Source of the DNA: Shigella phage ESh31 | Sequence record: ON528741 | Reading direction: 5' to 3' (one strand) | Length of the DNA stretch: 64,000 bases | Part shown: positions 1 through 64,000 of the stretch, one piece after another | Position numbering within the stretch: position 1 is the first letter of the stretch | Layout: the number at the start of each line of letters is the position of its first letter | Made by a program: the position numbers and the translations under genes | The notes under the pieces: generated by a model | What the model saw: the letters and a program-made list of their open reading frames with translations, nothing else | Told to the model about the DNA's origin: nothing | The model's database searches: none

Positions 1-1
1 T

Positions 2-253
2 CTTCTTCCATCAGCATTTATACTTGCGCTTTTGGTTGTTTTACTTATTATCGGTTCATTTGTTATTCCTGCACATTTGCATGAAAAATATAAAGATTAT
101 AAATGGAAAAAGGATTATGCTTTACACATAGAAAATATTGATAGGGCGTATAAAGGTTTACCTCCTATTCAACCCAAGAAATCGATTATCGTTGAATTTT
201 TAAAAGCTCGTAAAGCTAAAGTATGTCCTGTTATTGAATATAAGGCTGAATGA
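2..253 (+). CDS. hypothetical membrane protein, 5'-truncated at window edge
   Basis: Frame open from window start to TGA 251-253; hydrophobic N-terminal stretch; stop overlaps next start (ATGA). Confidence 0.3.
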   Translation, partial: LLPSAFILALLVVLLIIGSFVIPAHLHEKYKDYKWKKDYALHIENIDRAYKGLPPIQPKKSIIVEFLKARKAKVCPVIEYKAE

Positions 254-1263
254 TGAAAACAGTAATGAAAAGCTATTTTGGTAGTCATCTTTATGGAACT
301 TCTACCCCAGAATCTGATGTAGATTTTAAAGAAATTTTTGTTCCTCCTGCTCGTGATATTCTTATCGGAAATGTCAAAGAGCACATGAGTAAAAACACTA
401 ACAACACATCATCTAAAAACACTAAAGATGATATTGACCATGAACTATACAGTCTTAAATATTTCTTTAAATTAGCAGCAGATGGTGAAACTGTAGCATT
501 GGATATGCTTCACACTCCACCTGAACTAGTGGTTAAATCTGATTTGCCTGATGTGTGGAAGTTTATTCAAGACAACCGTTCTCGTTTTTATACGACTAAC
601 ATGAAATCCTATTTAGGATATGTCCGCAAGCAAGCTTCTAAATATGGTGTCAAGGGTTCTCGTTTGGCTGCATTACGTGATGTATTGAAAGTAGTTAATC
701 AAATCCCTGAGCAGTGGATTGATTACCAAGAAGATGGTTCTATTAAGCAGCGTCGCACTAAAGTTGAAGATATTAAGCATCGTCTTCCAGAAAACGAATT
801 CTGTGAATGGGTGTTCCATAATCATGAGAAAACAGGCCCACAAACGTTCTACACTGTGTTGGGTCGTAAATATCAGACAACGCTTTCTCTTATTGAGCTT
901 AAGCAGTCACTGAACAAATTAGATGCTGAATATGGTGAACGTGCTCGTAAGGCCGAAGCCAATGAAGGTATTGACTGGAAAGCTCTGAGTCATGCTTGCC
1001 GTGGTGGACTCCAACTATTGGAAATTTACAAAACTGGTGACTTGGTTTATCCACTCCAAGATGCTCCATTTATTCTCGACGTGAAGTTGGGTAAACATCC
1101 ATTTAAAACGGTTCAAGAGTTTTTGGAAGATGTGGTCGATCAAGTAGAAGCAGCATCTACTGAAGCTTCTAAGAACGGTATGCCTAAAACAGTAGACATG
1201 AGTTTCTGGGATGACTTCCTTGAGAAGGTCTATCTTGAAAACCACCGAAGTTATTATAAATGA
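250..1263 (+). CDS. predicted Pol-beta-superfamily nucleotidyltransferase (T4 nrdC.11-position ORF)
   Basis: 337 aa; N-terminal GS-x10-DVD motif (FGSHLYGTSTPESDVDF) typical of minimal nucleotidyltransferases; followed by a terminator. Confidence 0.5.
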   Translation: MMKTVMKSYFGSHLYGTSTPESDVDFKEIFVPPARDILIGNVKEHMSKNTNNTSSKNTKDDIDHELYSLKYFFKLAADGETVALDMLHTPPELVVKSDLPDVWKFIQDNRSRFYTTNMKSYLGYVRKQASKYGVKGSRLAALRDVLKVVNQIPEQWIDYQEDGSIKQRRTKVEDIKHRLPENEFCEWVFHNHEKTGPQTFYTVLGRKYQTTLSLIELKQSLNKLDAEYGERARKAEANEGIDWKALSHACRGGLQLLEIYKTGDLVYPLQDAPFILDVKLGKHPFKTVQEFLEDVVDQVEAASTEASKNGMPKTVDMSFWDDFLEKVYLENHRSYYK

Positions 1264-1265
1264 TA

Positions 1266-1291
1266 GGGAGCCTTCGGGCTCCCTTTTTTAT
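1266..1291 (+). terminator. rho-independent terminator (UUCG tetraloop hairpin plus T-run)
   Basis: GGGAGCC-TTCG-GGCTCCC followed by TTTTTTA immediately after the stop at 1263. Confidence 0.6.
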
Positions 1292-1314
1292 TTCAAAAAT
1301 TTTTCATAAAACGG

Positions 1315-1345
1315 TTTACATGGTCTGTAGTTGTTGATACTATAG
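1315..1345 (+). promoter_or_regulatory. candidate early promoter (GTTTAC -35)
   Basis: GTTTAC followed about 17 bp later by a TACTAT -10-like element, upstream of the ORF at 1382. Confidence 0.35.
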
Positions 1346-1381
1346 ACCTATCAAAACAAATGAGTAAATTGGAGATACAAA

Positions 1382-1582
1382 ATGACTACTTTGAATAAAC
1401 GTTTCGGTAAAGCTAAATCTGGTTGTGCAGCTGAACGTCGTTATGTTTTCGCTCAGTTAGAAGATGTAGAGTATCAGATTAATCAAGTTCATATTACTGG
1501 TATCGAGCCTATGTGTGGCCTTGAAGCTCTTCGTGAAGTTCGTGACGGGTATCGTCGTGACATCGAAGAAATGTCAAAATAA
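1382..1582 (+). CDS. hypothetical small protein (66 aa)
   Basis: ORF with GGAG Shine-Dalgarno 7 nt upstream of the ATG. Confidence 0.4.
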   Translation: MTTLNKRFGKAKSGCAAERRYVFAQLEDVEYQINQVHITGIEPMCGLEALREVRDGYRRDIEEMSK

Positions 1583-1639
1583 GTATACAAACTGATAGGA
1601 TTATGTTATAGTAGTCCTATCAAATCAAAGGAGAATAAA

Positions 1640-2608
1640 ATGAAAACTGTAACTATCAATAAGGGTATCTACTTTGGCAAAGAAATCTCTGGAACTTTTG
1701 AACTCTTAGGTGAGTGGTTCCCTGATAATGCTCCAGTAGATGCACAGGGAGATGGTAAAGTTTTTGTTGAAATTGACGGTAAGCGTCGCGGTGTTTGGGT
1801 TTACAAATCAGACATTTCATATGATGGTGTAAAAGTTGAAGAAGTTAAAGAATCGTATGAAGATATGAAAACCCGCATTAATAAAAGATTTAATGTTATG
1901 GGAATGATGACGAATGGTATTATTAACGGAAACATTCGTTCATTAATTATCTCGGGAGCAGCAGGTATTGGTAAAACGTATTCTTTAGATAAAGCTTTAA
2001 ATAAAGCAAATGATATTGGATACATTGAATATAAAAGCATTAATGGTAAAATCTCTGGTATCGGTCTTTATGAACAGCTTTGGAATAATCGTGAAGAGAA
2101 TTCTGTCCTTTTGATTGATGATGTGGATGTTTTCTCTGATATGGACATTCTTAATCTTCTGAAAGCTGCTCTGGACACTGGAGAGACCCGTAAAGTCTGC
2201 TGGAGCACCGCATCTTCTTACTTAGAAGAAAAAGGCATTGAGCGTGAGTTTGAATTTAAAGGAACGATTGTTTTTATCACAAACGTTGACATTGACCGCG
2301 AATTAGACCGTGGTACTAAACTTGCTCCACATTTACAAGCATTAGTGTCCCGCTCAGTTTATTTGGATTTGGGTGTTCACACTAATGAAGAAATTATGGT
2401 CAGGGTTGAAGATGTTATTCTTTCAACTGACATGATGCAAAAGCGCGGTCTTTCTGATGAAGAAACTTATAAAGCATTATCATGGATGAAAGTCAATGTT
2501 AATCGTTTACGCAATGTTTCACTACGTACTGCGCTTTATCTTGCTGACTTTATTATGACCGACAAAAACGGTTGGGAAGAAATCGCTGAGGTTACTCTTC
2601 TGAAATAA
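1640..2608 (+). CDS. P-loop (AAA-like) ATPase (T4 nrdC.10-position ORF)
   Basis: 322 aa; Walker A GAAGIGKT, Walker B LLIDDVD, sensor-like FITNV; AAGGAG RBS. Confidence 0.55.
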   Translation: MKTVTINKGIYFGKEISGTFELLGEWFPDNAPVDAQGDGKVFVEIDGKRRGVWVYKSDISYDGVKVEEVKESYEDMKTRINKRFNVMGMMTNGIINGNIRSLIISGAAGIGKTYSLDKALNKANDIGYIEYKSINGKISGIGLYEQLWNNREENSVLLIDDVDVFSDMDILNLLKAALDTGETRKVCWSTASSYLEEKGIEREFEFKGTIVFITNVDIDRELDRGTKLAPHLQALVSRSVYLDLGVHTNEEIMVRVEDVILSTDMMQKRGLSDEETYKALSWMKVNVNRLRNVSLRTALYLADFIMTDKNGWEEIAEVTLLK

Positions 2609-2709
2609 TTCATAAGAGGATTTCTATGACAAAAAGGCAGTTCAGAAATAGATTATATGGACTGCCATTAAAAAGATGACTAGAATTAAACTGGTAAATG
2701 GAGGTAGTG

Positions 2710-3012
2710 ATGTTATACTCAAAGGCTCGTGAAATTTACGAAACTAAAATTAAAGAAGCAGTATTTCAGTTCGCAACAACGATGCGATGGACAAATGATT
2801 GGGAGTATTCAAAAAATCATAAGAAGCCCATGGTGACAAGAAAGGCTCATATGTTAGTGTTAATAGACCGTGAGCAGATTAAAGCCCGAGAAGCCCTCCA
2901 GAATCATAAAAAGGCTGCCTTTGAATGGTTTATGGATAACACTGCTCCTGAGACTAAGAAAGCAGTGAGTGCGTGGTTCAGTGGAAAAAATTGTGAAAGA
3001 AGTTTCTTTTAG
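2710..3012 (+). CDS. hypothetical protein (100 aa)
   Basis: Internal ATG at 2710 preceded by GGAGGT RBS; the track's upstream ATG at 2698 lacks an RBS. Confidence 0.4.
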   Translation: MLYSKAREIYETKIKEAVFQFATTMRWTNDWEYSKNHKKPMVTRKAHMLVLIDREQIKAREALQNHKKAAFEWFMDNTAPETKKAVSAWFSGKNCERSFF

Positions 3013-3014
3013 TT

Positions 3015-3072
3015 GTTTACAAGACCGTTCCTCTGTGGTACTATACAACTATCAACTACGGAGGAACACAAA
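3015..3072 (+). promoter_or_regulatory. early promoter/leader cassette (PeSL-like)
   Basis: GTTTAC -35, GTGGTACTATAC -10 region, conserved leader CAACTATCAACTACGGAGGAAC ending at the ATG 3073. Confidence 0.5.
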
Positions 3073-3600
3073 ATGAACGCTAAAGATATTTTCAACCTGG
3101 TAAATTACAACGATGGTAAATTTAAATCAGAAGCACAAAGCAAGTTCTTTAATGACATCTCAATTGGAGGTGAAATCACTGTTGATGGAGGACAAATTTA
3201 CAAATCCCGTTGGAATTGGATCGTTATTATTGACGAGATCGGTATTGTAGAAATTTACAAGAATACGAATAAAAATCGTACATTACACTGGTCTCGTGAT
3301 ACTAACGAACAGTACAAAAAGGATAAAGCATCTAAATTATCTCGTGTAACTCAAGAAGATATTGAGTTCATCAAGAAAGATATTTTGATGTATGATAACT
3401 TAATTGCTGAAGAGCAAGCTGTTATTGATAAATTTGACGAGATTAAAGCTTCTCGTGAAATTCCTGATTTTATGAAAGAATCAGTAAATGAACGATACAC
3501 TCTCATTTCAGAGCGTATTGAAACTTACAAAAAGCAAAGAGCTGAACGCCAAAATACTCTTCGGAAGTTTGAAGAACGGTTAAAGACGGTACTCGCATAA
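3073..3600 (+). CDS. hypothetical protein (175 aa)
   Basis: Start set at the internal Met with GGAGGA RBS directly downstream of the early promoter cassette. Confidence 0.5.
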   Translation: MNAKDIFNLVNYNDGKFKSEAQSKFFNDISIGGEITVDGGQIYKSRWNWIVIIDEIGIVEIYKNTNKNRTLHWSRDTNEQYKKDKASKLSRVTQEDIEFIKKDILMYDNLIAEEQAVIDKFDEIKASREIPDFMKESVNERYTLISERIETYKKQRAERQNTLRKFEERLKTVLA

Positions 3601-3655
3601 CCGCTTTATACCAAGGATGGTATAATGGTTCTAAGCCCTTTTAATTGAGATTATT

Positions 3656-4063
3656 ATGAAACAGTTGATAATTAAAAGATTGAATTTATTGATATGTTGT
3701 TTATGCGTAGTAGTTGCATATGGTTATTATGCTATTAATGATTATATGCATTATAAAGATTATGATGTTACTGTAGTTAATACCTTTACAGGAACTCAAG
3801 GAAAGGGGTCTAGTTTATCGTTTATTGCCGTATATGAACTAAATGACGGTTATAGATTTAGCGAATATATTTCACCGGAGATGTATTCTTCAATAGAAAA
3901 AGGTGATAATATTACTGTAAGTTTACGTCCTTTCGACGTAAAACAGACATTGTTTGATAATATTGTTTGGTTCTTTGGAATGGTATTAGTTCAATCTGTG
4001 TGTGGTGCTTATATAGTCTTTTCCATCTTATTCTGTATATTTAGTAAAATTGAAATTGAGTGA
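3656..4063 (+). CDS. hypothetical membrane protein
   Basis: 135 aa; hydrophobic N- and C-terminal segments. Confidence 0.4.
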   Translation: MKQLIIKRLNLLICCLCVVVAYGYYAINDYMHYKDYDVTVVNTFTGTQGKGSSLSFIAVYELNDGYRFSEYISPEMYSSIEKGDNITVSLRPFDVKQTLFDNIVWFFGMVLVQSVCGAYIVFSILFCIFSKIEIE

Positions 4064-4070
4064 GGAAAAT

Positions 4071-4958
4071 ATGTCAGTAGTAATTAATAATGTCAATGCA
4101 GTAATTAAATCTTTAGTTAATAAAAAATTGAATGAATGGACTGTACTTCGTCGTGGAGAGCCAGATAAATTTTTTCATAGATTTAACCCAACTTTGGATT
4201 TGAATGTTATTGACAGAGATGTTCATGCTGAAATTTTAGATAAATTTAAAGTTGATATTGGGTTTGGATTAGATAAACATTTACAACGAACAAACGGGTC
4301 TGGAATGGGTTTATCTAATCGCATCATGAAAGCCCTTAATAAAATTGGAGCGTTGTCTCGTATTAACGCGAGTGAAATTCTTCGCAATTATAATAAAGGA
4401 TATGACCTTTATGGTAGACTAATGCCGAAATTGTCATTCGATCAAATGATTGCGGATTTGTGGGAAAATCAACGACGATTATTAGCATTAGGCGCTCGAT
4501 TAGCTAAAGGTCTAGATAAACAAATGATTTTTAAGACCAATAATACAGAAGACCTTAAATGCTTTAAATTTAGTATTCGCGGAGATGATTATTACATCAG
4601 AGCTCGCTCTACAGATTATGTTAATATGGGGCATCATCTCTGTTTAGCTTTTGAAGTTTTAAAAGAAGCTGGAACATTAGAATATTCATCTGGTGCAAAA
4701 TGTCCAATTGGTTCAAGTTGTATTTTAATTTATCGCCCGGATGAATCCAGTTCAACTAAATTTCCTACAAAACCTGTACCAGTTCGTAGTAACGAAAAAC
4801 ATTCTGAACAAATTGATTATTTCAGTAAACAAATAGAAGAGCTAAATATTTCTATTCAACAATATGATGATGAAATATTCAGACTATCTGGATTGAGTAG
4901 TAAAGCTAAATCTGAACGTGAAAAATTAATTAAAATTGTTGATTTACTTAAATCTTAA
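4071..4958 (+). CDS. hypothetical protein with C-terminal coiled coil (nrdC-region family)
   Basis: 295 aa from the internal Met with GAGG RBS; C-terminal ~45 aa heptad-rich segment. Confidence 0.5.
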   Translation: MSVVINNVNAVIKSLVNKKLNEWTVLRRGEPDKFFHRFNPTLDLNVIDRDVHAEILDKFKVDIGFGLDKHLQRTNGSGMGLSNRIMKALNKIGALSRINASEILRNYNKGYDLYGRLMPKLSFDQMIADLWENQRRLLALGARLAKGLDKQMIFKTNNTEDLKCFKFSIRGDDYYIRARSTDYVNMGHHLCLAFEVLKEAGTLEYSSGAKCPIGSSCILIYRPDESSSTKFPTKPVPVRSNEKHSEQIDYFSKQIEELNISIQQYDDEIFRLSGLSSKAKSEREKLIKIVDLLKS

Positions 4959-4966
4959 GGAACACC

Positions 4967-5992
4967 ATGAAAACTCGTTCTCAAATTGAAGATATGGTTC
5001 GTAATGCCAGCTATACTCGTGATGTTATGACATTTTTGTGCCAAAATAATTTAGACCCTGATAAAGTTAATCGTGATATTCACTTTAAATATATGAATAG
5101 CAGTGAATGGTTACGTCATTTTAGTAAAGCGGGGTATATTACACAAATGACTGCTCGTGAGCAGCTCACCGATTTCTGTAAAACTATTGATTATAAAAAT
5201 CCTCTGTTTGTTCAAGGTGTTGGTCAGAGTAAGGTCGATTTATCATCTGGATTTTTCAATCCAAATCATTATCGTCTTGAATGGAGATTTATTGCTCTAT
5301 TCCGTAGACAATTAAAGCAAATTTTGTCTACTGCTAGTCGATTAAAAGGCTCTGATATTAACTTAAAGAATCTGAAATTTGATGGTTATACTCTTCAGAT
5401 GGAAGTAAGACCGTTAAAAGAAAATAATAGAACTGCACGAATTAGCTTTAAACCTAATACAAAAAATTCTCTTTCAATTTGTGAATGCCTTAAATCACAG
5501 CTGACAGAAGCATTTAAGTATATGGATGTTGTTGCTGCTGTTCAATCTAAGATTTTACCTCGTTTTGAACGATTTAAATTAGACACAACAACGTATGAAC
5601 TTGATATGATCGTTTCATTTAAATACGATTTTTTGAGAAAGGACGAAGTCCCGCAAGAGAAAAAGCAGGAAGTACAAGATAACTTAAATTTAAATTTATC
5701 CAATTACTTATCAAACGATCCTAAATTTTGGATGTATAGTTCAGGTAATAAAGATGCATGGAAATTTAATAAAGTGAATTTTCTTCCTATTGAAAATCCG
5801 AGTCTTAAACCTGTTGAAAAATGGCATGCAGATGCGATTGAGAAGTCTATCAAGGCAGTAGATGATGAACTCGTTAAAGCAACTAATGAAGTGCTAGAAG
5901 CTGAAAAGATGTTGGAAAAAGCTCAAGAAAAAGTCAAAAATCTTACGAAGCAACGTTCTAAACTGAACAATGCACTAAATGCACTGAACTAG
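4967..5992 (+). CDS. hypothetical protein with C-terminal coiled coil
   Basis: 341 aa; AAGGA RBS; C-terminal tail LEAEKMLEKAQEKVKNLTKQRSKLNNALNALN. Confidence 0.5.
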   Translation: MKTRSQIEDMVRNASYTRDVMTFLCQNNLDPDKVNRDIHFKYMNSSEWLRHFSKAGYITQMTAREQLTDFCKTIDYKNPLFVQGVGQSKVDLSSGFFNPNHYRLEWRFIALFRRQLKQILSTASRLKGSDINLKNLKFDGYTLQMEVRPLKENNRTARISFKPNTKNSLSICECLKSQLTEAFKYMDVVAAVQSKILPRFERFKLDTTTYELDMIVSFKYDFLRKDEVPQEKKQEVQDNLNLNLSNYLSNDPKFWMYSSGNKDAWKFNKVNFLPIENPSLKPVEKWHADAIEKSIKAVDDELVKATNEVLEAEKMLEKAQEKVKNLTKQRSKLNNALNALN

Positions 5993-6021
5993 TTTACATT
6001 GCCACAAGGATGTGGTATAAT
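5993..6021 (+). promoter_or_regulatory. early promoter with palindromic spacer
   Basis: GTTTAC -35, spacer containing CCACAAGGATGTGG, then GTATAAT -10; the same arrangement recurs at 51951 and 56210. Confidence 0.5.
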
Positions 6022-6049
6022 GTTCTTACTTTCTACTGAGGAGATTATT

Positions 6050-7051
6050 ATGACTCGTAACGAATATATCAAATCATTCAATAGCGTTATTGATGATAAA
6101 GCTATACCGATGTTTGGTCAAAATATCGTTCTTTCTATTATCAATCAATGGCTCAATAGTGTTGATGCAAGTATTGTTTCTTCTACTAAATTTATTCATG
6201 AAATTCGTAAAATTTCTAGCCGTGTAGATAAAGATGTTATCAAGAAAACCTTTAAAGAGTCTCGTCTTCTTTCATATTTGGTTAATCGGGATATTCTTGG
6301 TAATTTTGGGAAAGAAATTAAACGAACTAAAGATGTAGTAGGATATAATTGGTTCGGTGATGTTAATTCTTATCATCTTAATAATAAAGAAGACCCTGAG
6401 AATATTTTTACTCGTCGTTGGATTAGTAATTTCAAACTTTTCAAAGGACAAATTCTAAAATCAGCTTCTAAATTATGTTATGGCGATTATCGTCAAATTC
6501 ATCCTTTGGCTTCTGATATGATTATCGTAAAAGAATATGAGCTTGATGAAAATAAAGTAGCTATTTTTGTGAATTATGGATTTTTTACACCAAACGCTAG
6601 CCAAAAGAATATTAATAAATTTTTCTCAATTGCTAGCACTATAACTCGTCAGTTAGAGACTGCATTACTTTGTATGGAAACAGTAGAAAATATTCATACA
6701 TATCCTTTTAAGAATATATGCGGTTGGGAAGGATATAAAATTGTAATTAGCCTTCGTGAATTAAAGTGCGCGTACTCACCGACTGATAAAGAAATTTATC
6801 AACAAAAATGTGATGAAATTGTGAATACTCCTAAAGAAGAAACTACCCTTGAGGAACTAATGGATAATCTTGATGATTCACCTGAACCGGTAGAAATTCG
6901 TCCAGAAGTTATTGCACTAGAAAAAGCTTATAAAGAAGTTCTAGAAATTTCTAATAAAGCGCAGAAAGAATATGAGCAGGCTAAAAGGATTTGGGAAGAA
7001 TCTGTTAATCGTCTTGATCGTCTAGAACAAGCTTTACAGTTAATTAAGTAA
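6050..7051 (+). CDS. hypothetical protein with C-terminal coiled coil
   Basis: Start at internal Met (MTRNEY) after GAGGAG RBS; C-terminal heptad-rich tail. Confidence 0.5.
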   Translation: MTRNEYIKSFNSVIDDKAIPMFGQNIVLSIINQWLNSVDASIVSSTKFIHEIRKISSRVDKDVIKKTFKESRLLSYLVNRDILGNFGKEIKRTKDVVGYNWFGDVNSYHLNNKEDPENIFTRRWISNFKLFKGQILKSASKLCYGDYRQIHPLASDMIIVKEYELDENKVAIFVNYGFFTPNASQKNINKFFSIASTITRQLETALLCMETVENIHTYPFKNICGWEGYKIVISLRELKCAYSPTDKEIYQQKCDEIVNTPKEETTLEELMDNLDDSPEPVEIRPEVIALEKAYKEVLEISNKAQKEYEQAKRIWEESVNRLDRLEQALQLIK

Positions 7052-7103
7052 TTTAAAGCCAAGGATGGCTCGGAGTATAAATCATTAACCAAGTGAGAAG
7101 AAC

Positions 7104-8033
7104 ATGAAAACTCGTAAACATTATATTGATTATTTTGACAGTCTTATTACTAAACACCGTAATTATCAGATCGGGCACAGAGCAGTAATCAATAATATTC
7201 TTCGTGATTTCCTTCAATATGTTGGTCAGGAAAATCATATCTGTAAAGATACTCAAAACGCTTATTCTCATTCGTTAGGCAATTTGCTTGAATGGTTTAA
7301 ACGTTCTCGTATGTTATCTTCTACTGTAGCTCGTGATAACATTAAAAACTTTATGAAGCCGAGCTTCATTAAATCTGCGACATCTATAACTGATTTGGTT
7401 GAATTTACTATTGTTAACGATGTTAAAAAGACCCATTTGGCTGATTGGTTATCTACCATTCCTGAAACTAAATTTGCTGATAAATTTGCTTGTCAATTCA
7501 ATGACCAAGTGAATATGCTTTTTAAGCATGCTCGCAAGCTGTTTACTGCAGGCGATGACCGTACAAATACAGTTCATGTTAAGGACTGGGTTATTGCTGA
7601 TGAAGTAACACATAAGCCAGGTGGTTCATCAGTATTAATTAATATCCAGGTTCCTTATTATTACTCACGTAATCTTGGCACCATGACAGCTAAAGAAATT
7701 AATAAGCACAACAAAACTATTCGTTCGTTGTCTTATAAACTCCGCATGATGTTAAAAATTATGGACGTAGTGGAAATGTATGACGAAACCGAAGATAATG
7801 GTTCAATGTTATACAGTTCACGCATTCTAATTAAACTGAAGAACCCTAATACATATAAGACAGTTGTAAAAGAGCCTAAAGTAGAAAAGGTTGATAATCT
7901 GAGTGAAGAACGTGAATATCTCAATGCCCGTTTGATTGAAGTTGAAGCCCAAATTGCAGAACACACCAAATTGTTAAAAGCTCTTAATGCAAAAGCAAAT
8001 GGTTTACGTAATGCTATTGAGGTATTGAAATGA
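7104..8033 (+). CDS. hypothetical protein with C-terminal coiled coil
   Basis: 309 aa; C-terminal tail [42 protein letters not shown]. Confidence 0.5.
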   Translation: MKTRKHYIDYFDSLITKHRNYQIGHRAVINNILRDFLQYVGQENHICKDTQNAYSHSLGNLLEWFKRSRMLSSTVARDNIKNFMKPSFIKSATSITDLVEFTIVNDVKKTHLADWLSTIPETKFADKFACQFNDQVNMLFKHARKLFTAGDDRTNTVHVKDWVIADEVTHKPGGSSVLINIQVPYYYSRNLGTMTAKEINKHNKTIRSLSYKLRMMLKIMDVVEMYDETEDNGSMLYSSRILIKLKNPNTYKTVVKEPKVEKVDNLSEEREYLNARLIEVEAQIAEHTKLLKALNAKANGLRNAIEVLK

Positions 8034-8419
8034 AAAAGCGTTTATTAGAAGACATTGCAGCTTCAAGTAATTCCAGTTTAATTAAAATTATTATGGCTGG
8101 TGAGGAAGATGATATGGAAATGCGTGGAAAGATTCACGGCTGCGACGATTTAGATTTTAAACCTCCAGCATGGGATGCTATTATGGCTATGGTTGAACGA
8201 CGTGAAAGAGCTTCTAAAAACGTTCCTAATTGCCCTGAATGCGGTACTGAACAAGTTCAATTGATTAACTGGCGTAAACCAGAGCTTGAATATAAATGCC
8301 GTCAATGTAAACATAAATTCAGTAAGCATGCTCCGGAAATGGTTAAATTGCCTGACTCTACTGAGTTCTTTAAAGAACTTGTGAGTGTTCAACCAATGCC
8401 TAATAATATTTTGGATTAA
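8030..8419 (+). CDS. zinc-ribbon protein
   Basis: 129 aa; CPECG...CRQCKHKF Cys4 motif; ATGA overlap with the upstream gene. Confidence 0.45.
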
Positions 8420-8421
8420 AA

Positions 8422-8664
8422 ATGACCAAGCGTAAAGAATATATGGAGGCTGCTGAAAAGGCAGTCCGTGAATTAGCAATAGCTTATTATAATGAACATG
8501 GTAAATTTCCTAATAGATACAGCGTGCTTAAATCTGCTTTAACTCGTTCATATAAAAATATGCTATCAGAAGTAAGTGATATTATATACAAACATAAAGA
8601 ACAAACGGGCCAAAGTCTTGATTACGACGAGACTTTTAAACAAGTACTAGGAATTAAGGAATAA
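8422..8664 (+). CDS. hypothetical protein (80 aa)
   Basis: Tightly packed ORF between the zinc-ribbon ORF and nrdC. Confidence 0.4.
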
Positions 8665-8665
8665 T

Positions 8666-8929
8666 ATGTTTAAAGTATATGGTTATGATAGCAACATTCA
8701 TAAATGCGTGTATTGCGATAATGCAAAACGTCTTTTGACTGTGAAGAAACAGCCGTTTGAATTTATCAACATTATGCCGGAAAAAGGTGTTTTTGATGAT
8801 GAGAAAATCGCTGAGCTTCTGACTAAACTAGGTCGTGATACTCAAATCGGCTTAACAATGCCCCAGGTATTTGCTCCTGATGGAAGTCATATTGGTGGAT
8901 TTGACCAACTGCGAGAATATTTTAAATGA
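8666..8929 (+). CDS. nrdC: NrdC thioredoxin/glutaredoxin
   Basis: 87 aa; CVYC active-site motif; matches T4 NrdC by length, sequence recollection and position upstream of gene 49/nrdD. Confidence 0.8.
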   Translation: MFKVYGYDSNIHKCVYCDNAKRLLTVKKQPFEFINIMPEKGVFDDEKIAELLTKLGRDTQIGLTMPQVFAPDGSHIGGFDQLREYFK

Positions 8930-9141
8930 TGCTCGAAGGAAATGACTATATTCATGATTACCGCGGAAGCGCGGTATATGTAGGTGATGAAGTTGCAGTT
9001 TATTATGGGTATGGAACTTTGATGACAGCAAAGGTTATTCAAATTAAAAATAATCGTGCTAAACTCGAAGTTTATTATTCTAATGGTGAAAAGTCTATTT
9101 CTAAGTGGAAATACGGCGATTGTATGGTTAAATTGGGGTAA
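8926..9141 (+). CDS. hypothetical protein (71 aa)
   Basis: ORF overlapping the nrdC stop (ATGA). Confidence 0.4.
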   Translation: MMLEGNDYIHDYRGSAVYVGDEVAVYYGYGTLMTAKVIQIKNNRAKLEVYYSNGEKSISKWKYGDCMVKLG

Positions 9142-9143
9142 AT

Positions 9144-9314
9144 ATGATTTACGATATTAATGTATCACGAGCTCCGTCAATGGTTACTATTCCTGCTGAA
9201 GAACTAGATCGTCTTCATAAAATTGAAGAACTTCTTTGGGAAATTGAATGTGCCCTGCCATCAGGACTAGAATCCTGGATTGATGATGAAGAACTTAATA
9301 AATTGCGAAATTAA
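9144..9314 (+). CDS. hypothetical small acidic protein (56 aa)
   Basis: ORF below the track cutoff, read directly: MIYDINVSRAPSMVTIPAEELDRL... Confidence 0.3.
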   Translation: MIYDINVSRAPSMVTIPAEELDRLHKIEELLWEIECALPSGLESWIDDEELNKLRN

Positions 9315-9324
9315 TTGGTGAAAA

Positions 9325-9645
9325 ATGACTATTGAAAATAAATTAGATGTTGATGCAGTTCTGAGCGAAATCATTGAAGACCATGATGCATTTTCGGAAA
9401 ACTATGATTTCGATTTTTCCGATTATCTTAAACCTGTCGAAATAGAAGACTGGGTACAAGACGGCAAATGTCAATATCGTCAGTGTGTTTATTTTAGTCC
9501 AAAACATAATGTACATGTGGCTGTAAATGAATCTCGGTCAGGTTCTTATCATTCTGACTGGTATTATGCAGTTCCGACTGTTGAACTAGTCGAGCCCCAT
9601 GAACGTGTAGTAACTCAGACAGTACGAGAATGGATTACGCTATAA
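9325..9645 (+). CDS. hypothetical acidic protein (106 aa)
   Basis: ORF between nrdC and pin. Confidence 0.4.
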   Translation: MTIENKLDVDAVLSEIIEDHDAFSENYDFDFSDYLKPVEIEDWVQDGKCQYRQCVYFSPKHNVHVAVNESRSGSYHSDWYYAVPTVELVEPHERVVTQTVREWITL

Positions 9646-9768
9646 AACCTTGGTGGGCGGCTAGATGGGAAACTGTAGAGCCAGAGCCGGAAGAACCGGT
9701 TTACACTGATGAAGAAACAATATATAATGAACCAACGATAAATGACTTAATTGATATGGAGATGGGAC

Positions 9769-10254
9769 ATGATTACAGTAGATAAGTGGTTTAGAATTAA
9801 TCGTGCTGATACAGGGCTGTGTAATTACTGGCCGGAACTTAGTGCAGGTACTGTCTTTAAAGTTCGTGAACTTGCAAAAGAATGCGAAGATGATATAGAG
9901 CCTGATACTGGAATTATTGAAATTGAACTTTCTGATGGAAAGATTATTAACATCTACGATAAGCCAACTACGTATTGGTGCTTGTGGAATACTGAATCAG
10001 TAGAAAATGGCGAAATTGAAGAAGTTGTAGAGAGAACTAATCAAGTTGTTCAGAAGCCTAAAGCCGATTTTCAAGGTGAACGTATTCCATACGCATTAGC
10101 TAAATTAGCTGCGCAAGAAAATAACGATGGCTATGAAGGTAACCTGATGCAAGCTGCCGCAGAATACATTGAATGGCTTGAAAATCAAATTTCTTTTTCT
10201 GACCAAAAGATTCGGCAATATAAGCGATTGAATCAAATGTTTTACAATACTTGA
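9769..10254 (+). CDS. pin: protease inhibitor Pin-like protein
   Basis: 161 aa from the internal Met with GGAG RBS; length and position between nrdC and gene 49 match T4 pin. Confidence 0.5.
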   Translation: MITVDKWFRINRADTGLCNYWPELSAGTVFKVRELAKECEDDIEPDTGIIEIELSDGKIINIYDKPTTYWCLWNTESVENGEIEEVVERTNQVVQKPKADFQGERIPYALAKLAAQENNDGYEGNLMQAAAEYIEWLENQISFSDQKIRQYKRLNQMFYNT

Positions 10255-10265
10255 AAATAATAAAT

Positions 10266-10290
10266 ACCCTTATCTATTTAAGGTAAGGGT
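10266..10290 (+). promoter_or_regulatory. hairpin between pin and gene 49 (terminator or translational control element)
   Basis: ACCCTTA...TAAGGGT inverted repeat followed by TTTATT, 5 nt before the gene 49 ATG. Confidence 0.4.
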
Positions 10291-10295
10291 TTATT

Positions 10296-10769
10296 ATGTT
10301 ATTGACTGGCAAATTATATAAAGAAGAAAAACAGAAATTTTATGATGCACAAAACGGTAAATGCTTAATTTGCCAACGAGAACTAAATCCTGATGTTCAA
10401 GCTAATCACCTTGACCATGACCATGAATTAAATGGACCAAAAGCAGGAAAGGTACGTGGATTGCTTTGTAATCTCTGCAATGCCGCAGAAGGTCAAATGA
10501 AGTATAAATTTAATCGTTCTGGCTTAAAGGGACAAGGTGTTGATTATCTTGAATGGTTAGAAAATTTACTTACTTATTTAAAATCCGATTACACCCAAAA
10601 TAATATTCACCCTAACTTTGTTGGAGATAAATCAAAGGAATTTTCTCGTTTAGGAAAAGAGGAAATGATGGCTGAGATGCTTCAAAGAGGATTTGAATAT
10701 AATGAATCTGACACCAAAACACAATTAATAGCTTCATTTAAGAAGCAGCTTAGAAAGAGTTTAAAATGA
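10296..10769 (+). CDS. 49: endonuclease VII (Holliday junction resolvase)
   Basis: 157 aa; near-identical to T4 gp49 as I recall it (MLLTGKLYKEEKQKFYDAQNGKCLICQ...); Cys-rich zinc site. Confidence 0.85.
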   Translation: MLLTGKLYKEEKQKFYDAQNGKCLICQRELNPDVQANHLDHDHELNGPKAGKVRGLLCNLCNAAEGQMKYKFNRSGLKGQGVDYLEWLENLLTYLKSDYTQNNIHPNFVGDKSKEFSRLGKEEMMAEMLQRGFEYNESDTKTQLIASFKKQLRKSLK

Positions 10770-12583
10770 CAATTGAAAAAGAAATTGAAGGATTGATTCA
10801 TAAAACTAATAAAGACCTTTTAAACGAGAATGCTAATAAAGATTCTCGTGTTTTTCCAACTCAACGGGACCTTATGGCTGGTATTGTGTCTAAACACATT
10901 GCCAAAAATATGGTCCCGTCTTTTATTATGAAAGCGCATGAAAGCGGAATTATTCATTTCCATGATATTGATTATTCCCCTGCTCTTCCATTTACTAATT
11001 GCTGTTTAGTAGATTTAAAAGGAATGCTTGAGAACGGATTTAAGCTTGGTAATGCACAGATTGAAACTCCTAAATCAATTGGCGTTGCTACTGCAATTAT
11101 GGCACAAATTACTGCACAGGTTGCTTCCCATCAATATGGCGGAACGACTTTTGCTAATGTAGATAAAGTACTTTCTCCTTATGTTAAACGCACCTATGCA
11201 AAACATATTGAGGATGCAGAAAAATGGCAAATCGCTGATGCGTTAAATTATGCTCAATCTAAAACAGAAAAAGATGTATACGATGCATTCCAAGCTTATG
11301 AATATGAAGTAAATACTCTCTTTAGTTCAAACGGACAAACACCTTTTGTAACAATTACATTTGGTACAGGAACTGACTGGACTGAACGAATGATTCAGAA
11401 AGCAATTCTGAAAAATCGTATTAAAGGTCTTGGTCGTGATGGGATAACTCCTATTTTCCCTAAGCTTGTTATGTTTGTTGAAGAAGGTGTTAATCTTTAT
11501 AAAGACGATCCGAACTATGATATTAAACAGCTTGCTCTAGAGTGCGCAAGCAAAAGAATGTATCCTGATATTATTTCAGCTAAGAACAATAAAGCTATCA
11601 CCGGCTCATCTATTCCTGTTTCTCCAATGGGTTGCCGTAGTTTCTTGAGCGTATGGAAAGATTCGACTGGTAATGAAATTCTTGATGGACGTAATAATCT
11701 CGGTGTTGTAACACTGAATCTTCCTCGTATCGCGTTAGATTCTTATATTGGAACACAATTCAATGAACAGAAATTTGTTGAATTGTTCAATGAACGAATG
11801 GATTTATGTTTTGAAGCATTGATGTGTAGAATTAGTTCCTTAAAAGGAGTTAAAGCGACTGTTGCTCCTATTCTTTACCAAGAAGGTGCATTCGGGGTTC
11901 GTCTTAAACCTGATGACGATATAATTGAGTTATTTAAAAATGGTAGAAGTTCAGTGTCTCTAGGATACATTGGTATTCACGAATTGAATATTCTTGTCGG
12001 TCGTGATATTGGACGAGAAATTTTAACTAAAATGAATGCTCGTCTTAAACAATGGACTGAAAGAACTGGGTTTGCTTTTAGTTTGTATTCTACTCCTGCT
12101 GAAAACCTTTGTTATCGCTTCTGTAAACTTGATACAGAAAAATATGGAAGTGTAAAAGATGTTACCGATAAAGGCTGGTACACTAACAGTTTCCACGTTT
12201 CAGTAGAAGAAAATATTACTCCGTTTGAAAAGATTTCTCGTGAAGCGCCATATCATTTCATTGCGACAGGTGGTCACATTTCTTATGTTGAACTTCCTGA
12301 TATGAAAAATAACTTGAAAGGCCTTGAGGCCGTATGGGATTATGCTGCACAACATTTAGATTATTTTGGTGTTAATATGCCAGTAGATAAATGTTTTACA
12401 TGTGGAAGTACCCATGAAATGACTCCTACTGAAAACGGATTTGTTTGTTCTATTTGTGGAGAAACTGATCCTAAAAAGATGAACACAATAAGAAGAACAT
12501 GTGGTTATTTGGGAAATCCGAACGAACGCGGATTTAATCTCGGTAAAAATAAAGAAATCATGCATAGGGTTAAACACCAATGA
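10766..12583 (+). CDS. nrdD: anaerobic ribonucleoside-triphosphate reductase, uninterrupted
   Basis: 605 aa; C-terminal glycyl-radical motif RRTCGYLG; C-terminal Cys cluster; no intron. Confidence 0.9.
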   Translation: MTIEKEIEGLIHKTNKDLLNENANKDSRVFPTQRDLMAGIVSKHIAKNMVPSFIMKAHESGIIHFHDIDYSPALPFTNCCLVDLKGMLENGFKLGNAQIETPKSIGVATAIMAQITAQVASHQYGGTTFANVDKVLSPYVKRTYAKHIEDAEKWQIADALNYAQSKTEKDVYDAFQAYEYEVNTLFSSNGQTPFVTITFGTGTDWTERMIQKAILKNRIKGLGRDGITPIFPKLVMFVEEGVNLYKDDPNYDIKQLALECASKRMYPDIISAKNNKAITGSSIPVSPMGCRSFLSVWKDSTGNEILDGRNNLGVVTLNLPRIALDSYIGTQFNEQKFVELFNERMDLCFEALMCRISSLKGVKATVAPILYQEGAFGVRLKPDDDIIELFKNGRSSVSLGYIGIHELNILVGRDIGREILTKMNARLKQWTERTGFAFSLYSTPAENLCYRFCKLDTEKYGSVKDVTDKGWYTNSFHVSVEENITPFEKISREAPYHFIATGGHISYVELPDMKNNLKGLEAVWDYAAQHLDYFGVNMPVDKCFTCGSTHEMTPTENGFVCSICGETDPKKMNTIRRTCGYLGNPNERGFNLGKNKEIMHRVKHQ

Positions 12584-13050
12584 ATTATGATAGATTTTAT
12601 CCTTGCGATTTTGTGAATGGCCCTGGATGCAGGGTCGTTCTTTTCGTTACAGGTTGTTTGCATAAATGCGAAGGGTGTTATAATAAATCAACATGGAATG
12701 CTAGAAATGGTATTCCATTCACTGGTGAAACACTAGAACAATTGATTGAATGTTTGAATAATGATTATATAGAAGGATTAACTATAACCGGAGGTGACCC
12801 TCTTTATCCTGATAACAGAGACGTGATTCACTCTGTGGTTCAAACTATTAAAAATCTTTATCCCAATAAAAGCATTTGGTTGTGGACAGGATATAAGTTT
12901 GAAGATATTAAACAACTAGAAATGCTTAAATATGTTGATGTTATTATTGATGGGAAGTATGAGAAAAATCTTCCGACTAAAAAGCTGTGGCGAGGATCAG
13001 ATAATCAGCGACTTTGGTCAAATACCGATGGGGTGTGGACACATGATTAA
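12580..13050 (+). CDS. nrdG: anaerobic RNR activating protein (radical SAM)
   Basis: 156 aa; Cys-rich motif GCLHKCEGC; ATGA overlap with nrdD. Confidence 0.85.
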   Translation: MNYDRFYPCDFVNGPGCRVVLFVTGCLHKCEGCYNKSTWNARNGIPFTGETLEQLIECLNNDYIEGLTITGGDPLYPDNRDVIHSVVQTIKNLYPNKSIWLWTGYKFEDIKQLEMLKYVDVIIDGKYEKNLPTKKLWRGSDNQRLWSNTDGVWTHD

Positions 13051-13165
13051 ATTGAATTACATTATGGATACTATAAATGATATGATTTTTCATTTTGGTC
13101 CAGAATTTTATTCGCAATATAGTTTAGTGCTTATCAATGCTTGGTTAATCAATTAAGGGTAAAAT

Positions 13166-13381
13166 ATGTATAAATTTCGTAAAGGTTTAGCTGATTTTCT
13201 TACAACTGTAACGTTCTTTCTGTTTATGGCAGTTGGAGCTATTTTTCTTATTCCTTTTATTGTTGTATTTTTCGTGATTAGTTTAATTTCTCCAGAAAAG
13301 GGCTTATCTTCTAGTGAGTTCAATGAGCGTCTGGATAAAATTACTAACAAGCTGAATGCGGTTCTTGATAAAAAGGCTTAA
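13166..13381 (+). CDS. hypothetical small membrane protein
   Basis: 71 aa; one long hydrophobic segment. Confidence 0.4.
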   Translation: MYKFRKGLADFLTTVTFFLFMAVGAIFLIPFIVVFFVISLISPEKGLSSSEFNERLDKITNKLNAVLDKKA

Positions 13382-13383
13382 TT

Positions 13384-13695
13384 ATGATTAGTTTTGAGCG
13401 GTATGTAGTAGAGAGTTGGAATGGTTTTGATATGTTCGGTAATGACTATTATTTCTATGAATGTAGTCTGAACCCAAGCTTCTGGGCTGGACGTGAACAA
13501 GACCTCGAAGAAATCAACGCTCGTGCCGATTTGTTAGGTGAACTGCCTACGGTTTATTTTACCTTTGATGAATCCGGCTTCGTTATCCAGGTTTATTTTC
13601 CTGAAGAAAACTCTGGTGAGGATTCTGTTAATCCTCCTTATTGGGCTTACCAAGGAATTATTTCTCGTGGAACAAAACTCGAACTTAAAGAATAA
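13384..13695 (+). CDS. hypothetical protein (103 aa)
   Basis: ORF ending 1 nt before the glutaredoxin-like reading frame becomes conserved. Confidence 0.45.
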   Translation: MISFERYVVESWNGFDMFGNDYYFYECSLNPSFWAGREQDLEEINARADLLGELPTVYFTFDESGFVIQVYFPEENSGEDSVNPPYWAYQGIISRGTKLELKE

Positions 13696-13990
13696 GATTG
13701 AAGTCTATGGAATTCCAGATGAAGTAGGTCGTTGTCCTGGATGTCAATCAGTTACAAAACTTCTAAAGGAGCTCAATGCTCCTTTTACTTTTTATAAAGT
13801 TCTTACTAATAATGGTAAGATTGAGTATGATCGTCAACTGATTGTATCTCTTGCTAAACGCGCTGGATTCACATCTCTTAACATTCGTTATCCAGTCATT
13901 TTCATTAATGATTCCAGACAAAAGAACATTAAACACTTCAAAGAAACTCTCATTTCACTTGGATATGATAGAGATATCATAGAAGACTAA
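13667..13990 (+). CDS. nrdH: glutaredoxin-like protein (NrdH-like); start codon uncertain
   Basis: CPGC active site (GRCPGCQSV); no in-frame ATG before the motif; candidate starts are GTG 13667 or ATT 13697. Confidence 0.5.
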   Translation: MEQNSNLKNKIEVYGIPDEVGRCPGCQSVTKLLKELNAPFTFYKVLTNNGKIEYDRQLIVSLAKRAGFTSLNIRYPVIFINDSRQKNIKHFKETLISLGYDRDIIED

Positions 13991-14087
13991 GATGGGCCCT
14001 CTGGGCCTTTCTTTCTTACATTCTGTATATTACCATTCTAAGCTATCGTTCCTTTCTTATCATTCCCTGAAATATTTTTCACAAAGT

Positions 14088-14148
14088 TGTTTACAACAAG
14101 TTCAAACCGTGGTATTATTAACATATGAATTACCTTTGAGGAATTGAT
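14088..14148 (+). promoter_or_regulatory. early promoter (GTTTAC / GTGGTATTATTA)
   Basis: GTTTAC -35 and CCGTGGTATTATTA -10 region upstream of the ORF at 14149. Confidence 0.45.
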
Positions 14149-14331
14149 ATGGTTATGGTTGATAAAGAAATTAAAAAGGGACAGTATTATCTCATTAATG
14201 GTAATGCTGTTCGTGTTACTCATGTAAATAGTTTTGAAGTTTGCTATATTATACTCAAGTTACATAAACGCATGATTTGCGATCGTGCTGCATTTAGTTC
14301 AGTTGCTAAGGAAATTAAACTCCATGGGTAA
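14149..14331 (+). CDS. hypothetical small protein (60 aa)
   Basis: GAGG RBS. Confidence 0.35.
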   Translation: MVMVDKEIKKGQYYLINGNAVRVTHVNSFEVCYIILKLHKRMICDRAAFSSVAKEIKLHG

Positions 14332-14617
14332 AACGTATCGTCGTAAAGATTTAAAAGTACGTGATTATGACTATTTCGGAAAGCGTAAAGCTCCTGATGG
14401 TGTAAGTCATAAAGATATGGTTGAAAACATTTTTCGCTCAGATAAATGGCGTAGAATGAAAGGCATTGATTCAGAAGTTAAAGATGAGCTAAATCGCCAA
14501 TTACGTGATGAAGTAAGAAAGTTGAAAAAATCAGTTTACATTGACGATGATTTTGATTATAATACTTCTCAACGAGTTGCTAAACGTAAATCAAACGAGT
14601 GTTATCGTTACAGCTGA
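14324..14617 (+). CDS. hypothetical basic protein (97 aa)
   Basis: Lys/Arg-rich ORF; start placed at the internal Met. Confidence 0.35.
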   Translation: MGKTYRRKDLKVRDYDYFGKRKAPDGVSHKDMVENIFRSDKWRRMKGIDSEVKDELNRQLRDEVRKLKKSVYIDDDFDYNTSQRVAKRKSNECYRYS

Positions 14618-14624
14618 GGAAAAT

Positions 14625-14756
14625 ATGAATATCAAACGAATGCTTTTTAAGCAGGGGTTATACACTTTAAATGTTACTCCAAAAGGCGATACAACTAAGT
14701 GGTCAGTAAATGACTGGATTAAATTCATTGATGAAAATGGTAATTGGGAAATTTAA
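14625..14756 (+). CDS. hypothetical small protein (43 aa)
   Basis: GAGGAAAAT RBS then ATG; the track ORF's N-terminal extension lacks an RBS. Confidence 0.3.
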   Translation: MNIKRMLFKQGLYTLNVTPKGDTTKWSVNDWIKFIDENGNWEI

Positions 14757-14957
14757 ATGAATCCTGAATCTAAATTATCGCAACGAATTGCCGAAGCTCG
14801 TCGTCAGTTCTTTGAAAATATGATAGCACAAGGTATTGATGATGAAGTTTTTCTAAACTGGTTTTGGAATCACAAATATTCAAGTTGCTCAGGAGCAATA
14901 TTAATATCAGCCGCAATGATGTACGAAGGCTGGAAGGGTGCCAAAAAGTTTAGCTAA
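14757..14957 (+). CDS. hypothetical protein (66 aa)
   Basis: ORF followed by a UUCG terminator. Confidence 0.35.
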   Translation: MNPESKLSQRIAEARRQFFENMIAQGIDDEVFLNWFWNHKYSSCSGAILISAAMMYEGWKGAKKFS

Positions 14958-14976
14958 GGGCTTCGGCCCTTTTTGG
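14956..14976 (+). terminator. UUCG tetraloop terminator
   Basis: AAGGGCTTCGGCCCTTTTT. Confidence 0.55.
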
Positions 14977-15009
14977 ATAATAAAATTTTAACGTAATTGA
15001 GGATAATGT

Positions 15010-15336
15010 ATGACTATTCAAATTAAAAACGTCATTAATTCTTACGCATATGATAAAGTAGTTTCTTTGCTAGAAAAAGGCGATATTGTAACTCCTCAAA
15101 GTTTGGATAAATGGGAAAAAGAGCTTCATCAAACGATGAAACAGAATGATCAGAAGATTGGACGCAATACTGTCCGTGAATTGTTGGTTCAATATATCTT
15201 GTCAGAATTTGATGTTAAAGCTTTTGGTGTAGAATCTAAAGCTTATCAAAAGCATGAAATTTCCGATAAAACTATTCGTCGCATGAAAAATCAACGCAAG
15301 AAAAAATTTGCAGACCTGAAAATTACTAAGGTATAA
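15010..15336 (+). CDS. hypothetical protein (108 aa)
   Basis: GAGGA RBS. Confidence 0.4.
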   Translation: MTIQIKNVINSYAYDKVVSLLEKGDIVTPQSLDKWEKELHQTMKQNDQKIGRNTVRELLVQYILSEFDVKAFGVESKAYQKHEISDKTIRRMKNQRKKKFADLKITKV

Positions 15337-15338
15337 TT

Positions 15339-15554
15339 ATGAACGAAGCTCTTATTAACGATTTGCGTCTTGCTGGATATGAAGTAAATACAAATGGCAT
15401 TGGTTTAACTCAAATTGAAGGAAACGGATTCATCCTTGAGTATGAATTTAGCCAATGGTGGTTATATGCCAATTATGGCGAATTGATTGAATACGTTGAC
15501 CAATTTGATTCACTAGATGCAGCTCTTGAAGCGGCTAAGTTGATGAATGTATGA
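15339..15554 (+). CDS. hypothetical acidic protein (71 aa)
   Basis: Tightly packed ORF. Confidence 0.4.
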   Translation: MNEALINDLRLAGYEVNTNGIGLTQIEGNGFILEYEFSQWWLYANYGELIEYVDQFDSLDAALEAAKLMNV

Positions 15555-15820
15555 AATTTATTAATATTTCTATTACTATTGAAAATTATGGCATTTTCTA
15601 TGTTGACCAATACATGAAAATTTCATTTTTCCCAAATAAGACTGGTGTTGGATATTGGGAAAGCCATGTTTCTGAATTAAATGAAAGTGAATATGTTAGT
15701 ACACATGAAAAGTTTTTAGACTTTTTATATCATGCTGATCTAACTAGTCATTATATAGATATTCATGAATTTAAAAAGATGATGGAAAAAGTATTCCAAG
15801 CATACTGTTTACTTAGATAA
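15551..15820 (+). CDS. hypothetical protein (89 aa)
   Basis: ATGA overlap with the upstream ORF. Confidence 0.4.
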   Translation: MKFINISITIENYGIFYVDQYMKISFFPNKTGVGYWESHVSELNESEYVSTHEKFLDFLYHADLTSHYIDIHEFKKMMEKVFQAYCLLR

Positions 15821-15898
15821 CTGATATCCTCTATGCTTTAAGATAGATCTTCAAATATTATGATATAATAGATCTATGAATTGAGCTAAGAGGTGAAA

Positions 15899-16456
15899 AT
15901 GTCAGAAACTAAGCCTAAATATAATTACGTAAACAATAAAGAGCTTTTACAAGCTATTATTGATTGGAAAACAGAATTAGCAAATAATAAAGACCCAAAT
16001 AAAGTAGTTCGTCAGAATGATACTATCGGATTAGCCATTATGCTTATTGCAGAAGGCTTATCTAAACGTTTCAACTTTTCAGGATACACCCAGTCTTGGA
16101 AACAAGAAATGATTGCAGATGGTATAGAAGCTTCTATTAAGGGGCTTCACAATTTTGATGAAACGAAATATAAAAACCCACATGCGTATATAACTCAAGC
16201 TTGTTTTAATGCATTCGTCCAGCGTATTAAAAAAGAACGTAAGGAAGTTGCAAAGAAATATAGTTACTTCGTTCACAATGTCTATGACAGCCGTGACGAC
16301 GATATGGTTGCGTTAGTAGATGAAACTTTTATTCAAGACATCTATGATAAAATGACGCATTACGAAGAATCAACCTATAGAACACCGGGGGCTGAAAAGA
16401 AAAGTGTTGTAGACGATTCTCCTAGTTTGGATTTTTTATATGAGGCTAACGATTAA
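15899..16456 (+). CDS. 55: late-transcription sigma factor gp55
   Basis: 185 aa from the ATG after AAGAGG RBS; matches T4 gp55 as I recall it ([23 protein letters not shown]...). Confidence 0.9.
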
Positions 16457-16658
16457 CCTCTCCGGATTCTTGGAAGAAATACCTGAAGTTGAAGCTATTC
16501 CCTATTTACTTAAAATGTATCTCAGGGAAGTTTTAGCTCTTGACATTGATATTGATCCAGAAAATCCGTATGATACCGCTTTTAAATCTAATGGTGTAGA
16601 ATTAAATTACAGGTATCATTTAACAGATGATGATTTTTATTTTATATTAGAGAAATAA
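16440..16658 (+). CDS. hypothetical protein (72 aa)
   Basis: ORF overlapping the 3' end of gene 55 in another frame. Confidence 0.35.
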
Positions 16659-16659
16659 T

Positions 16660-16977
16660 ATGACTGATAAACCCGAAATTAATGATGAAGTGGAAAAGCT
16701 TATTTCTTCTATTGAAGAAAAGAACCGTCTTGAAGCAGAAAGAAAAGCAAATAAGTTATTGTCTAAAAACAAACGCGAACTGAATCGTCTTTATAAGCAC
16801 GCTCAGATTGCAGCTGAAAACAATAATTTTGCTCAATACGAATATGCTATCAAGAAAAGTCGGGATATTCTAAAACAGCCATATAACGATGAACTCATCA
16901 GTATTCTTTGGAAGACTACTAGATCGCAAATTGAGGATATGATTGATGCTTACACACGTAAAATTCAAGCGTCTTAA
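16660..16977 (+). CDS. hypothetical protein (105 aa)
   Basis: Charged, helix-prone ORF. Confidence 0.4.
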   Translation: MTDKPEINDEVEKLISSIEEKNRLEAERKANKLLSKNKRELNRLYKHAQIAAENNNFAQYEYAIKKSRDILKQPYNDELISILWKTTRSQIEDMIDAYTRKIQAS

Positions 16978-17149
16978 AATTAATGCAGGATTTACTGAAT
17001 CTTTGAATGGTCATCTTTGTGTGAAAATTTCTGAAAAAGAATACCATGATAGTTCAATTAAAGAAGTTAATCCTCCTATTGTAAGAGCAGACCCTAATAT
17101 GAAAGTGTGGGTTGATTCTTATCAAGTCAAAAAATGGTGGCAGTTATGA
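16943..17149 (+). CDS. hypothetical protein (68 aa)
   Basis: Overlapping ORF. Confidence 0.3.
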   Translation: MMLTHVKFKRLKINAGFTESLNGHLCVKISEKEYHDSSIKEVNPPIVRADPNMKVWVDSYQVKKWWQL

Positions 17150-17392
17150 AAGATGAACACCCAGACTTCTGAAATAGATTATAATAAAATTCGTTCCTCT
17201 AAAGAGGAAATGATGAGACTCTTTAAAGAGTCTCATGATAAAGCTAAAGCAGAAGGAACTATAAAATATAAGCGCATAAAATTTAAAAGTTCTAATGAGC
17301 CTCTGTATGGCGTATTATGTGGATAGGAGCTTCGGCTCCTATATTGCTTTATAAATTTTTGGTAAAATAAACCAAAACAAAGAGGATATTAA

Positions 17393-18595
17393 ATGAAAGT
17401 ATGTATTTTTATGGCTCGAGGTCTTGAAGGTTGTGGTGTAACAAAATTCTCACTCGAGCAACGTGATTGGTTTATTAAAAATGGTCATGAAGTAACTTTG
17501 GTTTATGCTAAAGATAAATCATTTACTCGTAATTGCGCGCATGATTATAAATCATTTTCAATTCCGGTTTTATTGGCAAAAGAATACGATAAAACACTTA
17601 AGCTGGTAAATGATTGTGATATTCTAATTATCAATTCAGTTCCTGCTACTTCGGTTGAAGAAGACACTATTAATAACTATAAAAAAATTATTGATAACAT
17701 TAAACCTTCTGTTCGTGTTGTAGTTTATCAGCATGACCATTCTTCTCTTTCTTTGCGTCGAAATTTGGGATTAGAAGAAACTGTTCGTCGAGCTGATGTT
17801 ATTTTTAGCCATTCTGATAATGGTGATTTTAATAAAGTTCTGATGAAAGAATGGTATCCTGAAACAGTTTCTCTGTTTGATGATATTGAAGAAGCACCGA
17901 CCGTATATAACTTTCAGCCTCCTATGGATATTGCGAAAGTTCGATCAACCTATTGGAAAGATGTTTCTGAAATTAATATGAATATCAACCGTTGGATTGG
18001 TCGTACGACTACATGGAAAGGTTTTTATCAGATGTTTGATTTTCACGAAAAACATCTTAAACCTGCAGGACTAAGTACTATTATGGAAGGTCTGGAACGT
18101 TCTCCAGCGTTCATTCCTATTAAAGAAAAAGGAATTCCATACGAGTATTATCGTCTTCATCAAGTAGACCAAATTAAAATTGCTCCTAATTTGCCAACGC
18201 AAATTCTTGACCGTTATGTAAATAGCGAAATGCTTGAACGCATGAGTAAATCCGGATTTGGTTATCAACTGAGTAAGTTGGACAAAAAATATTTACAACG
18301 TTCTTTAGAATATACTCATCTCGAGCTTGGTGCATGTGGAACAATTCCGGTATTTTGGAAATCTACTGGCGAAAATTTAAAATTCCGTGTTGATAATACT
18401 CCTTTGACCTCGCATGATAGCGGTATCATTTGGTTTGATGAAAATGATATGGAATCAACATTTGAACGTATTAAAGAACTGTCATCTGACCGAGCTCTTT
18501 ATGACCGTGAGCGAGAAAAAGCATATGAATTTTTGTATCAGCATCAAGATTCAAGCTTCTGCTTTAAAGAACAGTTTGACATTATTACAAAATAA
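17393..18595 (+). CDS. agt: DNA alpha-glucosyltransferase
   Basis: 400 aa; near-identical to T4 alpha-gt as I recall it; AAGAGG RBS; flanked by UUCG hairpins. Confidence 0.9.
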   Translation: MKVCIFMARGLEGCGVTKFSLEQRDWFIKNGHEVTLVYAKDKSFTRNCAHDYKSFSIPVLLAKEYDKTLKLVNDCDILIINSVPATSVEEDTINNYKKIIDNIKPSVRVVVYQHDHSSLSLRRNLGLEETVRRADVIFSHSDNGDFNKVLMKEWYPETVSLFDDIEEAPTVYNFQPPMDIAKVRSTYWKDVSEINMNINRWIGRTTTWKGFYQMFDFHEKHLKPAGLSTIMEGLERSPAFIPIKEKGIPYEYYRLHQVDQIKIAPNLPTQILDRYVNSEMLERMSKSGFGYQLSKLDKKYLQRSLEYTHLELGACGTIPVFWKSTGENLKFRVDNTPLTSHDSGIIWFDENDMESTFERIKELSSDRALYDREREKAYEFLYQHQDSSFCFKEQFDIITK

Positions 18596-18612
18596 AGGGC
18601 TTCGGCCCTTTA
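18595..18612 (+). terminator. UUCG tetraloop terminator
   Basis: AAGGGCTTCGGCCCTT directly after the agt stop. Confidence 0.5.
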
Positions 18613-18634
18613 GCTTTATACGGAGTTTGATATA

Positions 18635-18775
18635 ATGATATTTCTTGGATATGTGATACTTTTTCTTGCATTTTATCTATTCACTAGAGCGTGCTGGATT
18701 GGGTTCTTTAGCACTCCAGATGGATTTATTTCAATAATTTTATTTTGCATTTCAATGACGGTTCTTGATATATGA
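18635..18775 (+). CDS. hypothetical small membrane protein (46 aa)
   Basis: GGAG RBS; hydrophobic sequence MIFLGYVILFLAFYLF...; stop overlaps the next start. Confidence 0.3.
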   Translation: MIFLGYVILFLAFYLFTRACWIGFFSTPDGFISIILFCISMTVLDI

Positions 18776-19395
18776 AAAAATATATAACTTATTTAACAAT
18801 ATATAGTGGAGATAAACTTCCTCCTTTTTATATTGGATCTACGTCTTTAGATAGGCATTTAGCTGGATATCATGGTTCAGTTTTATCTAAAAAGTATAAG
18901 AAAATTTATAATAAAGAGCTTTCAGATAATCCTCACTTATTTGATTCATGCATTTTAGCTGAATTTGATACACGTGAAGAAGCTATTAAATGCGAGTTAT
19001 ATTATCAACGATTGCATGATGCAGTTAAAAATCCATTATTCTTTAATATGTCATATGCTGCTCCAAAAGGTTCATTTGGAAGAGATAATAAAGGACAAAA
19101 TCATCCATTATATGGTTCTCATAATTGTAAAGGAAATATACATTCACATGATCCATTAACAGGAAAATCTGCCTTTTTGCCTTATATTCCAGAAGGTTAT
19201 GTAAAAGGAAGGTCAAATAAATTTAAAGCTTCATCACATAATAAAGGTAAAAAATGGTATAATAACGGAGTTAAGCAAATGTTATGTCATGAACCTCCTG
19301 GTCCTGAATGGACAAAAGGAAAAATTAAAGAACTAGTTTCAAAAGCAGCTAAATTAGGATGGAAAAGACACCATGAAAATACTAAACTTGGGTGA
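18772..19395 (+). CDS. GIY-YIG family endonuclease-like protein (Seg-like)
   Basis: 207 aa; N-terminal TIYSG-x9-FYIGSTS spacing like GIY-x10-YIG with downstream R..H and conserved-Glu pattern; overlaps the gene 47 start by 23 nt. Confidence 0.45.
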   Translation: MKKYITYLTIYSGDKLPPFYIGSTSLDRHLAGYHGSVLSKKYKKIYNKELSDNPHLFDSCILAEFDTREEAIKCELYYQRLHDAVKNPLFFNMSYAAPKGSFGRDNKGQNHPLYGSHNCKGNIHSHDPLTGKSAFLPYIPEGYVKGRSNKFKASSHNKGKKWYNNGVKQMLCHEPPGPEWTKGKIKELVSKAAKLGWKRHHENTKLG

Positions 19396-20392
19396 TTGGC
19401 ATTTAGGCGTTAAAGCTGATGATGAGTGGATTCGCGGTATTCAAATTGATGGAATTAAGCAAGCGATAGAATATTCTAAGAAAAATGGAATTACTGTATG
19501 GATTCAATATGGTGATATTTTTGATGTGCGAAAAGCAATCACACATAAAACTATGGAGTTTGCCCGTGAAATAGTTCAAATGCTTGATGACGCTGGAATC
19601 ACATTACATACTATTGTAGGAAATCACGATCTCCACTACAAAAATGTAATGCATCCAAATGCCTCTACTGAGCTTTTGGCTAAATATCCTAATGTTAAAG
19701 TATATGATAAGCCTACTACAGTAGATTTTGACGGATGTTTAATTGATTTAATTCCTTGGATGTGTGAAGAAAATACTGGTGAAATTCTTGAACACATCAA
19801 AACTTCATCTGCTTCTTTTTGCGTTGGTCACTGGGAACTGAACGGATTTTATTTTTATAAAGGAATGAAATCTCACGGTCTTGAACCTGATTTCCTTAAG
19901 ACTTATAAGGAAGTGTGGTCTGGTCACTTCCATACTATCTCTGAGGCTGCTAACGTCAGATATATTGGGACACCATGGACACTAACTGCAGGTGACGAGA
20001 ATGACCCTCGTGGGTTCTGGATGTTTGATACAGAAACAGAACGAATGGAATTTATTCCAAACAATACTACCTGGCATCGTAGAATTCATTATCCATTTAA
20101 AGGAAAAATTGACTATAAAGATTTTACAAATCTATCAGTACGTGTTATAGTAACTGAGGTAGACAAAAATCTGACGAAGTTCGAATCTGAACTAGAAAAA
20201 GTTGTGCATTCATTACGAGTTGTGTCAAAGATTGATAACTCTGTCGAGTCAGATGACAGTGAAGAAGTTGAAGTTCAATCTCTTCAGACGTTAATGGAAG
20301 AATACATTAATGCAATTCCAGACATCACTGATTCTGATCGTGAAGCACTTATTCAATATGCAAATCAGTTATATGTAGAGGCAACACAATGA
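19373..20392 (+). CDS. 47: recombination nuclease subunit gp47 (Mre11-like)
   Basis: 339 aa; phosphoesterase motifs (LGDWHLG, GNHD); matches T4 gp47. Confidence 0.9.
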   Translation: MKILNLGDWHLGVKADDEWIRGIQIDGIKQAIEYSKKNGITVWIQYGDIFDVRKAITHKTMEFAREIVQMLDDAGITLHTIVGNHDLHYKNVMHPNASTELLAKYPNVKVYDKPTTVDFDGCLIDLIPWMCEENTGEILEHIKTSSASFCVGHWELNGFYFYKGMKSHGLEPDFLKTYKEVWSGHFHTISEAANVRYIGTPWTLTAGDENDPRGFWMFDTETERMEFIPNNTTWHRRIHYPFKGKIDYKDFTNLSVRVIVTEVDKNLTKFESELEKVVHSLRVVSKIDNSVESDDSEEVEVQSLQTLMEEYINAIPDITDSDREALIQYANQLYVEATQ

Positions 20393-20652
20393 TTTTTGAT
20401 GAATTTAAAGATGTCATGATGAGTCAGCATTTTGAATGCGAAGTAAAAGATGATATTGGGCATAAAGAAATTATTGAATATTGGTTTGAACCGCTAGAGG
20501 TTGAAGATAATTGTATTAAAAAGGTTACGGTCTGCACTGACTGGGCTGTATCTTTTAACTTCAACATTTTAGATAATGACACACCTAAATCATTACGAGA
20601 TATGGCTGTATCTTGTATTAAGGATGCATACTGTGAAGTTTTCGACATTTGA
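20389..20652 (+). CDS. hypothetical acidic protein (87 aa)
   Basis: ATGA overlap with gene 47. Confidence 0.4.
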   Translation: MIFDEFKDVMMSQHFECEVKDDIGHKEIIEYWFEPLEVEDNCIKKVTVCTDWAVSFNFNILDNDTPKSLRDMAVSCIKDAYCEVFDI

Positions 20653-20839
20653 CATTAATGATGAATTCATAGCAAATATTGATTATACCGAAGAAGATTC
20701 TAGATATGTTGGAATAATTTATATCACATCAAAAGCAGCACAAGGTGTTGTTTGCATGGCTGAATTTGATGAATACTTTTTAGATTATGATGATATGATA
20801 GAATGGTCTAAAAGATACATTAAAAGGAATCTTTTGTGA
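20624..20839 (+). CDS. hypothetical protein (71 aa)
   Basis: Start placed at the internal Met. Confidence 0.35.
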   Translation: MHTVKFSTFDINDEFIANIDYTEEDSRYVGIIYITSKAAQGVVCMAEFDEYFLDYDDMIEWSKRYIKRNLL

Positions 20840-22518
20840 AGAATTTTAAACTAAACCGAGTTAGGTATCAAAATATAATGTCAGTAGGTGGAAATCCTAT
20901 TGACATTCAATTAGATAAGGTTCAAAAAACTCTTATTACTGGCCGAAATGGCGGTGGTAAGTCTACTATGTTAGAAGCCATCACATTTGGGCTTTTTGGC
21001 AAGCCATTTCGTGATGTAAAGAAAGGTCAATTAATAAACAGCACAAATAAGAAAGAACTTTTAGTTGAACTGTGGATGGAATATGATGAGAAAAAGTACT
21101 ATATCAAAAGAGGACAAAAACCAAACGTTTTCGAAATCACCGTTAACGGTACACGTCTTAATGAATCTGCCAGCAGTAAAGATTTCCAAGCAGAATTTGA
21201 ACAGCTTATCGGAATGTCATATGCCAGTTTCAAGCAGATTGTTGTCCTTGGTACAGCAGGGTATACCCCTTTCATGGGTTTGTCGACCCCTGCGCGAAGA
21301 AAGCTTGTGGAAGACCTGCTCGAGGTAGGAACATTAGCTGAAATGGATAAGCTTAATAAAGCACTAATACGTGAATTAAATTCACAAAACCAAGTGCTTG
21401 ATGTTAAAAAAGATAGTATTATCCAGCAAATTAAAATATATAATGATAACGTTGAACGCCAGAAAAAATTAACCGGTGATAACCTTACTCGTCTGCAGAA
21501 TATGTATGATGATTTGGCAAAAGAAGCTAGAACGTTAAAATCGGAAATAGAAGAAGCTAATGAAAGATTAGTTAATATTGTTTTGGATGAAGACCCGACT
21601 GATGCATTTAATAAAATCGGTCAAGAAGCAGTTTTGATTAAATCAAAAATTGACTCGTATAATAAAGTCATTAATATGTATCACGAAGGTGGATTATGTC
21701 CAACCTGTTTGTCACAATTAAGTTCCGGTGATAAAGTTGTTTCTAAAATTAAAGATAAAGTTTCTGAATGCACGCATTCGTTTGAACAGCTTTCAACACA
21801 CCGTGATAATTTAAAAGTTCTTGTTGATGAATACCGAGATAATATTAAAACCCAGCAGTCGTTGGCAAATGATATTCGCAATAAAAAGCAATCTCTAATC
21901 ACGACAGTAGATAAAGCTAAAAAAGTTAAAGCAGCTATAGAAAAAGCATCTTCTGAGTTTATTGACCATGCTGATGAAATAGCACTGCTTCAAGAAGAAC
22001 TTGATAAAATTGTTAAGACAAAAACTAATTTAGTAATGGAAAAATACCACCGAGGAATTTTGACTGATATGCTCAAAGATTCTGGTATTAAAGGTGCTAT
22101 TATTAAAAAGTACATTCCATTATTTAATAAGCAGATTAACCACTATCTTAAAATAATGGAAGCGGATTATGTGTTTACATTAGATGAAGAATTTAATGAG
22201 ACAATTAAATCCCGTGGTCGTGAAGATTTTAGTTATGCTTCATTTAGTGAAGGTGAAAAGGCAAGAATTGATATTGCTCTTTTATTTACTTGGCGTGATA
22301 TTGCTTCTATTGTATCTGGTGTTAGTATTAGTACATTAATACTCGATGAAGTGTTTGATGGGTCATTTGATGCCGAAGGTATTAAAGGTGTAGCGAATAT
22401 TATAAATTCAATGAAAAATACTAATGTTTTTATAATTTCGCATAAAGACCATGACCCACAAGAATATGGTCAGCATCTTCAAATGAAGAAAGTTGGTCGA
22501 TTTACTGTAATGGTTTAA
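20836..22518 (+). CDS. 46: recombination ATPase gp46 (Rad50/SbcC-like)
   Basis: 560 aa; Walker A GRNGGGKST; central coiled coil with CPTC zinc hook; Walker B/D-loop near the C-terminus. Confidence 0.9.
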   Translation: MKNFKLNRVRYQNIMSVGGNPIDIQLDKVQKTLITGRNGGGKSTMLEAITFGLFGKPFRDVKKGQLINSTNKKELLVELWMEYDEKKYYIKRGQKPNVFEITVNGTRLNESASSKDFQAEFEQLIGMSYASFKQIVVLGTAGYTPFMGLSTPARRKLVEDLLEVGTLAEMDKLNKALIRELNSQNQVLDVKKDSIIQQIKIYNDNVERQKKLTGDNLTRLQNMYDDLAKEARTLKSEIEEANERLVNIVLDEDPTDAFNKIGQEAVLIKSKIDSYNKVINMYHEGGLCPTCLSQLSSGDKVVSKIKDKVSECTHSFEQLSTHRDNLKVLVDEYRDNIKTQQSLANDIRNKKQSLITTVDKAKKVKAAIEKASSEFIDHADEIALLQEELDKIVKTKTNLVMEKYHRGILTDMLKDSGIKGAIIKKYIPLFNKQINHYLKIMEADYVFTLDEEFNETIKSRGREDFSYASFSEGEKARIDIALLFTWRDIASIVSGVSISTLILDEVFDGSFDAEGIKGVANIINSMKNTNVFIISHKDHDPQEYGQHLQMKKVGRFTVMV

Positions 22519-22529
22519 TTTATAAGAGA

Positions 22530-22557
22530 TTATGCTTTAATTTATTAGAGTATAATC
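22530..22557 (+). promoter_or_regulatory. middle promoter candidate (MotA box plus -10)
   Basis: TATGCTTTA MotA-box-like element about 12 bp upstream of TATAAT. Confidence 0.5.
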
Positions 22558-22573
22558 TCTATGGAGGAAAAAC

Positions 22574-22762
22574 ATGGAATATTCAACTGGACAGCATTTA
22601 TTAACTTTTCCTGAAATAAAACGATATATTCTGAGAAATAATTTTTCTAATGAAGAGCATATAGTTACTGAATCTATGCTTAGGAATGCATTTAAAGCAG
22701 AATATACAAAAATAATGTCCAATAGAAATGAAGCTTGGACTGTTACTGATTATTATGACTAA
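22574..22762 (+). CDS. hypothetical protein (62 aa)
   Basis: GGAGGA RBS. Confidence 0.45.
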   Translation: MEYSTGQHLLTFPEIKRYILRNNFSNEEHIVTESMLRNAFKAEYTKIMSNRNEAWTVTDYYD

Positions 22763-22771
22763 AGGTGTATT

Positions 22772-23161
22772 ATGACTAAAATTACTGTGAATTATACTGT
22801 TGACGTAAAAGATATTCAGCCAAAACACGTGCGTTCTGAATCAAATCCACAAAACCAAAATAAAATTCGTCGAGCATGGGTTTTGTCTCTTTCTGATAAC
22901 GCAATGGAAGTTATTCAGAACAAAATTAAATCTGCACCTGCTCGTCATGCGTATTATGAAGCTATCGATCGTGAAGTAAGTAATAAATGGATTGAACTAA
23001 TGCGCAAACATACTACAGAATCCCTAAACGCCGGTGCTAAATTTATTATGACTTCATGTGGTGAACGCCTTGAAGATGATTATTGTGGTAATGCAGATGA
23101 ACGTCTAATTGTTGCTGCTCAAATTGTTGCGGAAACAATTGCGGCTGATTTTAATCGTTAA
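22772..23161 (+). CDS. rpbA: RNA polymerase-binding protein RpbA
   Basis: 129 aa; length and position between genes 46 and 45 match T4 rpbA. Confidence 0.6.
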
Positions 23162-23216
23162 TTGCTTTATTAAATTAGTTATAAAATTAAATCTCATTTG
23201 AATTGAAGGAAATTAC

Positions 23217-23903
23217 ATGAAACTGTCTAAAGATACTACTGCTCTGCTTAAAAATTTCGCTACTATTAACTCCGGTATTATGCTTAAATCCGGTCAATTT
23301 ATTATGACTCGCGCAGTTAATGGTACAACTTATGCGGAAGCAAATATTTCTGACGTTATTGATTTTGATGTAGCAATTTACGATTTGAACGGTTTTCTCG
23401 GTATTCTGTCTCTAGTTAATGATGATGCAGAAATTTCCCAGTCAGAAGATGGAAATATTAAAATTGCTGATGCCCGTTCAACAATTTTTTGGCCAGCAGC
23501 CGATCCGAGTACAGTAGTTGCTCCTAATAAACCAATTCCATTCCCGGTAGCATCTGTTGTTACTGAAATTAAAGCTGAAGACCTTCAACAACTGTTGCGT
23601 GTATCTCGTGGTCTGCAAATTGATACAATTGCTATCACGGTAAAAGAAGGTAAAATCGTAATTAACGGTTTTAATAAAGTAGAAGATTCTGCTCTGACCC
23701 GTGTTAAATATTCTTTGACTCTTGGTGATTATGATGGTGAAAATACATTTAATTTCATTATCAATATGGCAAATATGAAAATGCAACCAGGAAATTATAA
23801 ACTTCTGCTCTGGGCAAAAGGTAAACAAGGTGCTGCTAAATTTGAAGGTGAACATGCGAATTATGTAGTAGCTCTTGAAGCTGATTCTACCCACGATTTT
23901 TAA
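23217..23903 (+). CDS. 45: sliding clamp gp45
   Basis: 228 aa; matches T4 gp45; GAAGGA RBS. Confidence 0.9.
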   Translation: MKLSKDTTALLKNFATINSGIMLKSGQFIMTRAVNGTTYAEANISDVIDFDVAIYDLNGFLGILSLVNDDAEISQSEDGNIKIADARSTIFWPAADPSTVVAPNKPIPFPVASVVTEIKAEDLQQLLRVSRGLQIDTIAITVKEGKIVINGFNKVEDSALTRVKYSLTLGDYDGENTFNFIINMANMKMQPGNYKLLLWAKGKQGAAKFEGEHANYVVALEADSTHDF

Positions 23904-23904
23904 T

Positions 23905-23924
23905 AGAGGGCTTCGGCCCTTTAT
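23905..23924 (+). terminator. UUCG tetraloop hairpin
   Basis: AGAGGGCTTCGGCCCTTT after the gene 45 stop. Confidence 0.5.
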
Positions 23925-23954
23925 AATTTACACTAAAACTTGAATGAGGAAATT

Positions 23955-24914
23955 ATGATTACCGTAAATGAAAAAGAACACATTCTTGAACAGAAATATC
24001 GTCCATCTACTATCGATGAATGTATTCTTCCCGCCTTTGATAAAGAAACCTTTAAATCTATTACAAGTAAAGGTAAGATTCCACATATTATTCTTCATTC
24101 TCCTTCTCCAGGAACAGGTAAAACAACTGTAGCAAAAGCATTGTGTCATGATGTAAATGCTGATATGATGTTTGTAAATGGATCAGACTGTAAAATTGAT
24201 TTCGTTCGTGGTCCTTTAACTAATTTTGCGAGTGCAGCTTCATTTGATGGTCGTCAAAAAGTAATCGTTATTGATGAATTTGACCGCTCAGGTTTAGCAG
24301 AATCTCAGCGACATCTTCGTTCCTTTATGGAAGCTTATAGTTCAAACTGTAGTATTATTATTACTGCTAACAATATTGATGGTATTATTAAACCGCTTCA
24401 GTCACGCTGTCGAGTTATTACGTTCGGTCAACCGACCGATGAAGATAAAATTGAAATGATGAAGCAGATGATTCGTCGGTTGACCGAAATCTGTAAGCAT
24501 GAAGGAATTGCTATAGCTGATATGAAAGTTGTAGCAGCTTTGGTTAAAAAGAATTTTCCTGATTTTCGTAAAACTATTGGCGAGCTCGATAGTTATTCAT
24601 CTAAAGGTGTTTTGGATGCTGGTATTTTATCACTGGTTACTAACGATCGTGGTGCTATTGATGATGTTCTTGAGTCTCTCAAAAATAAAGATGTTAAACA
24701 ACTCAGAGCTTTAGCACCAAAATATGCAGCTGATTATTCGTGGTTCGTAGGTAAACTTGCCGAAGAAATCTATTCACGTGTAACTCCACAGAGTATTATT
24801 CGTATGTACGAAATTGTCGGCGAAAATAATCAGTATCATGGTATTGCAGCTAATACTGAATTGCATTTAGCTTATCTTTTCATTCAGTTAGCATGTGAAA
24901 TGCAGTGGAAGTGA
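23955..24914 (+). CDS. 44: clamp loader large subunit gp44
   Basis: 319 aa from the ATG after GAGGAAATT; Walker [10 protein letters not shown]. Confidence 0.9.
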
Positions 24915-24915
24915 T

Positions 24916-25479
24916 ATGAGCTTATTTGAAGATGATATTCAATTAAACGAGCATCAAATTGCTTGGTATTCAAAAGATTGGACAGCTGTCCAATCCGCTG
25001 CTGATTCTTTTAAAGAAAAAGCTGAAAATGAATTTTTTGAAATAATTGGAGCTATCAATAATAAAACTAAATGCTCTATTGCTCAAAAAGATTATTCAAA
25101 ATTCATGGTCGAAAATGCATTATCACAATTTCCAGAGTGCATGCCAGCTGTATATGCTATGAATTTAATTGGATCAGGCTTAAGTGATGAAGCCCATTTT
25201 AATTATCTAATGGCTGCAGTTCCTCGTGGTAAAAGATATGGTAAATGGGCAAAACTAGTTGAAGATTCCACCGAAGTATTGATTATTAAGTTACTTGCTA
25301 AGCGGTATCAAGTTAATACAAATGATGCAATTAACTATAAATCAATTCTTACTAAAAATGGAAAACTACCTTTAGTATTAAAAGAACTTAAAGGATTAGT
25401 CACGGATGATTTTTTGAAAGAAGTGACTAAGAACGTAAAAGAACAGAAACAACTCAAAAAACTAGCATTGGAATGGTAA
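24916..25479 (+). CDS. 62: clamp loader small subunit gp62
   Basis: 187 aa from the internal Met ([18 protein letters not shown]...). Confidence 0.85.
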
Positions 25480-25480
25480 A

Positions 25481-25849
25481 ATGATTGAAATTACTCTTAA
25501 AAAACCTGAAGATTTTCTGAAAGTAAAAGAAACTTTGACTCGTATGGGAATTGCTAATAATAAAGATAAAGTTCTGTATCAGTCCTGTCATATTCTTCAG
25601 AAAAAAGGACTATACTATATCGTTCATTTTAAAGAAATGCTTCGTATGGATGGTCGCCAAGTTGAAATGACAGAAGAAGATGAAGTTCGTCGTGATTCAA
25701 TAGCATGGTTGTTAGAAGATTGGGGACTGATTGAAATCGTTCCTGGTCAAAGAACTTTTATGAAAGATTTAACTAATAACTTCCGAGTTATTTCTTTTAA
25801 ACAAAAACATGAATGGAAACTCGTTCCTAAATATACGATTGGTAATTAA
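25481..25849 (+). CDS. regA: translational repressor RegA
   Basis: 122 aa; matches T4 RegA. Confidence 0.85.
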   Translation: MIEITLKKPEDFLKVKETLTRMGIANNKDKVLYQSCHILQKKGLYYIVHFKEMLRMDGRQVEMTEEDEVRRDSIAWLLEDWGLIEIVPGQRTFMKDLTNNFRVISFKQKHEWKLVPKYTIGN

Positions 25850-25850
25850 T

Positions 25851-26072
25851 ATGACTGCTATAACTCCGCAAGAATACATGGCGTCTCTTAAAGAAAAATA
25901 TAATCTTTCTGCAACAGAAACACTTTTTGATTTACCAGAAAACCTTCAACTAAAATTTCAGGTAGAATTTCAAAAATTAATTCACCCAGAACAAAAACAC
26001 TTTACTGCAGTCGTTAAGTCAATTAATGCAGATGGAATGACAATTTTTCACCGACAAATAGTACTAATTTAA
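25851..26072 (+). CDS. hypothetical protein (73 aa)
   Basis: Start at the internal Met directly after the regA stop. Confidence 0.4.
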   Translation: MTAITPQEYMASLKEKYNLSATETLFDLPENLQLKFQVEFQKLIHPEQKHFTAVVKSINADGMTIFHRQIVLI

Positions 26073-26075
26073 GCA

Positions 26076-26096
26076 AGGGGCTTCGGCCCCTTATTT
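26076..26096 (+). terminator. UUCG tetraloop terminator
   Basis: GGGGCTTCGGCCCC followed by TTATTT. Confidence 0.55.
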
Positions 26097-26112
26097 GGAG
26101 TATAATATATCA

Positions 26113-26150
26113 AGAGCCTAATAACTCGGGCTATAAACTAAGGAATATCT
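26113..26150 (+). promoter_or_regulatory. gene 43 translational operator hairpin
   Basis: GAGCC-TAATAACTC-GGGCT hairpin directly upstream of the RBS and ATG of gene 43, matching the T4 gp43 autoregulatory operator. Confidence 0.5.
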
Positions 26151-28847
26151 ATGAAAGAATTTTATATCTCTATCGAAACAGTCGGAAATAATATTGTTGA
26201 ACGTTATATTGATGAAAACGGAAAGGAACGTACTCGTGAAGTAGAATATCTTCCAACTATGTTTAGGCATTGTAAGGAAGAGTCAAAATACAAAGACATC
26301 TATGGTAAAAATTGTGCTCCTCAAAAATTTCCATCAATGAAAGATGCTCGAGATTGGATGAAACGAATGGAAGACATCGGTCTCGAAGCTCTCGGTATGA
26401 ACGATTTTAAACTCGCTTATATCAGTGATACATACGGTTCAGAAATTGTTTATGACCGAAAATTTGTTCGTGTAGCTAACTGTGACATTGAGGTTACTGG
26501 TGATAAATTTCCTGACCCAATGAAAGCTGAATATGAAATTGATGCTATCACTCATTACGATTCAATTGATGATCGTTTTTATGTTTTCGACCTTTTGAAT
26601 TCAATGTACGGTTCAGTATCAAAATGGGATGCAAAGTTAGCTGCTAAGCTTGACTGTGAAGGTGGTGATGAAGTTCCTCAAGAAATTCTTGACCGAGTAA
26701 TTTATATGCCATTCGACAATGAGCGTGATATGCTCATGGAATATATTAATCTTTGGGAACAGAAACGACCTGCTATTTTTACTGGTTGGAATATTGAGGG
26801 ATTTGACGTTCCGTATATCATGAATCGCGTTAAAATGGTTCTCGGTGAACGTAGTATGAAACGCTTCTCTCCAATCGGTCGAGTAAAATCTAAACTTATC
26901 CAAAATATGTACGGTAGCAAAGAAATTTATTCTATTGATGGCGTATCTATTCTTGATTATTTAGATTTGTATAAGAAATTCGCATTTACTAATTTGCCGT
27001 CATTTTCTTTGGAATCAGTTGCTCAGCATGAAACCAAAAAAGGTAAATTACCATACGACGGTCCTATTAATAAACTTCGTGAGACTAATCATCAACGATA
27101 CATTAGTTATAACATCATTGACGTAGAATCAGTTCAAGCAATTGATAAAATTCGCGGGTTTATCGATCTAGTTTTAAGTATGTCTTATTACGCTAAAATG
27201 CCTTTTTCTGGTGTAATGAGTCCTATTAAAACCTGGGATGCTATTATTTTTAACTCATTGAAAGGTGAACATAAGGTTATTCCTCAACAAGGTTCGCATG
27301 TTAAACAGAGTTTTCCGGGTGCATTTGTGTTTGAACCTAAACCAATTGCTCGTCGATATATTATGAGTTTTGACTTGACGTCTCTGTATCCGAGCATTAT
27401 TCGTCAGGTTAACATTAGTCCTGAGACTATTCGTGGTCAGTTTAAAGTTCATCCAATTCATGAATATATCGCAGGAACAGCTCCTAAACCGAGTGATGAA
27501 TATTCTTGTTCTCCGAATGGATGGATGTACGATAAGCATCAAGAAGGTATCATTCCAAAGGAAATCGCTAAAGTATTTTTCCAGCGTAAAGATTGGAAAA
27601 AGAAAATGTTCGCTGAAGAAATGAATGCCGAAGCTATTAAAAAGATTATTATGAAAGGCGCAGGGTCTTGTTCAACTAAACCTGAAGTTGAACGATATGT
27701 TAAGTTCAGTGATGATTTCTTAAATGAACTATCGAATTATACTGAATCTGTTCTCAATAGTTTGATTGAAGAATGTGAAAAAGCGGCTACACTTGCTAAT
27801 ACAAATCAGCTGAACCGTAAAATTCTTATTAACAGCCTTTACGGCGCTCTTGGTAATATTCATTTCCGCTACTATGATTTGCGAAATGCTACTGCTATTA
27901 CAATTTTTGGTCAAGTCGGTATTCAGTGGATTGCTCGTAAAATTAATGAGTATCTGAATAAAGTATGTGGAACTAATGGCGAAGATTTCATCGCAGCAGG
28001 TGATACTGATTCGGTATATGTTTGTGTAGATAAAGTTATTGAAAAAGTTGGTCTTGACCGATTCAAAGAGCAGAACGATTTAGTTGAATTCATGAATCAG
28101 TTCGGTAAGAAAAAGATGGAACCTATGATTGATGTTGCATATCGTGAGTTATGTGATTATATGAATAACCGCGAGCATCTGATGCATATGGACCGTGAAG
28201 CTATTTCTTGCCCTCCGCTTGGTTCAAAGGGTGTCGGTGGATTTTGGAAAGCGAAAAAACGTTATGCTCTGAACGTTTATGATATGGAAGATAAGCGATT
28301 TGCCGAACCGCATCTAAAAATTATGGGTATGGAAACTCAACAGAGTTCAACACCAAAAGCAGTACAAGAAGCTCTCGAAGAAAGTATTCGTCGTATTCTT
28401 CAGGAAGGTGAAGAGTCTGTCCAAGAATATTACAAGAACTTCGAGAAAGAATATCGTCAACTTGACTATAAAGTTATTGCTGAAGTAAAAACTGCGAACG
28501 ATATAGCGAAATATGATGATAAAGGTTGGCCAGGATTTAAATGTCCGTTCCATATTCGTGGTGTGCTAACTTATCGTCGAGCTGTTAGCGGTTTAGGTGT
28601 AGCTCCAATTTTGGATGGAAATAAAGTAATGGTTCTTCCATTGCGTGAAGGAAATCCATTTGGTGACAAATGCATTGCTTGGCCGTCGGGTACAGAACTT
28701 CCAAAAGAAATTCGTTCTGACGTACTGTCTTGGATTGACTACTCAACTTTGTTCCAAAAATCGTTTGTTAAACCGCTTGCAGGCATGTGTGAATCGGCTG
28801 GTATGGACTATGAAGAAAAAGCTTCGTTAGACTTCCTGTTTGGCTGA
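26151..28847 (+). CDS. 43: DNA polymerase gp43 (family B)
   Basis: 898 aa; exonuclease and polymerase motifs (YGDTDS); C-terminal clamp-binding tail SLDFLFG. Confidence 0.95.
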   Translation: MKEFYISIETVGNNIVERYIDENGKERTREVEYLPTMFRHCKEESKYKDIYGKNCAPQKFPSMKDARDWMKRMEDIGLEALGMNDFKLAYISDTYGSEIVYDRKFVRVANCDIEVTGDKFPDPMKAEYEIDAITHYDSIDDRFYVFDLLNSMYGSVSKWDAKLAAKLDCEGGDEVPQEILDRVIYMPFDNERDMLMEYINLWEQKRPAIFTGWNIEGFDVPYIMNRVKMVLGERSMKRFSPIGRVKSKLIQNMYGSKEIYSIDGVSILDYLDLYKKFAFTNLPSFSLESVAQHETKKGKLPYDGPINKLRETNHQRYISYNIIDVESVQAIDKIRGFIDLVLSMSYYAKMPFSGVMSPIKTWDAIIFNSLKGEHKVIPQQGSHVKQSFPGAFVFEPKPIARRYIMSFDLTSLYPSIIRQVNISPETIRGQFKVHPIHEYIAGTAPKPSDEYSCSPNGWMYDKHQEGIIPKEIAKVFFQRKDWKKKMFAEEMNAEAIKKIIMKGAGSCSTKPEVERYVKFSDDFLNELSNYTESVLNSLIEECEKAATLANTNQLNRKILINSLYGALGNIHFRYYDLRNATAITIFGQVGIQWIARKINEYLNKVCGTNGEDFIAAGDTDSVYVCVDKVIEKVGLDRFKEQNDLVEFMNQFGKKKMEPMIDVAYRELCDYMNNREHLMHMDREAISCPPLGSKGVGGFWKAKKRYALNVYDMEDKRFAEPHLKIMGMETQQSSTPKAVQEALEESIRRILQEGEESVQEYYKNFEKEYRQLDYKVIAEVKTANDIAKYDDKGWPGFKCPFHIRGVLTYRRAVSGLGVAPILDGNKVMVLPLREGNPFGDKCIAWPSGTELPKEIRSDVLSWIDYSTLFQKSFVKPLAGMCESAGMDYEEKASLDFLFG

Positions 28848-28860
28848 TAGAATAAATCTA

Positions 28861-28882
28861 GGGACCTCCGGGTCCCTTTTTC
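28861..28882 (+). terminator. UUCG-type tetraloop terminator
   Basis: GGGACC-TCCG-GGTCCC followed by TTTTTC. Confidence 0.55.
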
Positions 28883-28963
28883 ATACAAGTAATATAAATC
28901 TATACTTATGAAAAACAGATGATTCTGGACCTTTAGAATTCCCTAAAAAATTTTCACAAAACT

Positions 28964-29027
28964 GTTTACAAGACTGTTCTTCCATGGTACTATACAACTA
29001 TCAACTAATACGGATTTGGAGAATAAA
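28964..29027 (+). promoter_or_regulatory. early promoter/leader cassette (PeSL-like)
   Basis: GTTTACAAGACTGTTCTTCCATGGTACTATACAACTATCAACTA...GGAGAATAAAATG; near-identical copies at 56210 and 59852. Confidence 0.5.
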
Positions 29028-29264
29028 ATGAAAATTGTTATGGGATGCTTAGCAGTTTGTTTAGTTGCATTAGCAGCAGTTCCATTTGTTAGTGTTGAAA
29101 ATGATACTCAACCTGTGATTGAATCTAGCACCGTTATTCACACTAATGGTAAAATATCAGTTAAAATTGATGATAATCTTCATGTGAATACAAATGGATC
29201 TTTAGGTGTGCAAATGGGTAATACCTGCATAAGCACTACTGGAGTAATTACTACTTGCATTTGA
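29028..29264 (+). CDS. small secreted protein (signal peptide)
   Basis: 78 aa from the internal Met; N-terminal hydrophobic signal MKIVMGCLAVCLVALAAVPF. Confidence 0.45.
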   Translation: MKIVMGCLAVCLVALAAVPFVSVENDTQPVIESSTVIHTNGKISVKIDDNLHVNTNGSLGVQMGNTCISTTGVITTCI

Positions 29265-29274
29265 GGAAATTATT

Positions 29275-29655
29275 ATGAAAATCGCTATTTTGGTTATTGC
29301 ATTAGGTCTTACTGGTTGTGTAGCTCAAGGACCGGTAGTAAATCAGTCTGATGTAGGAAAAATTGTAAACTGTTCAAGCAAATTTTATAATCCTAATGTC
29401 AAGTGTTATAAAGAAGCTCCAAAGCAAACAGTCGAACAAATGCAGGCGAATTTTGACGAAGCTATTCGTCCAGATGAATCTGCTCAAGCATATCGTAATT
29501 CTGATGTAATTACACGCGAAGAAAAAATTGAAAACTACTGCGCCGAGCTTTGGGCTAATTGGGCTAATAATTACCAATGGCGTACTGGTAAAAATGCTCC
29601 GATGGAGTATGTAGTGAATTCTTATAATTCATGCGTAAAAAATTTGACTAAGTGA
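29275..29655 (+). CDS. predicted lipoprotein
   Basis: 126 aa; signal peptide with lipobox LTGC (MKIAILVIALGLTGCVAQ); GAGG RBS. Confidence 0.5.
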   Translation: MKIAILVIALGLTGCVAQGPVVNQSDVGKIVNCSSKFYNPNVKCYKEAPKQTVEQMQANFDEAIRPDESAQAYRNSDVITREEKIENYCAELWANWANNYQWRTGKNAPMEYVVNSYNSCVKNLTK

Positions 29656-29662
29656 GGAAAAC

Positions 29663-29914
29663 ATGGAAACTTTAGTAGCAGGTTCAATTTTTATGGTTTT
29701 AGTTTCAGGTGTGTTGGCTATTATTATATACATGCTTCCATGGTTTATCGCCTTGATGCGTGGGTCAAAATCGACAGTAGGAATCTTTTTCACATCTTTA
29801 CTGTTTAACTGGTCAATTATTGGTTGGTTTATTACATTTATTTGGTCAATTGCGGGTGAAACTAAAAAGTCTGCACAGCCAAATCAGGTAATTATCATCA
29901 GAGAGAAGGAATGA
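29663..29914 (+). CDS. imm: superinfection immunity membrane protein Imm
   Basis: 83 aa; two transmembrane helices; length and position upstream of gene 42 match T4 imm. Confidence 0.6.
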   Translation: METLVAGSIFMVLVSGVLAIIIYMLPWFIALMRGSKSTVGIFFTSLLFNWSIIGWFITFIWSIAGETKKSAQPNQVIIIREKE

Positions 29915-30060
29915 AAAGCAAAATTATAGCAGTGTTGCTTTTAATCTTGATGATTATAATAAGTATATACTATAGTGTAACGGTTCCTCTTATGATTCCA
30001 ACTATTATTTTAGGTTGGAGCTTATTACTGTTACAAGTTAAATATGAATGTATCAATTGA
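29911..30060 (+). CDS. hypothetical small membrane protein (49 aa)
   Basis: ATGA overlap with imm; strongly hydrophobic; below the track cutoff. Confidence 0.35.
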   Translation: MKSKIIAVLLLILMIIISIYYSVTVPLMIPTIILGWSLLLLQVKYECIN

Positions 30061-30067
30061 GGTTTAA

Positions 30068-30808
30068 ATGATTAGTGACTCTATGACAGTTGAAGAAATC
30101 CGTCTTCATTTGGGGCTTGCATTAAAAGAAAAAGATTTCGTAGTTGATAAAACTGGCGTTAAAACTATTGAAATTATTGGCGCATCATTTGTAGCAGATG
30201 AACCCTTTATTTTTGGCGCTCTTAATGATGAATACATTCAGCGTGAACTTGAATGGTACAAGTCTCAAAGTCTGTTTGTTAAAGATATTCCAGGTGAAAC
30301 ACCAAAGATTTGGCAGCAGGTAGCATCTTCTAAAGGCGAAATTAACTCGAATTATGGTTGGGCTATTTGGTCAGAAGATAACTATGCCCAGTATGATATG
30401 TGTTTAGCTGAACTTGGTCAAAATCCTGATTCTCGACGTGGTATCATGATTTATACTCGTCCATCTATGCAGTTTGACTATAATAAAGATGGTATGTCAG
30501 ATTTCATGTGCACGAATACAGTACAGTACCTGATTCGTGACAAGAAAGTCAATGCAGTAGTAAGCATGCGCTCAAATGACGTGGTCTTCGGATTCCGTAA
30601 TGATTATGCATGGCAAAAATACGTATTAGATAAATTAGTATCTGATTTGAATGCAGGCGATTCAACTCGTCAGTATAAAGCAGGTTCTATTATATGGAAT
30701 GTTGGAAGTCTTCATGTATATTCTCGTCATTTTTACTTGGTTGATCATTGGTGGAATACTGGCGAAACTCATATTGTGAAAAAAGACTATAAAGGTGAGT
30801 GGAAATGA
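30068..30808 (+). CDS. 42: dCMP hydroxymethylase
   Basis: 246 aa; thymidylate-synthase-like fold; matches T4 gp42. Confidence 0.9.
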   Translation: MISDSMTVEEIRLHLGLALKEKDFVVDKTGVKTIEIIGASFVADEPFIFGALNDEYIQRELEWYKSQSLFVKDIPGETPKIWQQVASSKGEINSNYGWAIWSEDNYAQYDMCLAELGQNPDSRRGIMIYTRPSMQFDYNKDGMSDFMCTNTVQYLIRDKKVNAVVSMRSNDVVFGFRNDYAWQKYVLDKLVSDLNAGDSTRQYKAGSIIWNVGSLHVYSRHFYLVDHWWNTGETHIVKKDYKGEWK

Positions 30809-31647
30809 TTCAATTCGTAATTCCAAGTTATCAACGTGTCGGGGCAGTTTCTGCCCTTGATATGTTTCCGACTGATTATGAACCGCATATTGTAGTGCGT
30901 GAACACGAAGAAAAAGCTTATTATGATGCTTATGGGTCTAGAGCTAAAATTATAACTATTCCTGATGATGTAAACGGAATTGCCGGTACTCGTAAAGCAA
31001 TTACTGATATGTATGCAGGTCAACGAATTTGGATGATTGACGATGATACTACTATTCGTATGAGTTCAATGCGAAAAAGAGATGACCGTCGTTGTGTGGA
31101 TAAAGTCAATCAATTGACTCATGAACAGTTCTATGAATTGATTCAATATGTTGAGGATGCCATGGATTGCGGGTATTATCATGGCCATGCTCGTCTACCT
31201 ATTTTTAAAATTACTTCATCTTGGGGTAATTATCGTGAAAATTCATACGGATTCACGAATACATGGTATGACCTCGGAAAACTTACGACAGAACAAATTG
31301 GGTATGGAAAAATTGATTTATGCGAAGATATGTATGCATTTCTCAATTTAATTAATCAAGGCTATCCGCATTTGGCCTTGTTCAAATATCTGGTTGTATC
31401 TGGAAAAGCACAAGCTCCTGGCGGGTGCAGTTCAATTCGTAGTAATTCTAAACATAATAGAGCGCTTGAGCAAATCAATAGAGAGTTTCCAGAGCAAGCT
31501 CGTTGGAAAACTTCTAATATTGAAAAACGAAAATCGTTGGGTGAAGAAGATGAACCACTAAAGGTTCTTCGCATGTGTGTTTCACGTAAAGAAAAATCAG
31601 AAGCATTTCATAAGTTTAATGCTATTCATCCAATAGCAGTTGATTAA
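30799..31647 (+). CDS. GT-A type glycosyltransferase at the beta-gt locus (candidate beta-glucosyl-HMC alpha-glucosyltransferase)
   Basis: 282 aa; DxD-type motif WMIDDDTT; occupies the position of T4 beta-gt but is shorter and unrelated in sequence. Confidence 0.5.
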   Translation: MEMIQFVIPSYQRVGAVSALDMFPTDYEPHIVVREHEEKAYYDAYGSRAKIITIPDDVNGIAGTRKAITDMYAGQRIWMIDDDTTIRMSSMRKRDDRRCVDKVNQLTHEQFYELIQYVEDAMDCGYYHGHARLPIFKITSSWGNYRENSYGFTNTWYDLGKLTTEQIGYGKIDLCEDMYAFLNLINQGYPHLALFKYLVVSGKAQAPGGCSSIRSNSKHNRALEQINREFPEQARWKTSNIEKRKSLGEEDEPLKVLRMCVSRKEKSEAFHKFNAIHPIAVD

Positions 31648-31672
31648 TGCCTAAATTTATTGTGTTATAATT
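31647..31672 (+). promoter_or_regulatory. middle promoter candidate upstream of uvsX
   Basis: Imperfect MotA-box-like TGCCTAA about 12 bp upstream of TATAAT. Confidence 0.35.
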
Positions 31673-31724
31673 ACTCTATCTTTAACCAGTGAGGAAAATA
31701 TAATGATGCCTATGGAAAAAATGA

Positions 31725-32906
31725 ATGTCTATTGCAGATTTAAAATCCCGTTTGATTAAAGCTTCCACTTCTAAAATGACTGCTGAACTGACTACATCTA
31801 AATTCTTTAATGAAAAGGATGTAATCCGTACAAAAATCCCAATGCTGAATATTGCTATTTCTGGTGCGATTGATGGCGGCATGCAGTCTGGTTTAACTAT
31901 TTTTGCAGGTCCTTCTAAACACTTTAAATCAAATATGTCTTTGACTATGGTTGCGGCATATTTGAACAAATATCCTGACGCGGTTTGTCTATTCTATGAT
32001 AGTGAATTTGGTATTACTCCAGCTTATTTGCGATCCATGGGAGTTGACCCGGAACGAGTAATTCATACGCCGATTCAGTCAGTTGAACAGCTGAAAATTG
32101 ATATGGTGAATCAGCTTGAAGCTATTGAGCGTGGTGAAAAGGTTATTGTATTCATCGACTCAATCGGTAATATGGCTTCTAAGAAAGAAACGGAAGACGC
32201 CTTGAATGAAAAATCTGTGGCAGATATGACTCGTGCTAAATCACTGAAGTCATTATTTCGTATTGTTACTCCTTATTTTAGCATTAAAAATATTCCATGT
32301 GTTGCGGTTAACCATACAATTGAAACACTTGAAATGTTTAGTAAAACCGTGATGACAGGTGGTACAGGCGTAATGTATTCGGCTGATACTGTATTCATTA
32401 TCGGTAAGCGTCAGATTAAAGATGGTTCTGATCTTCAGGGGTATCAATTTGTTCTAAATGTAGAAAAATCTCGTACCGTTAAAGAAAAAAGTAAATTCTT
32501 TATTGATGTTAAATTTGACGGTGGTATCGATCCTTATTCTGGATTGTTAGATATGGCTCTAGAATTAGGATTTGTAGTAAAACCTAAGAATGGTTGGTAT
32601 GCTCGTGAATTTCTTGACGAAGAAACCGGCGAGATGATTCGCGAAGAAAAATCTTGGCGTGCAAAAGATACCAACTGCACTACATTCTGGGGTCCTTTAT
32701 TTAAGCATCAACCATTCCGAGATGCTATTAAACGTGCTTATCAGTTAGGTGCTATTGATAGTAATGAAATTGTTGAAGCTGAAGTTGATGAATTGATTAA
32801 CTCAAAGGTTGAAAAATTTAAATCTCCAGAAAGTAAAAGTAAATCAGCAGCTGATTTAGAAACTGACCTCGAGCAGTTAAGTGATATGGAAGAATTTAAT
32901 GAATAA
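31725..32906 (+). CDS. uvsX: recombinase UvsX (RecA-like)
   Basis: 393 aa; Walker A GPSKHFKS; matches T4 UvsX. Confidence 0.9.
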   Translation: MSIADLKSRLIKASTSKMTAELTTSKFFNEKDVIRTKIPMLNIAISGAIDGGMQSGLTIFAGPSKHFKSNMSLTMVAAYLNKYPDAVCLFYDSEFGITPAYLRSMGVDPERVIHTPIQSVEQLKIDMVNQLEAIERGEKVIVFIDSIGNMASKKETEDALNEKSVADMTRAKSLKSLFRIVTPYFSIKNIPCVAVNHTIETLEMFSKTVMTGGTGVMYSADTVFIIGKRQIKDGSDLQGYQFVLNVEKSRTVKEKSKFFIDVKFDGGIDPYSGLLDMALELGFVVKPKNGWYAREFLDEETGEMIREEKSWRAKDTNCTTFWGPLFKHQPFRDAIKRAYQLGAIDSNEIVEAEVDELINSKVEKFKSPESKSKSAADLETDLEQLSDMEEFNE

Positions 32907-33240
32907 AGATGATTTAGACTTAGATCTAGAAATTATCGATGAATCCCCCTCTTCGGAGGGGGAAGAAAGAAAAGAACGTCTTTTTAATGAGTCTCTTAAG
33001 ATAATTAAATCTGCCATGGAAAATGTTATCCAGGAGATTGTCATTAAACTAGAAGATGGTTCTACACATATAGTGTATGTAACTAAACTGGATTGGGTTG
33101 ATGGAAAGGTTGTAATGGACTTTGCTGTTCTTGACCAAGAAAGAAAAGCTGAGTTAGCTCCTCATGTAGAAAAATGTATTACAATGCAACTGCAAGATGC
33201 ATTTAATAAAAGGTCAAAGAAAAAATTTAAATTCTTTTAA
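32899..33240 (+). CDS. 40: head vertex assembly protein gp40-like
   Basis: 113 aa from the internal Met overlapping the uvsX stop; position between uvsX and gene 41. Confidence 0.5.
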   Translation: MNKDDLDLDLEIIDESPSSEGEERKERLFNESLKIIKSAMENVIQEIVIKLEDGSTHIVYVTKLDWVDGKVVMDFAVLDQERKAELAPHVEKCITMQLQDAFNKRSKKKFKFF

Positions 33241-33249
33241 GGAGTAAGT

Positions 33250-34677
33250 GTGGTAGAAATTATTCTTTCTCATCTCATATTTGATCAAGCTTATTTTTCA
33301 AAAGTTTGGCCATATATGGATTCAGAATATTTTGAAAGTGGTCCAGCTAAAAATACATTCAAATTAATTAAATCTCATGTTAATGAGTATCATAGCGTTC
33401 CATCTATTAATGCGTTAAATGTTGCATTAGAAAATAGTTCATTTACTGAAACAGAATATTCTGGTGTAAAAACACTTATTTCAAAACTGGCTGATTCTCC
33501 AGAAGACCACAGCTGGTTAGTAAAAGAAACAGAAAAATATGTTCAGCAAAGGGCGATGTTTAATGCTACATCTAAAATAATCGAAATTCAAACTAATGCT
33601 GAGCTTCCTCCGGAAAAACGAAATAAGAAAATGCCGGATGTTGGTGCTATTCCTGACATCATGCGGCAAGCATTATCTATTTCATTTGATAGTTACGTTG
33701 GTCATGATTGGATGGATGACTACGAAGCACGTTGGCTATCTTATATGAATAAAGCTCGTAAGGTTCCATTTAAACTCAAAATTCTAAATAAAATTACTAA
33801 AGGCGGAGCTGAAACTGGAACACTGAACGTTTTAATGGCTGGTGTTAACGTCGGTAAGTCATTAGGATTGTGTTCATTGGCAGCAGATTATTTGCAGCTC
33901 GGACATAATGTTCTTTACATTTCCATGGAAATGGCAGAAGAAGTTTGTGCTAAGCGTATTGACGCTAATATGCTTGATGTTTCTCTTGACGATATTGATG
34001 ATGGGCATATTTCTTACGCTGAGTATAAAGGAAAGATGGAAAAATGGCGTGAGAAATCTACCCTTGGTCGTTTAATCGTTAAGCAATATCCTACTGGTGG
34101 AGCAGACGCTAATACATTTCGATCACTTTTAAATGAATTAAAGCTCAAGAAGAATTTTGTTCCAACAGTCATTATTGTCGACTATCTAGGTATTTGTAAA
34201 TCTTGCCGCATTAGAGTTTATTCAGAAAATAGTTACACAACTGTTAAAGCTATCGCAGAGGAATTGCGTGCTCTGGCTGTTGAAACCGAAACTGTTCTTT
34301 GGACTGCAGCACAGGTTGGTAAACAAGCTTGGGACTCTTCCGATGTTAACATGAGCGATATTGCAGAATCTGCTGGTCTTCCAGCAACAGCTGATTTTAT
34401 GCTTGCGGTCATTGAAACCGAGGAGCTAGCAGCTGCTGAACAACAACTCATTAAGCAAATCAAATCACGATATGGCGATAAGAACAAATGGAATAAGTTT
34501 TTGATGGGTGTTCAAAAAGGAAATCAGAAATGGGTAGAAATTGAACAAGATTCTACTCCAACTGAAGTGAGTGAGGTAGCAGGTTCACAACAGATACAAG
34601 CTGAGCAGAATCGCTATCAAAGAAATGAATCCACTCGAGCTCAGTTAGATGCTTTGGCAAATGAATTAAAATTTTAG
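33250..34677 (+). CDS. 41: replicative DNA helicase gp41 (DnaB-like)
   Basis: 475 aa; GTG start after AAGGAG; Walker A GVNVGKS. Confidence 0.9.
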   Translation: MVEIILSHLIFDQAYFSKVWPYMDSEYFESGPAKNTFKLIKSHVNEYHSVPSINALNVALENSSFTETEYSGVKTLISKLADSPEDHSWLVKETEKYVQQRAMFNATSKIIEIQTNAELPPEKRNKKMPDVGAIPDIMRQALSISFDSYVGHDWMDDYEARWLSYMNKARKVPFKLKILNKITKGGAETGTLNVLMAGVNVGKSLGLCSLAADYLQLGHNVLYISMEMAEEVCAKRIDANMLDVSLDDIDDGHISYAEYKGKMEKWREKSTLGRLIVKQYPTGGADANTFRSLLNELKLKKNFVPTVIIVDYLGICKSCRIRVYSENSYTTVKAIAEELRALAVETETVLWTAAQVGKQAWDSSDVNMSDIAESAGLPATADFMLAVIETEELAAAEQQLIKQIKSRYGDKNKWNKFLMGVQKGNQKWVEIEQDSTPTEVSEVAGSQQIQAEQNRYQRNESTRAQLDALANELKF

Positions 34678-34735
34678 TTTACAAGCTGACAAGACTATGG
34701 TATAGTAGTCTTGTTGGTTAAATGAGGAGATTGTT

Positions 34736-34918
34736 ATGGAATTGGTAAAAGTAGTTTTTATGGGGTGGTTTAAGAACGAAAGTATGTTTACTAAAGAAAT
34801 CACAATGATGAAAGATGACGTTCAATGGGCTACTACTCAATATGCTGAAGTTAATAAAGCATTAGTTGAAGCTTTCATTGATGACAAGAAAGTATGTGAA
34901 GTGGATTGCCGAGGATAA
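34736..34918 (+). CDS. dmd: antitoxin Dmd (inhibitor of RnlA/LsoA)
   Basis: 60 aa; matches T4 Dmd as I recall it (MELVKVVFMGWFKNESMF...); GAGGAG RBS. Confidence 0.75.
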   Translation: MELVKVVFMGWFKNESMFTKEITMMKDDVQWATTQYAEVNKALVEAFIDDKKVCEVDCRG

Positions 34919-34919
34919 T

Positions 34920-35177
34920 ATGCATATTGTTTTATTTAAACCTACTCCGTATAACGTCAGGAAAAATACGCAATTCAAAGCACTTATTGCAGATACGTGG
35001 GAATTGGTGCTAGATATTCCAGCAGAAGAAAGTCCTCCATTTGGTCGAGTGGAATTTATTAAGTTTGTTGTACGTCCTACGAAGAGGCAGATTCGTCAGT
35101 GTAAAAGGCATTTTCGTAAGATCGTTAAGCTAGAGAAACAGTTTGTAACATGTGATTATGCAGAAGTTTTAAAATAG
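34920..35177 (+). CDS. hypothetical protein (85 aa)
   Basis: Internal Met overlapping the dmd stop. Confidence 0.4.
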   Translation: MHIVLFKPTPYNVRKNTQFKALIADTWELVLDIPAEESPPFGRVEFIKFVVRPTKRQIRQCKRHFRKIVKLEKQFVTCDYAEVLK

Positions 35178-35237
35178 CTGTTTACTTTTGTTGGAAATTG
35201 AGATACTATATAAACATAAACTACTGAGGAGATTATC

Positions 35238-35531
35238 ATGAAAAAATTTATTTTTGCTACAATTTTTACTTTGGCTTCTTGTGCTGCTCAGCCTGCTATG
35301 GCAGGTTATGATAAAGATTTGTGTGAATGGTCTATGACTGCAGATCAGACTGAAGTTGAAACTCAAATTGAAGCGGATATTATGAATATCGTTGAGCGTG
35401 ATCGTCCTGAAATGAAAGCTGAAGTACAAAAACAGCTTAAGTCTGGTGGTGTAATGCAGTATAATTATGTTCTGTATTGCGATAAAAACTTTAATAACAA
35501 AAATATCGTAACCGAAATCACAGGTGAATAA
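35238..35531 (+). CDS. sp: periplasmic protein Spackle
   Basis: 97 aa with signal peptide MKKFIFATIFTLASCAAQPAMA; length and position match T4 sp (61.3). Confidence 0.7.
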   Translation: MKKFIFATIFTLASCAAQPAMAGYDKDLCEWSMTADQTEVETQIEADIMNIVERDRPEMKAEVQKQLKSGGVMQYNYVLYCDKNFNNKNIVTEITGE

Positions 35532-35532
35532 T

Positions 35533-36171
35533 ATGATTTATTATATGCACAAAAATCCACCGTTTAAATACGGTAAATTTCCTGATGCACAATGTTATAA
35601 TATAACGCCTGATGAAAATAACCGTGGATATCTTATTGGCACAATTTTTGTAATTGTTAAAGATAACGAAATCGTTGCCTGGGCAGATTTTAAAGGTACA
35701 ACACATGATGTTAATCCGGTGCCTTTCACATATTACAATATAATGGATTTGGCATATGATTATAATTGGTTTAATCATGACACGTTGGCTCATATTCATA
35801 TTGAAGGTGTAGGATTTGACATCTCTTATTCTAGCTACTCATTGTGTCCTATGAGTCGGGCTCATAAAGAACCTGAATATTTTTCATTTAGGAAACGTGT
35901 AAACTTTAAACGCAACACAGAGTATGTCGGTGGAATCTTTGTTAAAGATAATCGAATTATTCGTATTAATTATCCTTTGAGCGTTAGTCAAAAAGATATT
36001 GATGTTGATTTAGATTTCACTGAAAATAATATTAATCATATTGCTTCTGTGTATTTTGGTATCGATCACAAAATTGTAATATGTGGATATGAATTACCGT
36101 TTGAAGAACAGCCTAAAGTAAAAGTTTCTATTGACGATCAAATTTTTAATGCTTTTATGAATAAAGGTTAA
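35533..36171 (+). CDS. hypothetical protein (212 aa) with conserved C-terminal tail
   Basis: Ends in SIDDQIFNAFMNKG, shared with the next ORF. Confidence 0.45.
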   Translation: MIYYMHKNPPFKYGKFPDAQCYNITPDENNRGYLIGTIFVIVKDNEIVAWADFKGTTHDVNPVPFTYYNIMDLAYDYNWFNHDTLAHIHIEGVGFDISYSSYSLCPMSRAHKEPEYFSFRKRVNFKRNTEYVGGIFVKDNRIIRINYPLSVSQKDIDVDLDFTENNINHIASVYFGIDHKIVICGYELPFEEQPKVKVSIDDQIFNAFMNKG

Positions 36172-36172
36172 T

Positions 36173-36529
36173 ATGTATAGTTCTGAATTTTCATATTTAA
36201 AAATGGAAAAAATTTCATACGATTTTATAGATGAAAAGGTTTATTACAGTTTCCATGAACCACGTTTTAATAGTGAGGTTGGGTTTATTGTAGTAAAAGA
36301 CAATTTCATTTTAAAGATATATTCGGCATTAAAGGATTTTCACTACGAAAATATTAACCTAAAATTTAATAAAGAAAACGTTCGTAATTGCGCAGTAACA
36401 ATTACAGGAAATAAAGGTACATGTGTTATGCTATCCGATGAAATTAATGATTTGCTAAATGATGCAGAAAAAGTTGCTATTCCATCGATTGATGACCAAA
36501 TTTTTAATGCTTTTATGAATAGAGGTTAA
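36173..36529 (+). CDS. hypothetical protein (118 aa) with conserved C-terminal tail
   Basis: Ends in SIDDQIFNAFMNRG; the last ~45 nt are a near copy of the end of the preceding ORF. Confidence 0.45.
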   Translation: MYSSEFSYLKMEKISYDFIDEKVYYSFHEPRFNSEVGFIVVKDNFILKIYSALKDFHYENINLKFNKENVRNCAVTITGNKGTCVMLSDEINDLLNDAEKVAIPSIDDQIFNAFMNRG

Positions 36530-36530
36530 T

Positions 36531-36695
36531 ATGAAAACATATAAAGAATTTATTAAAGAAGATATGGTAGCTGGAGATTCAGGTGGTAATCCTGAAAATA
36601 TCTCTACTGGAACAACATCAGGTGCTGTAGTAAATAAAGGTCCTGAGCAGATTCCTAAAAAGAAAAAAGAGGAATCTAAAGAAAAAGAAGAGTAA
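36531..36695 (+). CDS. hypothetical small low-complexity protein (54 aa)
   Basis: Gly/Thr/Ser-rich then Lys/Glu-rich; below the track cutoff. Confidence 0.3.
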   Translation: MKTYKEFIKEDMVAGDSGGNPENISTGTTSGAVVNKGPEQIPKKKKEESKEKEE

Positions 36696-36697
36696 AA

Positions 36698-37726
36698 ATG
36701 TCATCAATACCTTGGATTGATAATGAGTTTGCATATCGTGCATTGGCTCATTTACCTAAATTCACACAAGTAAATAATAGTTCAACTTTTAAATTACGTT
36801 TTAGATGCCCTGTTTGTGGAGATTCAAAAACCGACCAGAATAAAGCCCGTGGATGGTATTATGGTGATAATAATGAAGGAAATATTCATTGTTATAACTG
36901 TAACTATCATGCACCAATCGGAATATATTTAAAGGAGTTTGAACCTGATTTATATCGTGAGTATATCTTTGAAATAAGAAAAGAAAAAGGTAAAAGTCGT
37001 CCAGTAGAAAAACCTAAAGAACTTCCTAAACAACTTGAGAAGAAAATAATTAAATCTCTTCCGTCATGTGTTAGATTAGATAAACTGGCGGAAGACCATC
37101 CAATTATAAAATATGTAAAAGCTCGTTGTATTCCAAAGGATAAATGGAAATATCTTTGGTTTACAACCGAATGGCCTAAATTAGTTAATAGCATAGCACC
37201 AGGAACATACAAAAAGGAAATTTCTGAGCCTCGTCTTGTTATTCCAATTTATAATGCTAATGGAAAAGCTGAGTCTTTTCAAGGACGTGCATTAAAGAAA
37301 GATGCTCCCCAAAAATATATCACCATCAAAGCTTATCCTGAAGCAACAAAAATCTATGGAGTCGAACGAGTTAAAGATGGTGATGTATATGTTCTAGAAG
37401 GACCTATAGATTCACTTTTTATTGAAAATGGTATAGCTATTACGGGTGGTCAATTAGACCTAGAAGTTGTTCCATTTAAAGATAGACGAGTGTGGGTTTT
37501 AGATAATGAACCTCGTCACCCTGACACTATCAAACGAATGACTAAATTAGTTGATGCAGGAGAAAGGGTTATGTTTTGGGATAAATCTCCCTGGAAATCA
37601 AAAGATGTCAATGATATGATTAGAAAGGAAGGTGCAACCCCTGAACAAATTATGGAATATATGAAAAATAATATTGCCCAGGGGTTGATGGCTAAAATGC
37701 GGCTATCTAAATATGCCAAGATTTAA
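36698..37726 (+). CDS. 61: DNA primase gp61
   Basis: 342 aa; N-terminal zinc ribbon CPVCGDS...CYNC; TOPRIM-like region. Confidence 0.9.
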   Translation: MSSIPWIDNEFAYRALAHLPKFTQVNNSSTFKLRFRCPVCGDSKTDQNKARGWYYGDNNEGNIHCYNCNYHAPIGIYLKEFEPDLYREYIFEIRKEKGKSRPVEKPKELPKQLEKKIIKSLPSCVRLDKLAEDHPIIKYVKARCIPKDKWKYLWFTTEWPKLVNSIAPGTYKKEISEPRLVIPIYNANGKAESFQGRALKKDAPQKYITIKAYPEATKIYGVERVKDGDVYVLEGPIDSLFIENGIAITGGQLDLEVVPFKDRRVWVLDNEPRHPDTIKRMTKLVDAGERVMFWDKSPWKSKDVNDMIRKEGATPEQIMEYMKNNIAQGLMAKMRLSKYAKI

Positions 37727-37923
37727 ATTAACCCAACTAAAGCAAATGCTAGATCTACGAATGTATCAAGAGTAACTACTGGAATATTAACACCATGCGC
37801 AATTGCAATTGGTGATAAAATAAAGTTCCAGAGTAAAATTCCTACCATAGCAGAAATAGTAAAAGCTATACGTTTTTTATTACCTTTTATGGCATTAACA
37901 AGTGCCATTAATTTTTGTACCAT
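37723..37923 (-). CDS. antisense-oriented small membrane protein (66 aa)
   Basis: Minus-strand ORF with AAGGAGG RBS 4 nt before the ATG; two predicted transmembrane helices; sits in the 61-56 intergenic gap. Confidence 0.5.
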   Translation of the reverse strand: MVQKLMALVNAIKGNKKRIAFTISAMVGILLWNFILSPIAIAHGVNIPVVTLDTFVDLAFALVGLI

Positions 37924-37994
37924 ATATCCTCCTTATTGCTTTATATATTTATTGTATAATTAATCTACTAACCCATGAATTGAAAGGAAAAATA

Positions 37995-38513
37995 ATGGCT
38001 TACTTTAACGAATGTTCACAACTGATTGAAGGCGCTGATAAAGCTCAAAATGAATATTGGGATATTCTCGGTGATGAAAAAGACCCGCTGCAGGTAATGC
38101 TTGACATGCAGAAATCTCTGCAGATTCGTTTAGCTAAAGATAAACCTGAATATAATCGTCATCCTGATGACTTGGCTACTGCCGGTGAAGTTGTTGATTG
38201 GTTGCGTAATCAGAAAGATTATATTGACGATGAATTCCGTGAACTTCTGACTTCTCTTGGTGGTATGAGTAATGGTGAAAAAGACGCATCTGCTGTATGG
38301 AAACCTTGGAAGTCGCAGCATGGTGAACGTCGTGAAACTCTGATTACTGATTTGTCTCCACAAGACCAGTTAGAAATTAAATTTGAAATGATTGATATTC
38401 TTCATTTCGTTCTGAATATGTTCCAGGGTCTTGGTCTTACAGCAGAAGAAATCTTTAAACTTTATTATCTGAAAAATGCCGAGAACTTTGCTCGTCAGGA
38501 CCGAGGTTATTAA
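37995..38513 (+). CDS. 56: dCTPase-dUTPase gp56
   Basis: 172 aa from the internal Met (MAYFNECSQLIEGADKAQNEYWDILGDEKDPLQ...). Confidence 0.85.
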   Translation: MAYFNECSQLIEGADKAQNEYWDILGDEKDPLQVMLDMQKSLQIRLAKDKPEYNRHPDDLATAGEVVDWLRNQKDYIDDEFRELLTSLGGMSNGEKDASAVWKPWKSQHGERRETLITDLSPQDQLEIKFEMIDILHFVLNMFQGLGLTAEEIFKLYYLKNAENFARQDRGY

Positions 38514-38543
38514 CAGCTCGTCTTAAAAGCCGCGAGAATTTAT

Positions 38544-38551
38544 TATAAATA
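38544..38551 (+). promoter_or_regulatory. late promoter TATAAATA upstream of soc
   Basis: Exact TATAAATA about 30 nt upstream of the soc ATG. Confidence 0.5.
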
Positions 38552-38581
38552 ATCATGTAATTTAAATAAAAGGAGAATTAC

Positions 38582-38827
38582 ATGGCTAGTACTCGCGGTT
38601 ATGTTAATATCAAAACATTTGAGCAGAAATTAGATGGAAATAAGAAAATTGAAGGAAAGGAAATTTCCGTAGCTTTCCCTCTTTATTCTGACGTTCATAA
38701 AATTTCTGGTGCTCATTACCAGACATTCCCTTCAGAAAAAGCAGCATATTCTACAGTATATGAAGAAAATCAACGTACTGAATGGATTACTGCAAACGAA
38801 GATTTGTGGAAAGTAACTGGTGAATAA
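38582..38827 (+). CDS. soc: small outer capsid protein Soc
   Basis: 81 aa; matches T4 Soc as I recall it (MASTRGYVNIKTFEQKLDGNKKIEGKEISVAFPLY...). Confidence 0.85.
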   Translation: MASTRGYVNIKTFEQKLDGNKKIEGKEISVAFPLYSDVHKISGAHYQTFPSEKAAYSTVYEENQRTEWITANEDLWKVTGE

Positions 38828-38832
38828 ATTCA

Positions 38833-38857
38833 AGGACTCCTTCGGGAGTCCTTTTTC
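38833..38857 (+). terminator. UUCG tetraloop terminator
   Basis: AAGGACTCC-TTCG-GGAGTCCTT followed by TTTTC. Confidence 0.6.
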
Positions 38858-38922
38858 ATTTAAATGGTTTACATATCAAAATGAGTATGGTATAATAGAA
38901 TTATCTTATAGAGGAGAGCACT

Positions 38923-39129
38923 ATGTTAAATCGTTGGATTAAACCAAATGAAGATTTAGATATTATCATTTCACGGCATGTAATGAAGAAATATGAATTG
39001 CAACCCTGGTCTACAGAAGTTGTTGTGCATTCATTTATGATGCACGCAGATGGGTCTGTTGAATTTAACGCAGAGATTCGATATGATTATGGTGAGAAGC
39101 AGGTCGAATTCAAAAGAGGCTTTTTGTAA
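38923..39129 (+). CDS. hypothetical protein (68 aa)
   Basis: GAGGAGAG RBS. Confidence 0.4.
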   Translation: MLNRWIKPNEDLDIIISRHVMKKYELQPWSTEVVVHSFMMHADGSVEFNAEIRYDYGEKQVEFKRGFL

Positions 39130-39470
39130 TGTTTATCTTTAATTGGTTTAAAAGTTTCTTTACGGATTTTTTCTCTACAACTCCCGGAGAAGGTGTAGTT
39201 CCTATTTCAAATGACTACCTCCCTTTAACTGTAGTTGAATATGTTTATATGGGAGATGGAACAGTAGAAGCAGTTACTATGACTTATGAAGAAGCCCAGG
39301 AATATTATAAAAATCCTTGGCGCTGGTCAACACCTACTACATCATCTAATGCACAGAATACACAGTCTAGTTATGATTCATATGACACCAATGTTCCTGT
39401 TCATGTATGGGCAGGTGATTCATGTGGAAGTTCTTGTGATTCTAGCTGTTCATCTACATCTTGTGATTGA
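39129..39470 (+). CDS. hypothetical protein with Ser/Cys-rich C-terminus
   Basis: 113 aa; C-terminal [18 protein letters not shown]. Confidence 0.4.
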
Positions 39471-39478
39471 GGAAAATT

Positions 39479-39964
39479 ATGGAAGCGATTTTGTTTGAAA
39501 TGTATATTAGCAGTAATAGCATGTCGTTTGCTAAAGATGTTCCAATTACTGTAGCCGTAGTGATTGATAAGGGTTATTGTAACCCTATGTATCTCGTAGA
39601 AAATTTCGTTTCAATGCCAGTTCCAGAAGATGTTGAAATAAAACTTAAAAAGATCGGAATTATTGAAACTGTGCCAAATAGTCCGTTTAGAGCAATTGAA
39701 GCATTTACTAAATCCGAATACATTAATGTTAGCGCAGAACAATATAATGGTAATCCTTTATCTTTTTATTCGTACGATTCAGTATATGACTGGAAAATAA
39801 ATGAAGGAAATAAATTTATAATTGCGAGTGAAGATGCTTTATCATACTTTATTTATTATGTATGGAATAATTTAAATCCAAAATTGCTAAAAATTCATGA
39901 ATTTGACGATGCTCCTACTATTGTTTTAGGTAAAACAAATGAAAGTTCTGAAGAAAATGCTTGA
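39479..39964 (+). CDS. mrh: Mrh-like protein (161 aa)
   Basis: Start at the internal Met after GAGGAAAAT; length and position (soc side of modA/modB) match T4 mrh. Confidence 0.4.
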
Positions 39965-40142
39965 ATGGTTCAGTAGACCAAACTCAATGTACATTGATGA
40001 TGGTTGGGTTGAACAAGCAAATAAAGAAATGCAGAACGAATCAGAAGAATGGATGAAATCAATGATTAGTGCTGAGAAAGAAAAGAAATTAGAGCGCTCA
40101 GCGCTTAAATTGATGAGAGACATCTATGGTGATAAATCATGA
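39957..40142 (+). CDS. hypothetical protein (61 aa)
   Basis: Internal Met overlapping the upstream stop. Confidence 0.3.
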
Positions 40143-40298
40143 CCAAAGATATGACGTTAGAAGAGGCAAAGGCTAAAGCAAATGAAGCCTTGGATTTGCT
40201 TCTTAAAATTGGCAGTAAAATGATGGAAGAAAATGAAAAATACATTCAGGAAAATAAAATTCCTGACGGTCCATTAGTAGGCAAAAGGAAATCACATG
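40138..40298 (+). CDS. hypothetical small protein (53 aa)
   Basis: ATGA-overlapped ORF below the track cutoff. Confidence 0.3.
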
Positions 40299-40766
40299 AT
40301 TGAAGTAGCAAAACATTATTCAATAGAATTTATGTCCAAAGAAGGTAAATCAGTAAATACACTTGATAAAAAGTGCTCATTAATTATTCCTTTAGCAGAA
40401 AATCCGGATCTTTTAATTAAAGATATAAAAGAAAGAAAATATCCAGAAAATGTTATTCTAATTATAAAGCATACTGAAGATATTTTGCAGAATACAGATT
40501 CACCATTTTCTTCTTCCGAAGCTTTAACTATTAAAGGCTATAAAAGAGCTCATGAATACGGTCTTTTTGACATGTTTGAAGACGATAAAGTTAAATTAGC
40601 GAGTCAACCTTCTAAAAGTAAAACATTCATTATTGAAGATATTAAAGATATAAATGCATTTGTTAAGATGATCTGGGCTCATTTTGATGTTGGACTACGC
40701 TGGAGAATGTCCGAAGAAGAAAGAAAGATTGTTGAAGCTAATCGTCAATTTGGTTTTTATCGCTAG
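40296..40766 (+). CDS. hypothetical protein (156 aa)
   Basis: ORF in the mod region. Confidence 0.4.
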
Positions 40767-40774
40767 GAATTAAT

Positions 40775-40957
40775 ATGGATTTATTTGAGATGTTAGAAGA
40801 TAATCATTCTACGAATAACCAGAATGATTCTAGTGATTATAAGAAAGAGTACCGTATAGTATTACAGAATTATGGAATTGAAGCCCCAGATGCTCTTCTA
40901 GAAGAACTAGCTTCATACCATCTTGACCCTCCGCCTTGGGCTCCCTGGGCAAAATAA
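40775..40957 (+). CDS. hypothetical acidic protein (60 aa)
   Basis: ORF upstream of modB. Confidence 0.3.
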   Translation: MDLFEMLEDNHSTNNQNDSSDYKKEYRIVLQNYGIEAPDALLEELASYHLDPPPWAPWAK

Positions 40958-41024
40958 TTCAAAAAGTTGTTTACTTTCCTTTCTAACGATGATATGATAG
41001 CTTCTGAAGTATACGGAGGCTATC

Positions 41025-41648
41025 ATGATTATTAATCCTACAGATGTTGAACAGTTATCTATAAAAGCTGAAAGCGTTGATTTTCAATATGATATGTATA
41101 AAAAAGTCTGTGAAAAATTTACTGACTTTGAGCAGTCTGTTCTTTGGCAATGTATGGAAGCCAAAAAGAATGAAGCTCTTCATCGGCAATTGAATAAAAT
41201 CATTAAAAAGCATTTAACTAAATCGCCTTATCAGTTATATCGTGGTATATCAAAATCGACAAAAGAACTTATTAAAGATTTACAAGTTGGAGAAGTGTTT
41301 TCAACGAACAGGGTAGATTCATTTACTACTAGTTTGCATACAGCGTGTTCTTTTTCTTATGCTGAATATTTCACTGAAACAATACTTCGTTTAAAAACTG
41401 ATAAAGCTTTTAATTACTCTGACCATATCAGCGATATTATACTTTCTTCTCCTAATACTGAGTTTAAGTATACATATGAAGATACTGATGGGTTAGATTC
41501 AGAGCGTACTGATAACTTAATGATGATTGTGCATGAACAAGAATGGATGATTCCAATTGGAAAGTATAGAATAACTTCTATTTCAAAAGAAAAATTACAC
41601 GATTCATTTGGAACATTTAAAGTTTATGATATTGAGGTAGTTGAATGA
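41025..41648 (+). CDS. modB: ADP-ribosyltransferase ModB
   Basis: 207 aa; R-S-ExE type motifs (LYRG, FTTSL, EQEWMIP); length matches T4 ModB. Confidence 0.6.
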   Translation: MIINPTDVEQLSIKAESVDFQYDMYKKVCEKFTDFEQSVLWQCMEAKKNEALHRQLNKIIKKHLTKSPYQLYRGISKSTKELIKDLQVGEVFSTNRVDSFTTSLHTACSFSYAEYFTETILRLKTDKAFNYSDHISDIILSSPNTEFKYTYEDTDGLDSERTDNLMMIVHEQEWMIPIGKYRITSISKEKLHDSFGTFKVYDIEVVE

Positions 41649-42247
41649 AATACTCAATAATGCAACTAAAAGATTTTAAAATAAAATCAATGGATGCATC
41701 GGTGCGTGCTTCTATTCGTGAAGAATTACTTTCTGAAGGGTTTAATTTATCTGAAATTGAACTTTTAATTCATTGTATTACTAATAAGCCAGATGACCAT
41801 ACTTGGTTAAATGAAATAATCAAATCTCGTTTGGTTCCAAACGATAAACCTCTTTGGAGAGGTGTTCCAGTCGAGACTAAACAAATATTAAATCAAGGAA
41901 TTGATATTATTACATTTGATAAAGTAGTATCAGCTTCATATGATAAAAATATAGCTCTACATTTTGCTTCCGGTTTAGAGTATAACACACAAGTTATTTT
42001 TGAATTCAAAGCTCCTATGGTATTCAATTTCCAGGAGTATGCTATAAAAGCTCTACGCTGCAAAGAATATAATCCAAACTTTAAGTTTCCGGATAGCCAT
42101 CGCTATCGTAATATGGAATTAGTTTCAGATGAACAAGAAGTAATGATACCAGCTGGAAGTGTATTTAGAATTGCAGATAGATATGAGTATAAAAAGTATT
42201 CAACATACACTATCTATACTCTTGATTTTGAAGGATTTAATCTATAA
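41645..42247 (+). CDS. modA: ADP-ribosyltransferase ModA
   Basis: 200 aa; paralogue of the preceding ORF (LWRG, SASYD, EQEVMIP). Confidence 0.6.
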   Translation: MKYSIMQLKDFKIKSMDASVRASIREELLSEGFNLSEIELLIHCITNKPDDHTWLNEIIKSRLVPNDKPLWRGVPVETKQILNQGIDIITFDKVVSASYDKNIALHFASGLEYNTQVIFEFKAPMVFNFQEYAIKALRCKEYNPNFKFPDSHRYRNMELVSDEQEVMIPAGSVFRIADRYEYKKYSTYTIYTLDFEGFNL

Positions 42248-42370
42248 TGGAAGGACTTAGATTCATTATACCATGAAATTTTTAAAGCATTTTTACATAA
42301 AGTTGTTTACAAGTTAAAGTAAAAATGTTATAGTATAAGTAGTTAACCGTCCGTAAGATGTGAGAAAAAT

Positions 42371-43117
42371 ATGAAGCTGTCTAATAACCAAATTCGTAAA
42401 ATTAAACGTCGTTTAGAGCATACTCAGGCATCTGCAAAAAGACGTTCTAAAGATTTTAACTTAGACTTCAATTACATTAAGAACATTTTAGATCAGAAAG
42501 TTTGTGCTTACTCGGGAGAACCTTTTGATAATCGTATTGAAGGAGAGAAATTATCATTAGAACGTTTTGATAATAACGTTGGATACATTAAAGGGAATGT
42601 TATTGCAGTAAAGAAAAAGTATAATACATTTCGTTCTGATTATACTTTAGAGGAGTTAATTGAAAAACGTGATTTGTTTGCTTTGCGAATTGGTCGTTCA
42701 TCTGCGAAAAAAGTTCATAAACTAAATTTAGATGAAAAGAAATGGGCTAAAATCAAAAAGACTTATAATCAAATTAAAGCTATACAGAAAAAACGTGAAA
42801 ACCGAATTGAACACATTTCTCAGCTTTCTAAATCAAAACAGACCTCTGACATTAAGCTAAGAATTATAGCACTTAAAGCTCGTATTGATGGTTCTCGTAT
42901 AGCAGAAGGCGCTGAAGTTGTTAAATTGAACGTTCTTCTTAAAGGCTCGGATTGGAAAACTGTGAAAAAGTTGTCAGAAGCAGAAATGCAATATGATATG
43001 TGTGATAAAATTATTCAAGGTGTAGAGCGGTATCAAAACTTGTCTTTTATTGATAAACTTAAACTGAAAAGAGGATATCCGCTGAATTGTTCAATTTTTA
43101 AACTTATCCGAGGATAA
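42371..43117 (+). CDS. srd: Srd-like protein (248 aa)
   Basis: Length and position between modA and dda match T4 srd; contains a degenerate HNH-like segment. Confidence 0.4.
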   Translation: MKLSNNQIRKIKRRLEHTQASAKRRSKDFNLDFNYIKNILDQKVCAYSGEPFDNRIEGEKLSLERFDNNVGYIKGNVIAVKKKYNTFRSDYTLEELIEKRDLFALRIGRSSAKKVHKLNLDEKKWAKIKKTYNQIKAIQKKRENRIEHISQLSKSKQTSDIKLRIIALKARIDGSRIAEGAEVVKLNVLLKGSDWKTVKKLSEAEMQYDMCDKIIQGVERYQNLSFIDKLKLKRGYPLNCSIFKLIRG

Positions 43118-43118
43118 T

Positions 43119-43430
43119 ATGGTTTATGTATATGCGATAGTTTACCGAGACAAAGACGGATTTACGGCGCCAGTTCCGCTTGATGAACATCGTCCTGCTG
43201 TATTTTTTGAATGGAATATTGCTGATAAAGTATTTACTACTCTTAAAGAGCAGTATCGATTAGCTTTAGGTAAGGGAATTCCAAGATTAGTTGAGACTCC
43301 ACGCAAGTTTTGGTTTAATAAAATAGAAGTTAAACATGTTAAGCCTGACGTAGACACACAAAGATTATATCAGCGAATTTTAGATACTGGGCGTATTGTT
43401 AGTATTCCAATTGCAGGGACTTTCCGATGA
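43119..43430 (+). CDS. hypothetical protein (103 aa, dda.1 position)
   Basis: ORF immediately upstream of dda with ATGA overlap. Confidence 0.4.
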   Translation: MVYVYAIVYRDKDGFTAPVPLDEHRPAVFFEWNIADKVFTTLKEQYRLALGKGIPRLVETPRKFWFNKIEVKHVKPDVDTQRLYQRILDTGRIVSIPIAGTFR

Positions 43431-44746
43431 CATTTGATGATTTGACCGAAGGCCAGAAAAATGCCTTTAACATTGTTATGAGGGCTATTAAAGAAAAGAA
43501 ACACCATGTAACTATTAATGGACCTGCTGGTACTGGTAAGACTACTCTTACTAAGTTCATCATTGAAGCTTTAATATCAACAGGCGAAACTGGTATCATT
43601 TTGGCAGCTCCTACACATGCAGCTAAAAAGATTCTTTCAAAACTGTCGGGGAAAGAAGCGAGTACTATTCACAGTATTCTTAAAATTAACCAAGTTACGT
43701 ATGAAGAAAACGTTCTTTTTGAACAGAAGGAAGTACCAGATTTAGCTAAATGCAGGGTATTAATCTGCGACGAAGTGTCAATGTATGATAGAAAGCTATT
43801 TAAAATTCTGCTTTCAACTATTCCACCTTGGTGTACTATAATTGGAATAGGGGATAATAAGCAAATTAGACCTGTTGATCCAGGAGAAAATACTGCTTAT
43901 ATCAGTCCATTCTTTACACACAAAGATTTTTATCAGTGTGAACTTACTGAAGTTAAACGCAGTAATGCTCCTATTATTGATGTAGCTACTGATGTTCGCA
44001 ACGGTAAGTGGATTTATGATAAAGTTGTTGACGGGCATGGAGTACGTGGATTTACAGGTGATACCGCTTTACGCGATTTTATGGTAAATTATTTTTCAAT
44101 CGTCAAATCTCTAGATGATTTGTTTGAAAATCGCGTAATGGCATTTACGAATAAATCTGTTGACAAGTTAAATAGCATTATTCGTAAAAAGATTTTTGAA
44201 ACTGATAAAGATTTTATTGTAGGTGAAATTATTGTAATGCAGGAACCATTAATTAAAACATATAAAATTGATGGAAAGCCTGTATCAGAAATTATTTTTA
44301 ATAATGGACAATTAGTTCGTATTATAGAAGCAGAGTATACATCGACGTTTGTTAAAGCTCGTGGTGTTCCTGGAGAATACTTAATTCGTCATTGGGATTT
44401 AACAGTAGAAACTTACGGCGATGATGAATATTATCGTGAAAAGATTAAAATAATTTCATCTGATGAAGAGCTATATAAGTTTAACCTATTTTTAGGTAAA
44501 ACGGCAGAAACTTATAAAAATTGGAACAAAGGCGGAAAAGCTCCGTGGAGTGATTTTTGGGATGCTAAATCACAGTTTAGTAAAGTGAAAGCACTTCCTG
44601 CATCAACATTCCATAAAGCTCAGGGCATGTCTGTAGACCGTGCTTTCATTTATACGCCTTGTATTCATTATGCAGATGCTGAATTGGCTCAACAACTTCT
44701 TTATGTTGGTGTTACCCGTGGTCGTTATGACGTATTTTATGTGTGA
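43427..44746 (+). CDS. dda: DNA helicase Dda (SF1B)
   Basis: 439 aa; Walker A GPAGTGKTT; near-identical to T4 Dda as I recall it. Confidence 0.9.
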   Translation: MTFDDLTEGQKNAFNIVMRAIKEKKHHVTINGPAGTGKTTLTKFIIEALISTGETGIILAAPTHAAKKILSKLSGKEASTIHSILKINQVTYEENVLFEQKEVPDLAKCRVLICDEVSMYDRKLFKILLSTIPPWCTIIGIGDNKQIRPVDPGENTAYISPFFTHKDFYQCELTEVKRSNAPIIDVATDVRNGKWIYDKVVDGHGVRGFTGDTALRDFMVNYFSIVKSLDDLFENRVMAFTNKSVDKLNSIIRKKIFETDKDFIVGEIIVMQEPLIKTYKIDGKPVSEIIFNNGQLVRIIEAEYTSTFVKARGVPGEYLIRHWDLTVETYGDDEYYREKIKIISSDEELYKFNLFLGKTAETYKNWNKGGKAPWSDFWDAKSQFSKVKALPASTFHKAQGMSVDRAFIYTPCIHYADAELAQQLLYVGVTRGRYDVFYV

Positions 44747-44752
44747 GGCTAT

Positions 44753-45013
44753 ATGATTAACATCAATTCAAAATATTTAAATCGTCTAATAGATGGTATA
44801 AGGAAGCATACTAATAAGCAAGATAATCTTAATGTTATGGTAACAGGAGCTGAGCTCCTTCATAAGCTTTATCTTATAAGTGATACTATATTAGCAATTA
44901 AACGAATTGAAAAACAATCATATCACAGTAATACAGATACGGTAATTACACTAGATGAAAGTGTCTGTAAATTACTAATTAAATTTGAGGAAGCTATTCG
45001 TGGAAATAACTAA
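44753..45013 (+). CDS. small paralogous protein, copy 1 (dexA.x family)
   Basis: 86 aa; first of three similar small ORFs. Confidence 0.4.
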   Translation: MININSKYLNRLIDGIRKHTNKQDNLNVMVTGAELLHKLYLISDTILAIKRIEKQSYHSNTDTVITLDESVCKLLIKFEEAIRGNN

Positions 45014-45245
45014 AGATCAGTTTTATCTTCTTCAGGATAAAGTTAGCGAAATTTATGAAATTGCTCATGGTAAAAATCGTGAAACTGTAAAAATTGAATC
45101 TAGTAAGTTGATGCTTCAATTAGAAGAAATTGAACGAGATTTAATTGCGTTAGAATTCTTTTGTGGTGAAGTGAAAACTGTTACAATCAATGATTACGTT
45201 TTAGGCGAAATTAGCTATCTTTATGAGGCGATTATTAATGATTGA
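44985..45245 (+). CDS. small paralogous protein, copy 2
   Basis: Shares LQLEEIERDL / VTINDYVLGEI motifs with copy 3; start may be GTG 45000. Confidence 0.4.
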   Translation: MRKLFVEITKDQFYLLQDKVSEIYEIAHGKNRETVKIESSKLMLQLEEIERDLIALEFFCGEVKTVTINDYVLGEISYLYEAIIND

Positions 45246-45480
45246 ATTAAGTTGGTACCAGTTTAAATCTCTTATGACAAATGTTAAAGCTGTCATTCAA
45301 GAAAATCCAGGACCTGATAATGTTACTATTCGCGAAAAAGCTTCAAAGATAGTATACAGTCTTGAAGAGATACAAAAAGATATTGAATCTATGGCAAAAT
45401 TTATTGATGAGCCTATTAATAAAGTTTATATTCAAGACTATACTGTAGGCCAAATTCGCGATTTAGCGAGGAAAGTTTAA
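45238..45480 (+). CDS. small paralogous protein, copy 3
   Basis: YSLEEIQKDI / VYIQDYTVGQI motifs parallel copy 2. Confidence 0.4.
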   Translation: MIELSWYQFKSLMTNVKAVIQENPGPDNVTIREKASKIVYSLEEIQKDIESMAKFIDEPINKVYIQDYTVGQIRDLARKV

Positions 45481-46163
45481 TGTTTGATTTTATTATAGAT
45501 TTTGAAACAATGGGAAGTGGTGAAAAAGCAGCTGTTATTGATTTGGCTGTAATTGCTTTTGACCCTAACCCAGAAGTAGTTGAATCATTCGATGAACTAG
45601 TTTCACGTGGCATTAAAATCAAATTTGATTTAAAAAGCCAAAAAGGACATCGTCTTTTTACTAAAAGCACTATCGAATGGTGGAAAAATCAGTCTCCTGA
45701 AGCTCGAAAAAATATTGCACCATCCGATGAAGATGTAAGCACCATTGATGGTATTGCAAAATTCAACGATTACATCAATGCACATAATATCGATCCTTGG
45801 AAATCTCAAGGCTGGTGCCGTGGAATGTCGTTTGATTTTCCAATTTTAGTCGATCTCATTCGCGATATTCAACGTCTTAATGGCGTTTCCGAGAATGAGC
45901 TTGATACATTTAAGTTAGAACCATGTAAATTCTGGAATCAGCGTGATATTCGTACCAGAATTGAAGCACTTCTGCTTGTTCGTGATATGACCACATGTCC
46001 TCTTCCAAAAGGAACTTTAGATGGATTCGTTGCACATGATTCTATTCATGACTGTGCGAAAGACATCCTGATGATGAAGTACGCTTTACGCTATGCTATG
46101 GGTCTTGAAGATGCTCCGTCAGAGGAAGAGTGCGATCCTCTATCTCTTCCAACAAAACGATAA
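45480..46163 (+). CDS. dexA: exonuclease A (DEDD family)
   Basis: 227 aa; N-terminal DFETMG motif; matches T4 DexA. Confidence 0.85.
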   Translation: MFDFIIDFETMGSGEKAAVIDLAVIAFDPNPEVVESFDELVSRGIKIKFDLKSQKGHRLFTKSTIEWWKNQSPEARKNIAPSDEDVSTIDGIAKFNDYINAHNIDPWKSQGWCRGMSFDFPILVDLIRDIQRLNGVSENELDTFKLEPCKFWNQRDIRTRIEALLLVRDMTTCPLPKGTLDGFVAHDSIHDCAKDILMMKYALRYAMGLEDAPSEEECDPLSLPTKR

Positions 46164-46169
46164 AAAGTT

Positions 46170-46226
46170 GTTTACTTCCTCGGTTAGTTGTGGTACTATA
46201 ACACCATAGCTACTGAGGATAATAAA
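46170..46226 (+). promoter_or_regulatory. early promoter/leader cassette (PeSL-like variant)
   Basis: GTTTAC -35, GTGGTACTATAAC -10 region, GAGG RBS. Confidence 0.45.
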
Positions 46227-46739
46227 ATGAAAATTTATCGTGTTGAATCATCGTTTAGCGCATTAAATGATGATAGTGGTATAATGAAAATTAGGCAAGA
46301 GTTATGCGTTCAATCAACTCCTTATCGTGGATTTGATTCTATGAAAACTCGAACTTGGCTAAAATTTTGCGGTATTAATTCATCGTCATTTCATCATCAT
46401 AGCGATAATTATGAAAGCCATGAAAGTATTCCTATTCCACACGATGATAAGTTATTAGTTGAAAATGCTAATGATGTTATTAAAACTAAATGGAATAAAG
46501 ATTATTCACGAATTGAAAATTATATTCCATTGTGGTTTATTGCATTATATCATTTTGCTTTCGCTAGTGAATATGATATGATGAGATGGTTCACTCGAGA
46601 AGAGCGTGAAGACTTAAAAGAACGTGGAATGTACATTGCGATTTATGAAGTGCCAGATGACCAAGTTATCATTGGCGGACATCAAGTAATGTTCCGCAAA
46701 TCACACGCCGAATTAAAAGGCTTTATTACCTTAGATTAA
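46227..46739 (+). CDS. hypothetical protein (170 aa)
   Basis: Start at the internal Met after GAGGATAAT. Confidence 0.4.
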   Translation: MKIYRVESSFSALNDDSGIMKIRQELCVQSTPYRGFDSMKTRTWLKFCGINSSSFHHHSDNYESHESIPIPHDDKLLVENANDVIKTKWNKDYSRIENYIPLWFIALYHFAFASEYDMMRWFTREEREDLKERGMYIAIYEVPDDQVIIGGHQVMFRKSHAELKGFITLD

Positions 46740-46751
46740 GGGGAAAACATC

Positions 46752-47246
46752 ATGAATATCAGTACTACAGCTACTTACATCCTGAAAGACGAAAAGCAAA
46801 TCAACTGGTATGGTGCTTCAGTGCGAGCTTATGAAAAGTTTTGTGAAATTTTAGGCGCCACTCAAGGTAATAGTTTCACTATTGTTAACTTCATCAAACA
46901 AGCTGAAGGCCCTTGGTTATTCTTAGAAATTAAAAATTCATACGGTACAATTTCTACTACCGCCCTTCCAAGCACCGACTTTGAACTGTTGATTGAAGAA
47001 GTAGAACCCGTTAAAGACATCTGTATTGATATGGATATCGCTTGTATGTACGGTACTCTGGTTAAGCCTATTGAGCCTACTGATTTGTTGTGTAAAGCTG
47101 TTTCAATTCGACGTCCGTTCGCAGGTCCAGTGAGTGGATGGGTAACTGATCAGTGGATTGAAGACGGTGTTGAACTTCTGAACGTTGTTCATGCAGGTGA
47201 TTTTAGTGTAGTTCCACGTAGTGCAGTAATTAATATCCTTAATTAA
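46752..47246 (+). CDS. paralogous protein A with conserved C-terminal domain
   Basis: 164 aa; C-terminal WVTDQWIEDGVELLNVVHAGDFSVVP. Confidence 0.45.
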   Translation: MNISTTATYILKDEKQINWYGASVRAYEKFCEILGATQGNSFTIVNFIKQAEGPWLFLEIKNSYGTISTTALPSTDFELLIEEVEPVKDICIDMDIACMYGTLVKPIEPTDLLCKAVSIRRPFAGPVSGWVTDQWIEDGVELLNVVHAGDFSVVPRSAVINILN

Positions 47247-47318
47247 GTTTACTTTATAGAGAGCCTGTTATAATGGCTCTCATGGAGAATAAATCTTAAC
47301 AACAAAGAGAGAAAAATT

Positions 47319-47792
47319 ATGATTACTATCGGTGAAATTAAGCGTGTATCGTCTGCATCTCGTTCTAAAGCTGCAGGTCGTCTAGTTGAAGTGGTAGGAC
47401 TTCGTACTAATGGTACTGGTCGTGTTATAGAAGTTAAAGTTCGAATCATTCCTAGTTCTGGAAAAACTGAAACTCAGTACGCTTACGTAAGTCCTAAATT
47501 TCTGGAAACTCGTGTTAGCTCTCATTTTGCTTCTGTTGAAGAAGTTGAATCCACTGAGTCTAATGCACAATTTAAATGGGCGTTGTGTAAAGGCGTTGAA
47601 TTTGTAACTGATGAAGAATTCGATTATATTGATGATTTCGCTGGTCCAAGTAAAACTGATAGGATGTGTGGCTTCATCACAGACCAATGGGTTGAAGATG
47701 GTGAAAAGCTCTACAATATCGTATTCTTAGGTGACTTCCGGGTTGTTGAAGAATCTGAAATCACTCGTTATGCTTCTCCTCGTAAAGCTTAA
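47319..47792 (+). CDS. paralogous protein B with conserved C-terminal domain
   Basis: 157 aa; C-terminal FITDQWVEDGEKLYNIVFLGDFRVVE. Confidence 0.45.
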   Translation: MITIGEIKRVSSASRSKAAGRLVEVVGLRTNGTGRVIEVKVRIIPSSGKTETQYAYVSPKFLETRVSSHFASVEEVESTESNAQFKWALCKGVEFVTDEEFDYIDDFAGPSKTDRMCGFITDQWVEDGEKLYNIVFLGDFRVVEESEITRYASPRKA

Positions 47793-47801
47793 GGAATTAT
47801 T

Positions 47802-48221
47802 ATGAATATTGCAAATCTCTCTACTGGTGATTACGTATATGTATCCGTTGATTCTCGTTCTAAAGTTGCAGGAAAGCTGGTTGAAGTTCTTTCTGTAAGT
47901 GATCCAGTTTTTGGTCGTAACGAGGTTAAAGTTCGTGACGCTGATGGTAACATTGGTTATGTCTCAAGTCAGTTCATTGAGCCAGAAGAAAGCGCATTTA
48001 AATGGAAACTTTGTTCTTCAGTTTTAGTTGTAAAAGACCATAAATTCACAATTGCGGCGGCAACAGATGGAACTCCATGGACAACGAATCAAGTCGCTGG
48101 TTTTATTTCGGACCGTTGGGTAGAAGATGGTGTCAAGCTCTACAATATTGTTTTTGCAGGCCAGTTCATGGTAGTTCCTGAATTCCAAATTAAAAAATGG
48201 TGCGAAGCAGCTTTAGCATAA
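47802..48221 (+). CDS. paralogous protein C with conserved C-terminal domain
   Basis: 139 aa; C-terminal FISDRWVEDGVKLYNIVFAGQFMVVP. Confidence 0.45.
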   Translation: MNIANLSTGDYVYVSVDSRSKVAGKLVEVLSVSDPVFGRNEVKVRDADGNIGYVSSQFIEPEESAFKWKLCSSVLVVKDHKFTIAAATDGTPWTTNQVAGFISDRWVEDGVKLYNIVFAGQFMVVPEFQIKKWCEAALA

Positions 48222-48249
48222 ATTTGCATAAAGTTTAAAATTTTTTCAT

Positions 48250-48328
48250 AAAACTATATACATCAGTAGTTGATTATGGTACTATATCAATATCAACTAC
48301 TGATACAGAAAATAACTTGGAGAATAAA
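48250..48328 (+). promoter_or_regulatory. promoter/leader cassette with hairpin flanking the -10
   Basis: CAGTAGTTGAT (48264-48274) and ATCAACTACTG (48292-48302) are exact reverse complements around TATGGTACTATATCAAT; GGAG RBS follows. Confidence 0.45.
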
Positions 48329-48598
48329 ATGGAAAACTTAATTATCATCGAGCAATCTTTTAATGATTATGGTATGGCTTACGGTTATCGTGCGATAATG
48401 GAAGATTCTCGTGGATGTGTTATCGATATTGCTGAATGTAAAGATTTACTGCAGCTTTTGAAGATTGTTCGCAAAAATTGGGATTGTGAAAACATTAAAG
48501 CTCGTGTTGTAACGGAAGAAGAAACTGTTTTTCATGATGTAAAATTTGCCAAAGGTGCTGCTACTCTTCTGAAACGCATCGCTCCACTGTTCAATTAA
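48329..48598 (+). CDS. hypothetical protein (89 aa)
   Basis: Start at the internal Met after GGAGAATAAA. Confidence 0.4.
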   Translation: MENLIIIEQSFNDYGMAYGYRAIMEDSRGCVIDIAECKDLLQLLKIVRKNWDCENIKARVVTEEETVFHDVKFAKGAATLLKRIAPLFN

Positions 48599-48611
48599 TG
48601 AGGAAATTGTA

Positions 48612-48827
48612 ATGAAACGTAAAATTGTTCAGAATTGCACTAATGACGAATTTGAAGATGTATTATTCGATCCAGATTTGGTAGTAGTTCAAAAGGAACA
48701 CACTGCTAAGTTTACTCACTTGACTTCGGTTTATGTGTATGAAAAGGTTGGTGATAAACAACCGATTTATGGTGTATTCCGTGAAATCACTGAAGACGGT
48801 ACAACTTACTGGAAGGAAATTTATTAA
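48612..48827 (+). CDS. cef: Cef-like protein (71 aa)
   Basis: Length and position between dexA and gene 39 match T4 cef; GAGG RBS. Confidence 0.4.
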
Positions 48828-49246
48828 TGGCTATTAGATTTGAAGTTAATAAATGGTATCAATTTAAAAATAAACAAGCTCAAGAAAATTTTATTAAAGA
48901 CCATACTGATAACGGAATCTATGCGCGCCGTTTAGGTATGGAACCTTTTAAAATTTTAGATGCTGATTATCTTGGGCGTCCTACTAAAATTATGTCATCT
49001 ACTGGCACAATTGGATATGCAAAACATGGTGATATCCTTGATGAAAACTTTATCTGGCTTTCTACTAACGAAGCTGAGTTCTTCGATGAAGTTGAAAATC
49101 CATATCAGGCATCTGAAGAGCAAGAGCAGGAAGAGCAAGAACAAATAGAAGATTTCACAGAATTTCCTGTCATGAAAGTTACTATTGAAAATAATGAACA
49201 GGCATGGTCCTTGTATCAGATGTTGAAAGCACACTTTAAGGAATAA
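48827..49246 (+). CDS. hypothetical protein with acidic EQEQEEQEQ tract
   Basis: 139 aa; possibly the goF-position gene. Confidence 0.35.
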
Positions 49247-49248
49247 TT

Positions 49249-49425
49249 ATGCCAATGTATGATTATAAATGCCAATCCGAAGATTGCGGGCATGAATATG
49301 AAAAAATTAAAAAGATTTCTGAACGAGAAAATGATGTTTGCCCTAAATGTCATCGTTTGTCTACTCGTCGGCCTTCTGCTCCTAAGCATGTGAATGGTGG
49401 ATTTTACGACTTACTTAAAGGGTAA
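49249..49425 (+). CDS. FmdB-like zinc-ribbon small protein (58 aa)
   Basis: MPMYDYKCQSEDCGHEYE...CPKCH: CxxxxC...CxxC arrangement typical of FmdB-family zinc ribbons; below the track cutoff. Confidence 0.4.
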   Translation: MPMYDYKCQSEDCGHEYEKIKKISERENDVCPKCHRLSTRRPSAPKHVNGGFYDLLKG

Positions 49426-49427
49426 TT

Positions 49428-49799
49428 ATGTTTAAAATCGGTAAGAAATATCGTGTTCGCGAAGGTGAAGAAAAGAAATATCTATTTTCTGCTATTCATA
49501 GGAACGGTTCTATTAATGCAGTAATATCTACAAGCGAATTTATCGTTGAAGATATGAAAGGTCATAATGTTACAATGATTAGTACAGCATCTGGAAATGA
49601 TGGAAAAATTCTTCACAGCTTTCAGAGTAATGTTCTAATTTATGATGAAGAATTTGACTTCTTCGAAGAAGTTACAGAAGATTTTGATTTTGGATGCACC
49701 ATCACTATGAAATCTGGTGACCCTCTTTCTTTTACAGTTAAAGATGAAAGAAGTCGCTTGAGAATTATTAGTCTTCTTCAAGCCATTAAATTTGAGTGA
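49428..49799 (+). CDS. hypothetical protein (123 aa)
   Basis: ORF upstream of gene 39. Confidence 0.4.
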   Translation: MFKIGKKYRVREGEEKKYLFSAIHRNGSINAVISTSEFIVEDMKGHNVTMISTASGNDGKILHSFQSNVLIYDEEFDFFEEVTEDFDFGCTITMKSGDPLSFTVKDERSRLRIISLLQAIKFE

Positions 49800-49803
49800 A
49801 ATT

Positions 49804-50064
49804 ATGAAATATGTTAATCGTTCTATCGCAGCATTAGTATTAGCAGTATCTTTAGTAGGATGTACTGATGCTGATAATGCAACCAAAGTTTTATCTTCAA
49901 GTGGTTTTACTAATATTGAAATCACTGGATATAATTGGTTTGGTTGTTCTGAAAATGATTTCCAACATACTGGATTTCGTGCTGTTGGACCTACCGGGCA
50001 GAAAGTAGAAGGAACAGTATGTTCTGGGCTGTTCTTTAAGGATTCAACTATTCGTTTTAAATAA
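49804..50064 (+). CDS. predicted small lipoprotein
   Basis: Signal peptide with lipobox LVGC (MKYVNRSIAALVLAVSLVGCTD); followed by a UUCG terminator. Confidence 0.45.
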   Translation: MKYVNRSIAALVLAVSLVGCTDADNATKVLSSSGFTNIEITGYNWFGCSENDFQHTGFRAVGPTGQKVEGTVCSGLFFKDSTIRFK

Positions 50065-50065
50065 A

Positions 50066-50082
50066 AGGCCTTCGGGCCTTTA
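50066..50082 (+). terminator. UUCG tetraloop hairpin
   Basis: AAGGCCTTCGGGCCTT. Confidence 0.5.
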
Positions 50083-50130
50083 GCTTTATGATTACCGGAG
50101 TATAATATTCCCGAAACCAAACGAGGATAA

Positions 50131-51951
50131 GTGATGATTAAGAATGAAATTAAAATTCTGAGCGATATTGAACATATCAAAAAGCGTAGCGGCATGTACA
50201 TTGGCTCTTCAGCTAATGAAATGCATGAGCGCTTTCTGTTTGGTAAATGGGAAAGTGTTCAGTATGTACCTGGTCTTGTTAAGCTTATTGATGAAATTAT
50301 CGATAACTCAGTAGATGAAGGTATTCGTACTAAGTTTAAATTCGCAAATAAAATTAATGTTACTATTAAAAACAATCAAGTAACAGTTGAAGATAACGGT
50401 CGCGGTATTCCACAAGCGATGGTTAAAACACCTACCGGTGAAGAAATTCCTGGTCCTGTTGCCGCATGGACTATTCCAAAAGCAGGTGGTAACTTCGGTG
50501 ATGATAAAGAACGCGTCACTGGCGGTATGAACGGTGTTGGCTCTAGTTTAACTAACATTTTTTCTGTTATGTTTGTCGGTGAAACTGGCGACGGTCAAAA
50601 TAATATTGTAGTTCGTTGTTCAAACGGCATGGAAAATAAATCATGGGAAGATATTCCTGGAAAATGGAAAGGAACCCGTGTTACTTTCATTCCTGATTTT
50701 ATGTCATTTGAAACTAATGAGCTGTCCCAAGTTTATCTTGACATTACACTAGATCGTCTCCAGACACTTGCTGTTGTTTATCCTGATATTCAATTTACCT
50801 TTAATGGTAAAAAGGTTCAGGGCAATTTTAAGAAATACGCACGCCAATATGATGAACATGCTATCGTTCAAGAACAAGAAAATTGTTCTATTGCGGTTGG
50901 TCGTTCACCGGATGGTTTTCGTCAATTAACATACGTTAATAACATTCATACTAAGAATGGTGGCCATCACATTGACTGTGTTATGGATGATATTTGTGAA
51001 GACCTTATTCCACAAATCAAACGTAAGTTCAAAATTGATGTAACTAAAGCACGCGTTAAAGAATGTTTGACTATCGTTATGTTCGTTCGTGATATGAAAA
51101 ACATGCGATTTGATTCTCAGACTAAAGAGCGTTTGACTTCTCCATTTGGTGAAATTCGTAGTCATATTCAGCTTGATGCTAAAAAGATTTCACGCGCTAT
51201 TTTAAACAATGAAGCAATTCTGATGCCAATTATTGAAGCTGCCTTGGCTCGTAAATTGGCGGCAGAAAAAGCAGCAGAAACTAAAGCAGCTAAAAAGGCT
51301 TCTAAAGCTAAGGTTCATAAACACATTAAAGCGAATCTTTGTGGTAAAGATGCTGACACTACTCTTTTCTTGACTGAGGGTGATTCCGCTATCGGATATC
51401 TTATTGATGTTCGTGATAAAGAACTTCATGGTGGTTATCCATTACGTGGTAAAGTTCTCAACAGTTGGGGTATGTCATATGCTGATATGCTTAAAAATAA
51501 AGAACTGTTTGATATTTGCGCAATCACTGGATTAGTTCTTGGTGAAAAGGCTGAAAACTTAAATTATCATAATATTGCTATTATGACCGATGCTGACCAT
51601 GATGGTCTAGGAAGCATTTATCCTTCTCTGCTCGGATTTTTTAGTAATTGGCCAGAACTGTTTGAACAAGGAAGAATTCGCTTTGTCAAAACTCCTGTAA
51701 TCATCGCTCAGGTCGGTAAAAAACAAGAATGGTTTTATACAGTCGCTGAATATGAGAGTGCTAAAGATGCTCTACCTAAACATAGCATCCGTTATATTAA
51801 GGGACTTGGCTCTTTGGAAAAATCTGAATATCGTGAGATGATTCAAAACCCAGTATATGATGTTGTTAAACTTCCTGAGAACTGGAAAGAGCTTTTTGAA
51901 ATGCTCATGGGAGATAATGCTGACCTTCGTAAAGAATGGATGAGTCAGTAG
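50131..51951 (+). CDS. 39: DNA topoisomerase II large subunit, contiguous 39+60-type gene
   Basis: 606 aa uninterrupted; GHKL ATPase N-terminus and TOPRIM-like C-terminal part; no gene 60 split or insertion. Confidence 0.85.
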   Translation: MMIKNEIKILSDIEHIKKRSGMYIGSSANEMHERFLFGKWESVQYVPGLVKLIDEIIDNSVDEGIRTKFKFANKINVTIKNNQVTVEDNGRGIPQAMVKTPTGEEIPGPVAAWTIPKAGGNFGDDKERVTGGMNGVGSSLTNIFSVMFVGETGDGQNNIVVRCSNGMENKSWEDIPGKWKGTRVTFIPDFMSFETNELSQVYLDITLDRLQTLAVVYPDIQFTFNGKKVQGNFKKYARQYDEHAIVQEQENCSIAVGRSPDGFRQLTYVNNIHTKNGGHHIDCVMDDICEDLIPQIKRKFKIDVTKARVKECLTIVMFVRDMKNMRFDSQTKERLTSPFGEIRSHIQLDAKKISRAILNNEAILMPIIEAALARKLAAEKAAETKAAKKASKAKVHKHIKANLCGKDADTTLFLTEGDSAIGYLIDVRDKELHGGYPLRGKVLNSWGMSYADMLKNKELFDICAITGLVLGEKAENLNYHNIAIMTDADHDGLGSIYPSLLGFFSNWPELFEQGRIRFVKTPVIIAQVGKKQEWFYTVAEYESAKDALPKHSIRYIKGLGSLEKSEYREMIQNPVYDVVKLPENWKELFEMLMGDNADLRKEWMSQ

Positions 51952-51980
51952 TTTACTTTACCACAAGGATGTGGTATAAT
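51951..51980 (+). promoter_or_regulatory. early promoter with palindromic spacer
   Basis: GTTTAC...CCACAAGGATGTGGTATAAT, near-identical to the promoter at 5993. Confidence 0.5.
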
Positions 51981-52005
51981 TAATTGGGCAAATGAGGATA
52001 TTGAA

Positions 52006-52209
52006 ATGAAATCATATAAAGTAAATTTAGAACTTTTTGATAAAGCAGTTCATCGAGAATATAGAATCATTCAACGCTTTTTCGATATGGGAGAAGCCGA
52101 AGAGTTTAAAAACCGCTTTAAGGATATTAGAGATAAAATTCAATCCGACACCGCAACTAAAGATGAATTACTAGAAGTTGCTGAAGTTATTAAACGCAAT
52201 ATGAATTAA
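52006..52209 (+). CDS. hypothetical protein (67 aa, rIIA.1 position)
   Basis: GAGGA RBS; immediately upstream of rIIA. Confidence 0.45.
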
Positions 52210-52219
52210 TGAGGAAATT

Positions 52220-54397
52220 ATGATTATCACCACTGAAAAAGAAACAATTCTTGGCAATGGTTCTAAATCAAAGGCATTTAGCATCACAGCATCTCCTAAA
52301 GTATTCAAAATTCTGTCATCTGATTTGTATACAAACAAGATTCGCGCAGTAGTCCGTGAATTGATTACCAACATGATTGATGCTCATGCTCTCAATGGAA
52401 ATCCTGAAAAATTTATCATTCAAGTTCCAGGACGATTAGATCCGCGATTTGTTTGTCGAGATTTTGGTCCAGGTATGAGCGATTTTGATATTCAAGGTGA
52501 TGATAATTCTCCTGGGTTGTATAATTCATACTTCAGTTCATCTAAGGCTGAATCTAATGATTTCATTGGTGGATTTGGTTTAGGTTCTAAATCTCCGTTT
52601 AGTTATACTGATACGTTTAGTATTACTTCGTATCATAAAGGTGAAATTCGTGGTTATGTAGCTTACATGGATGGTGATGGCCCACAGATTAAACCTACAT
52701 TCGTAAAAGAAATGGGTCCAGATGATAAAACTGGTATTGAAATCGTAGTTCCAGTTGAAGAAAAAGACTTTAGAAACTTTGCTTATGAAGTTTCTTATAT
52801 CATGCGACCGTTCAAAGATTTGGCTATTATTAATGGTCTTGACCGCGAAATTGATTATTTTCCGGATTTTGATGATTATTACGGTGTAAATCCAGAAAGA
52901 TACTGGCCTGATCGTGGTGGATTATATGCTATCTATGGCGGTATTGTTTATCCTATCGATGGTGTTATTAGAGACCGTAACTGGCTAAGCATTCGCAATG
53001 AAGTGAATTACATTAAGTTTCCAATGGGTTCACTTGATATTGCTCCATCACGTGAAGCTCTTTCATTGGATGATCGTACTCGTAAAAATATTATTGAACG
53101 AGTTAAAGAGCTTAGTGAGAAAGCATTTAATGAAGATGTAAAACGATTTAAAGAATCTACATCTCCCCGTCACACATATCGTGAATTGATGAAGATGGGG
53201 TATTCTGCTCGAGATTATATGATTAGTAATTCAGTCAAATTCACGACTAAAAATCTGTCATATAAAAAGATGCAGAGCATGTTTGAACCTGACAGTAAGT
53301 TATGTAATGCAGGAGTTGTGTATGAAGTAAATCTTGACCCTCGACTGAAACGCATTAAGCAAAGTCATGAAACTTCAGCCGTTGCATCAAGTTATCGTCT
53401 GTTTGGTATTAATACAACAAAAATTAATATCGTTATTGATAATATTAAAAATCGTGTTAATATTGTCCGTGGATTAGCACATGCGCTAGATGATAGTGAA
53501 TTTAATAACACTTTAAATATTCATCACAATGAGCGTCTTCTGTTTATTAATCCGGAAGTAGAATCGCAGATTGATTTACTACCTGATATTATGGCAATGT
53601 TTGAAAGTGATGAAGTTAACATTCATTATTTGTCAGAAATTGAAGCTTTAGTTAAAAGCTATATTCCAAAGGTAGTTAAAAGTAAAGCTCCTCGTCCTAA
53701 AGCTGCTACAGCATTTAAGTTTGAAATTAAAGACGGGCGCTGGGAAAAAGAGGAACTGTTTACACTCACATCAGAAGCAGATGAAATTACTGGTTATGTA
53801 GCATACATGCATCGTTCTGATATTTTCTCTATGGATGGTACTACATCTCTTTGTCATCCATCTATGAATATTTTGATTCGTATGGCTAATCTTATTGGCA
53901 TTAATGAATTTTATGTTATTCGTCCGCTTTTACAGAAAAAGGTAAAAGAACTCGGTCAGTGCCAATGTATTTTTGAAGCTTTGCGTGATTTATATGTAGA
54001 TGCTTTTGATGATGTAGATTATGATAAGTATGTAGGTTATTCAAGTTCAGCTCAACGATATATTGATAAAATTATCAAGTATCCTGAGTTAGATTTTATG
54101 ATGAAGTACTTCAGTGTAGATGAAGTTTCTGAAGAATATACACGACTCGCTAATATGGTTAGTTCATTACAGGGTGTATATTTCAACGGTGGAAAAGATA
54201 CTATCGGTCATGATATCTGGACAGTAACTAATCTCTTTGATGAATTATCACGTAATGCTTCAAAAAATAGTGATAAAATGGTTGCTGAGTTTACCAAGAA
54301 ATTCCGTATTGTTTCCGACTTCATCGGTTATCGCAACTCTTTAAGCGATGATGAAGTTTCCCAAATCGCTAAAACTATGAAGGCCCTTGCGGCCTAA
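52220..54397 (+). CDS. rIIA: rIIA membrane-associated protein
   Basis: 725 aa; matches T4 rIIA by length and sequence recollection. Confidence 0.9.
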
Positions 54398-54408
54398 TAA
54401 GGAAAATT

Positions 54409-55347
54409 ATGTACAATATTAAATGCCTGACCAAAAACGAACAAGCTGAAATTGTTAAGCTGTATTCAAGTGGTAATTACACCCAACAGGAATTGGCTGA
54501 TTGGCAAGGTGTATCGGTTGACACAATTCGTCGTGTTTTGAAAAATGCTGAAGAAGCTAAACGCTCTAAAGTTACTATTAGCGGTGATATTACAATTAAA
54601 GTTAATAGCGATGCAGTTATTGCTCCAGTTGCTAAATCTGACATTATTTGGAATGCATCTAAAAAATTCATTTCAATTACTGTTGACGGTGTAACTTATA
54701 ACGCAACTCCTAATACTCATTCAAACTTCCAGGAAATTCTTAATCTGCTTGTAGCAGATAAGTTGGAAGAAGCGGCACAAAAAATTAATGTTCGTCGCGC
54801 TGTTGAAAAATATATTTCCGGCGATGTTCGAATTGAAGGCGGAAGCTTGTTCTATCAAAATATCGAATTACGGTCTGGTTTAGTTGATCGTATTCTCGAT
54901 TCGATGGAAAAAGGTGAAAACTTTGAATTTTATTTTCCGTTCTTGGAAAATTTGCTGGAAAACCCAAGCCAGAAAGCGGTATCTCGACTCTTTGATTTCT
55001 TGGTAGCAAACGATATTGAAATTACAGAAGATGGTTACTTCTATGCTTGGAAAGTAGTTCGTAGCAATTACTTTGACTGTCACTCAAATACCTTTGATAA
55101 CAGTCCTGGTAAAGTAGTTAAAATGCCACGTACTCGTGTAAATGACGATGATACACAAACTTGTTCTCGTGGTCTGCATGTGTGTTCTAAATCTTATATT
55201 CGTCACTTTGGCAGTTCAACCAGCCGAGTTGTAAAAGTTAAAGTACATCCGCGTGATGTAGTATCAATTCCGATTGATTACAACGATGCTAAAATGCGTA
55301 CCTGCCAATACGAAGTAGTTGAAGACGTTACTGAACAATTTAAATAA
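54409..55347 (+). CDS. rIIB: rIIB protein
   Basis: 312 aa; starts MYNIKCLTKNEQAEIVKLYSSGNYTQQELADW... Confidence 0.9.
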   Translation: MYNIKCLTKNEQAEIVKLYSSGNYTQQELADWQGVSVDTIRRVLKNAEEAKRSKVTISGDITIKVNSDAVIAPVAKSDIIWNASKKFISITVDGVTYNATPNTHSNFQEILNLLVADKLEEAAQKINVRRAVEKYISGDVRIEGGSLFYQNIELRSGLVDRILDSMEKGENFEFYFPFLENLLENPSQKAVSRLFDFLVANDIEITEDGYFYAWKVVRSNYFDCHSNTFDNSPGKVVKMPRTRVNDDDTQTCSRGLHVCSKSYIRHFGSSTSRVVKVKVHPRDVVSIPIDYNDAKMRTCQYEVVEDVTEQFK

Positions 55348-55362
55348 GGGCTTCGGCCCTTA
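55347..55362 (+). terminator. UUCG tetraloop hairpin
   Basis: AGGGCTTCGGCCCT directly after the rIIB stop. Confidence 0.5.
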
Positions 55363-55379
55363 TCATATTAAGGAAAATT

Positions 55380-55574
55380 ATGTTAGGTTATCAAGCACGA
55401 GTAAAAGAAGAATACGATCAATTAATGCTCAAAATTAATGCACTGAGCAAATTTTTAGAAAGCACAAAGTTTCTAACGGTTAGTGCAGTTGAGCAAGAAC
55501 TGCTGCTTTCACATTTCATCTCAATGAAATCTTATGCTGAGTGTCTAGAGAAAAGAATCGCACAATTCAAATAA
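55380..55574 (+). CDS. hypothetical protein (64 aa)
   Basis: ORF flanked by two UUCG hairpins. Confidence 0.4.
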   Translation: MLGYQARVKEEYDQLMLKINALSKFLESTKFLTVSAVEQELLLSHFISMKSYAECLEKRIAQFK

Positions 55575-55577
55575 AAT

Positions 55578-55600
55578 AAGGGCTTCGGCCCTTTTGTTTT
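55578..55600 (+). terminator. UUCG tetraloop terminator
   Basis: AAGGGCTTCGGCCCTT followed by TTGTTTT. Confidence 0.55.
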
Positions 55601-55636
55601 AAGAGAAATTATGATTCCGACATAAAGGAAAGTTTA

Positions 55637-56194
55637 ATGCAGAAAACGAATCCGGGTTTACAGAGACTATTTCAGATTCCGACATTTACCCTATCGAACA
55701 GTGACTTGACTAGTGAAATGAAGGTCAAAATTGCTGATACAGCAAGATACTCTTTAAAACAAAACCCGAACCAGGATAAAGCAGAAGTTATCGAAAGATG
55801 CCGTATCGCTGTGTACGCAGAGTTTTTTGTGGCAGATTGGCTAAGCGGATATGTCAATAAAGGCCAAGAAGATGTCGATGATCCGTACACATATGCATGG
55901 GATGTATTGGCGCATCCAAAATACTGCGGGCTTCGCGTAGAAGTTAAGACACATCAAACTGACTCGCGTTGGATTTCGGTAACAACAGGATGCAGCGGAG
56001 AGTATCCATATGGTTCTGGAATAAATCTAGGGCCCATTCTAAATCATCAAGTCGCTGACTGTATAATTATATTCAACACTAAAGAAATTCATCCAGGTGT
56101 CATCCAGTACACTCCGAAGTTCATCGGTGACAGAGAAGACCTTCGTAAAGTTGTAAGAAAAAGCAACTACAGCGGATGGTATCTTTCCATTTAA
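55637..56194 (+). CDS. denB: endonuclease IV DenB
   Basis: 185 aa; length and position next to rIIB match T4 denB. Confidence 0.75.
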   Translation: MQKTNPGLQRLFQIPTFTLSNSDLTSEMKVKIADTARYSLKQNPNQDKAEVIERCRIAVYAEFFVADWLSGYVNKGQEDVDDPYTYAWDVLAHPKYCGLRVEVKTHQTDSRWISVTTGCSGEYPYGSGINLGPILNHQVADCIIIFNTKEIHPGVIQYTPKFIGDREDLRKVVRKSNYSGWYLSI

Positions 56195-56209
56195 AAATTT
56201 CACAAAACA

Positions 56210-56276
56210 GTTTACATACCACAAGGACCGTGGTACTATACAACTATCAACTACTGATACGGATTTGGAGAATAAA
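56210..56276 (+). promoter_or_regulatory. early promoter/leader cassette (PeSL-like)
   Basis: GTTTACATACCACAAGGACCGTGGTACTATACAACTATCAACTACTGATACGGATTTGGAGAATAAAATG. Confidence 0.5.
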
Positions 56277-56540
56277 ATGAAATTTAAATTTTATTACGCT
56301 AAACATAAAATAACTGATGAGTTTGTGTCAGTTGAATATTCGAGCGATGATGAAGGCATGATTTATACTCGCTTAGGATTATCGCATTGGGAGTCTGATC
56401 AGCCTTATTTTTCAACTCCTGAAGAAATTACACGCTTAGTTAATGGTCATATGAATGACCACTGGAATGTAATTCTTTCAGATAGTCTTAAAGAGGCTAT
56501 TAATAGTAATGAAATGAAAATCGCTGAGATTGAACTATGA
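56277..56540 (+). CDS. hypothetical protein (87 aa)
   Basis: Start at the internal Met after the cassette RBS. Confidence 0.4.
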   Translation: MKFKFYYAKHKITDEFVSVEYSSDDEGMIYTRLGLSHWESDQPYFSTPEEITRLVNGHMNDHWNVILSDSLKEAINSNEMKIAEIEL

Positions 56541-56725
56541 GTTCATTATGGTGGTGTTTTGTTTGGTTAATTAGTATTCCAGTAATCTGTTTAACATTTA
56601 CTTTTGTGATGAGGTTATTATGAAAATTTTGAATTCTGTACTTATTGCTTGTGCGTGGTGGGTTGCACAGGTTTCAGCGGTAGTAGTTGGTATTCACATT
56701 TATTACGAATATTTTTAAAAAAGTT

Positions 56726-56783
56726 GTTTACAAGACTGTTCTTCCGTGGTATTATTACCCTATCAACTACGGAGGAACAGAAA
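56726..56783 (+). promoter_or_regulatory. early promoter/leader cassette (PeSL-like)
   Basis: GTTTACAAGACTGTTCTTCCGTGGTATTATTACCCTATCAACTACGGAGGAACAG. Confidence 0.5.
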
Positions 56784-56897
56784 ATGAAAAAGATTGTTAA
56801 AGCTATATGGAATGTAGTTATAATACTAGTAGTTTTGAGTATATTCCCAATCGTTTTAATGATTGATGTATTAAACGTTTACTTTGGATTTATGTGA
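56784..56897 (+). CDS. hypothetical small membrane protein (37 aa)
   Basis: MKKIVKAIWNVVIILVVLSIFPIVLMIDVLNVYFGFM directly after the promoter cassette. Confidence 0.3.
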   Translation: MKKIVKAIWNVVIILVVLSIFPIVLMIDVLNVYFGFM

Positions 56898-56904
56898 GGA
56901 AAAT

Positions 56905-57102
56905 ATGAAGCGTACACGCAGTGCTTTTACATTTATTGAATGGTTTTTCGATAATATTTTTCCGGCTTTATTCATTTTCATGCTGATTTTTGCCTTGGGT
57001 TCAGTTGTAGTTGGAATCTATTTGATGGCGGTAGTCGGAATGGATATTCATCAAAATGGTTTAAAATCTGTGGTTGAAACAATTTGGAATGGTGTAAAAT
57101 GA
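56905..57102 (+). CDS. hypothetical membrane protein (65 aa)
   Basis: GAGGAAAAT RBS; two hydrophobic segments. Confidence 0.35.
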   Translation: MKRTRSAFTFIEWFFDNIFPALFIFMLIFALGSVVVGIYLMAVVGMDIHQNGLKSVVETIWNGVK

Positions 57103-57217
57103 TGAATTTGCTGAGTGGTTGGTTTTATATTCTCATGTTTTACATTGGTGCAAATTTCCCATATTGGATGGGATGGTCAACAACTGCATTTGGATTTTAT
57201 ACTCCTTGAGGCGAATT

Positions 57218-57433
57218 ATGAAAAGTTTTAAAGATGTAAAAGTTGGTGAAATTTTCTGTTTAGATAATGGTGATCAGTTAATTCGTATTTCACCTCTTAA
57301 GAGCACTAGCGAGAAACCGACAGTTAATGCTACTTTAGCAAATAATAGTAATGAACGTTTCTGTATTGAAAATGATACTGAAACTTATACTGTAGAAGAG
57401 TTTTGGGAATTGAGCGTCGACTGCGACGATTAA
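57218..57433 (+). CDS. hypothetical protein (71 aa)
   Basis: Internal Met after GAGG RBS. Confidence 0.35.
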   Translation: MKSFKDVKVGEIFCLDNGDQLIRISPLKSTSEKPTVNATLANNSNERFCIENDTETYTVEEFWELSVDCDD

Positions 57434-57493
57434 TTTATCGGCCGTATGTATTCATGCGGCCTTGGAGTAGAAAATAATTTAGAGGAAATTAAA

Positions 57494-57937
57494 ATGAAAT
57501 ATATGGCTGTTACTGATCTGAACAACGCAGGCGCTACTGTTATTGGTACAATCAAGGGCGGTGAGTGGTTTTTGGGAACTCCGCATAAAGATATTTTATC
57601 TAAACCTGGATTTTACTTTTTAGTAAATGAATTCGATGGTTCATGCGTATCCGCACGATTTTATGTGGGTAATCAGCGTTCTAAGCAAGGATTCAGCGCA
57701 GTTCTAAGTCATATTCGTCAACGCCGGTCTCAACTTGCGCGTACTATTGCAAATAACAATGTTCCATACACAGTATTTTATCTGCCTGCTTCTAAGATGA
57801 AACCTCTGACGACGGGGTTTGGAAAAGGTCAGTTAGCTTTGGCGTTTACCCGTAATCATCATTCTGAGTATCAAACACTTGAAGAAATGAATCGTATGTT
57901 GGCTGATAACTTTAAATTTGTTTTGCAGGCATATTAA
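57494..57937 (+). CDS. ndd: nucleoid disruption protein Ndd
   Basis: 147 aa from the internal Met; matches T4 Ndd as I recall it ([43 protein letters not shown]...). Confidence 0.8.
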
Positions 57938-58017
57938 TGAGTAATTTCCACAACGAACACGTGATGCAGTTCTATCGTAATAATCTTAAAACTAAAGGCG
58001 TCTTCGGACGCCAGTGA
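57937..58017 (+). CDS. stp: Stp peptide (activator of the PrrC anticodon nuclease)
   Basis: 26-codon [29 protein letters not shown], matching T4 Stp; its 3' end contains a UUCG hairpin. Confidence 0.75.
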
Positions 58018-58024
58018 GGAAAAT

Positions 58025-58183
58025 ATGAATATTGCAAAATTATTAGGAGTTATTTCATTTATTTGTTGGATAGTAGCATGTGTTTTAACTATCTGTATTG
58101 ATGCCAGCAGCGTGTTTTCACAAGCTTTAGCTCAGGGTATGTGTGCATATTTAACATTTGTGTTGTTATCTACTAATGATTAA
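58025..58183 (+). CDS. ac: small membrane protein (52 aa), ac-like
   Basis: GAGGAAAAT RBS; hydrophobic; size and position between stp and gene 52 match T4 ac. Confidence 0.4.
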   Translation: MNIAKLLGVISFICWIVACVLTICIDASSVFSQALAQGMCAYLTFVLLSTND

Positions 58184-58319
58184 GAAAATCTTGGGCTACT
58201 CAGTAGCCCTTGCTACTTTATTGGTAGCACTATATTATGGAGTAATGTTCGGATTAATTCAAGTCGTGCTTTTCATTTCTGATGTTATTATGGCACTACA
58301 TTCACTAGTATGGTAAATT
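58176..58319 (+). CDS. hypothetical small membrane protein (47 aa)
   Basis: Overlaps the ac stop; hydrophobic; ends 1 nt before gene 52. Confidence 0.3.
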
Positions 58320-58320
58320 T

Positions 58321-59649
58321 ATGCAACTGAATAATCGCGATTTAAAAAGTATCATTGATAATGAAGCATTGGCTTATGCTATGTACACGGTTGAAAATCG
58401 TGCTATCCCAAATATGATTGATGGATTTAAGCCAGTTCAACGATTTGTTATCGCTCGAGCTCTTGATTTGGCACGAGGAAATAAAGATAAGTTTCACAAA
58501 CTCGCTTCTATTGCAGGCGGTGTAGCGGACCTTGGATATCATCATGGCGAAAACTCTGCACAAGATGCAGGTGCTTTGATGGCTAATACTTGGAATAATA
58601 ACTTTCCTCTGTTAGATGGTCAAGGAAACTTTGGTTCTCGTACTGTCCAAAAGGCAGCGGCAAGTCGTTATATTTTTGCTCGTGTAAGTAAAAATTTCTA
58701 TAACGTATATAAAGATACTGAATATGCTCCGGTACATCAAGATAAAGAACACATTCCGCCTGCTTTCTATTTGCCTATTATTCCTACTGTTCTTCTTAAT
58801 GGTGTTTCCGGTATTGCAACTGGTTATGCAACTTACATTCTTCCTCATAGTGTTTCTTCTGTCAAGAAAGCTGTACTACAAGCTCTTCAAGGAAAGAAAG
58901 TAACTAAACCGAAGGTAGAATTCCCAGAATTTCGTGGTGAAGTCGTTGAAATTGATGGGCAATATGAAATTCGTGGAACATATAAGTTTACTTCACGAAC
59001 TCAAATGCATATCACTGAGATTCCGTATAAGTATGATCGTGAAACTTATGTGAGTAAAATCTTAGACCCACTTGAAGATAAAGGCTTCATTACATGGGAT
59101 GATGCTTGTGGCGAGCATGGTTTTGGATTCAAAGTTAAATTCCGCAAAGAATATTCTTTGAGCGATAATGAAGAAGAACGTCATGCAAAAATTATGAAAG
59201 ACTTCGGGTTGATTGAGCGTCGTTCTCAGAATATTACGGTTATTAATGAGAAAGGAAAACTACAAGTTTACGATAACGTAGTCGATTTAATTAAAGACTT
59301 TGTTGAAGTTCGTAAAACTTATGTCCAAAAACGAATTGATAACAAAATCAAAGAAACTGAGTCAGCATTTCGTTTAGCCTTTGCCAAGGCGCATTTCATT
59401 AAGAAAGTAATTTCAGGTGAAATTGTTGTACAGGGTAAAACTCGCAAAGAACTGACCGAAGAACTTTCTAAAATTGAGATGTATTCTTCTTATGTTGATA
59501 AACTAGTCGGAATGAATATTTTTCATATGACTTCCGATGAAGCGAAGAAACTTGCTGAAGAAGCTAAAGCCAAAAAAGAAGAAAACGAATATTGGAAAAC
59601 TACTGATGTAGTTACAGAATACACCAAAGATTTAGAGGAAATCAAATGA
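58321..59649 (+). CDS. 52: DNA topoisomerase II medium subunit gp52
   Basis: 442 aa; GyrA-like breakage-reunion domain; matches T4 gp52. Confidence 0.9.
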   Translation: MQLNNRDLKSIIDNEALAYAMYTVENRAIPNMIDGFKPVQRFVIARALDLARGNKDKFHKLASIAGGVADLGYHHGENSAQDAGALMANTWNNNFPLLDGQGNFGSRTVQKAAASRYIFARVSKNFYNVYKDTEYAPVHQDKEHIPPAFYLPIIPTVLLNGVSGIATGYATYILPHSVSSVKKAVLQALQGKKVTKPKVEFPEFRGEVVEIDGQYEIRGTYKFTSRTQMHITEIPYKYDRETYVSKILDPLEDKGFITWDDACGEHGFGFKVKFRKEYSLSDNEEERHAKIMKDFGLIERRSQNITVINEKGKLQVYDNVVDLIKDFVEVRKTYVQKRIDNKIKETESAFRLAFAKAHFIKKVISGEIVVQGKTRKELTEELSKIEMYSSYVDKLVGMNIFHMTSDEAKKLAEEAKAKKEENEYWKTTDVVTEYTKDLEEIK

Positions 59650-59795
59650 GTCCATTCATAGGTATTACAAGCGCAGCGCTAGTATCCGGTAGCATTTTAC
59701 TGGCGGGTTTAGGTGTTGTTCCAGCCGTAGCAGGAGGTCTTCTTGCGTTCGGAATTCAACGTGTTATCATGATAGTAATCGCGTTTGAACAGTAA
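59646..59795 (+). CDS. hypothetical small membrane protein (49 aa)
   Basis: ATGA overlap with gene 52; Gly/Ala-rich hydrophobic helix. Confidence 0.35.
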   Translation: MSPFIGITSAALVSGSILLAGLGVVPAVAGGLLAFGIQRVIMIVIAFEQ

Positions 59796-59800
59796 TTTTA

Positions 59801-59828
59801 GGGAGAGCCGAGGCTCTCCCTTTTTTAT
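59801..59828 (+). terminator. rho-independent terminator
   Basis: GGGAGAGCC-GAG-GCTCTCCC followed by TTTTTTATTTT. Confidence 0.6.
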
Positions 59829-59851
59829 TTTAAAATTTTTTTCACAAAACG

Positions 59852-59922
59852 GTTTACAACCAAAGCATACTGTGGTACTATACAACTATCAACTACTGAT
59901 ACAGAATTACGGAGATTAGAAA
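59852..59922 (+). promoter_or_regulatory. early promoter/leader cassette (PeSL-like) driving motA
   Basis: GTTTACAACCAAAGCATACTGTGGTACTATACAACTATCAACTACTGATACAGAATTACGGAGATTAGAAAATG. Confidence 0.5.
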
Positions 59923-60558
59923 ATGTCTAAAGTAACTTACATCATCAAAGCTTCTAACGATGTTCTGAATGAAAAAACTGCTGCGATTTTAATTACCATT
60001 GCTAAGAAAGATTTCATTACAGCTGCAGAAGTTCGTGAGGTGCATCCAGATTTAGGTAACGCAGTAGTTAATAGTAATATTGGGGTATTGATTAAAAAAG
60101 GCCTGGTGGAGAAATCTGGTGATGGATTAATCATTACTGGTGAAGCTCAGGATATTATTTCAAATGCAGCAACTTTATATGCACAGGAAAATGCTCCGGA
60201 ACTGCTGAAAAAACGAGCAACTCGTAAAGCTCGTGAGATTACTTCTGATATGGAAGAAGATAAAGACCTCATGTTAAAACTTTTAGATGAAAATGGATTT
60301 GTTCTTAAAAAGGTTGAAACTTATCGTAGTAATTATCTTGCCATTTTAGAAAAACGCACTCACGGAATTCGTAATTTTGAAATTAACAATAATGGAAATA
60401 TGCGAATTTTTGGATACAAAATGATGGAACATCATATTCAGAAATTTACTGATATCGGAATGTCATGTAAAATCGCTAAAAACGGTAATGTGTATCTTGA
60501 CATTAAACGCTCGGCAGAAAACATTGAAGCAGTAATCACTGTAGCATCTGAACTGTGA
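59923..60558 (+). CDS. motA: middle-transcription activator MotA
   Basis: 211 aa; near-identical to T4 MotA as I recall it. Confidence 0.9.
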   Translation: MSKVTYIIKASNDVLNEKTAAILITIAKKDFITAAEVREVHPDLGNAVVNSNIGVLIKKGLVEKSGDGLIITGEAQDIISNAATLYAQENAPELLKKRATRKAREITSDMEEDKDLMLKLLDENGFVLKKVETYRSNYLAILEKRTHGIRNFEINNNGNMRIFGYKMMEHHIQKFTDIGMSCKIAKNGNVYLDIKRSAENIEAVITVASEL

Positions 60559-60568
60559 GGAATAAATA

Positions 60569-60898
60569 ATGAACAAGTTAGAAATTGTTAATGAACTTCG
60601 TCGTTGTGCAGAACCCACTCAAGAGGGATGGGACATCTGGTACCATGGGGCTTATCTTGGAACTATTGTAAAGATTAAGACTGGTAAATACATGATTATT
60701 CGTGAAAGTAAAGATGCTCCAGTAGGTATTCGCAATAATTTCATGGCAGCTATAAGTTCCTTTATGGATTCAGCTTACGAAATTTACCTTGCTGATTATA
60801 AAGAATTCCATGAATCTCAACCAGTTATTCGCTCAATTGGTGTTAACAAAGCTCAACAGAAAACTTTATGGCAACGTATTAAAGGATGGTTTAAATGA
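60569..60898 (+). CDS. hypothetical protein (109 aa)
   Basis: GAGGAATAA RBS. Confidence 0.4.
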   Translation: MNKLEIVNELRRCAEPTQEGWDIWYHGAYLGTIVKIKTGKYMIIRESKDAPVGIRNNFMAAISSFMDSAYEIYLADYKEFHESQPVIRSIGVNKAQQKTLWQRIKGWFK

Positions 60899-61050
60899 AA
60901 ACATTTAAAATTGTCGTAGAATTTTATAACGGCGAAGGTGTAGTCCATCTTAAAGCGGCCAACCAGTTTGATGCGGTAAGAGTATATTGTCAATGCTTTG
61001 AAAGTTCTAAACAAGCTATAAAAATTAAAAGTGTTGAGGAAACCAAATGA
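60895..61050 (+). CDS. hypothetical small protein (51 aa)
   Basis: ATGA-overlapped ORF below the track cutoff. Confidence 0.3.
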
Positions 61051-61514
61051 AAACCTTCAAAGAGCGTCTTGAATTATTAGACCTGGCTTTATTACGTGAA
61101 ACTCCAGAAAGTCTAGCAGCTAAATTACAGGCCTATGGCGACTACACCGAATATACGGAAGAGGATGTTTTAGAAGAGGTTCCTGAAATCTGTTGGCAAG
61201 TAGCTCATTGGAACAATAATGAAAAATATCAACGTCGAATTGTGTGTGCAGCCAACCGCTTTAAGTTAAAAGATGGTGGGACTCTGGTTATTCCTGGTGC
61301 TCGTCATTATTCTAAAGATATGGCTGAAGTTCTTGACCAGGTAAGTGATAAACTTGTATCAGACCATGTTTGTGGTGAAGACCAAGGATTTATTGACCAG
61401 TATAGCAATTACTGGACACGTGAAGAAGCAATGATTATTGCAACTTACGCTGGACAAGTGCGTATTGAACGTGGTGGTAGTGAAAAAGAACTTTACTCCG
61501 AGGACCTTTACTAA
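61047..61514 (+). CDS. hypothetical protein (155 aa)
   Basis: GAGGAAACC RBS. Confidence 0.4.
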
Positions 61515-61810
61515 TGAATATTAAAAAGTTTCAAATTGATGGAATTACTAATCAAATCCAGGCACTAGAATATGCCAATAAAATGATGTCAACTAATTGG
61601 GGAATTTATACCAATGAGCCGGGATTTAAGTTCTGCGATATGGAATTCGCCAAAAAGCTTGTAGGAAAAGATTATGTATGTCCATTTAGTTCTCCAGTAA
61701 ATGGAATGCTAAAACCTGCTTTACGCGATCTTTATATTGCGATGAACGAAGAGATGATAAAAGAGCTAAAACGTCAACTGAAGGTGATTCAATTTGGCCA
61801 GGGAAATTAA
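61514..61810 (+). CDS. hypothetical protein (98 aa)
   Basis: ATGA overlap with the upstream ORF. Confidence 0.4.
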   Translation: MNIKKFQIDGITNQIQALEYANKMMSTNWGIYTNEPGFKFCDMEFAKKLVGKDYVCPFSSPVNGMLKPALRDLYIAMNEEMIKELKRQLKVIQFGQGN

Positions 61811-62012
61811 TTCAAAATCTGATTATTTTAATTCTCTCAATGATAAAGATAAAAATCTAATACGGCATTTTATTGTTGAGATGGGATATACCGATACAAA
61901 CGATTTAAGAGAACATATATTTGAATGTGGTGTAGCTAAAAAGTTTTCATTCACATGCAAATGTTTAAGAGAGGTAATTCAGCATTATGAACAATTTAGT
62001 CGCAAAACATAA
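61794..62012 (+). CDS. hypothetical protein; start uncertain (non-ATG in the track)
   Basis: Frame open from 61794; contains FTCKC Cys pair. Confidence 0.3.
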   Translation: MAREINSKSDYFNSLNDKDKNLIRHFIVEMGYTDTNDLREHIFECGVAKKFSFTCKCLREVIQHYEQFSRKT

Positions 62013-62095
62013 TTTTAATAAAGCTTCTGTTCATAAGGATAAGAAGAAAGCGTTTAAAGAATCTAATCGCAAACAGAAACATAAGGGGAAGGTCT

Positions 62096-62374
62096 ATGAT
62101 TATTGATTCTCAGTCCGTGGTTCAATACACAATCAAAATTGATATTCTAGAAAAGCTATATAAGTTTCTACCAAATTTATACCACTCAATTGTTAATGAA
62201 TTAGTTGAAGAACTACATCTTGAGAATAATGATTTCTTGATTGGAACTTATAAAGACCTCTCAAAAGCAGGGTATTTTTACGTAATTCCAGCTCCAGGAA
62301 AAAGTATTGATGATGTATTAAAAACTATAATGATTTATGTCCATGATTATGAAATTGAAGATTATTTCGAATGA
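62096..62374 (+). CDS. arn: anti-restriction protein Arn-like (McrBC inhibitor)
   Basis: 92 aa acidic protein; length and position next to asiA match T4 arn. Confidence 0.5.
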   Translation: MIIDSQSVVQYTIKIDILEKLYKFLPNLYHSIVNELVEELHLENNDFLIGTYKDLSKAGYFYVIPAPGKSIDDVLKTIMIYVHDYEIEDYFE

Positions 62375-62523
62375 GTCATAATCTTGAAAAGGTAATCGAG
62401 CATAATGTAGCTCAGGAACGTAAGTCGTTCAAGGAATTCGTAGAAAAAATTTTTGAAGAAAATAACACAGACCAGTTTACAAATCAAGCGTCTGATGATA
62501 CTATAATAAAGTCAACTAATTGA
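62371..62523 (+). CDS. hypothetical small protein (50 aa)
   Basis: ATGA-overlapped ORF between arn and asiA. Confidence 0.3.
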   Translation: MSHNLEKVIEHNVAQERKSFKEFVEKIFEENNTDQFTNQASDDTIIKSTN

Positions 62524-62535
62524 GTGGTATAGTTA

Positions 62536-62808
62536 ATGAATAAAAATATTGATACAGTTCGTGAAATTATTACTGTTGCGTCTATTTTGATTAAATTTTC
62601 CAGAGAAGATATTGTTGAAAATCGTGCTAATTTTATTGCATTTCTGAATGAGATTGGAGTAACGCATGAAGGTAGAAAATTAAATCAGAATTCATTCCGT
62701 AAAATTGTTTCTGAATTAACTCAAGAAGATAAGAAAACCCTCATCGACGAATTCAACGAGGGTTTTGAGGGTGTATATCGATATCTAGAGATGTATACGA
62801 ACAAATAA
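62536..62808 (+). CDS. asiA: anti-sigma70 protein AsiA
   Basis: 90 aa; matches T4 AsiA as I recall it (MNKNIDTVREIITVASILIKFSREDIVENRANFIAFLNEIG...). Confidence 0.9.
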   Translation: MNKNIDTVREIITVASILIKFSREDIVENRANFIAFLNEIGVTHEGRKLNQNSFRKIVSELTQEDKKTLIDEFNEGFEGVYRYLEMYTNK

Positions 62809-63465
62809 TTATTTAGCCCTTCCTAATATTCTGGCCGCCTGAGCACATATTGATTCAAGGCGGTCATTACTTATATGATCATTTCTATACCAGTACATGG
62901 TTATCGTTCCAGCATAGATATTATCCAAATTAAAATATGGACAACTGTACATGTAGTTTATTTCGGGAGTAGGCTTTTTAGTTGGTAAAAAAGCAAATTT
63001 TGAGTTGGAATAATAATGACGTCCATTTAAATGAACTGTATATTCATCCATAGTTTTATCAACAGGATATCCTCCAAGTGATTTTTCAGTTATTGTTGAA
63101 GGTAATCTTCCTTCATATGCTATAATATCAACAAAATAGTTTAAGTTTTTAGGGCGGAAAGAATATACCGCACTAAAGTCTGCCTCAGATGATATATGAA
63201 CTATCTGGAGTTGTTCCAGGGCGACAGATTCAAAGCGTGCATTTCTTTCCTTTTCAATAATTTCACTGTATGTTTCATACTTTGATTGCTTATAGTACTC
63301 AAAGAAACTATCTCCCCTATACCAAACAATCGCCATTATAAACAAAAGAATTACGACAGCTACCCGGGAAGCAAGAACCTTCCCGGTAGCGTTATCTTTG
63401 AACAAGCGATCTAGAACACCCAACAGAATATCAGAGGGCGAAAATGATATTCTAGGTGCTGCCAT
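62809..63465 (-). CDS. t: holin T
   Basis: 218 aa on the minus strand; near-identical to T4 holin T; AAGGAGGG RBS. Confidence 0.9.
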   Translation of the reverse strand: MAAPRISFSPSDILLGVLDRLFKDNATGKVLASRVAVVILLFIMAIVWYRGDSFFEYYKQSKYETYSEIIEKERNARFESVALEQLQIVHISSEADFSAVYSFRPKNLNYFVDIIAYEGRLPSTITEKSLGGYPVDKTMDEYTVHLNGRHYYSNSKFAFLPTKKPTPEINYMYSCPYFNLDNIYAGTITMYWYRNDHISNDRLESICAQAARILGRAK

Positions 63466-63495
63466 AGACCCTCCTTTTAAGGATATTTATTCAAA

Positions 63496-64000
<505 letters not shown>

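Follow-up and report, generated by a model that had tools for sequence, protein, structure and literature searches.

Tandem paralogues with coiled-coil tails in T4-like phages: a putative arsenal of early, oligomerising anti-defence proteins

What is the role of four adjacent phage genes whose products all end in the same kind of long heptad-patterned helix? The question is raised by a locus of Shigella phage ESh31 (sequence record ON528741), of which a stretch of 64,000 nucleotides, hereafter the window, was analysed. The window belongs to a Tequatrovirus; over the region it is 99.9% identical to Shigella phage SHBML-50-1 and shares about 92% identity with T4. The four adjacent genes are those named nrdC.6, nrdC.5, nrdC.4 and nrdC.3 in T4 (Table 1). 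All start with an ATG behind a good Shine-Dalgarno sequence. A preliminary description had seen here four consecutive genes with a C-terminal heptad helix, and the ORFs and quoted peptides are indeed present as described; its protein lengths of 295-335 aa are roughly right, the range being slightly off since nrdC.5 encodes 341 aa when ATG starts are used (the others 295, 333 and 309 aa). It had further interpreted the proteins as unrelated-looking N-terminal regions of unknown function, exchangeable on a common stalk, and it is on these points that our interpretation departs from it. The best explanation, and in our view a fairly probable one, is that tandem paralogues of one T4-like phage family form an arsenal of anti-defence proteins that oligomerise and are expressed early.

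Table 1. Genes, terminal helices and promoters at the locus (window coordinates)
Feature	Coordinates	Strand	Remarks
Promoter-like site upstream of nrdC.8	3016..3044	+	heads nrdC.8-nrdC.7-nrdC.6-nrdC.5 unit
nrdC.8-like gene, 175 aa	3073..3600	+	outside the region first described; C-terminal heptad helix
nrdC.6-like gene, 295 aa	4071..4958	+	phrog_2257; precomputed Pfam PF26899 on homologues
nrdC.6 heptad tail, aa 246-295	4806..4955	+	score 15.8; Gly-containing break at 'LSGLSS'
nrdC.5-like gene, 341 aa	4967..5992	+	Pfam DUF7235 (PF23882); 95% identity to T4 NrdC.5
nrdC.5 terminal helix, aa 285-340	5819..5986	+	AF2; score 17.9, highest in the window
T4-type early promoter GTTTACA-17-TGgTATAAT	5993..6021	+	drives nrdC.4, nrdC.3 and downstream genes
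nrdC.4-like gene, 333 aa	6050..7051	+	phrog_1435; precomputed Pfam PF26897
nrdC.4 terminal helix, aa 285-332	6902..7045	+	AF2; score 14.4
nrdC.3-like gene, 309 aa	7104..8033	+	phrog_1435; paralogue of nrdC.4
nrdC.3 heptad tail, aa 265-309	7896..8030	+	score 15.3
True NrdC thioredoxin, separate gene	8666-8929

The gene order around nrdC.5 is the same as in the T4 record U76612.1, and the family locus keeps its syntenic position, with nrdC and nrdC.10 on either side, even in phages as distant as Acinetobacter phage Acj61. The early promoter ahead of nrdC.4 matches the consensus at 11 of 12 positions, has an extended -10, and occupies the position of 'early promoter 50.0' annotated in U76612.1, while the site ahead of nrdC.8 matches at 9 of 12 positions with the TG and falls where U76612.1 carries an annotated -35/-10 pair. 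From such promoters the four genes would be transcribed early. The nrdC.5 product matches DUF7235 with 411.2 bits (cut-off 30) along its whole length (residues 1-341 on profile positions 1-307 of 307) and phrog_2351 with an E-value of 1e-171; it is orthologous to T4 NrdC.5 of U76612.1, with 95.0% identity over 339 residues at the same locus. The matches to phrog_1435 have E-values of 3.5e-168 (nrdC.4) and 8.4e-117 (nrdC.3), and that of nrdC.6 to phrog_2257 one of 1.5e-152. PF26897 is found on all nrdC.4 homologues, and also on the chimeric protein P0056, the C-terminal part of which is nrdC.3. The possibility that the bodies are well-known enzymes, raised by the preliminary description, found no backing in Pfam, NCBIfam or PDB. 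Many GenBank records label the genes as thioredoxin, an identity that we reject given that neither Pfam nor NCBIfam yields a thioredoxin match, that there is no PDB match, and that the AlphaFold2 (AF2) topology differs. A tail completion or tail terminator protein was likewise rejected, the Foldseek matches being weak (E 5e-3 to 0.08) and their TM-scores of 0.3-0.4 staying under the threshold of 0.5 set for a match covering the domain, and the label 'tail sheath stabilizer' on nrdC.5 of T6 is a propagated annotation error.

Each of the four proteins ends in a helix of 45-56 residues with a heptad pattern. On a simple home-made heptad score, calibrated at 17.3 for GCN4-p1, 10.0 for T4 lysozyme and 8.4 for myoglobin, the four tails reach 14.4-17.9. 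When the 64 + strand ORFs of the window with 100 aa or more are ranked, nrdC.5, nrdC.6, nrdC.3 and nrdC.4 come 1st, 5th, 6th and 7th, the other places in the top seven being taken by nrdC.8, the Rad50-like gp46 and gp47. When only the last 40 residues are scored (85 ORFs), nrdC.5, nrdC.8, nrdC.3 and nrdC.4 come out on top and nrdC.6 is 9th, its best heptad window being located a little upstream of that stretch. In a composition control in which the last 50 residues of each tail were shuffled 500 times, the observed score was reached by one shuffle for nrdC.6, three for nrdC.5, seven for nrdC.3 and 28 for nrdC.4, the weakest case of the four. A single uninterrupted register fits every tail, with 75-93% hydrophobic residues at a/d (86% in nrdC.6 and 93% in nrdC.5) versus 19-31% elsewhere. 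The core a/d columns are also more conserved than the exposed b/c/f columns in three tails (entropy at a/d, e/g and b/c/f, respectively: 0.45, 0.60 and 0.96 in nrdC.6; 0.58, 0.72 and 0.89 in nrdC.4; 0.64, 1.08 and 1.09 in nrdC.5). In monomeric AF2 models of nrdC.4 and nrdC.5, a disordered linker, which in nrdC.5 spans aa 226-278, leads into one long helix at the C-terminus. The coiled-coil-type tails of the four proteins are thus real and far beyond chance, and the plan of a globular body, a flexible linker and a heptad helix of about 45-55 residues stands as first described, although a lone amphipathic helix could pack on its own body or on a partner protein instead of self-associating. The feature extends to a fifth gene, nrdC.8, whose helix (aa about 134-175) scores 16.2, 2nd of the 85 ORFs.

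The bodies that carry these tails are not unrelated. Profiles, motifs, two AlphaFold models and Foldseek together point to nrdC.3, nrdC.4, nrdC.5 and nrdC.6 being one divergent paralogous family, which is confined to T4-like phages (Straboviridae). The closest pair, nrdC.3 and nrdC.4, is connected by blastp (E 4.6e-8), by a shared PHROG and by hhalign (98%). For the others we aligned tail-removed profiles with hhalign and compared the scores with column-shuffle nulls (about 14-15 +/- 2.2, 40 shuffles): none of the 40 shuffles reached the scores of nrdC.4-nrdC.5 (33.7-34.3, depending on the query alignment) or nrdC.5-nrdC.6 (28.0, null 14.2 +/- 2.2), nrdC.4-nrdC.6 was borderline (19.6, the null reaching 19.4 at most), and nrdC.3-nrdC.5, a pair outside the shuffle comparison, scored 27.2. 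The link to nrdC.6 has a low hhalign probability (10%) and a single Foldseek match with a TM-score of about 0.4. Two motifs, K-x-G/S-x-L-S...A-R-E/D-x-L-x-D/N-F and [IL][LF]xxA[SR][KR]L..GD, are aligned in all four families, and the sub-threshold HMM matches of each family are mostly other paralogues. The AF2 model of nrdC.4 (mean pLDDT 82.6) consists of a helical N-domain (1-84), an alpha/beta domain (88-235), the linker and the helix, and in the moderately confident nrdC.5 model (mean pLDDT 68.5) the secondary-structure elements come in the same order. Searched against BFVD with Foldseek, the nrdC.4 model matches NrdC.6 of JS10 (E 5.4e-5, probability 1.0), and both models match the same proteins of phages Cronus, PS2 and fHe-Yen9-01 (probability 1.0); the folds were compared through such shared targets for these two models, and the TM-scores are only 0.3-0.5 because the tails are flexible. 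We propose a superfamily uniting NrdC.3, NrdC.4, NrdC.5 and NrdC.6, in whose members a helical bundle at the N-terminus would be followed by an alpha/beta domain, then by 10-50 residues of disordered linker and finally by an amphipathic heptad helix of 45-56 residues.

Tail and body evolve at different rates. The dN/dS ratio of the nrdC.5 tail is 0-0.03 against T6, T2 and one IMG/VR locus, and 0.15 against a second IMG/VR locus, versus 0.25-0.32 for the body; in nrdC.4 the tail has 0 and the body 0.28-0.30. Purifying selection is therefore much stronger on the tail than on the body for both genes in most comparisons, and a body ratio of around 0.3 indicates selection that is relaxed or mixed and does not demonstrate positive selection. 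Among the neighbours, nrdC.10, nrdC.9, nrdC.8, nrdC, gp49 and nrdD show ratios of 0-0.14, and nrdC.1, nrdC.2 and nrdC.7 of 0.12-0.34. In every family conservation is highest in the tail, and the tail is kept together with synteny across genera (RB69, VR25 and p120/p121 of Acinetobacter phage Acj61). In nrdC.4 the tail sequence 'WEESxNRLDRLEQALxLxK' is nearly invariant in homologues that are only 40-50% identical overall. nrdC.3 occurs as three alleles that share 60-80% identity, and alleles with bodies only 59-61% identical have tails that are 78-84% identical; the allele of the window has 61% identity with T4 NrdC.3 and 78-81% with the RB69 type.

That the functions are unknown, as had been stated, is outdated for one member. 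Srikant, Guegler & Laub (2022; PMC9391042) showed that T4 nrdC.5 overcomes Dsr1, a SIR2/TPR protein: a T4 deletion mutant regains plating on dsr1 cells when nrdC.5 is supplied on a plasmid. Since nrdC.5 is known to disarm Dsr1, its paralogues nrdC.3, nrdC.4 and nrdC.6 probably inhibit other defences of the host. A HIDEN-SEQ preprint (bioRxiv 10.1101/2025.11.20.689424) reports that bas37_0203, which by synteny and size is the orthologue of the window nrdC.8, inhibits Druantia III, with a depletion log2FC of -5.8 on strain CFE303, and that T4 NrdC.1 counters Septu; with nrdC.8 and nrdC.1 directed against these two systems, the locus is an anti-defence island. The preprint lists T4 nrdC.2 to nrdC.11 and Bas37 bas37_0196 to 0209 as non-essential, and in the comparisons of hosts CFT073, CFE299 and CFE303 no significant depletion is seen for bas37_0198, 0199 and 0201, the orthologues of nrdC.3, nrdC.4 and nrdC.6. 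In the mechanism that we propose for these genes, which are dispensable on laboratory hosts, the fast-evolving body of each product would bind and block one particular host immune protein; for NrdC.5 and Dsr1 the block is shown genetically, and the binding would presumably be direct. The slowly evolving tail would act as a paralogue-specific coiled coil making the inhibitor oligomeric, which may increase its avidity where the immune protein is an oligomer too, and duplication and divergence at the locus would have generated a small arsenal with a separate defence as the target of each copy.

Among T4-like phages the locus varies, as had been stated: RB69 lacks nrdC.4, VR25 lacks nrdC.3, frameshifts split nrdC.4 and nrdC.6 in T2, and nrdC.5::nrdC.3 fusions occur in ACG-C40 and in protein P0056. 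These fusions, together with the replacement of the nrdC.3 allele (dS about 1), show that recombination occurs at the locus, and this could be taken to mean that unrelated effector domains are shuffled by domain exchange onto a common oligomerisation or docking stalk, the more so as the adjacent genes share their overall architecture and nrdC.8 pairs a similar tail with a body that has no detectable sequence relation to the four others in profile comparisons. However, the fusions are deletion products and not functional swaps, the four bodies are homologous and collinear, and instead of a common sequence module there is a distinct tail for each paralogue. We hold such a modular family to be distinctly improbable. 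The tails have diverged along with the bodies, which is the pattern produced by tandem duplication of whole genes, not by domain swapping onto a common stalk.

It could also be that the tail does not self-associate and is a helix docking all paralogues to one common host or phage partner or complex, where the bodies act. The register at the end is the same in all tails, with a similar terminal pattern, roughly [R/K]-x-x-L-x-x-A/I-h-x-h-L-K, they are more constrained than the bodies, and the tail type is kept in Acj61, which has a different host. However, common ancestry can explain the terminal pattern, no candidate partner is known, and the gradient of conservation, which is highest at a/d and falls to the level of the body at b/c/f, is what a coiled-coil core shows and not an all-round docking surface, so that we consider docking unlikely. 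Helices of similar length and register, encoded by adjacent, co-transcribed early genes, might alternatively let the paralogues co-assemble into one hetero-oligomeric, multi-headed complex. Against this, gene content varies freely between phages, plasmid-borne nrdC.5 alone restores plating of the T4 deletion mutant (although that mutant may retain some of the neighbouring genes), and in the preprint Bas37 insertions in nrdC.8 have a strong phenotype and those in nrdC.3-6 none on the same host. Such a complex would be the least probable arrangement of all. Only marginally easier to credit, and still very improbable, is that the proteins have no part in anti-defence and are accessory host-takeover or nucleotide-metabolism factors, as the thioredoxin label and the vicinity of nrdC, nrdD and nrdG might suggest. 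We retain the reading of the locus as an arsenal of duplicated, oligomerising inhibitors.

With respect to known systems, the closest is the anti-Dsr1 factor T4 NrdC.5 itself, of which the window nrdC.5 product is the orthologue and the nrdC.4, nrdC.3 and nrdC.6 products are distant paralogues of the same architecture; the paper describing it (PMC9391042) does not mention paralogy, a coiled-coil tail or a mechanism. Bas37_0203 and T4 NrdC.1, the subjects of the preprint, belong to the same locus; like the window genes there they are early and non-essential, with a conditional requirement on one host. NrdC.8 has the same kind of C-terminal heptad helix as nrdC.3-6 on a body of half the size, whereas NrdC.1 lacks a heptad tail. 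DSAD1 of phage SPbeta, the inhibitor of DSR2 (PMC10973363, PMC10981675), neutralises a defence-associated sirtuin by binding, and its likeness to NrdC.5 acting on Dsr1 is one of functional analogy. The targets differ: DSR2 senses the tail tube, and the Dsr1 TPR sensor has been reported to recognise major capsid proteins (PMC12803255). The tails resemble the GCN4 leucine zipper and canonical two- to four-stranded coiled coils in their unbroken heptads (6-8 repeats), in a/d positions that are hydrophobic and most conserved, in e/g positions that are often charged, in heptad scores comparable to that of GCN4-p1, and in matching the profiles of GCN4 and other coiled coils, if weakly. Unlike GCN4-type coils, the nrdC tails have many Ala, Asn, Arg and Thr residues in core positions.

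The bodies of the four adjacent genes nrdC.6, nrdC.5, nrdC.4 and nrdC.3, that is, the globular N-terminal parts that a linker joins to a heptad-rich C-terminal helix (the tail), turn out to be related to each other. The preliminary description had taken them for unrelated-looking domains, a view that profile-profile scores, common motifs, the layout of AlphaFold2 models and matches in BFVD all speak against. Family alignments were built from database homologues and from sequences of fetched related loci. NrdC.3 and NrdC.4 both belong to phrog_1435 (blastp E 4.6e-8; hhalign 98%), and a collinear alignment links NrdC.5 to NrdC.4 (hhalign E 3.6e-5, residues 46-341 against 62-333). When the last ~60 residues were cut, which excludes an effect of coiled-coil composition, the body-only hhalign scores were 33.7-34.3 for nrdC.4-nrdC.5 (depending on the query alignment), 28.0 for nrdC.5-nrdC.6 and 27.2 for nrdC.3-nrdC.5, against column-shuffle nulls of 14-15 ± 2.2, the observed score being attained by 0/40 shuffles for the pairs tested; the nrdC.4-nrdC.6 score of 19.6 is borderline. 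One motif, K-x-G/S-x-L-S-x-x-x-A/N-R-E/D-x-L-x-D/N-F, is aligned in all four families, as is a second, helical one (ILSTASRLKGSD in nrdC.5, ILKSASKLCYGD in nrdC.4, LFKHARKLFTAGD in nrdC.3 and LLALGARLAKGLD in nrdC.6), and the top sub-threshold HMM matches of each family in a small database of locus ORFs were mostly the other paralogues.

The AlphaFold2 layouts of NrdC.4 and NrdC.5 are alike, with an N-terminal helical bundle, units of a beta-hairpin plus a long helix, a linker and a terminal helix. In BFVD the NrdC.4 model matched NrdC.6 of phage JS10 (E 5.4e-5, probability 1.0) as well as ~15 uncharacterised T4-like phage proteins of 280-375 aa, from phages of Acinetobacter, Pectobacterium, Erwinia, Serratia, Yersinia, Klebsiella and Aeromonas, and three of its targets (from phages Cronus, PS2 and fHe-Yen9-01) were also matched by the NrdC.5 model. 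Foldseek matches to tail completion/terminator proteins were weak (TM 0.3-0.4), and such a relationship was rejected. Judged by sequence, the families are all tiny, and none extends beyond T4-like phages: a combined nrdC.4 and nrdC.3 profile searched against 1.84 billion representative proteins gave only nine matches at E <= 0.001, each a family member or a fragment, and did not reach nrdC.5 or nrdC.6. The link among the families is visible only through profile-profile and structural comparison. That nrdC.3, nrdC.4 and nrdC.5 are old tandem duplicates is well supported, and the placement of nrdC.6 as another old tandem duplicate of the same family is moderately supported.

Over 4071-8033 the sequence shares 99.9% identity with Shigella phage SHBML-50-1 and ~92% with phage T4, and it matches 656 phage records, nearly all from Tequatrovirus and its relatives. 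Gene names follow the annotation of T4 in record U76612.1. The encoded proteins are 95.0% (nrdC.5), 95.2% (nrdC.4), 98.9% (nrdC.8) and only 61% (nrdC.3) identical to their T4 counterparts; for nrdC.6 the figure is 93%, taken against a T4 reference that is frameshifted at the tail. In that old record NrdC.6 (L015, the T4 locus, 6623-7450) has 275 aa and its coiled-coil tail is encoded in another frame, probably owing to a sequencing error, the later T4 annotation being 891 nt long. The nrdC.2-like zinc-ribbon protein, whose start overlaps the nrdC.3 stop codon (ATGA), has 129 aa in the window and 104 aa in T4, with 76% identity and a different C-terminus.

Genes and sequence elements in and around the nrdC.3-nrdC.6 region
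Feature	Position	Strand	Product length	Remark
GC-rich hairpin	1265-1284	+		8 bp stem, 6 G-C pairs, then T-run on + strand
nrdC.10-like AAA protein	1640-2608	+		
nrdC.9	2698-3012	+		
nrdC.8	3073-3600	+	175 aa	
nrdC.7	3656-4063	+		predicted membrane protein (hydrophobic ends); annotated likewise in RB69 and T2
nrdC.6	4071-4958	+	295 aa	
nrdC.5	4967-5992	+	341 aa	
early promoter	5993-6021			near T4 consensus
nrdC.4	6050-7051	+	333 aa	
TATAAAT	7075-7081	+		23 nt upstream of nrdC.3 start codon
nrdC.3	7104-8033	+	309 aa	
nrdC.2	8030-8419	+		
nrdC.1	8422-8664	+	80 aa	
nrdC thioredoxin	8666-8929	+		
gp49	10296-10769	+		
nrdD	from 10766	+		

The heptad-rich tails themselves were borne out in all four proteins by heptad scores, shuffles, a single register and, for NrdC.4 and NrdC.5, lone terminal helices in the AlphaFold2 models; the two peptides quoted in the preliminary description are indeed the C-termini of NrdC.5 and NrdC.3. 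Heptads were scored with a simple matrix in 28-residue windows over all seven registers, a scale on which GCN4-p1 reaches 17.3, T4 lysozyme 10.0 and myoglobin 8.4, and the tails score 17.9 (nrdC.5), 15.8 (nrdC.6), 15.3 (nrdC.3) and 14.4 (nrdC.4). Together with nrdC.8, the four fill five of the top seven ranks among the 64 plus-strand ORFs of at least 100 aa, the remaining two going to gp47 and to the Rad50-like gp46, whose coiled coil is known. When only the last 40 residues of 85 ORFs are scored, nrdC.5, nrdC.8, nrdC.3 and nrdC.4 take the first four places. Shuffles of the last 50 residues attained the observed score in 1/500 cases for nrdC.6, 3/500 for nrdC.5, 7/500 for nrdC.3 and 28/500 for nrdC.4. 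Each tail keeps one unbroken heptad register, in which a/d positions are 85-93% hydrophobic, against 19-31% elsewhere. In the NrdC.4 model (mean pLDDT 82.6) residues 274-283 are predicted as a disordered linker and 285-332 as the terminal helix; in that of NrdC.5 (mean pLDDT 68.5), in which confidence is moderate, a disordered linker (226-278) is predicted to precede a terminal helix at 285-340. The same kind of tail ends NrdC.8, encoded upstream of the four genes and second in C-terminal score among the 85 ORFs; sequence and profile comparison detected no relationship of its body to the other four bodies.

Bodies and tails have evolved at very different rates. Compared within Tequatrovirus with T2, T6 and Bas39, nrdC.10, nrdC.9, nrdC.8, nrdC.1 and nrdC are 96-100% identical; against T2 and T6, nrdC.5 and nrdC.4 are 90-92% and nrdC.3 61% identical. 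Since dS is alike in most genes (0.1-0.2), nrdC.5 and nrdC.4 owe their additional divergence to non-synonymous change. The dN/dS of their bodies is 0.25-0.32, and that of the neighbours nrdC.10, nrdC.9, nrdC.8, nrdC, gp49 and nrdD is 0-0.14; values of up to 0.12-0.34 for nrdC.1, nrdC.2 and nrdC.7 mean that such a ratio is not peculiar to the two bodies. In their tails dN/dS is 0-0.03 in most comparisons. In every family conservation is highest over the last 45 residues, and WEESxNRLDRLEQALxLxK is nearly invariant across nrdC.4 homologues of only 40-50% overall identity.

Deletions, fusions and pseudogenes are also present at the locus. The nrdC.3 gene of the window is a replaced allele in an otherwise T4-like backbone: it is 61% identical to NrdC.3 of T4, T2 and T6, with dS ~1, and 78-81% identical to the RB69 type, the tail still being 78-84% identical between alleles. 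Natural deletions in phage ACG-C40 (L008 5805-6216) and in the fusion protein P0056 join the first part of nrdC.5 to the last part of nrdC.3; the junction in P0056 is at a short common 'FN..VN' stretch and leaves the nrdC.3 tail in frame. NrdC.6 of Shigella phage Sf25 (P0113, 378 aa) carries an internal tandem duplication of ~83 residues directly before the tail. In T2 (L010 3026-3859 and 5007-5946) nrdC.6 and nrdC.4 each appear as two ORFs, through frameshifts or as pseudogenes. RB69 NrdC.5 as annotated (L009 5829-6731, 300 aa) is without the heptad tail and its C-terminus appears frameshifted; a 319-aa version in an RB69-like contig (L004) retains it. A search for related loci with nrdC.3 returned only seven. 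The locus is nevertheless syntenic across genera: that of Gaprivervirus VR25 holds nrdC.8,.6,.5 and.4, and that of RB69 nrdC.8,.6,.5 and.3. Outside the subfamily, Acinetobacter phage Acj61 (L014 35452-37472, minus strand) has the adjacent genes p120 (330 aa, the length of the BFVD match E5E4A1) and p121 (304 aa) between nrdC and nrdC.10, with tail heptad scores of 17.9 and 16.8, which is the same family at the same locus.

The four genes are, to judge from promoter sequences, expressed early. The promoter ahead of nrdC.4 stands where the T4 record has 'early promoter 50.0', and a second one lies ahead of nrdC.8. The TATAAAT before nrdC.3 lacks a single base of the T4 late-promoter consensus TATAAATA. 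The strong hairpin ahead of the nrdC.10 promoter corresponds to the terminator annotated after nrdC.11 in T4.

As to function, a T4 deletion mutant regains plating on cells with the ECOR17 SIR2 defence gene dsr1 when T4 nrdC.5 is expressed (PMC9391042). In a 2025 preprint (10.1101/2025.11.20.689424), nrdC.1 is a Septu inhibitor, and bas37_0203, a 528-nt gene listed in the nrdC.8 position and depleted on strain CFE303 (log2FC -5.8), is a Druantia III inhibitor; by position and length it is the Bas37 orthologue of nrdC.8. Given the Septu inhibitor, the nrdC.1-nrdC.8 block behaves as an anti-defence island. In the Bas37 HIDEN-SEQ data on the clinical hosts CFT073, CFE299 and CFE303, the orthologues of nrdC.3, nrdC.4 and nrdC.6 had no significant effect, the strongest being that of nrdC.6 on CFT073 (log2FC -0.73, p 0.057, adjusted p 0.81). 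The nrdC.10 orthologue showed a non-significant dip on CFT073 (log2FC -1.64); the nrdC.10-like protein of the window weakly matches P-loop, AAA and STAND-NTPase families, in each case under the Pfam cut-off. Dsr1 reportedly recognises phage major capsid proteins through its TPR sensor (PMC12803255), which suggests that NrdC.5 may block this sensor; no follow-up paper on the NrdC.5 mechanism was found in the literature searched.

We propose that tandem duplication gave rise to an early anti-defence gene family, nrdC.3-nrdC.6, in which the diverging body would set target specificity and the constrained tail would most probably serve homo-oligomerisation; NrdC.5 would target Dsr1, and NrdC.3, NrdC.4 and NrdC.6 are predicted to inhibit other defences. 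Shuffling of domains onto a common stalk, as first proposed, would also leave a shared tail, and fits less well with bodies that are themselves related. A tail acting as docking helix for a common partner would likewise be conserved; column entropy, however, rises from a/d through e/g to b/c/f, the signature of a coiled-coil core, which argues against a surface contacted all round, and this reading, though it keeps some likelihood, also fits less well. So does a hetero-oligomer of the paralogues, for which their similar tails could be adduced; gene content at the locus varies between phages, VR25 being without nrdC.3 and RB69 without nrdC.4. A metabolic role, finally, is what GenBank labels imply, and is again the poorer fit: a thioredoxin or nucleotide-metabolism function was rejected, there being no domain match and the labels being positional. 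Genes nrdC.2 to nrdC.11 in T4, and bas37_0196 to 0209 in Bas37, are listed as non-essential (10.1101/2025.11.20.689424). The 'thioredoxin' label, widespread on nrdC.1 to nrdC.6 in GenBank, is a propagated annotation error, and so is the name 'tail sheath stabilizer' given to nrdC.5 of T6.

Beyond the proposed duplicated anti-defence family, a bolder and rather doubtful reading is that T4-like phages carry a self-diversifying inhibitor scaffold, in which an ancestral body, linker and coiled coil would have been repeatedly duplicated at the nrdC locus, the fast-evolving body of each copy being retargeted to another immune sensor and the coiled coil giving oligomeric avidity. The targets would then be Dsr1 for NrdC.5 and other systems for NrdC.3, NrdC.4 and NrdC.6, as well as for their relatives in phages of Acinetobacter, Erwinia, Serratia and Aeromonas; every copy would need the avidity that the conserved coiled coil gives; and the anti-Druantia III protein NrdC.8 would rely on the tail principle in shortened form or by convergence.

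The genes themselves and the role of nrdC.5 are already known. In the literature searched we did not find a description of the paralogy of nrdC.3-nrdC.6, of the conserved coiled-coil tail and the pattern of selection on it, of the same tail in nrdC.8 or of the synteny that reaches as far as Acinetobacter phages. Even in T4, which has been studied more than any other phage, most nrdC-mobD genes lack an assigned function. An arms-race gene family would explain why the locus varies so much among closely related phages, and could help in practice to predict host range and to design therapeutic T4-like phages. As paralogues of the sole gene in their block with a known anti-defence phenotype, and with a strongly constrained coiled-coil tail like that of this gene, nrdC.3, nrdC.4 and nrdC.6 turn from orphan ORFs into concrete candidate anti-defence factors, and into leads to the defence systems targeted, and for the neutralisation of Dsr1 the finding offers a structural hypothesis in which NrdC.5 would act as an oligomeric binder made of body and stalk.

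Follow-up and report, generated by a model that had tools for sequence, protein, structure and literature searches.

Early-promoter cassettes of Shigella phage ESh31 are probably paralogous immediate-early promoter/leader units of the T4 type

The repeated elements of about 70–100 bp found in front of unrelated genes in Shigella phage ESh31 (sequence record ON528741) are very probably the immediate-early promoter/leader units of a T4-like phage, that is, paralogous cassettes of which every member serves another early gene. The window, i.e. the whole analysed stretch of 64,000 nucleotides, corresponds to the early region of a Tequatrovirus (T4/T2/T6-like) and is colinear with T4, its + strand being the T4 minus strand. 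An earlier note made from the letters of this DNA had listed eight such elements and had interpreted them as promoter-early stem-loop (PeSL) cassettes, mobile regulatory modules which mark recombination-prone insertion sites.

Census of the cassettes

Scanning the window with a profile built from the copies revealed 18 early-promoter cassettes, all located on the + strand; the - strand gave no significant match to this profile. All eight sites listed earlier proved to be real, correctly placed and members of this set. The G of the -35 element GTTTAC is found at 3015, 14089, 28964, 46170, 56210, 56726 and 59852, and the copy formerly given as '48250' carries ATATAC at 48256 as its -35 element. 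Ten further cassettes were identified at 1314, 1583, 5992, 34677, 35180, 38867, 40969, 42305, 51951 and 62475.

The cassettes lie upstream of nrdC.8 (2990–3072), nrdC.4 (5967–6049), 55.6 (14064–14148), dmd (34652–34735), sp (spackle; 35155–35237), mrh.2 (38842–38922), modB (40944–41024), srd (42280–42370), motB.2 (46145–46226), an 89-aa ORF preceding cef (48231–48328), rIIA.1 (51926–52005), ndd.4 (56701–56783), motA (59827–59922) and asiA (62450–62535). Another is located downstream of denB (56185–56276), and the cassette at 28939–29027, on which the earlier note was centred, was assigned by sequence comparison as the orthologue of the T4 promoter upstream of imm.1. The remaining two, after nrdC.11 (1289–1381) and at 1583–1639, belong to a promoter-bounded module. 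The first proteins encoded after the cassettes showed no significant mutual similarity, as had been claimed for the downstream genes. No Rfam match was obtained over the whole window.

As the genome contains about 65% A+T, matches resembling sigma-70 promoters are common (3 versus 2.5 expected in a 700-nt region that was scanned), and one could regard the copies as chance matches. This explanation has a negligible probability, because motif counts far exceeded those of shuffled sequences: with up to two mismatches, GTGGTACTATAC was found 12 times (2.45 expected) and CAACTATCAACTAC five times (0.45 expected). Moreover, all 18 profile matches share one strand and immediately precede gene starts, and their orthologues are kept in five genomes.

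Promoter architecture and similarity between copies

The 18 cassettes share a consensus stretch reaching from about -45 to +15. It reads aAaaAttTTTcA.AAA.tt GTTTAC ... tgTGG TActAT and thus combines an A/T-rich UP element with an extended -10 element (TGn). A GTTTAC -35 element, a TAnnnT -10 element and a spacing of 17 bp characterise 17 of the 18 copies, the exceptions noted being ATATAC at 48256 and GTATAC at 1583; with its degenerate -35 element, the copy at 48256 may be a weak or inactive promoter. Similarity extends past the hexamers and comprises the A/T UP element, GTTTAC, TGG-TAYTAT and a start-site block, A.aa.TATCAACTA. In agreement with the earlier expectation of similarity beyond the -35 and -10 hexamers, the 20 nt following the -10 element contain 9.8 bits, which equals the -35 element. 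Additional consensus regions are known for T4 early promoters (PMC2988021). Judged from spacing alone, the first A of CTATCAA would represent position +1; this start block also occurs in RB69, which belongs to another genus.

From their sequence, the cassettes are predicted to carry active T4-type early promoters with a Shine-Dalgarno sequence (SD) and an ATG at their 3′ end. The UP element, GTTTAC, the 17-bp spacing, TGn and TAYTAT would be read by the host sigma-70 RNA polymerase; the start block CTATCAA, an unstructured leader, the SD and an ATG, often with AAA after it, would then follow.

The identity over more than 40 nt that had been attributed to several copies was not found: the longest exact run amounts to 31 nt (56230–56260 = 59872–59902) and connects the cassette downstream of denB with the motA leader. 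Relaxed matching extended the longest match between copies to 37 nt with two mismatches or 45 nt with four mismatches. Exact runs of 20–31 nt are arranged between copies as a mosaic. The spacers between the -35 and -10 elements fall into classes with 73–93% identity within a class; class A includes the nrdC.8 and ndd.4 cassettes, which are 87% identical over 67 nt, and class B (CCACAAGGATGTGG) those of nrdC.4 and rIIA.1. A common leader of the ACAACTATCAACTAC type, as proposed earlier, is present in six of the eight copies listed there (in the nrdC.8 cassette, ACAACTATCAACTAC is followed by GGAGGAACACAAAATG), whereas the copies at 14089 and 46170 have mainly the promoter elements in common with the others, leader similarity being weak in the former, which precedes 55.6.

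Such similarity could in principle originate from pure convergence on an extended functional consensus with neither common ancestry nor exchange. A function is known or plausible for each of the UP, -35, TGn and -10 elements, CTATCAA and the site GGAGAAUAAAA, and RB69 retains the start block despite otherwise different promoters. However, the spacers, whose sequence is not recognised as such by the polymerase, are conserved within their classes to the degree given above, as is the nrdC.8/ndd.4 pair over its 67 nt, and where orthologues differ in clusters of several bases, these differences agree with the states of paralogues. Convergence as the only cause is therefore improbable. We attribute the similarity at the level of the consensus to functional constraint, and the shared spacers together with the mosaic of exact runs to common ancestry of the cassettes with occasional homologous recombination or gene conversion.

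Leaders and putative RegB/S1 sites

The leaders have a length of 19–37 nt and no predicted structure. Folding of the leader RNAs yielded 0 to -4.7 kcal/mol with a mean z of +0.6. A structured leader or riboswitch was accordingly dismissed, since the leaders are both short and unstructured.

Much of the leader identity can be explained by functional signals which are stacked on each other, chiefly the RegB/S1 site GGAGAAUAAAA. The published consensus, GGAGAAUAAAA / GGAGRAYARAA, is located in single-stranded RNA; among T4 substrates of RegB, motA is a good and nrdC.8 a moderate one, and a GGAU site of motB.2 is also cut (PMC1702504). Exact copies of the optimal site GGAGAAUAAAA were identified at 1630, 29018, 48319 and 56267, and sites with one mismatch at 46217 (motB.2, with GGATAATAAAA as SD) and 59911 (motA, with GGAGATTAGAA as SD). 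The sequence GGAGAATAAAATG, which represents the published optimal RegB/S1 cleavage site, is found exactly in four cassette copies (none expected), where it abuts the start codon that follows the leader; it forms the end of the cassettes at 48231–48328 and 56185–56276 and, in front of nrdC.10, of that at 1583–1639. As in the T4 early mRNAs studied by Durand et al. 2006 (PMC1702504), GGAG is combined with an A-rich 7-mer. The SDs of many cassettes are thus candidate RegB/S1 targets, here predicted from sequence, and would in these copies serve a second purpose, namely the inactivation of the mRNA by RegB cleavage minutes later. A RegB site explains only the 3′ end of the cassette.

The cassette upstream of the imm.1 position

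The cassette at 28939–29027 possesses an UP element, GTTTAC (28964–28969) and TGG-TACTAT with the -10 element at 28988–28993. Its leader is ACAACTATCAACTAATACGGATTT, followed by GGAGAATAAAA (29018–29028), which adjoins the ATG at 29028. No hairpin was detected in or next to this promoter, for which folding gave -1.6 kcal/mol and a z of +0.7. The sole stem-loop in its vicinity is the intrinsic terminator after gene 43 on the + strand (28860–28885; AGGGACCTCCGGGTCCCT and then a T run), located 87 nt upstream of the -35 element. The first ORF behind this cassette (29028–29264, + strand; phrog_4189) encodes a variable 78-aa protein with a signal-peptide-like N-terminus; T4, T6 and PST lack this ORF, and 318 phage records contain it. 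The repeat ATGAAAAT flanks this ORF, and the junction of variability is found in this repeat at the start codon, outside the promoter.

Positional stability and exchange between cassettes

Cassettes occupy identical loci in T4, T6, PST and JY01 and are 96–98% identical among these genomes, the same value as observed for the flanking coding sequences. The T4 promoters at the same loci (reference AF158101) show the same spacer and leader classes and nearly identical sequences, promoter orthology being deduced from sequence, not from annotation. The cassettes are therefore stable paralogues and not moving elements. The designation as mobile regulatory modules is doubtful for them, and active mobility was discarded as an explanation, because orthologues keep their loci and diverge as fast as their flanks.

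Patchy swaps of spacer and leader sequence were nevertheless found among paralogous cassettes. The leader of ndd.6 in JY01, the spacer of ndd.4 in T6 and the core of ndd.4 in L016 each equal the state of a paralogue. An exact-match scan with a 23-nt core in the IMG/VR viral contigs yielded only 14 loci on few T4-like contigs, which serve as examples and not for statistics. Three different first ORFs follow one and the same leader at the ndd.6 locus. In ESh31 this leader is followed by a variable 87-aa ORF (56277–56540, + strand; phrog_2390), which is absent from T4 and whose place after the leader is taken by another ORF in PST; the junction again lies at the start codon (AAATGAAA), outside the promoter. 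An 89-aa ORF (48329–48598) separates another promoter from cef, and T4, PST and T6 have an internal deletion here (difference 48336–48537). The interpretation of this difference from T4 as an in-frame cef variant was ruled out, as it concerns a separate ORF with an internal deletion.

A case of relocation is the promoter-bounded module at 1314–1620 (+ strand), which consists of a promoter core, a 66-aa ORF (1382–1582; phrog_6200) and a second early promoter. The first cassette (1289–1381, -35 at 1314) follows a terminator at 1265–1284, and its core and leader are unlike those of the T4 orthologue; the second (1583–1639) has an RB69-type promoter, GTATAC-N18-TATAGT AGTCCTATCAA. The module is absent from T4, T6, PST and JY01 and occurs with 96% identity at another locus of the Mosigvirus TU01. 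Homology to TU01 extends from GTTTAC to ...AGTCCTAT, and hence ends within promoter elements. The earlier proposal of PeSL-like recombination stands in so far as this module recurs elsewhere in another genus; it is doubtful for most of the copies listed, which have no stem-loop in or next to the promoter.

Cassettes as sites of recombination

Since the copies are similar to each other and situated at gene starts, cassettes sometimes act as crossover points at which small ORFs are gained, lost or replaced. This leads to the question whether they are PeSL-type mobile modules, with recombination between cassettes as the main driver of gain and loss of accessory genes and cassette positions as hot spots. 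Such a model exists in the literature on RB49/phi1 and PST/T4, an exchange at the ndd locus being part of it. The module at 1314–1620, which moved with its two promoters between loci and genera, and the three alternative first ORFs after one leader at ndd.6 speak in its favour, as does the fact that cassette DNA makes up about 3% of the window and contains about 10% of the breakpoints. At the level of genes, variable first ORFs were found after 4 of 18 cassettes compared to 15 of 103 other genes (odds ratio 1.7, p = 0.30), and variable genes after cassettes gave odds ratios of 1.7–2.7 (p = 0.15–0.30) for four genomes with crude gene calls. The gene caller missed a 207-aa GIY-YIG-like ORF (18772–19395), by which the number of variable genes without promoter is slightly inflated; the conclusion remains the same. 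Variable genes may thus be modestly enriched after cassettes, which would be compatible with the four-genome data. A preference for ORFs that differ between relatives, as expected for PeSLs, was seen for the copy at 28964 and three others, with no overall enrichment over other gene starts in the four-genome comparison.

Against hot spots, breakpoints were located at 4 of 17 cassette gene starts versus 26–36 of 106 other gene starts (odds ratio 0.6–0.95 for the four comparison genomes, p = 0.64–0.87), the gene-level comparison (p = 0.30) gave no enrichment either, and the claim that cassettes are recombination-prone sites of variable gene content was thus not borne out. Homing endonucleases or an intron are involved in about 8 of about 30 indels, and whole-ORF indels elsewhere are found at promoter-less junctions with the same ATGAAA/TTATG microhomologies or with a 49-nt coding repeat. 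Furthermore, the junctions of the imm.1-type cassette and of ndd.6 coincide with the start codon and not with the promoter, cassette positions are conserved, and 10 of the 18 copies have no stem-loop. We consider it doubtful, although possible, that PeSL-type shuffling dominates here. On the preferred reading as paralogous promoter/leader units, crossovers at cassettes in the window are no commoner than at ordinary gene starts, and the cassettes stay at fixed, orthologous positions.

Hairpin-bearing promoters

A hairpin over the -10 element was detected in 4 of the 18 copies (1314, 1583, 34677 and 48256) and a terminator within 160 nt upstream in 5 of 18, examples being the terminators at 38832–38853, directly upstream of the mrh.2 cassette, and at 59800–59821 upstream of motA; 10 of 18 have neither. 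The four hairpins occupy 1318–1352, 1588–1627, 34684–34720 and 48258–48308, respectively. The dmd cassette contains a 15-bp hairpin (-18.6 kcal/mol, z = -6.7). The 11-bp inverted repeat formerly described around the -10 element of the copy at 48256 is real and even stronger than stated, with 13 bp exact and 20-nt arms of 85% complementarity centred on the -10 element.

Promoters with a -10 hairpin also exist beyond the window at loci in T4 and RB69 as well as in T4-like contigs from metagenomes. The arms of this class covary between loci, and arm positions which deviate from Watson-Crick pairing are almost all G-U on the sense strand and not A-C; for this count of G-T versus A-C, the class had been selected on Watson-Crick pairs only. 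One can tentatively speculate that these copies form a promoter subclass in which the -10 element resides in the loop or 3′ arm of an RNA-level hairpin acting on read-through transcripts from upstream. If so, the hairpin would act, e.g., by attenuation, 3′-end protection or processing, and hairpin promoters would also insulate early transcription units from each other; promoters of the 'linear' class, to which the copy at 28964 belongs, would let read-through pass.

Relation to known systems and significance

Compared to the T4 early promoters (Pe; 'uber' UP/-35/TGn/-10), the ESh31 cassettes have the same elements at the same loci with near-identical sequences, and nothing essential differs; ESh31 possesses an extra promoter pair (1314 and 1583) whose core is of the Mosigvirus type, as well as a few small indels in leaders. 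PeSLs were described for RB49/phi1 (Arbiol 2010, PMC2839356) as well as for PST/T4 and nt-1/KVP40 (Comeau 2014, PMC4122927), and the composite promoter/terminator PeSL elements of PST/T4 include the ndd locus, which is present in the window (PMC4122927). The window cassettes resemble PeSLs in their AT-rich region, early promoter, SD with ATG and flanking small ORFs, and the four hairpin copies display the stem-loop over the -10 element that is the commonest RB49 arrangement. The module at 1314–1620 is consistent, by genome comparison, with a prediction of the PeSL model. They differ in that ten copies, among them the one at 28964, are devoid of a stem-loop in or next to the promoter and in that breakpoints were not found to be enriched here.

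The morons of lambdoid phages are likewise small accessory ORFs equipped with a promoter and in some cases a terminator of their own; their insertion is not known to require conserved regulatory sequences on the flanks, whereas the module boundaries observed here lie inside conserved promoter motifs. Elements of about 70 bp which contain an early promoter and an overlapping inverted repeat reportedly flank the exchangeable internal-protein (IP) genes of T-even phages on both sides, as Repoila and colleagues are said to have described in 1994. PeSL-like elements built on T4 early promoters are associated with variable IP loci; these loci are located outside the window, and most copies found here have no inverted repeat.

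The promoter family, the RegB site and PeSL shuffling are already known, and no new principle is added; the published shuffling concerns a close relative and one of the loci found here. The value for annotation is that the cassettes mark the limits of the phage's immediate-early transcription units, and that ribosome-binding sites of the GGAGAAUAAAA type mark early mRNAs which are probably switched off by RegB. For phage engineering, the cassettes represent natural, transcriptionally self-sufficient insertion points. Stacked regulatory signals lead to identities of 20–30 nt in front of unrelated genes, which is enough for occasional homologous exchange.

Early promoter-leader cassettes on one strand of the window

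The interval flagged for one copy of the cassette, a T4-type early promoter with a leader ending in a Shine-Dalgarno sequence (SD) and start codon, is 28964-29027; its first base is the G of GTTTAC and its last the one preceding an ATG. All eight sites named in the earlier note (3015, 14088, 28964, 46170, 48250, 56210, 56726 and 59852) were recovered by a regular-expression scan and a direct-repeat search; the common motifs were observed 12 and 5 times versus 2.45 and 0.45 expected. Scanning the window with a profile HMM built from the copies revealed 18 sites with E < 0.01, all on the + strand and ten of them absent from the earlier list, while the - strand of the window gave no significant match to this profile. 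With T4 as reference, the promoters are located in front of an extra ORF and of nrdC.10, nrdC.8, nrdC.4, 55.6, imm.1 (the flagged copy, again with an extra ORF), dmd, sp, mrh.2, modB, srd, motB.2, cef (extra ORF), rIIA.1, ndd.6 (extra ORF), ndd.4, motA and asiA. As had been claimed, the downstream genes are unrelated, the first proteins after the cassettes being without significant mutual similarity.

The earlier observation was thus confirmed, with two overstatements. No two copies are identical over more than 40 nt, exact identity extending to 31 nt at most and matches reaching 37 nt if two mismatches are allowed and 45 nt if four are; and the leader said to be common to the listed copies is not shared by those at 14089 and 46170, which have the promoter elements but little of the leader. 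The inverted repeat of the copy at 48256 (upstream of an 89-aa ORF before cef) is real and larger than described, with 13 bp exact, or 20-nt arms of 85% complementarity, and its centre on the -10.

Relationship of the window to T4

The window is a genome segment of a Tequatrovirus (T4/T2/T6-like). Phages such as JK1, wV7 and AR1 match positions 27000-31000 at 98-99% identity, and JY01 matches 40000-64000 at about 96%. By blastn, the window is colinear with the T4 minus strand (T4 coordinates 56449 through 1 and 168903 to 160197), and its + strand therefore corresponds to the T4 early/middle transcription direction. The gene order runs from nrdC.11 through 43, imm, 42, 41, dda, 39, rIIA, rIIB, denB, ndd, 52, motA and asiA to t and gp38.

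Missing in comparison with T4 are the nrdD intron with I-TevII, mobC, mobB, dam, segF and mobA/60.1, the sites concerned being 11301-11304, 12580-12600, 17377-17402, 37934-37955, 38476-38544 and 51551-51616. Genes 39 and 60 form a single uninterrupted topoisomerase gene (50134-51951). The motB.1/motB region is replaced relative to T4, T6 and PST (46752-48221) and holds two MotB-like paralogues (47319-47792 and 47802-48221) which have stretches of 48-93 nt with 71-77% identity in common. In the gp38 adhesin gene on the - strand (63630-63995), a 183-nt tandem duplication is present in two copies of 99% identity; this 61-aa unit lies in the glycine-rich region of the T2/T6-type tail-fibre adhesin and its duplication may bear on host range.

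Promoter anatomy and the putative RegB site

A gap-free alignment of the 17 clear copies on the -35 and -10 gave the consensus aAaaAttTTTcA.AAA.tt GTTTAC At..c......a.tgTGG TActAT A.aa.TATcAAcTA. The similarity clearly extends beyond the two hexamers because the upstream block (15.6 bits), the spacer (8.8 bits, mostly TGG) and the 20 nt after the -10 (9.8 bits) carry information in addition to the -35 (9.8 bits) and the -10 (6.9 bits). T4 early promoters are described as "uber" UP/-35/TGn/-10 promoters with additional consensus regions (Hinton review, PMC2988021). Every sequence-level feature defining this class is present, and the cassettes would by kind be T4 early promoters. In nine cassettes the UP element is coding sequence, since the stop codon of the upstream gene lies just 0-16 nt before the -35.

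From the usual distance of 7 nt, we infer that transcription starts at the first A of CTATCAA, which gives 5' UTRs of 19-37 nt. RNA folding of the leaders from +1 to ATG+15 yielded minimum free energies of 0 to -4.7 kcal/mol, on average less structured than shuffled sequences (mean z +0.6). The CTATCAA start block also follows the -10 in RB69 (Mosigvirus), and its retention there despite otherwise different promoters (TATAGT AGTCCTATCAAA) argues for functional constraint on this block.

The exact 13-mer GGAGAATAAAATG ends four leaders (at 1630, 29018, 48319 and 56267; 0 expected), and those of motA and motB.2 contain GGAGATTAGAA and GGATAATAAAA, respectively. The target of the endoribonuclease RegB with S1 is an 11-nt single-stranded site with the consensus GGAGRAYARAA and the T4 optimum GGAGAAUAAAA; among T4 substrates motA is good and nrdC.8 moderate, and the GGAU of motB.2 is cut (Durand et al., PMC1702504). 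As it matches this target, the 3' part of the shared leader would be, by its sequence, the known post-transcriptional shut-off site doubling as Shine-Dalgarno sequence.

Stem-loops at a minority of cassettes

Terminator-like hairpins are located within 160 nt upstream of five of the 18 promoters, at distances of 14-34 nt at nrdC.10, mrh.2 and motA and of 81-87 nt at 55.6 and the flagged copy, where the gene 43 terminator occupies 28860-28877. Hairpins spanning the -10 occur at the copy upstream of cef (48258-48308; -20.2 kcal/mol, z -5.3), at dmd (34684-34720; -18.6 kcal/mol, z -6.7), at 1588-1627 (-15.4 kcal/mol) and at 1318-1352 (-14.1 kcal/mol); none was found at the flagged copy (-1.6 kcal/mol, z +0.7) or motA. 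Ten of the 18 cassettes have neither type. Separately, a GC-rich hairpin with a UUCG-type loop (GGGCTTCGGCCC and variants) is repeated in intergenic positions at 14955, 18589, 23900, 26075, 50059, 55345 and 55577, probably as terminators or RNA-stability hairpins.

For the hairpin subclass, promoter-like sequences were collected from the window, T4, T6, PST, JY01, RB69 and a few IMG/VR contigs. Counted in one fixed register, Watson-Crick pairs between the spacer and the -10/start region had a bimodal distribution, with one mode at 3-4 of 11 and a second at 9-11. The subclass also occurs at two T4 loci (L001, L002), two RB69 loci (L026, L027) and IMG/VR loci. Among 14 hairpin-class sequences, changes on both sides were present at 8 of 12 pairs, and the covariation score was 0.58 versus 0.32 in shuffles and collapsed once the partner columns were slid. 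With selection on Watson-Crick pairs only, the non-Watson-Crick cells comprised 24 G-T and 3 A-C; this preference points to sense-strand pairing in read-through RNA from upstream, and suggests an RNA-level role. These figures come from sequences chosen for pairing, several of them orthologues. The stem-loop of promoter-early stem-loop (PeSL) elements in RB49/phi1 lies mostly between -35 and -10 or over the -10, and terminator activity was demonstrated for one of them (Arbiol et al., PMC2839356). Given this placement, the -10 hairpin subclass is a known architecture too.

Inheritance in place and mosaicism among paralogues

The promoters and their loci are the same in T4, down to the spacer and leader variants. 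Orthologues of the cassettes in T4, T6, PST and JY01 share 96.3-98.1% identity with those of the window, resembling the flanking, largely coding 300-nt stretches (96.3-97.4%), and the cassettes are therefore inherited in place, grouping by locus rather than by genome.

Spacer class A (AAGACyGTTCyTCy; 73-93% identity) is found at nrdC.8, imm.1 and ndd.4, and class B (CCACAAGGATGTGG) at nrdC.4, rIIA.1 and partly ndd.6. Since the polymerase does not read spacers sequence-specifically, these classes indicate common descent. The leader ACAACTATCAACTAC is common to nrdC.8, imm.1, ndd.6 and motA, the tail ATACGGATTTGGAGAATAAAATGAAA to imm.1 and ndd.6, and the tail CGGAGGAACAsAAAATGAA to nrdC.8 and ndd.4. 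Some differences between orthologues match the states of paralogues: the ndd.6 locus of JY01 carries an SD of nrdC.8/ndd.4 type before the same ORF, ndd.4 of T6 a spacer of nrdC.8 type, and ndd.4 of one metagenomic contig a -10 and start block of nrdC.8 type; PST and T6 have a different 5' spacer in common at imm.1. Such a pattern would be expected of occasional gene conversion between cassettes.

Variable ORFs and recombination joints

In four indel or replacement events, the start lies no more than a few tens of bases downstream of a promoter. At 1354-1630, the T4 promoter core and leader are replaced by another core, an ORF of 66 aa and a second, RB69-type promoter, with breaks just after GTTTACA and just before GGAGAATAAAATG. 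The 307-nt promoter-bounded module at this site (1314-1620) is present in 132 phage records; in slur14 its locus is unchanged and further small ORFs precede it, and in Mosigvirus TU01 a copy of 96% identity has unrelated neighbours and lies some 2 kb upstream of the genes for nudix hydrolase and lysozyme, the homology starting at GTTTAC and stopping at ...AGTCCTAT. By these comparisons, the module is a clean case of an ORF cassette that, with promoters as its boundaries, has been exchanged across loci and genera, which fits the proposal of the PeSL model.

The event at the flagged copy (29041-29275) concerns a 78-aa ORF that T4, T6 and PST lack and that occurs in 318 records; the 8-nt repeat ATGAAAAT lies on both sides of it. 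The event at 56282-56508 concerns an 87-aa ORF, flanked by an (A)AATGAAA-type repeat and absent from T4; downstream of one and the same promoter and leader lies ndd.6 (T4), this 87-aa ORF (window, T6 and JY01) or ORF269 (PST), a locus depicted in Fig. 6A of Comeau et al. (PMC4122927). The fourth event (48336-48537) is an internal deletion of the 89-aa ORF in T4, T6 and PST. None of the four variable ORFs matched a Pfam family, and their PHROG families are of unknown function. Both imm.1 (29275) and the ndd.6 homologue (56514) start with ATGAAAATCGCT (MKIA); in T4 each directly follows one of two nearly identical leaders, from which an extra ORF separates it in the window, a parallel arrangement at two loci.

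The proposed role of the cassettes as sites of variable genes held for the flagged copy, which adjoins a variable ORF, but did not amount to an overall enrichment. Chained blastn against T4, JY01, PST and T6 gave about 30 distinct indel or replacement events, about eight of which involve homing endonuclease genes or an intron. With only these four genomes compared, phylogenetically non-independent events and crude gene calls, breakpoints were not enriched at promoter-bearing gene starts (4/17 versus 26-36/106 others; odds ratio 0.6-0.95, p 0.64-0.87). Of the genes directly following a cassette, 4/18 were variable versus 15/103 other genes (odds ratio 1.7, p 0.30), and among genes of up to 130 aa 4/11 versus 11/63 (p 0.15).

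Other whole-ORF indels have promoter-less junctions with the same kind of start-codon microhomology (ATGAAAA, TTATG), and one relies on a 49-nt repeat made up of C-terminal coding sequence, SD and ATG. Thus, the rule in the window would be ORF-sized indels joined at start-codon contexts, with cassettes as one good substrate among several and not a privileged one. In the region 36127-36533, 49-nt direct repeats of 92% identity, each a coding-sequence end with SD and ATG, flank a 118-aa ORF (36173-36529) absent from T4, T6 and PST; in this ORF duplication or indel the mediator is a coding repeat and not a promoter. A 207-aa ORF (18772-19395), whose N-terminus (...FYIGSTS...) is GIY-YIG-like, is inserted between gene 47 and the 47.1 homologue; T4, T6, PST and JY01 lack it, and it occurs in 68 phage records, some of which annotate it as homing or HNH endonuclease.

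Relation to PeSL elements

Elements of ~70 bp in which an inverted repeat overlaps a T4 early promoter were reportedly described by Repoila et al. in 1994 on both sides of internal-protein genes. PeSL-like elements built on T4 early promoters are associated with IP loci (Arbiol et al., PMC2839356). The match to PeSL elements suggested by the earlier note is partly supported: promoter, AT-richness and SD/ATG features agree, but a stem-loop is present in a minority of cassettes and only loosely in the flagged copy, and recombination is supported comparatively for one module (1314-1620). The promoter family, the RegB site and the recombination joints are already known, as all have been described for T4 and close relatives. 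The cassettes are best explained as a stable paralogous family of immediate-early promoter-leader units, in which stacked functional signals, shared ancestry and occasional gene conversion would account for the similarity and which sometimes, though not preferentially, act as recombination joints.

What the first reader, a model, noticed from the sequence alone, without database searches (positions are those of the whole stretch)
29028..30060. Expanded envelope-protein cluster at the imm locus
Between gene 43 and gene 42, behind an early promoter cassette, lie four consecutive small envelope-targeted proteins: a 78 aa secreted protein, a 126 aa lipoprotein with a canonical LTGC lipobox, the 83 aa Imm-like two-helix protein, and a 49 aa hydrophobic peptide overlapping the imm stop. 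T4 is known for imm and one small neighbour here, so the secreted protein and lipoprotein may be additional superinfection-exclusion or envelope-remodelling factors.
Basis: partly seen in the sequence, partly recalled or inferred. Interest (0 to 1): 0.45.

Follow-up and report, generated by a model that had tools for sequence, protein, structure and literature searches.

The report
Ordinary T4-type imm operon, four genes
The four small envelope-protein genes are real, but they are the standard imm locus of T4-like phages: T4 already has three of them, including the lipoprotein (imm.1), and the one useful lead is that this lipoprotein sits next to the exclusion gene imm in every related phage group examined.

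Summary
Four tightly packed + strand ORFs with good ribosome-binding sites lie between gene 43 and gene 42, after a terminator hairpin and a T4-type early promoter cassette.

- The 126-aa lipoprotein is T4 imm.1 itself (Pfam DUF5481, 99% identical), not an addition.
- The 49-aa peptide is also intact in T4 but unannotated in RefSeq.
- Imm differs from T4 Imm at one residue.
- Only the 78-aa ORF is missing from T4 (clean 247-bp indel at an ATGAAAAT repeat). tblastn finds it in 325 phage records against 501 with Tequatrovirus-type imm.1 (about 65%), all annotated hypothetical.

All four are under purifying selection: dN/dS is 0.33 (78-aa ORF), 0.04 (imm.1), 0.05 (imm) and 0.27 (49-aa ORF).

An imm.1-family lipoprotein (phrog_1754) is at most one small gene from imm in all 12 Tevenvirinae lineages examined. 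This holds even where the pair has moved beside spackle (Mosigvirus) or the gene order is reversed (Dhakavirus, Gaprivervirus). That supports, but does not prove, a shared role with Imm, which a 2026 preprint shows binds the tape-measure protein.

Neither imm.1 nor the 78-aa ORF has a recognisable fold or a tested function. Verdict: known locus, low to moderate interest.

The parts
28860..28877 (+). Intrinsic terminator-like hairpin after gene 43 (AGGGACC-TCCG-GGTCCCT followed by TTTTT)
   Evidence: Conserved in T4 and five other Tequatrovirus loci. Annotated as a terminator in NR1 and DalCa.
28939..29040 (+). T4-type early promoter cassette: -35 TTTACA at 28965-28970, 17-nt spacer, TG-extended -10 TACTAT at 28988-28993, then a leader with the GGAG Shine-Dalgarno of ORF-A
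   Evidence: Consensus scan. Five other ~100-bp copies in the window at 72-81% identity. Nearly invariant across T4, CT01, PBM-1, JoYop and L009.
29028..29264 (+). ORF-A, 78 aa. N-terminal 21-residue hydrophobic segment (signal peptide or signal anchor) plus a ~55-aa beta-rich periplasmic domain with Cys67 and Cys77. Accessory gene restricted to Tequatrovirus.
   Evidence: phrog_4189 at E 4e-30, no Pfam hit. 325 phage records. 14 clusters among 5.8e9 proteins. dN/dS 0.33. Absent from T4 and L009, scrambled in CT01. AF2 pLDDT 53, no fold match.
29275..29655 (+). imm.1 orthologue, 126 aa. Lipoprotein precursor (MKIAILVIALGLTG|C15, Val at +2, so outer-membrane sorting is expected). Mature ~111 aa with four Cys and a C-terminal four-helix region.
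   Evidence: Pfam DUF5481, 239 bits against a cutoff of 27. 99% identical to T4 NP_049661. dN/dS 0.039. Lipobox found by pattern. AF2 helices 53-125 with pLDDT 70-86. Adjacent to imm in all lineages examined.
29663..29914 (+). imm, 83 aa: inner-membrane superinfection immunity protein. One substitution relative to T4 Imm (A44T).
   Evidence: PF14373, 58 bits against a cutoff of 27.9. Alignment to T4. R33 and W50, which are needed for activity in T4, are present (bioRxiv 10.64898/2026.03.06.709160).
29911..30060 (+). ORF-D, 49 aa: very hydrophobic hairpin-like membrane peptide. Its start overlaps the imm stop (ATGA). Conserved C-terminal motif MIPTxIxGW...LQxKYECxN.
   Evidence: phrog_3610 at E 9.5e-26. 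Intact but unannotated in T4. 762 phage records in several genera. dN/dS 0.27. Coupled to imm in Dhakavirus, Gaprivervirus, L020 and L021, but separate from imm in Mosigvirus and Winklervirus.

Best explanation
This is the normal early-transcribed imm operon of a Tequatrovirus (T2/T6-type glucosylation), not an expansion.

Transcription: an early promoter just after the gene 43 terminator drives ORF-A, imm.1, imm and ORF-D. With no terminator in between, transcription continues into gene 42.

Shown:
- Imm is essentially T4 Imm. In T4, Imm sits in the inner membrane and binds the helical-bundle domain of the tape-measure protein gp29 of a superinfecting phage, so its DNA is not translocated (2026 preprint, plus older work that I cite from my own knowledge).
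- The 126-aa lipoprotein is T4 imm.1.
- ORF-D is present in T4.
- ORF-A is a dispensable, faster-evolving Tequatrovirus-only accessory gene that T4 lacks.
- All four are under purifying selection.

Inferred:
- Imm.1 is exported and lipidated at Cys15.
- With no Asp at +2, Lol would sort it to the inner leaflet of the outer membrane, exposing a disulfide-bonded helical domain to the periplasm.
- Its gene stays next to imm through relocations and order reversals across Tevenvirinae, and it is as constrained as imm. It therefore most likely acts in the same process, as a periplasmic partner that helps intercept or destabilise the incoming tail tip or tape-measure protein, or that supports Imm.
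- ORF-D is probably a small inner-membrane accessory peptide, translationally coupled to imm.
- ORF-A is a periplasm-facing accessory protein of unknown role.
For: Identity:
- T4 alignment and ORFs.
- Pfam and PHROG hits.
- 462 of 515 phage records cover at least 80% of the cluster at high identity.

Real genes:
- Shine-Dalgarno sites.
- dN/dS 0.33, 0.039, 0.046 and 0.27, against 0.007 for gene 43 and 0.041 for gene 42.

Operon: promoter and terminator.

Imm mechanism: bioRxiv 10.64898/2026.03.06.709160.

imm.1-imm linkage:
- An exhaustive HMM search of 1.84e9 representatives finds only 6 DUF5481 clusters.
- The four full-length clusters outside the Tequatrovirus type were looked up, and each lies directly upstream of an Imm_superinfect gene. 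The other two clusters are Tequatrovirus-type fragments.
- In Mosigvirus the pair has moved to dmd-imm.1-imm-sp, while ORF-D stayed by gene 43.
- Gelderlandvirus, Jiaodavirus and Karamvirus have 43-lipoprotein-imm-42.
- Dhakavirus and Gaprivervirus have 43-imm-ORF-D-lipoprotein.
- All of these lipoproteins hit phrog_1754.
- tblastn record counts of the three lipoprotein subtypes (656 + 148 + 128) approach the 1001 records with Imm.

Family features:
- Lipobox in 9 of 11 family representatives.
- Invariant Tyr38, Cys89 and Cys120.
Against: - No experiment links imm.1, ORF-A or ORF-D to exclusion.
- Imm alone on a plasmid excludes T4 (preprint functional assay; Lu and Henning 1989, from my own knowledge). 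Imm.1 is therefore not required for the basic effect.
- Two imm.1 lineages (P0019, P0020) have lost the lipobox and have a signal-peptidase-I-type signal, so lipid anchoring is not essential.
- Part of the linkage may be inherited synteny of the 43-42 region.
- Imm-like genes outside Tevenvirinae (Obolenskvirus) have no such lipoprotein.
- The AF2 models are of low to moderate confidence and give no fold-level clue.
Confidence: 0.55

Rival explanations
1. Linkage without shared function. Imm.1, ORF-D and ORF-A are unrelated early envelope proteins that travel with imm only because small early genes in this region are co-transcribed and inherited as a block. Possible unrelated roles include outer-membrane stabilisation, protection against lysis from without, receptor or porin masking, or a counter-measure to a host envelope defence.
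For: - The 43-42 interval is syntenic across most Tevenvirinae.
- Imm works alone on a plasmid.
- ORF-D separates from imm in Mosigvirus and Winklervirus.
- There is no sequence or fold similarity between Imm.1 and Spackle or any known exclusion protein.
Against: - imm.1 moved together with imm to a new locus in Mosigvirus.
- It kept adjacency after an order reversal in Dhakavirus and Gaprivervirus, and under a different upstream neighbour in L020.
- Its constraint equals that of imm.
Confidence: 0.33
2. One reading: the secreted protein and the lipoprotein are extra genes beyond what T4 has, and this phage has an enlarged superinfection-exclusion arsenal.
For: - ORF-A really is absent from T4.
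- It is the fastest-evolving gene of the cluster: 78-100% amino-acid identity, while its neighbours are at least 97.6% identical. That pattern can accompany conflict-driven genes.
Against: - The lipoprotein is T4 imm.1, and the 49-aa ORF is also in T4.
- ORF-A is in about 65% of Tequatrovirus records, so it is not special to this phage.
- Its dN/dS of 0.33 indicates relaxed purifying selection, not positive selection.
- It has been lost or scrambled repeatedly.
Confidence: 0.08
3. ORF-A is a decaying or non-functional insertion, not a working gene.
For: - Presence/absence polymorphism, and a pseudogenised form in CT01.
- Truncated annotations such as P0013 and P0014.
- Indel-prone hydrophobic N-terminus.
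- Low-confidence structure prediction.
Against: - The frame is intact over the full length in 296 records.
- dN/dS is about 0.33 with dS up to 0.42.
- The C-terminal STTGVITTCI motif is invariant.
- It has a good Shine-Dalgarno site directly behind an early promoter.
Confidence: 0.04

Closest known systems
Bacteriophage T4 imm locus (43 - imm.1 - imm - [unannotated 49-aa ORF] - 42)
   Same: - Same genes, order, promoter, terminator and spacing.
- Imm has one substitution, imm.1 is 99% identical, and ORF-D has one substitution.
   Different: - The window carries a 247-bp segment encoding ORF-A between the promoter and imm.1.
- A 1-nt difference at the imm.1 3' end removes T4's alternative 94-aa Imm reading frame.
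- Downstream, the window has the T2/T6-type beta-glucosyl-HMC-alpha-glucosyltransferase instead of T4 beta-gt.
T4 Spackle (Sp, gp61.3), a periplasmic inhibitor of the gp5 tail lysozyme
   Same: - Small, early, exported, disulfide-containing helical periplasmic protein of T-even phages.
- In Mosigvirus, sp lies immediately after imm.1-imm.
   Different: - No homology beyond the signal peptide (hhalign).
- Spackle is soluble, whereas Imm.1 is usually lipid-anchored.
- Spackle's target is known (PMC7677548); Imm.1's is not.
Lipoprotein-type superinfection exclusion proteins: T5 Llp, T1/phi80 Cor, and Streptococcus phage TP-J34 Ltp
   Same: - Phage-encoded, early or lysogenically expressed lipoproteins acting outside the cytoplasm.
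- Ltp is reported to block DNA injection via the tape-measure protein (my own knowledge; Ltp family in PMC3952083). That is the same target class as Imm.
   Different: - No sequence or family match (Pfam, PADLOC and NCBIfam scans).
- Llp and Cor block the outer-membrane receptor. To my knowledge, T4-infected cells still adsorb superinfecting phage.
- No function has been shown for Imm.1.
HK97 gp15 and colicin-immunity-like inner-membrane proteins
   Same: Imm's mode of action, binding the incoming tape-measure protein at the inner membrane, is likened to these in the 2026 preprint.
   Different: This concerns Imm only. Those systems are single proteins with no conserved lipoprotein partner.

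Membership tests
Imm_superinfect (PF14373) / T4 Imm | HMM score above the Pfam gathering threshold, and near-identity to T4 Imm over 83 aa | tested here: met
   58.2 bits against a cutoff of 27.9. 82 of 83 residues identical to T4.
Imm_superinfect (PF14373) / T4 Imm | Residues shown to matter for exclusion in T4 (R33, W50) | tested here: met
   Both are present in the window Imm and invariant against Mosigvirus Imm. Mutant data come from the preprint.
Imm_superinfect (PF14373) / T4 Imm | Blocks DNA entry of superinfecting T-even phage | not testable with these tools
   Needs plaque or ejection assays.
DUF5481 (PF17578) = T4 imm.1 family; wider phrog_1754 | HMM score above threshold over the full length | tested here: met
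   239.2 bits against a cutoff of 27, positions 1-103 of 103. phrog_1754 at E 5e-44.
DUF5481 (PF17578) = T4 imm.1 family; wider phrog_1754 | Position next to imm (an empirical hallmark found here) | tested here: met
   7-nt gap to imm in the window. Adjacent to imm, or separated by one small gene, in all 12 lineages examined.
Bacterial lipoprotein (Lgt/LspA substrate) | Positively charged n-region, hydrophobic h-region, and lipobox [LVI][ASTVI][GAS]C with Cys at about position 15-35 | tested here: met
   MK-IAILVIALG-LTGC15. The lipobox is conserved in 9 of 11 family representatives.
Bacterial lipoprotein (Lgt/LspA substrate) | Actual lipidation and outer-membrane localisation | not testable with these tools
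   Only inferred. The +2 residue is Val and is never Asp in any lineage.
Sec-type cleaved signal peptide (ORF-A as a 'secreted protein') | h-region followed by a polar c-region with small residues at -3 and -1 | tested here: inconclusive
   - The 21-residue uncharged stretch I3-V23 is TM-length.
- The only AXA site (A14-L15-A16) lies inside it.
- Alleles with PFIDIEND lack any site after Pro19.
- HY01-type alleles gain an LAAC lipobox by a 21-nt duplication.
- No SignalP-type predictor was available.
Known exclusion or defence protein families (Llp, Cor, Ltp, SieA/B; PADLOC set) | Sequence-profile match | tested here: not met
   ORF-A, Imm.1 and ORF-D gave no significant hit in Pfam, NCBIfam or PADLOC, and none in PDB sequences.
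Spackle family | Profile-profile similarity of the mature domain | tested here: not met
   hhalign aligns only the 18-residue signal peptide.
T4 early promoter | Sigma-70 -35/-10 hexamers with an extended upstream and downstream similarity block shared among early promoters | tested here: met
   TTTACA-17-TACTAT with TG. Five paralogous ~100-bp cassettes in the window.

The most novel reading that the evidence does not exclude
The imm.1-family lipoprotein (DUF5481/phrog_1754) and Imm, often with the 45-49-aa peptide ORF-D, form a conserved multi-component, envelope-spanning superinfection-exclusion module of Tevenvirinae.

- An outer-membrane-tethered periplasmic protein and an inner-membrane protein would together trap the incoming tail tip or tape-measure protein.
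- In that case the classical 'Imm' phenotype is only part of the system.
- ORF-A would be a strain-variable add-on that tunes specificity.
Probability: 0.3. Interest if true: 0.55.

Novelty: already known. Interest (0 to 1): 0.3.

Why it matters
As stated, the finding describes a locus already present in T4 and annotated in hundreds of genomes. It changes little.

Three things are worth keeping:
- Annotation corrections. The lipoprotein is imm.1. RefSeq's 'iduronate sulfatase' name for it has no support. T4 has an unannotated, conserved 49-aa gene between imm and 42.
- A testable hypothesis. The imm.1 lipoprotein family is essentially confined to Tevenvirinae, is as constrained as imm, and is physically tied to imm through several rearrangements. 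The Imm target (tape-measure protein) has just been identified, so testing whether Imm.1 is the missing periplasmic partner is now a cheap and well-defined experiment.
- A candidate for strain-specific effects. ORF-A is a variable accessory gene that could be examined for differences in exclusion between T-even phages.

Tried and rejected
- **PDB sequence search.** Nothing significant. ORF-A gave a weak hit (E 3.1) to a baseplate central-spike beta-helix, which I judged compositional.
- **Homology of Imm.1 to Spackle or to ORF-A.** Rejected by hhalign.
- **Paralogues of the four proteins elsewhere in the window.** None found.
- **Deep homologue searches.** The ORF-A family has only 14 clusters at 90% identity, all Tequatrovirus-like. 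DUF5481 has only 6 clusters at 50% identity in 1.84e9 representatives.
- **IMG/VR scan with Imm.** Gave only 7 loci.
- **Literature.**
  - No paper on imm.1 function or DUF5481.
  - One genomics paper lists Imm.1 as a T4-group marker and calls an exclusion role unproven (PMC5885020).
  - The T4 genome review and Lu and Henning 1989 are not held.
  - The CRISPRi-ART paper text has nothing on imm or imm.1.
- **ORF-A homologue in Mosigvirus.** The 78-aa ORF after gene 43 in OLB35 is not one; it is a fragment of a SIS-domain isomerase.
- **Alternative TTG start of ORF-A (29016, 82 aa).** Rejected because it has no Shine-Dalgarno site.

Full report
**1. What is there**

On the + strand, gene 43 (DNA polymerase, 898 aa) ends at 28847 and gene 42 (dCMP hydroxymethylase, 246 aa) starts at 30068. 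Four ORFs lie between them:
- ORF-A: 29028-29264, 78 aa.
- A 126-aa ORF: 29275-29655.
- An 83-aa ORF: 29663-29914.
- ORF-D: 29911-30060, 49 aa. Its ATG overlaps the previous stop (ATGA).

Each has a GGAG/GAGG Shine-Dalgarno sequence at normal spacing.

Upstream features:
- A terminator-like hairpin at 28860-28877.
- A promoter, TTTACA-17 nt-TACTAT with an upstream TG, at 28965-28993.
- The ~100 bp around this promoter (28939-29040) recurs five more times in the window at 72-81% identity. That is the signature of the T-even early-promoter cassette family.
- No terminator separates ORF-D from gene 42.

**2. Identity of the four genes**

Family scans:

| ORF | Pfam | PHROG |
|---|---|---|
| ORF-A (78 aa) | none | phrog_4189, E 4e-30 |
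| 126-aa ORF | DUF5481/PF17578, 239 bits (cutoff 27) | phrog_1754 |
| 83-aa ORF | Imm_superinfect/PF14373, 58 bits (cutoff 27.9) | phrog_1039 'immunity to superinfection' |
| ORF-D (49 aa) | none | phrog_3610, E 9.5e-26 |

The window is a Tequatrovirus. The 1220-bp interval matches 515 phage records by megablast, 462 of them over at least 80% of its length.

The T4 RefSeq annotation of the same interval is 43 - imm.1 (125 aa) - imm (83 aa) - 42. A base-by-base alignment with T4 and the T4 ORF list show the following:
- The lipoprotein is T4 imm.1: 99% identical, with LAGC in T4 against LTGC here.
- Imm differs by one residue.
- The 49-aa ORF is intact in T4 with one substitution but is not annotated in NC_000866.
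- The only difference in gene content is a clean 247-bp indel containing ORF-A.
- The indel is bounded by the octamer ATGAAAAT, which starts both ORF-A and imm.1. In T4, imm.1 therefore uses the Shine-Dalgarno site that serves ORF-A here.

The premise that T4 has 'imm and one small neighbour', so that the lipoprotein is new, is mistaken. The neighbour called imm.1 is the lipoprotein.

**3. Are they real genes?**

I ran pairwise Nei-Gojobori analysis over 6-11 Tequatrovirus loci:

| Gene | dN/dS |
|---|---|
| ORF-A | 0.33 (dS up to 0.42) |
| imm.1 | 0.039 |
| imm | 0.046 |
| ORF-D | 0.27 |
| gene 43, 3' end | 0.007 |
| gene 42, 5' end | 0.041 |

All four are under purifying selection. imm.1 is as constrained as imm. 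ORF-A and ORF-D are more relaxed.

**4. ORF-A**

Distribution and dispensability:
- tblastn finds it in 325 phage records, 296 at near full length. Tequatrovirus-type imm.1 is in 501 records, so about 65% carry ORF-A.
- It forms only 14 clusters at 90% identity among 5.8 billion proteins, all Tequatrovirus-like.
- Outgroup lineages with 43-imm.1-imm (L018, L021, L023) have only a ~180-nt spacer. ORF-A therefore looks like a gain within Tequatrovirus.
- It is absent from T4 and from IMG/VR locus L009, with the same junction in both.
- In Shigella phage CT01 the region is scrambled: a duplicated promoter -10/Shine-Dalgarno plus imm.1 5' end, followed by a frame-broken ORF-A fragment.
- ORF-A is therefore dispensable.

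Protein features:
- The N-terminus (MKIVMGCLAVCLVALAAVPFVSV) is an uncharged 21-residue stretch.
- It carries 21-nt tandem duplications in several alleles. In the HY01-type allele the duplication creates an LAAC lipobox.
- The data cannot decide whether it is cleaved (ALA16|A17) or acts as a signal anchor.

**5. Imm.1**

Signal and sorting:
- The precursor has a textbook lipoprotein signal (K2, hydrophobic core, LTG|C15).
- Val is at +2. No lineage has Asp at +2, so by the Lol sorting rule (established knowledge) it should reach the outer membrane and face the periplasm. This is inference.

Structure:
- AF2 gives four helices in residues 53-125 at pLDDT 70-86 and an unconfident N-terminal third.

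Family size:
- An exhaustive HMM search of 1.84 billion representatives finds six clusters at 50% identity.
- PHROG 1754 links these to 147-167-aa lipoproteins of other Tevenvirinae genera.
- In an 11-sequence alignment, Tyr38, Cys89 and Cys120 are invariant, which suggests a likely disulfide. The lipobox is present in 9 of 11. Two lineages instead have an AHA-type signal-peptidase-I site, i.e. a soluble periplasmic form.

**6. The conserved neighbourhood**

The family member is at most one small gene away from imm in every lineage examined:

| Lineage | Arrangement |
|---|---|
| Tequatrovirus | 43-[ORF-A]-imm.1-imm-ORF-D-42 |
| Mosigvirus | dmd-imm.1-imm-sp-61.2; ORF-D homologue stays behind gene 43 |
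| Gelderlandvirus, Jiaodavirus, Karamvirus | 43-lipoprotein-imm-42 |
| Dhakavirus, Gaprivervirus | 43-imm-ORF-D-lipoprotein |
| Four metagenomic lineages, one with a different upstream gene | imm.1 directly upstream of imm |

Further points:
- Record counts for the three lipoprotein subtypes (656, 148 and 128) approach the 1001 records that carry Imm. Some of those Imm records are not T4-like.
- In an Acinetobacter Obolenskvirus, an Imm-like gene has no lipoprotein neighbour. It does have an overlapping 37-aa transmembrane peptide, reminiscent of imm/ORF-D coupling.
- Co-relocation and order reversal give evidence beyond inherited synteny that imm.1 and imm belong together functionally. It remains guilt by association.

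**7. Mechanism**

- For Imm, a 2026 preprint reports co-purification and a cryo-EM reconstruction of Imm bound to the helical-bundle domain of the tape-measure protein gp29. It also reports loss of exclusion in the W50A and R33A mutants. Both residues are present here.
- In that work, Imm alone on a plasmid excludes T4. Imm.1 is therefore not essential for the basic effect.
- My best-supported reading is that the locus is an early operon of envelope proteins centred on Imm. Imm.1 would be a periplasmic, usually outer-membrane-tethered partner acting in the same entry-blocking process. ORF-D would be a small inner-membrane accessory peptide, and ORF-A a variable accessory protein.
- The main rival is that these are functionally independent early envelope proteins.
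- I found no literature on imm.1 function. One comparative-genomics paper lists Imm.1 as a T4-group marker and says an exclusion role 'remains to be proven' (PMC5885020).

**8. Comparison and novelty**

- The closest known system is the T4 imm locus itself, with near-identical membership.
- Functional analogues are Spackle (no homology) and lipoprotein exclusion factors such as Llp, Cor and Ltp (no family match).
- The cluster is already known and annotated, mostly as 'hypothetical'.
- What is not in the literature I could search is the systematic imm.1-imm pairing across Tevenvirinae.
- The finding as stated merits low to moderate interest. The module hypothesis would be moderately interesting if confirmed.

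Noticed in passing
window 29640-29665; T4 locus L001 5374-5658 (- strand): In the window, the imm.1 stop codon TGA (29654-29656) is in frame three codons upstream of the imm ATG. The 94-aa 'early-start' Imm that exists in T4, and was used for cryo-EM in the 2026 preprint, therefore cannot be made here. The difference is a 1-nt indel at the imm.1 3' end. This supports the 83-aa form as the conserved protein.
   Followed up: partly
T4 RefSeq NC_000866 26636-27013 (L001 5637-6014): RefSeq names imm.1 'iduronate sulfatase', and this name has spread to other phage records (JLBYU31, Kelasse). The Pfam scan shows only DUF5481 and no sulfatase domain, so it is probably an annotation artefact.
   Followed up: partly
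T4 locus L001 5228-5377 (- strand); window 29911-30060: A conserved 49-aa hydrophobic ORF between imm and gene 42 is intact in T4 but unannotated in NC_000866. Homologues of 45-49 aa with the motif MIPTxIxGW...LQxKYECxN occur in 762 phage records, including Mosigvirus, Dhakavirus, Gaprivervirus and Winklervirus.
   Followed up: yes
window 29040-29090; L016 1226-1483; proteins P0005, P0011, P0012: The hydrophobic N-terminus of ORF-A is a hotspot for in-frame 21-nt tandem duplications (CLVALAA unit). One common allele (HY01-type, 85 aa) thereby acquires an LAAC lipobox, and UniRef calls it 'Lipoprotein'.
   Followed up: partly
L017 (Shigella phage CT01) 1009-1846: This is a scrambled version of the locus. 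It has a duplicated promoter -10/Shine-Dalgarno segment and the first 36 codons of imm.1, then a frame-broken ORF-A fragment, then a full imm.1. It is annotated as 101-aa and 179-aa hypothetical proteins.
   Followed up: partly
window 28939-29040 and 3014-3077, 48236-48335, 56185-56285, 56708-56799, 59839-59921: Six copies of a ~100-bp early-promoter cassette at 72-81% identity are spread over the window.
   Followed up: no
L003 (Mosigvirus PhAPEC2) 2495-3530: In RB69-like phages, imm.1 and imm are not between genes 43 and 42. They lie directly upstream of spackle (dmd-imm.1-imm-sp), which brings both classical exclusion genes and the lipoprotein into one block. The window's own sp is at 35238-35528.
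   Followed up: partly
L030 (Acinetobacter phage IME284, Obolenskvirus) 1486-1808: A distant Imm-like 70-aa gene is followed by a 4-nt-overlapping 37-aa single-TM peptide. This is analogous to the imm/ORF-D translational coupling, with no detectable sequence similarity to ORF-D.
   Followed up: no
window 30799-31647: The gene after 42 is a beta-glucosyl-HMC-alpha-glucosyltransferase (phrog_842, E 2e-89), not T4 beta-gt, and there is no segA. The phage therefore has T2/T6-type DNA glucosylation.
   Followed up: no
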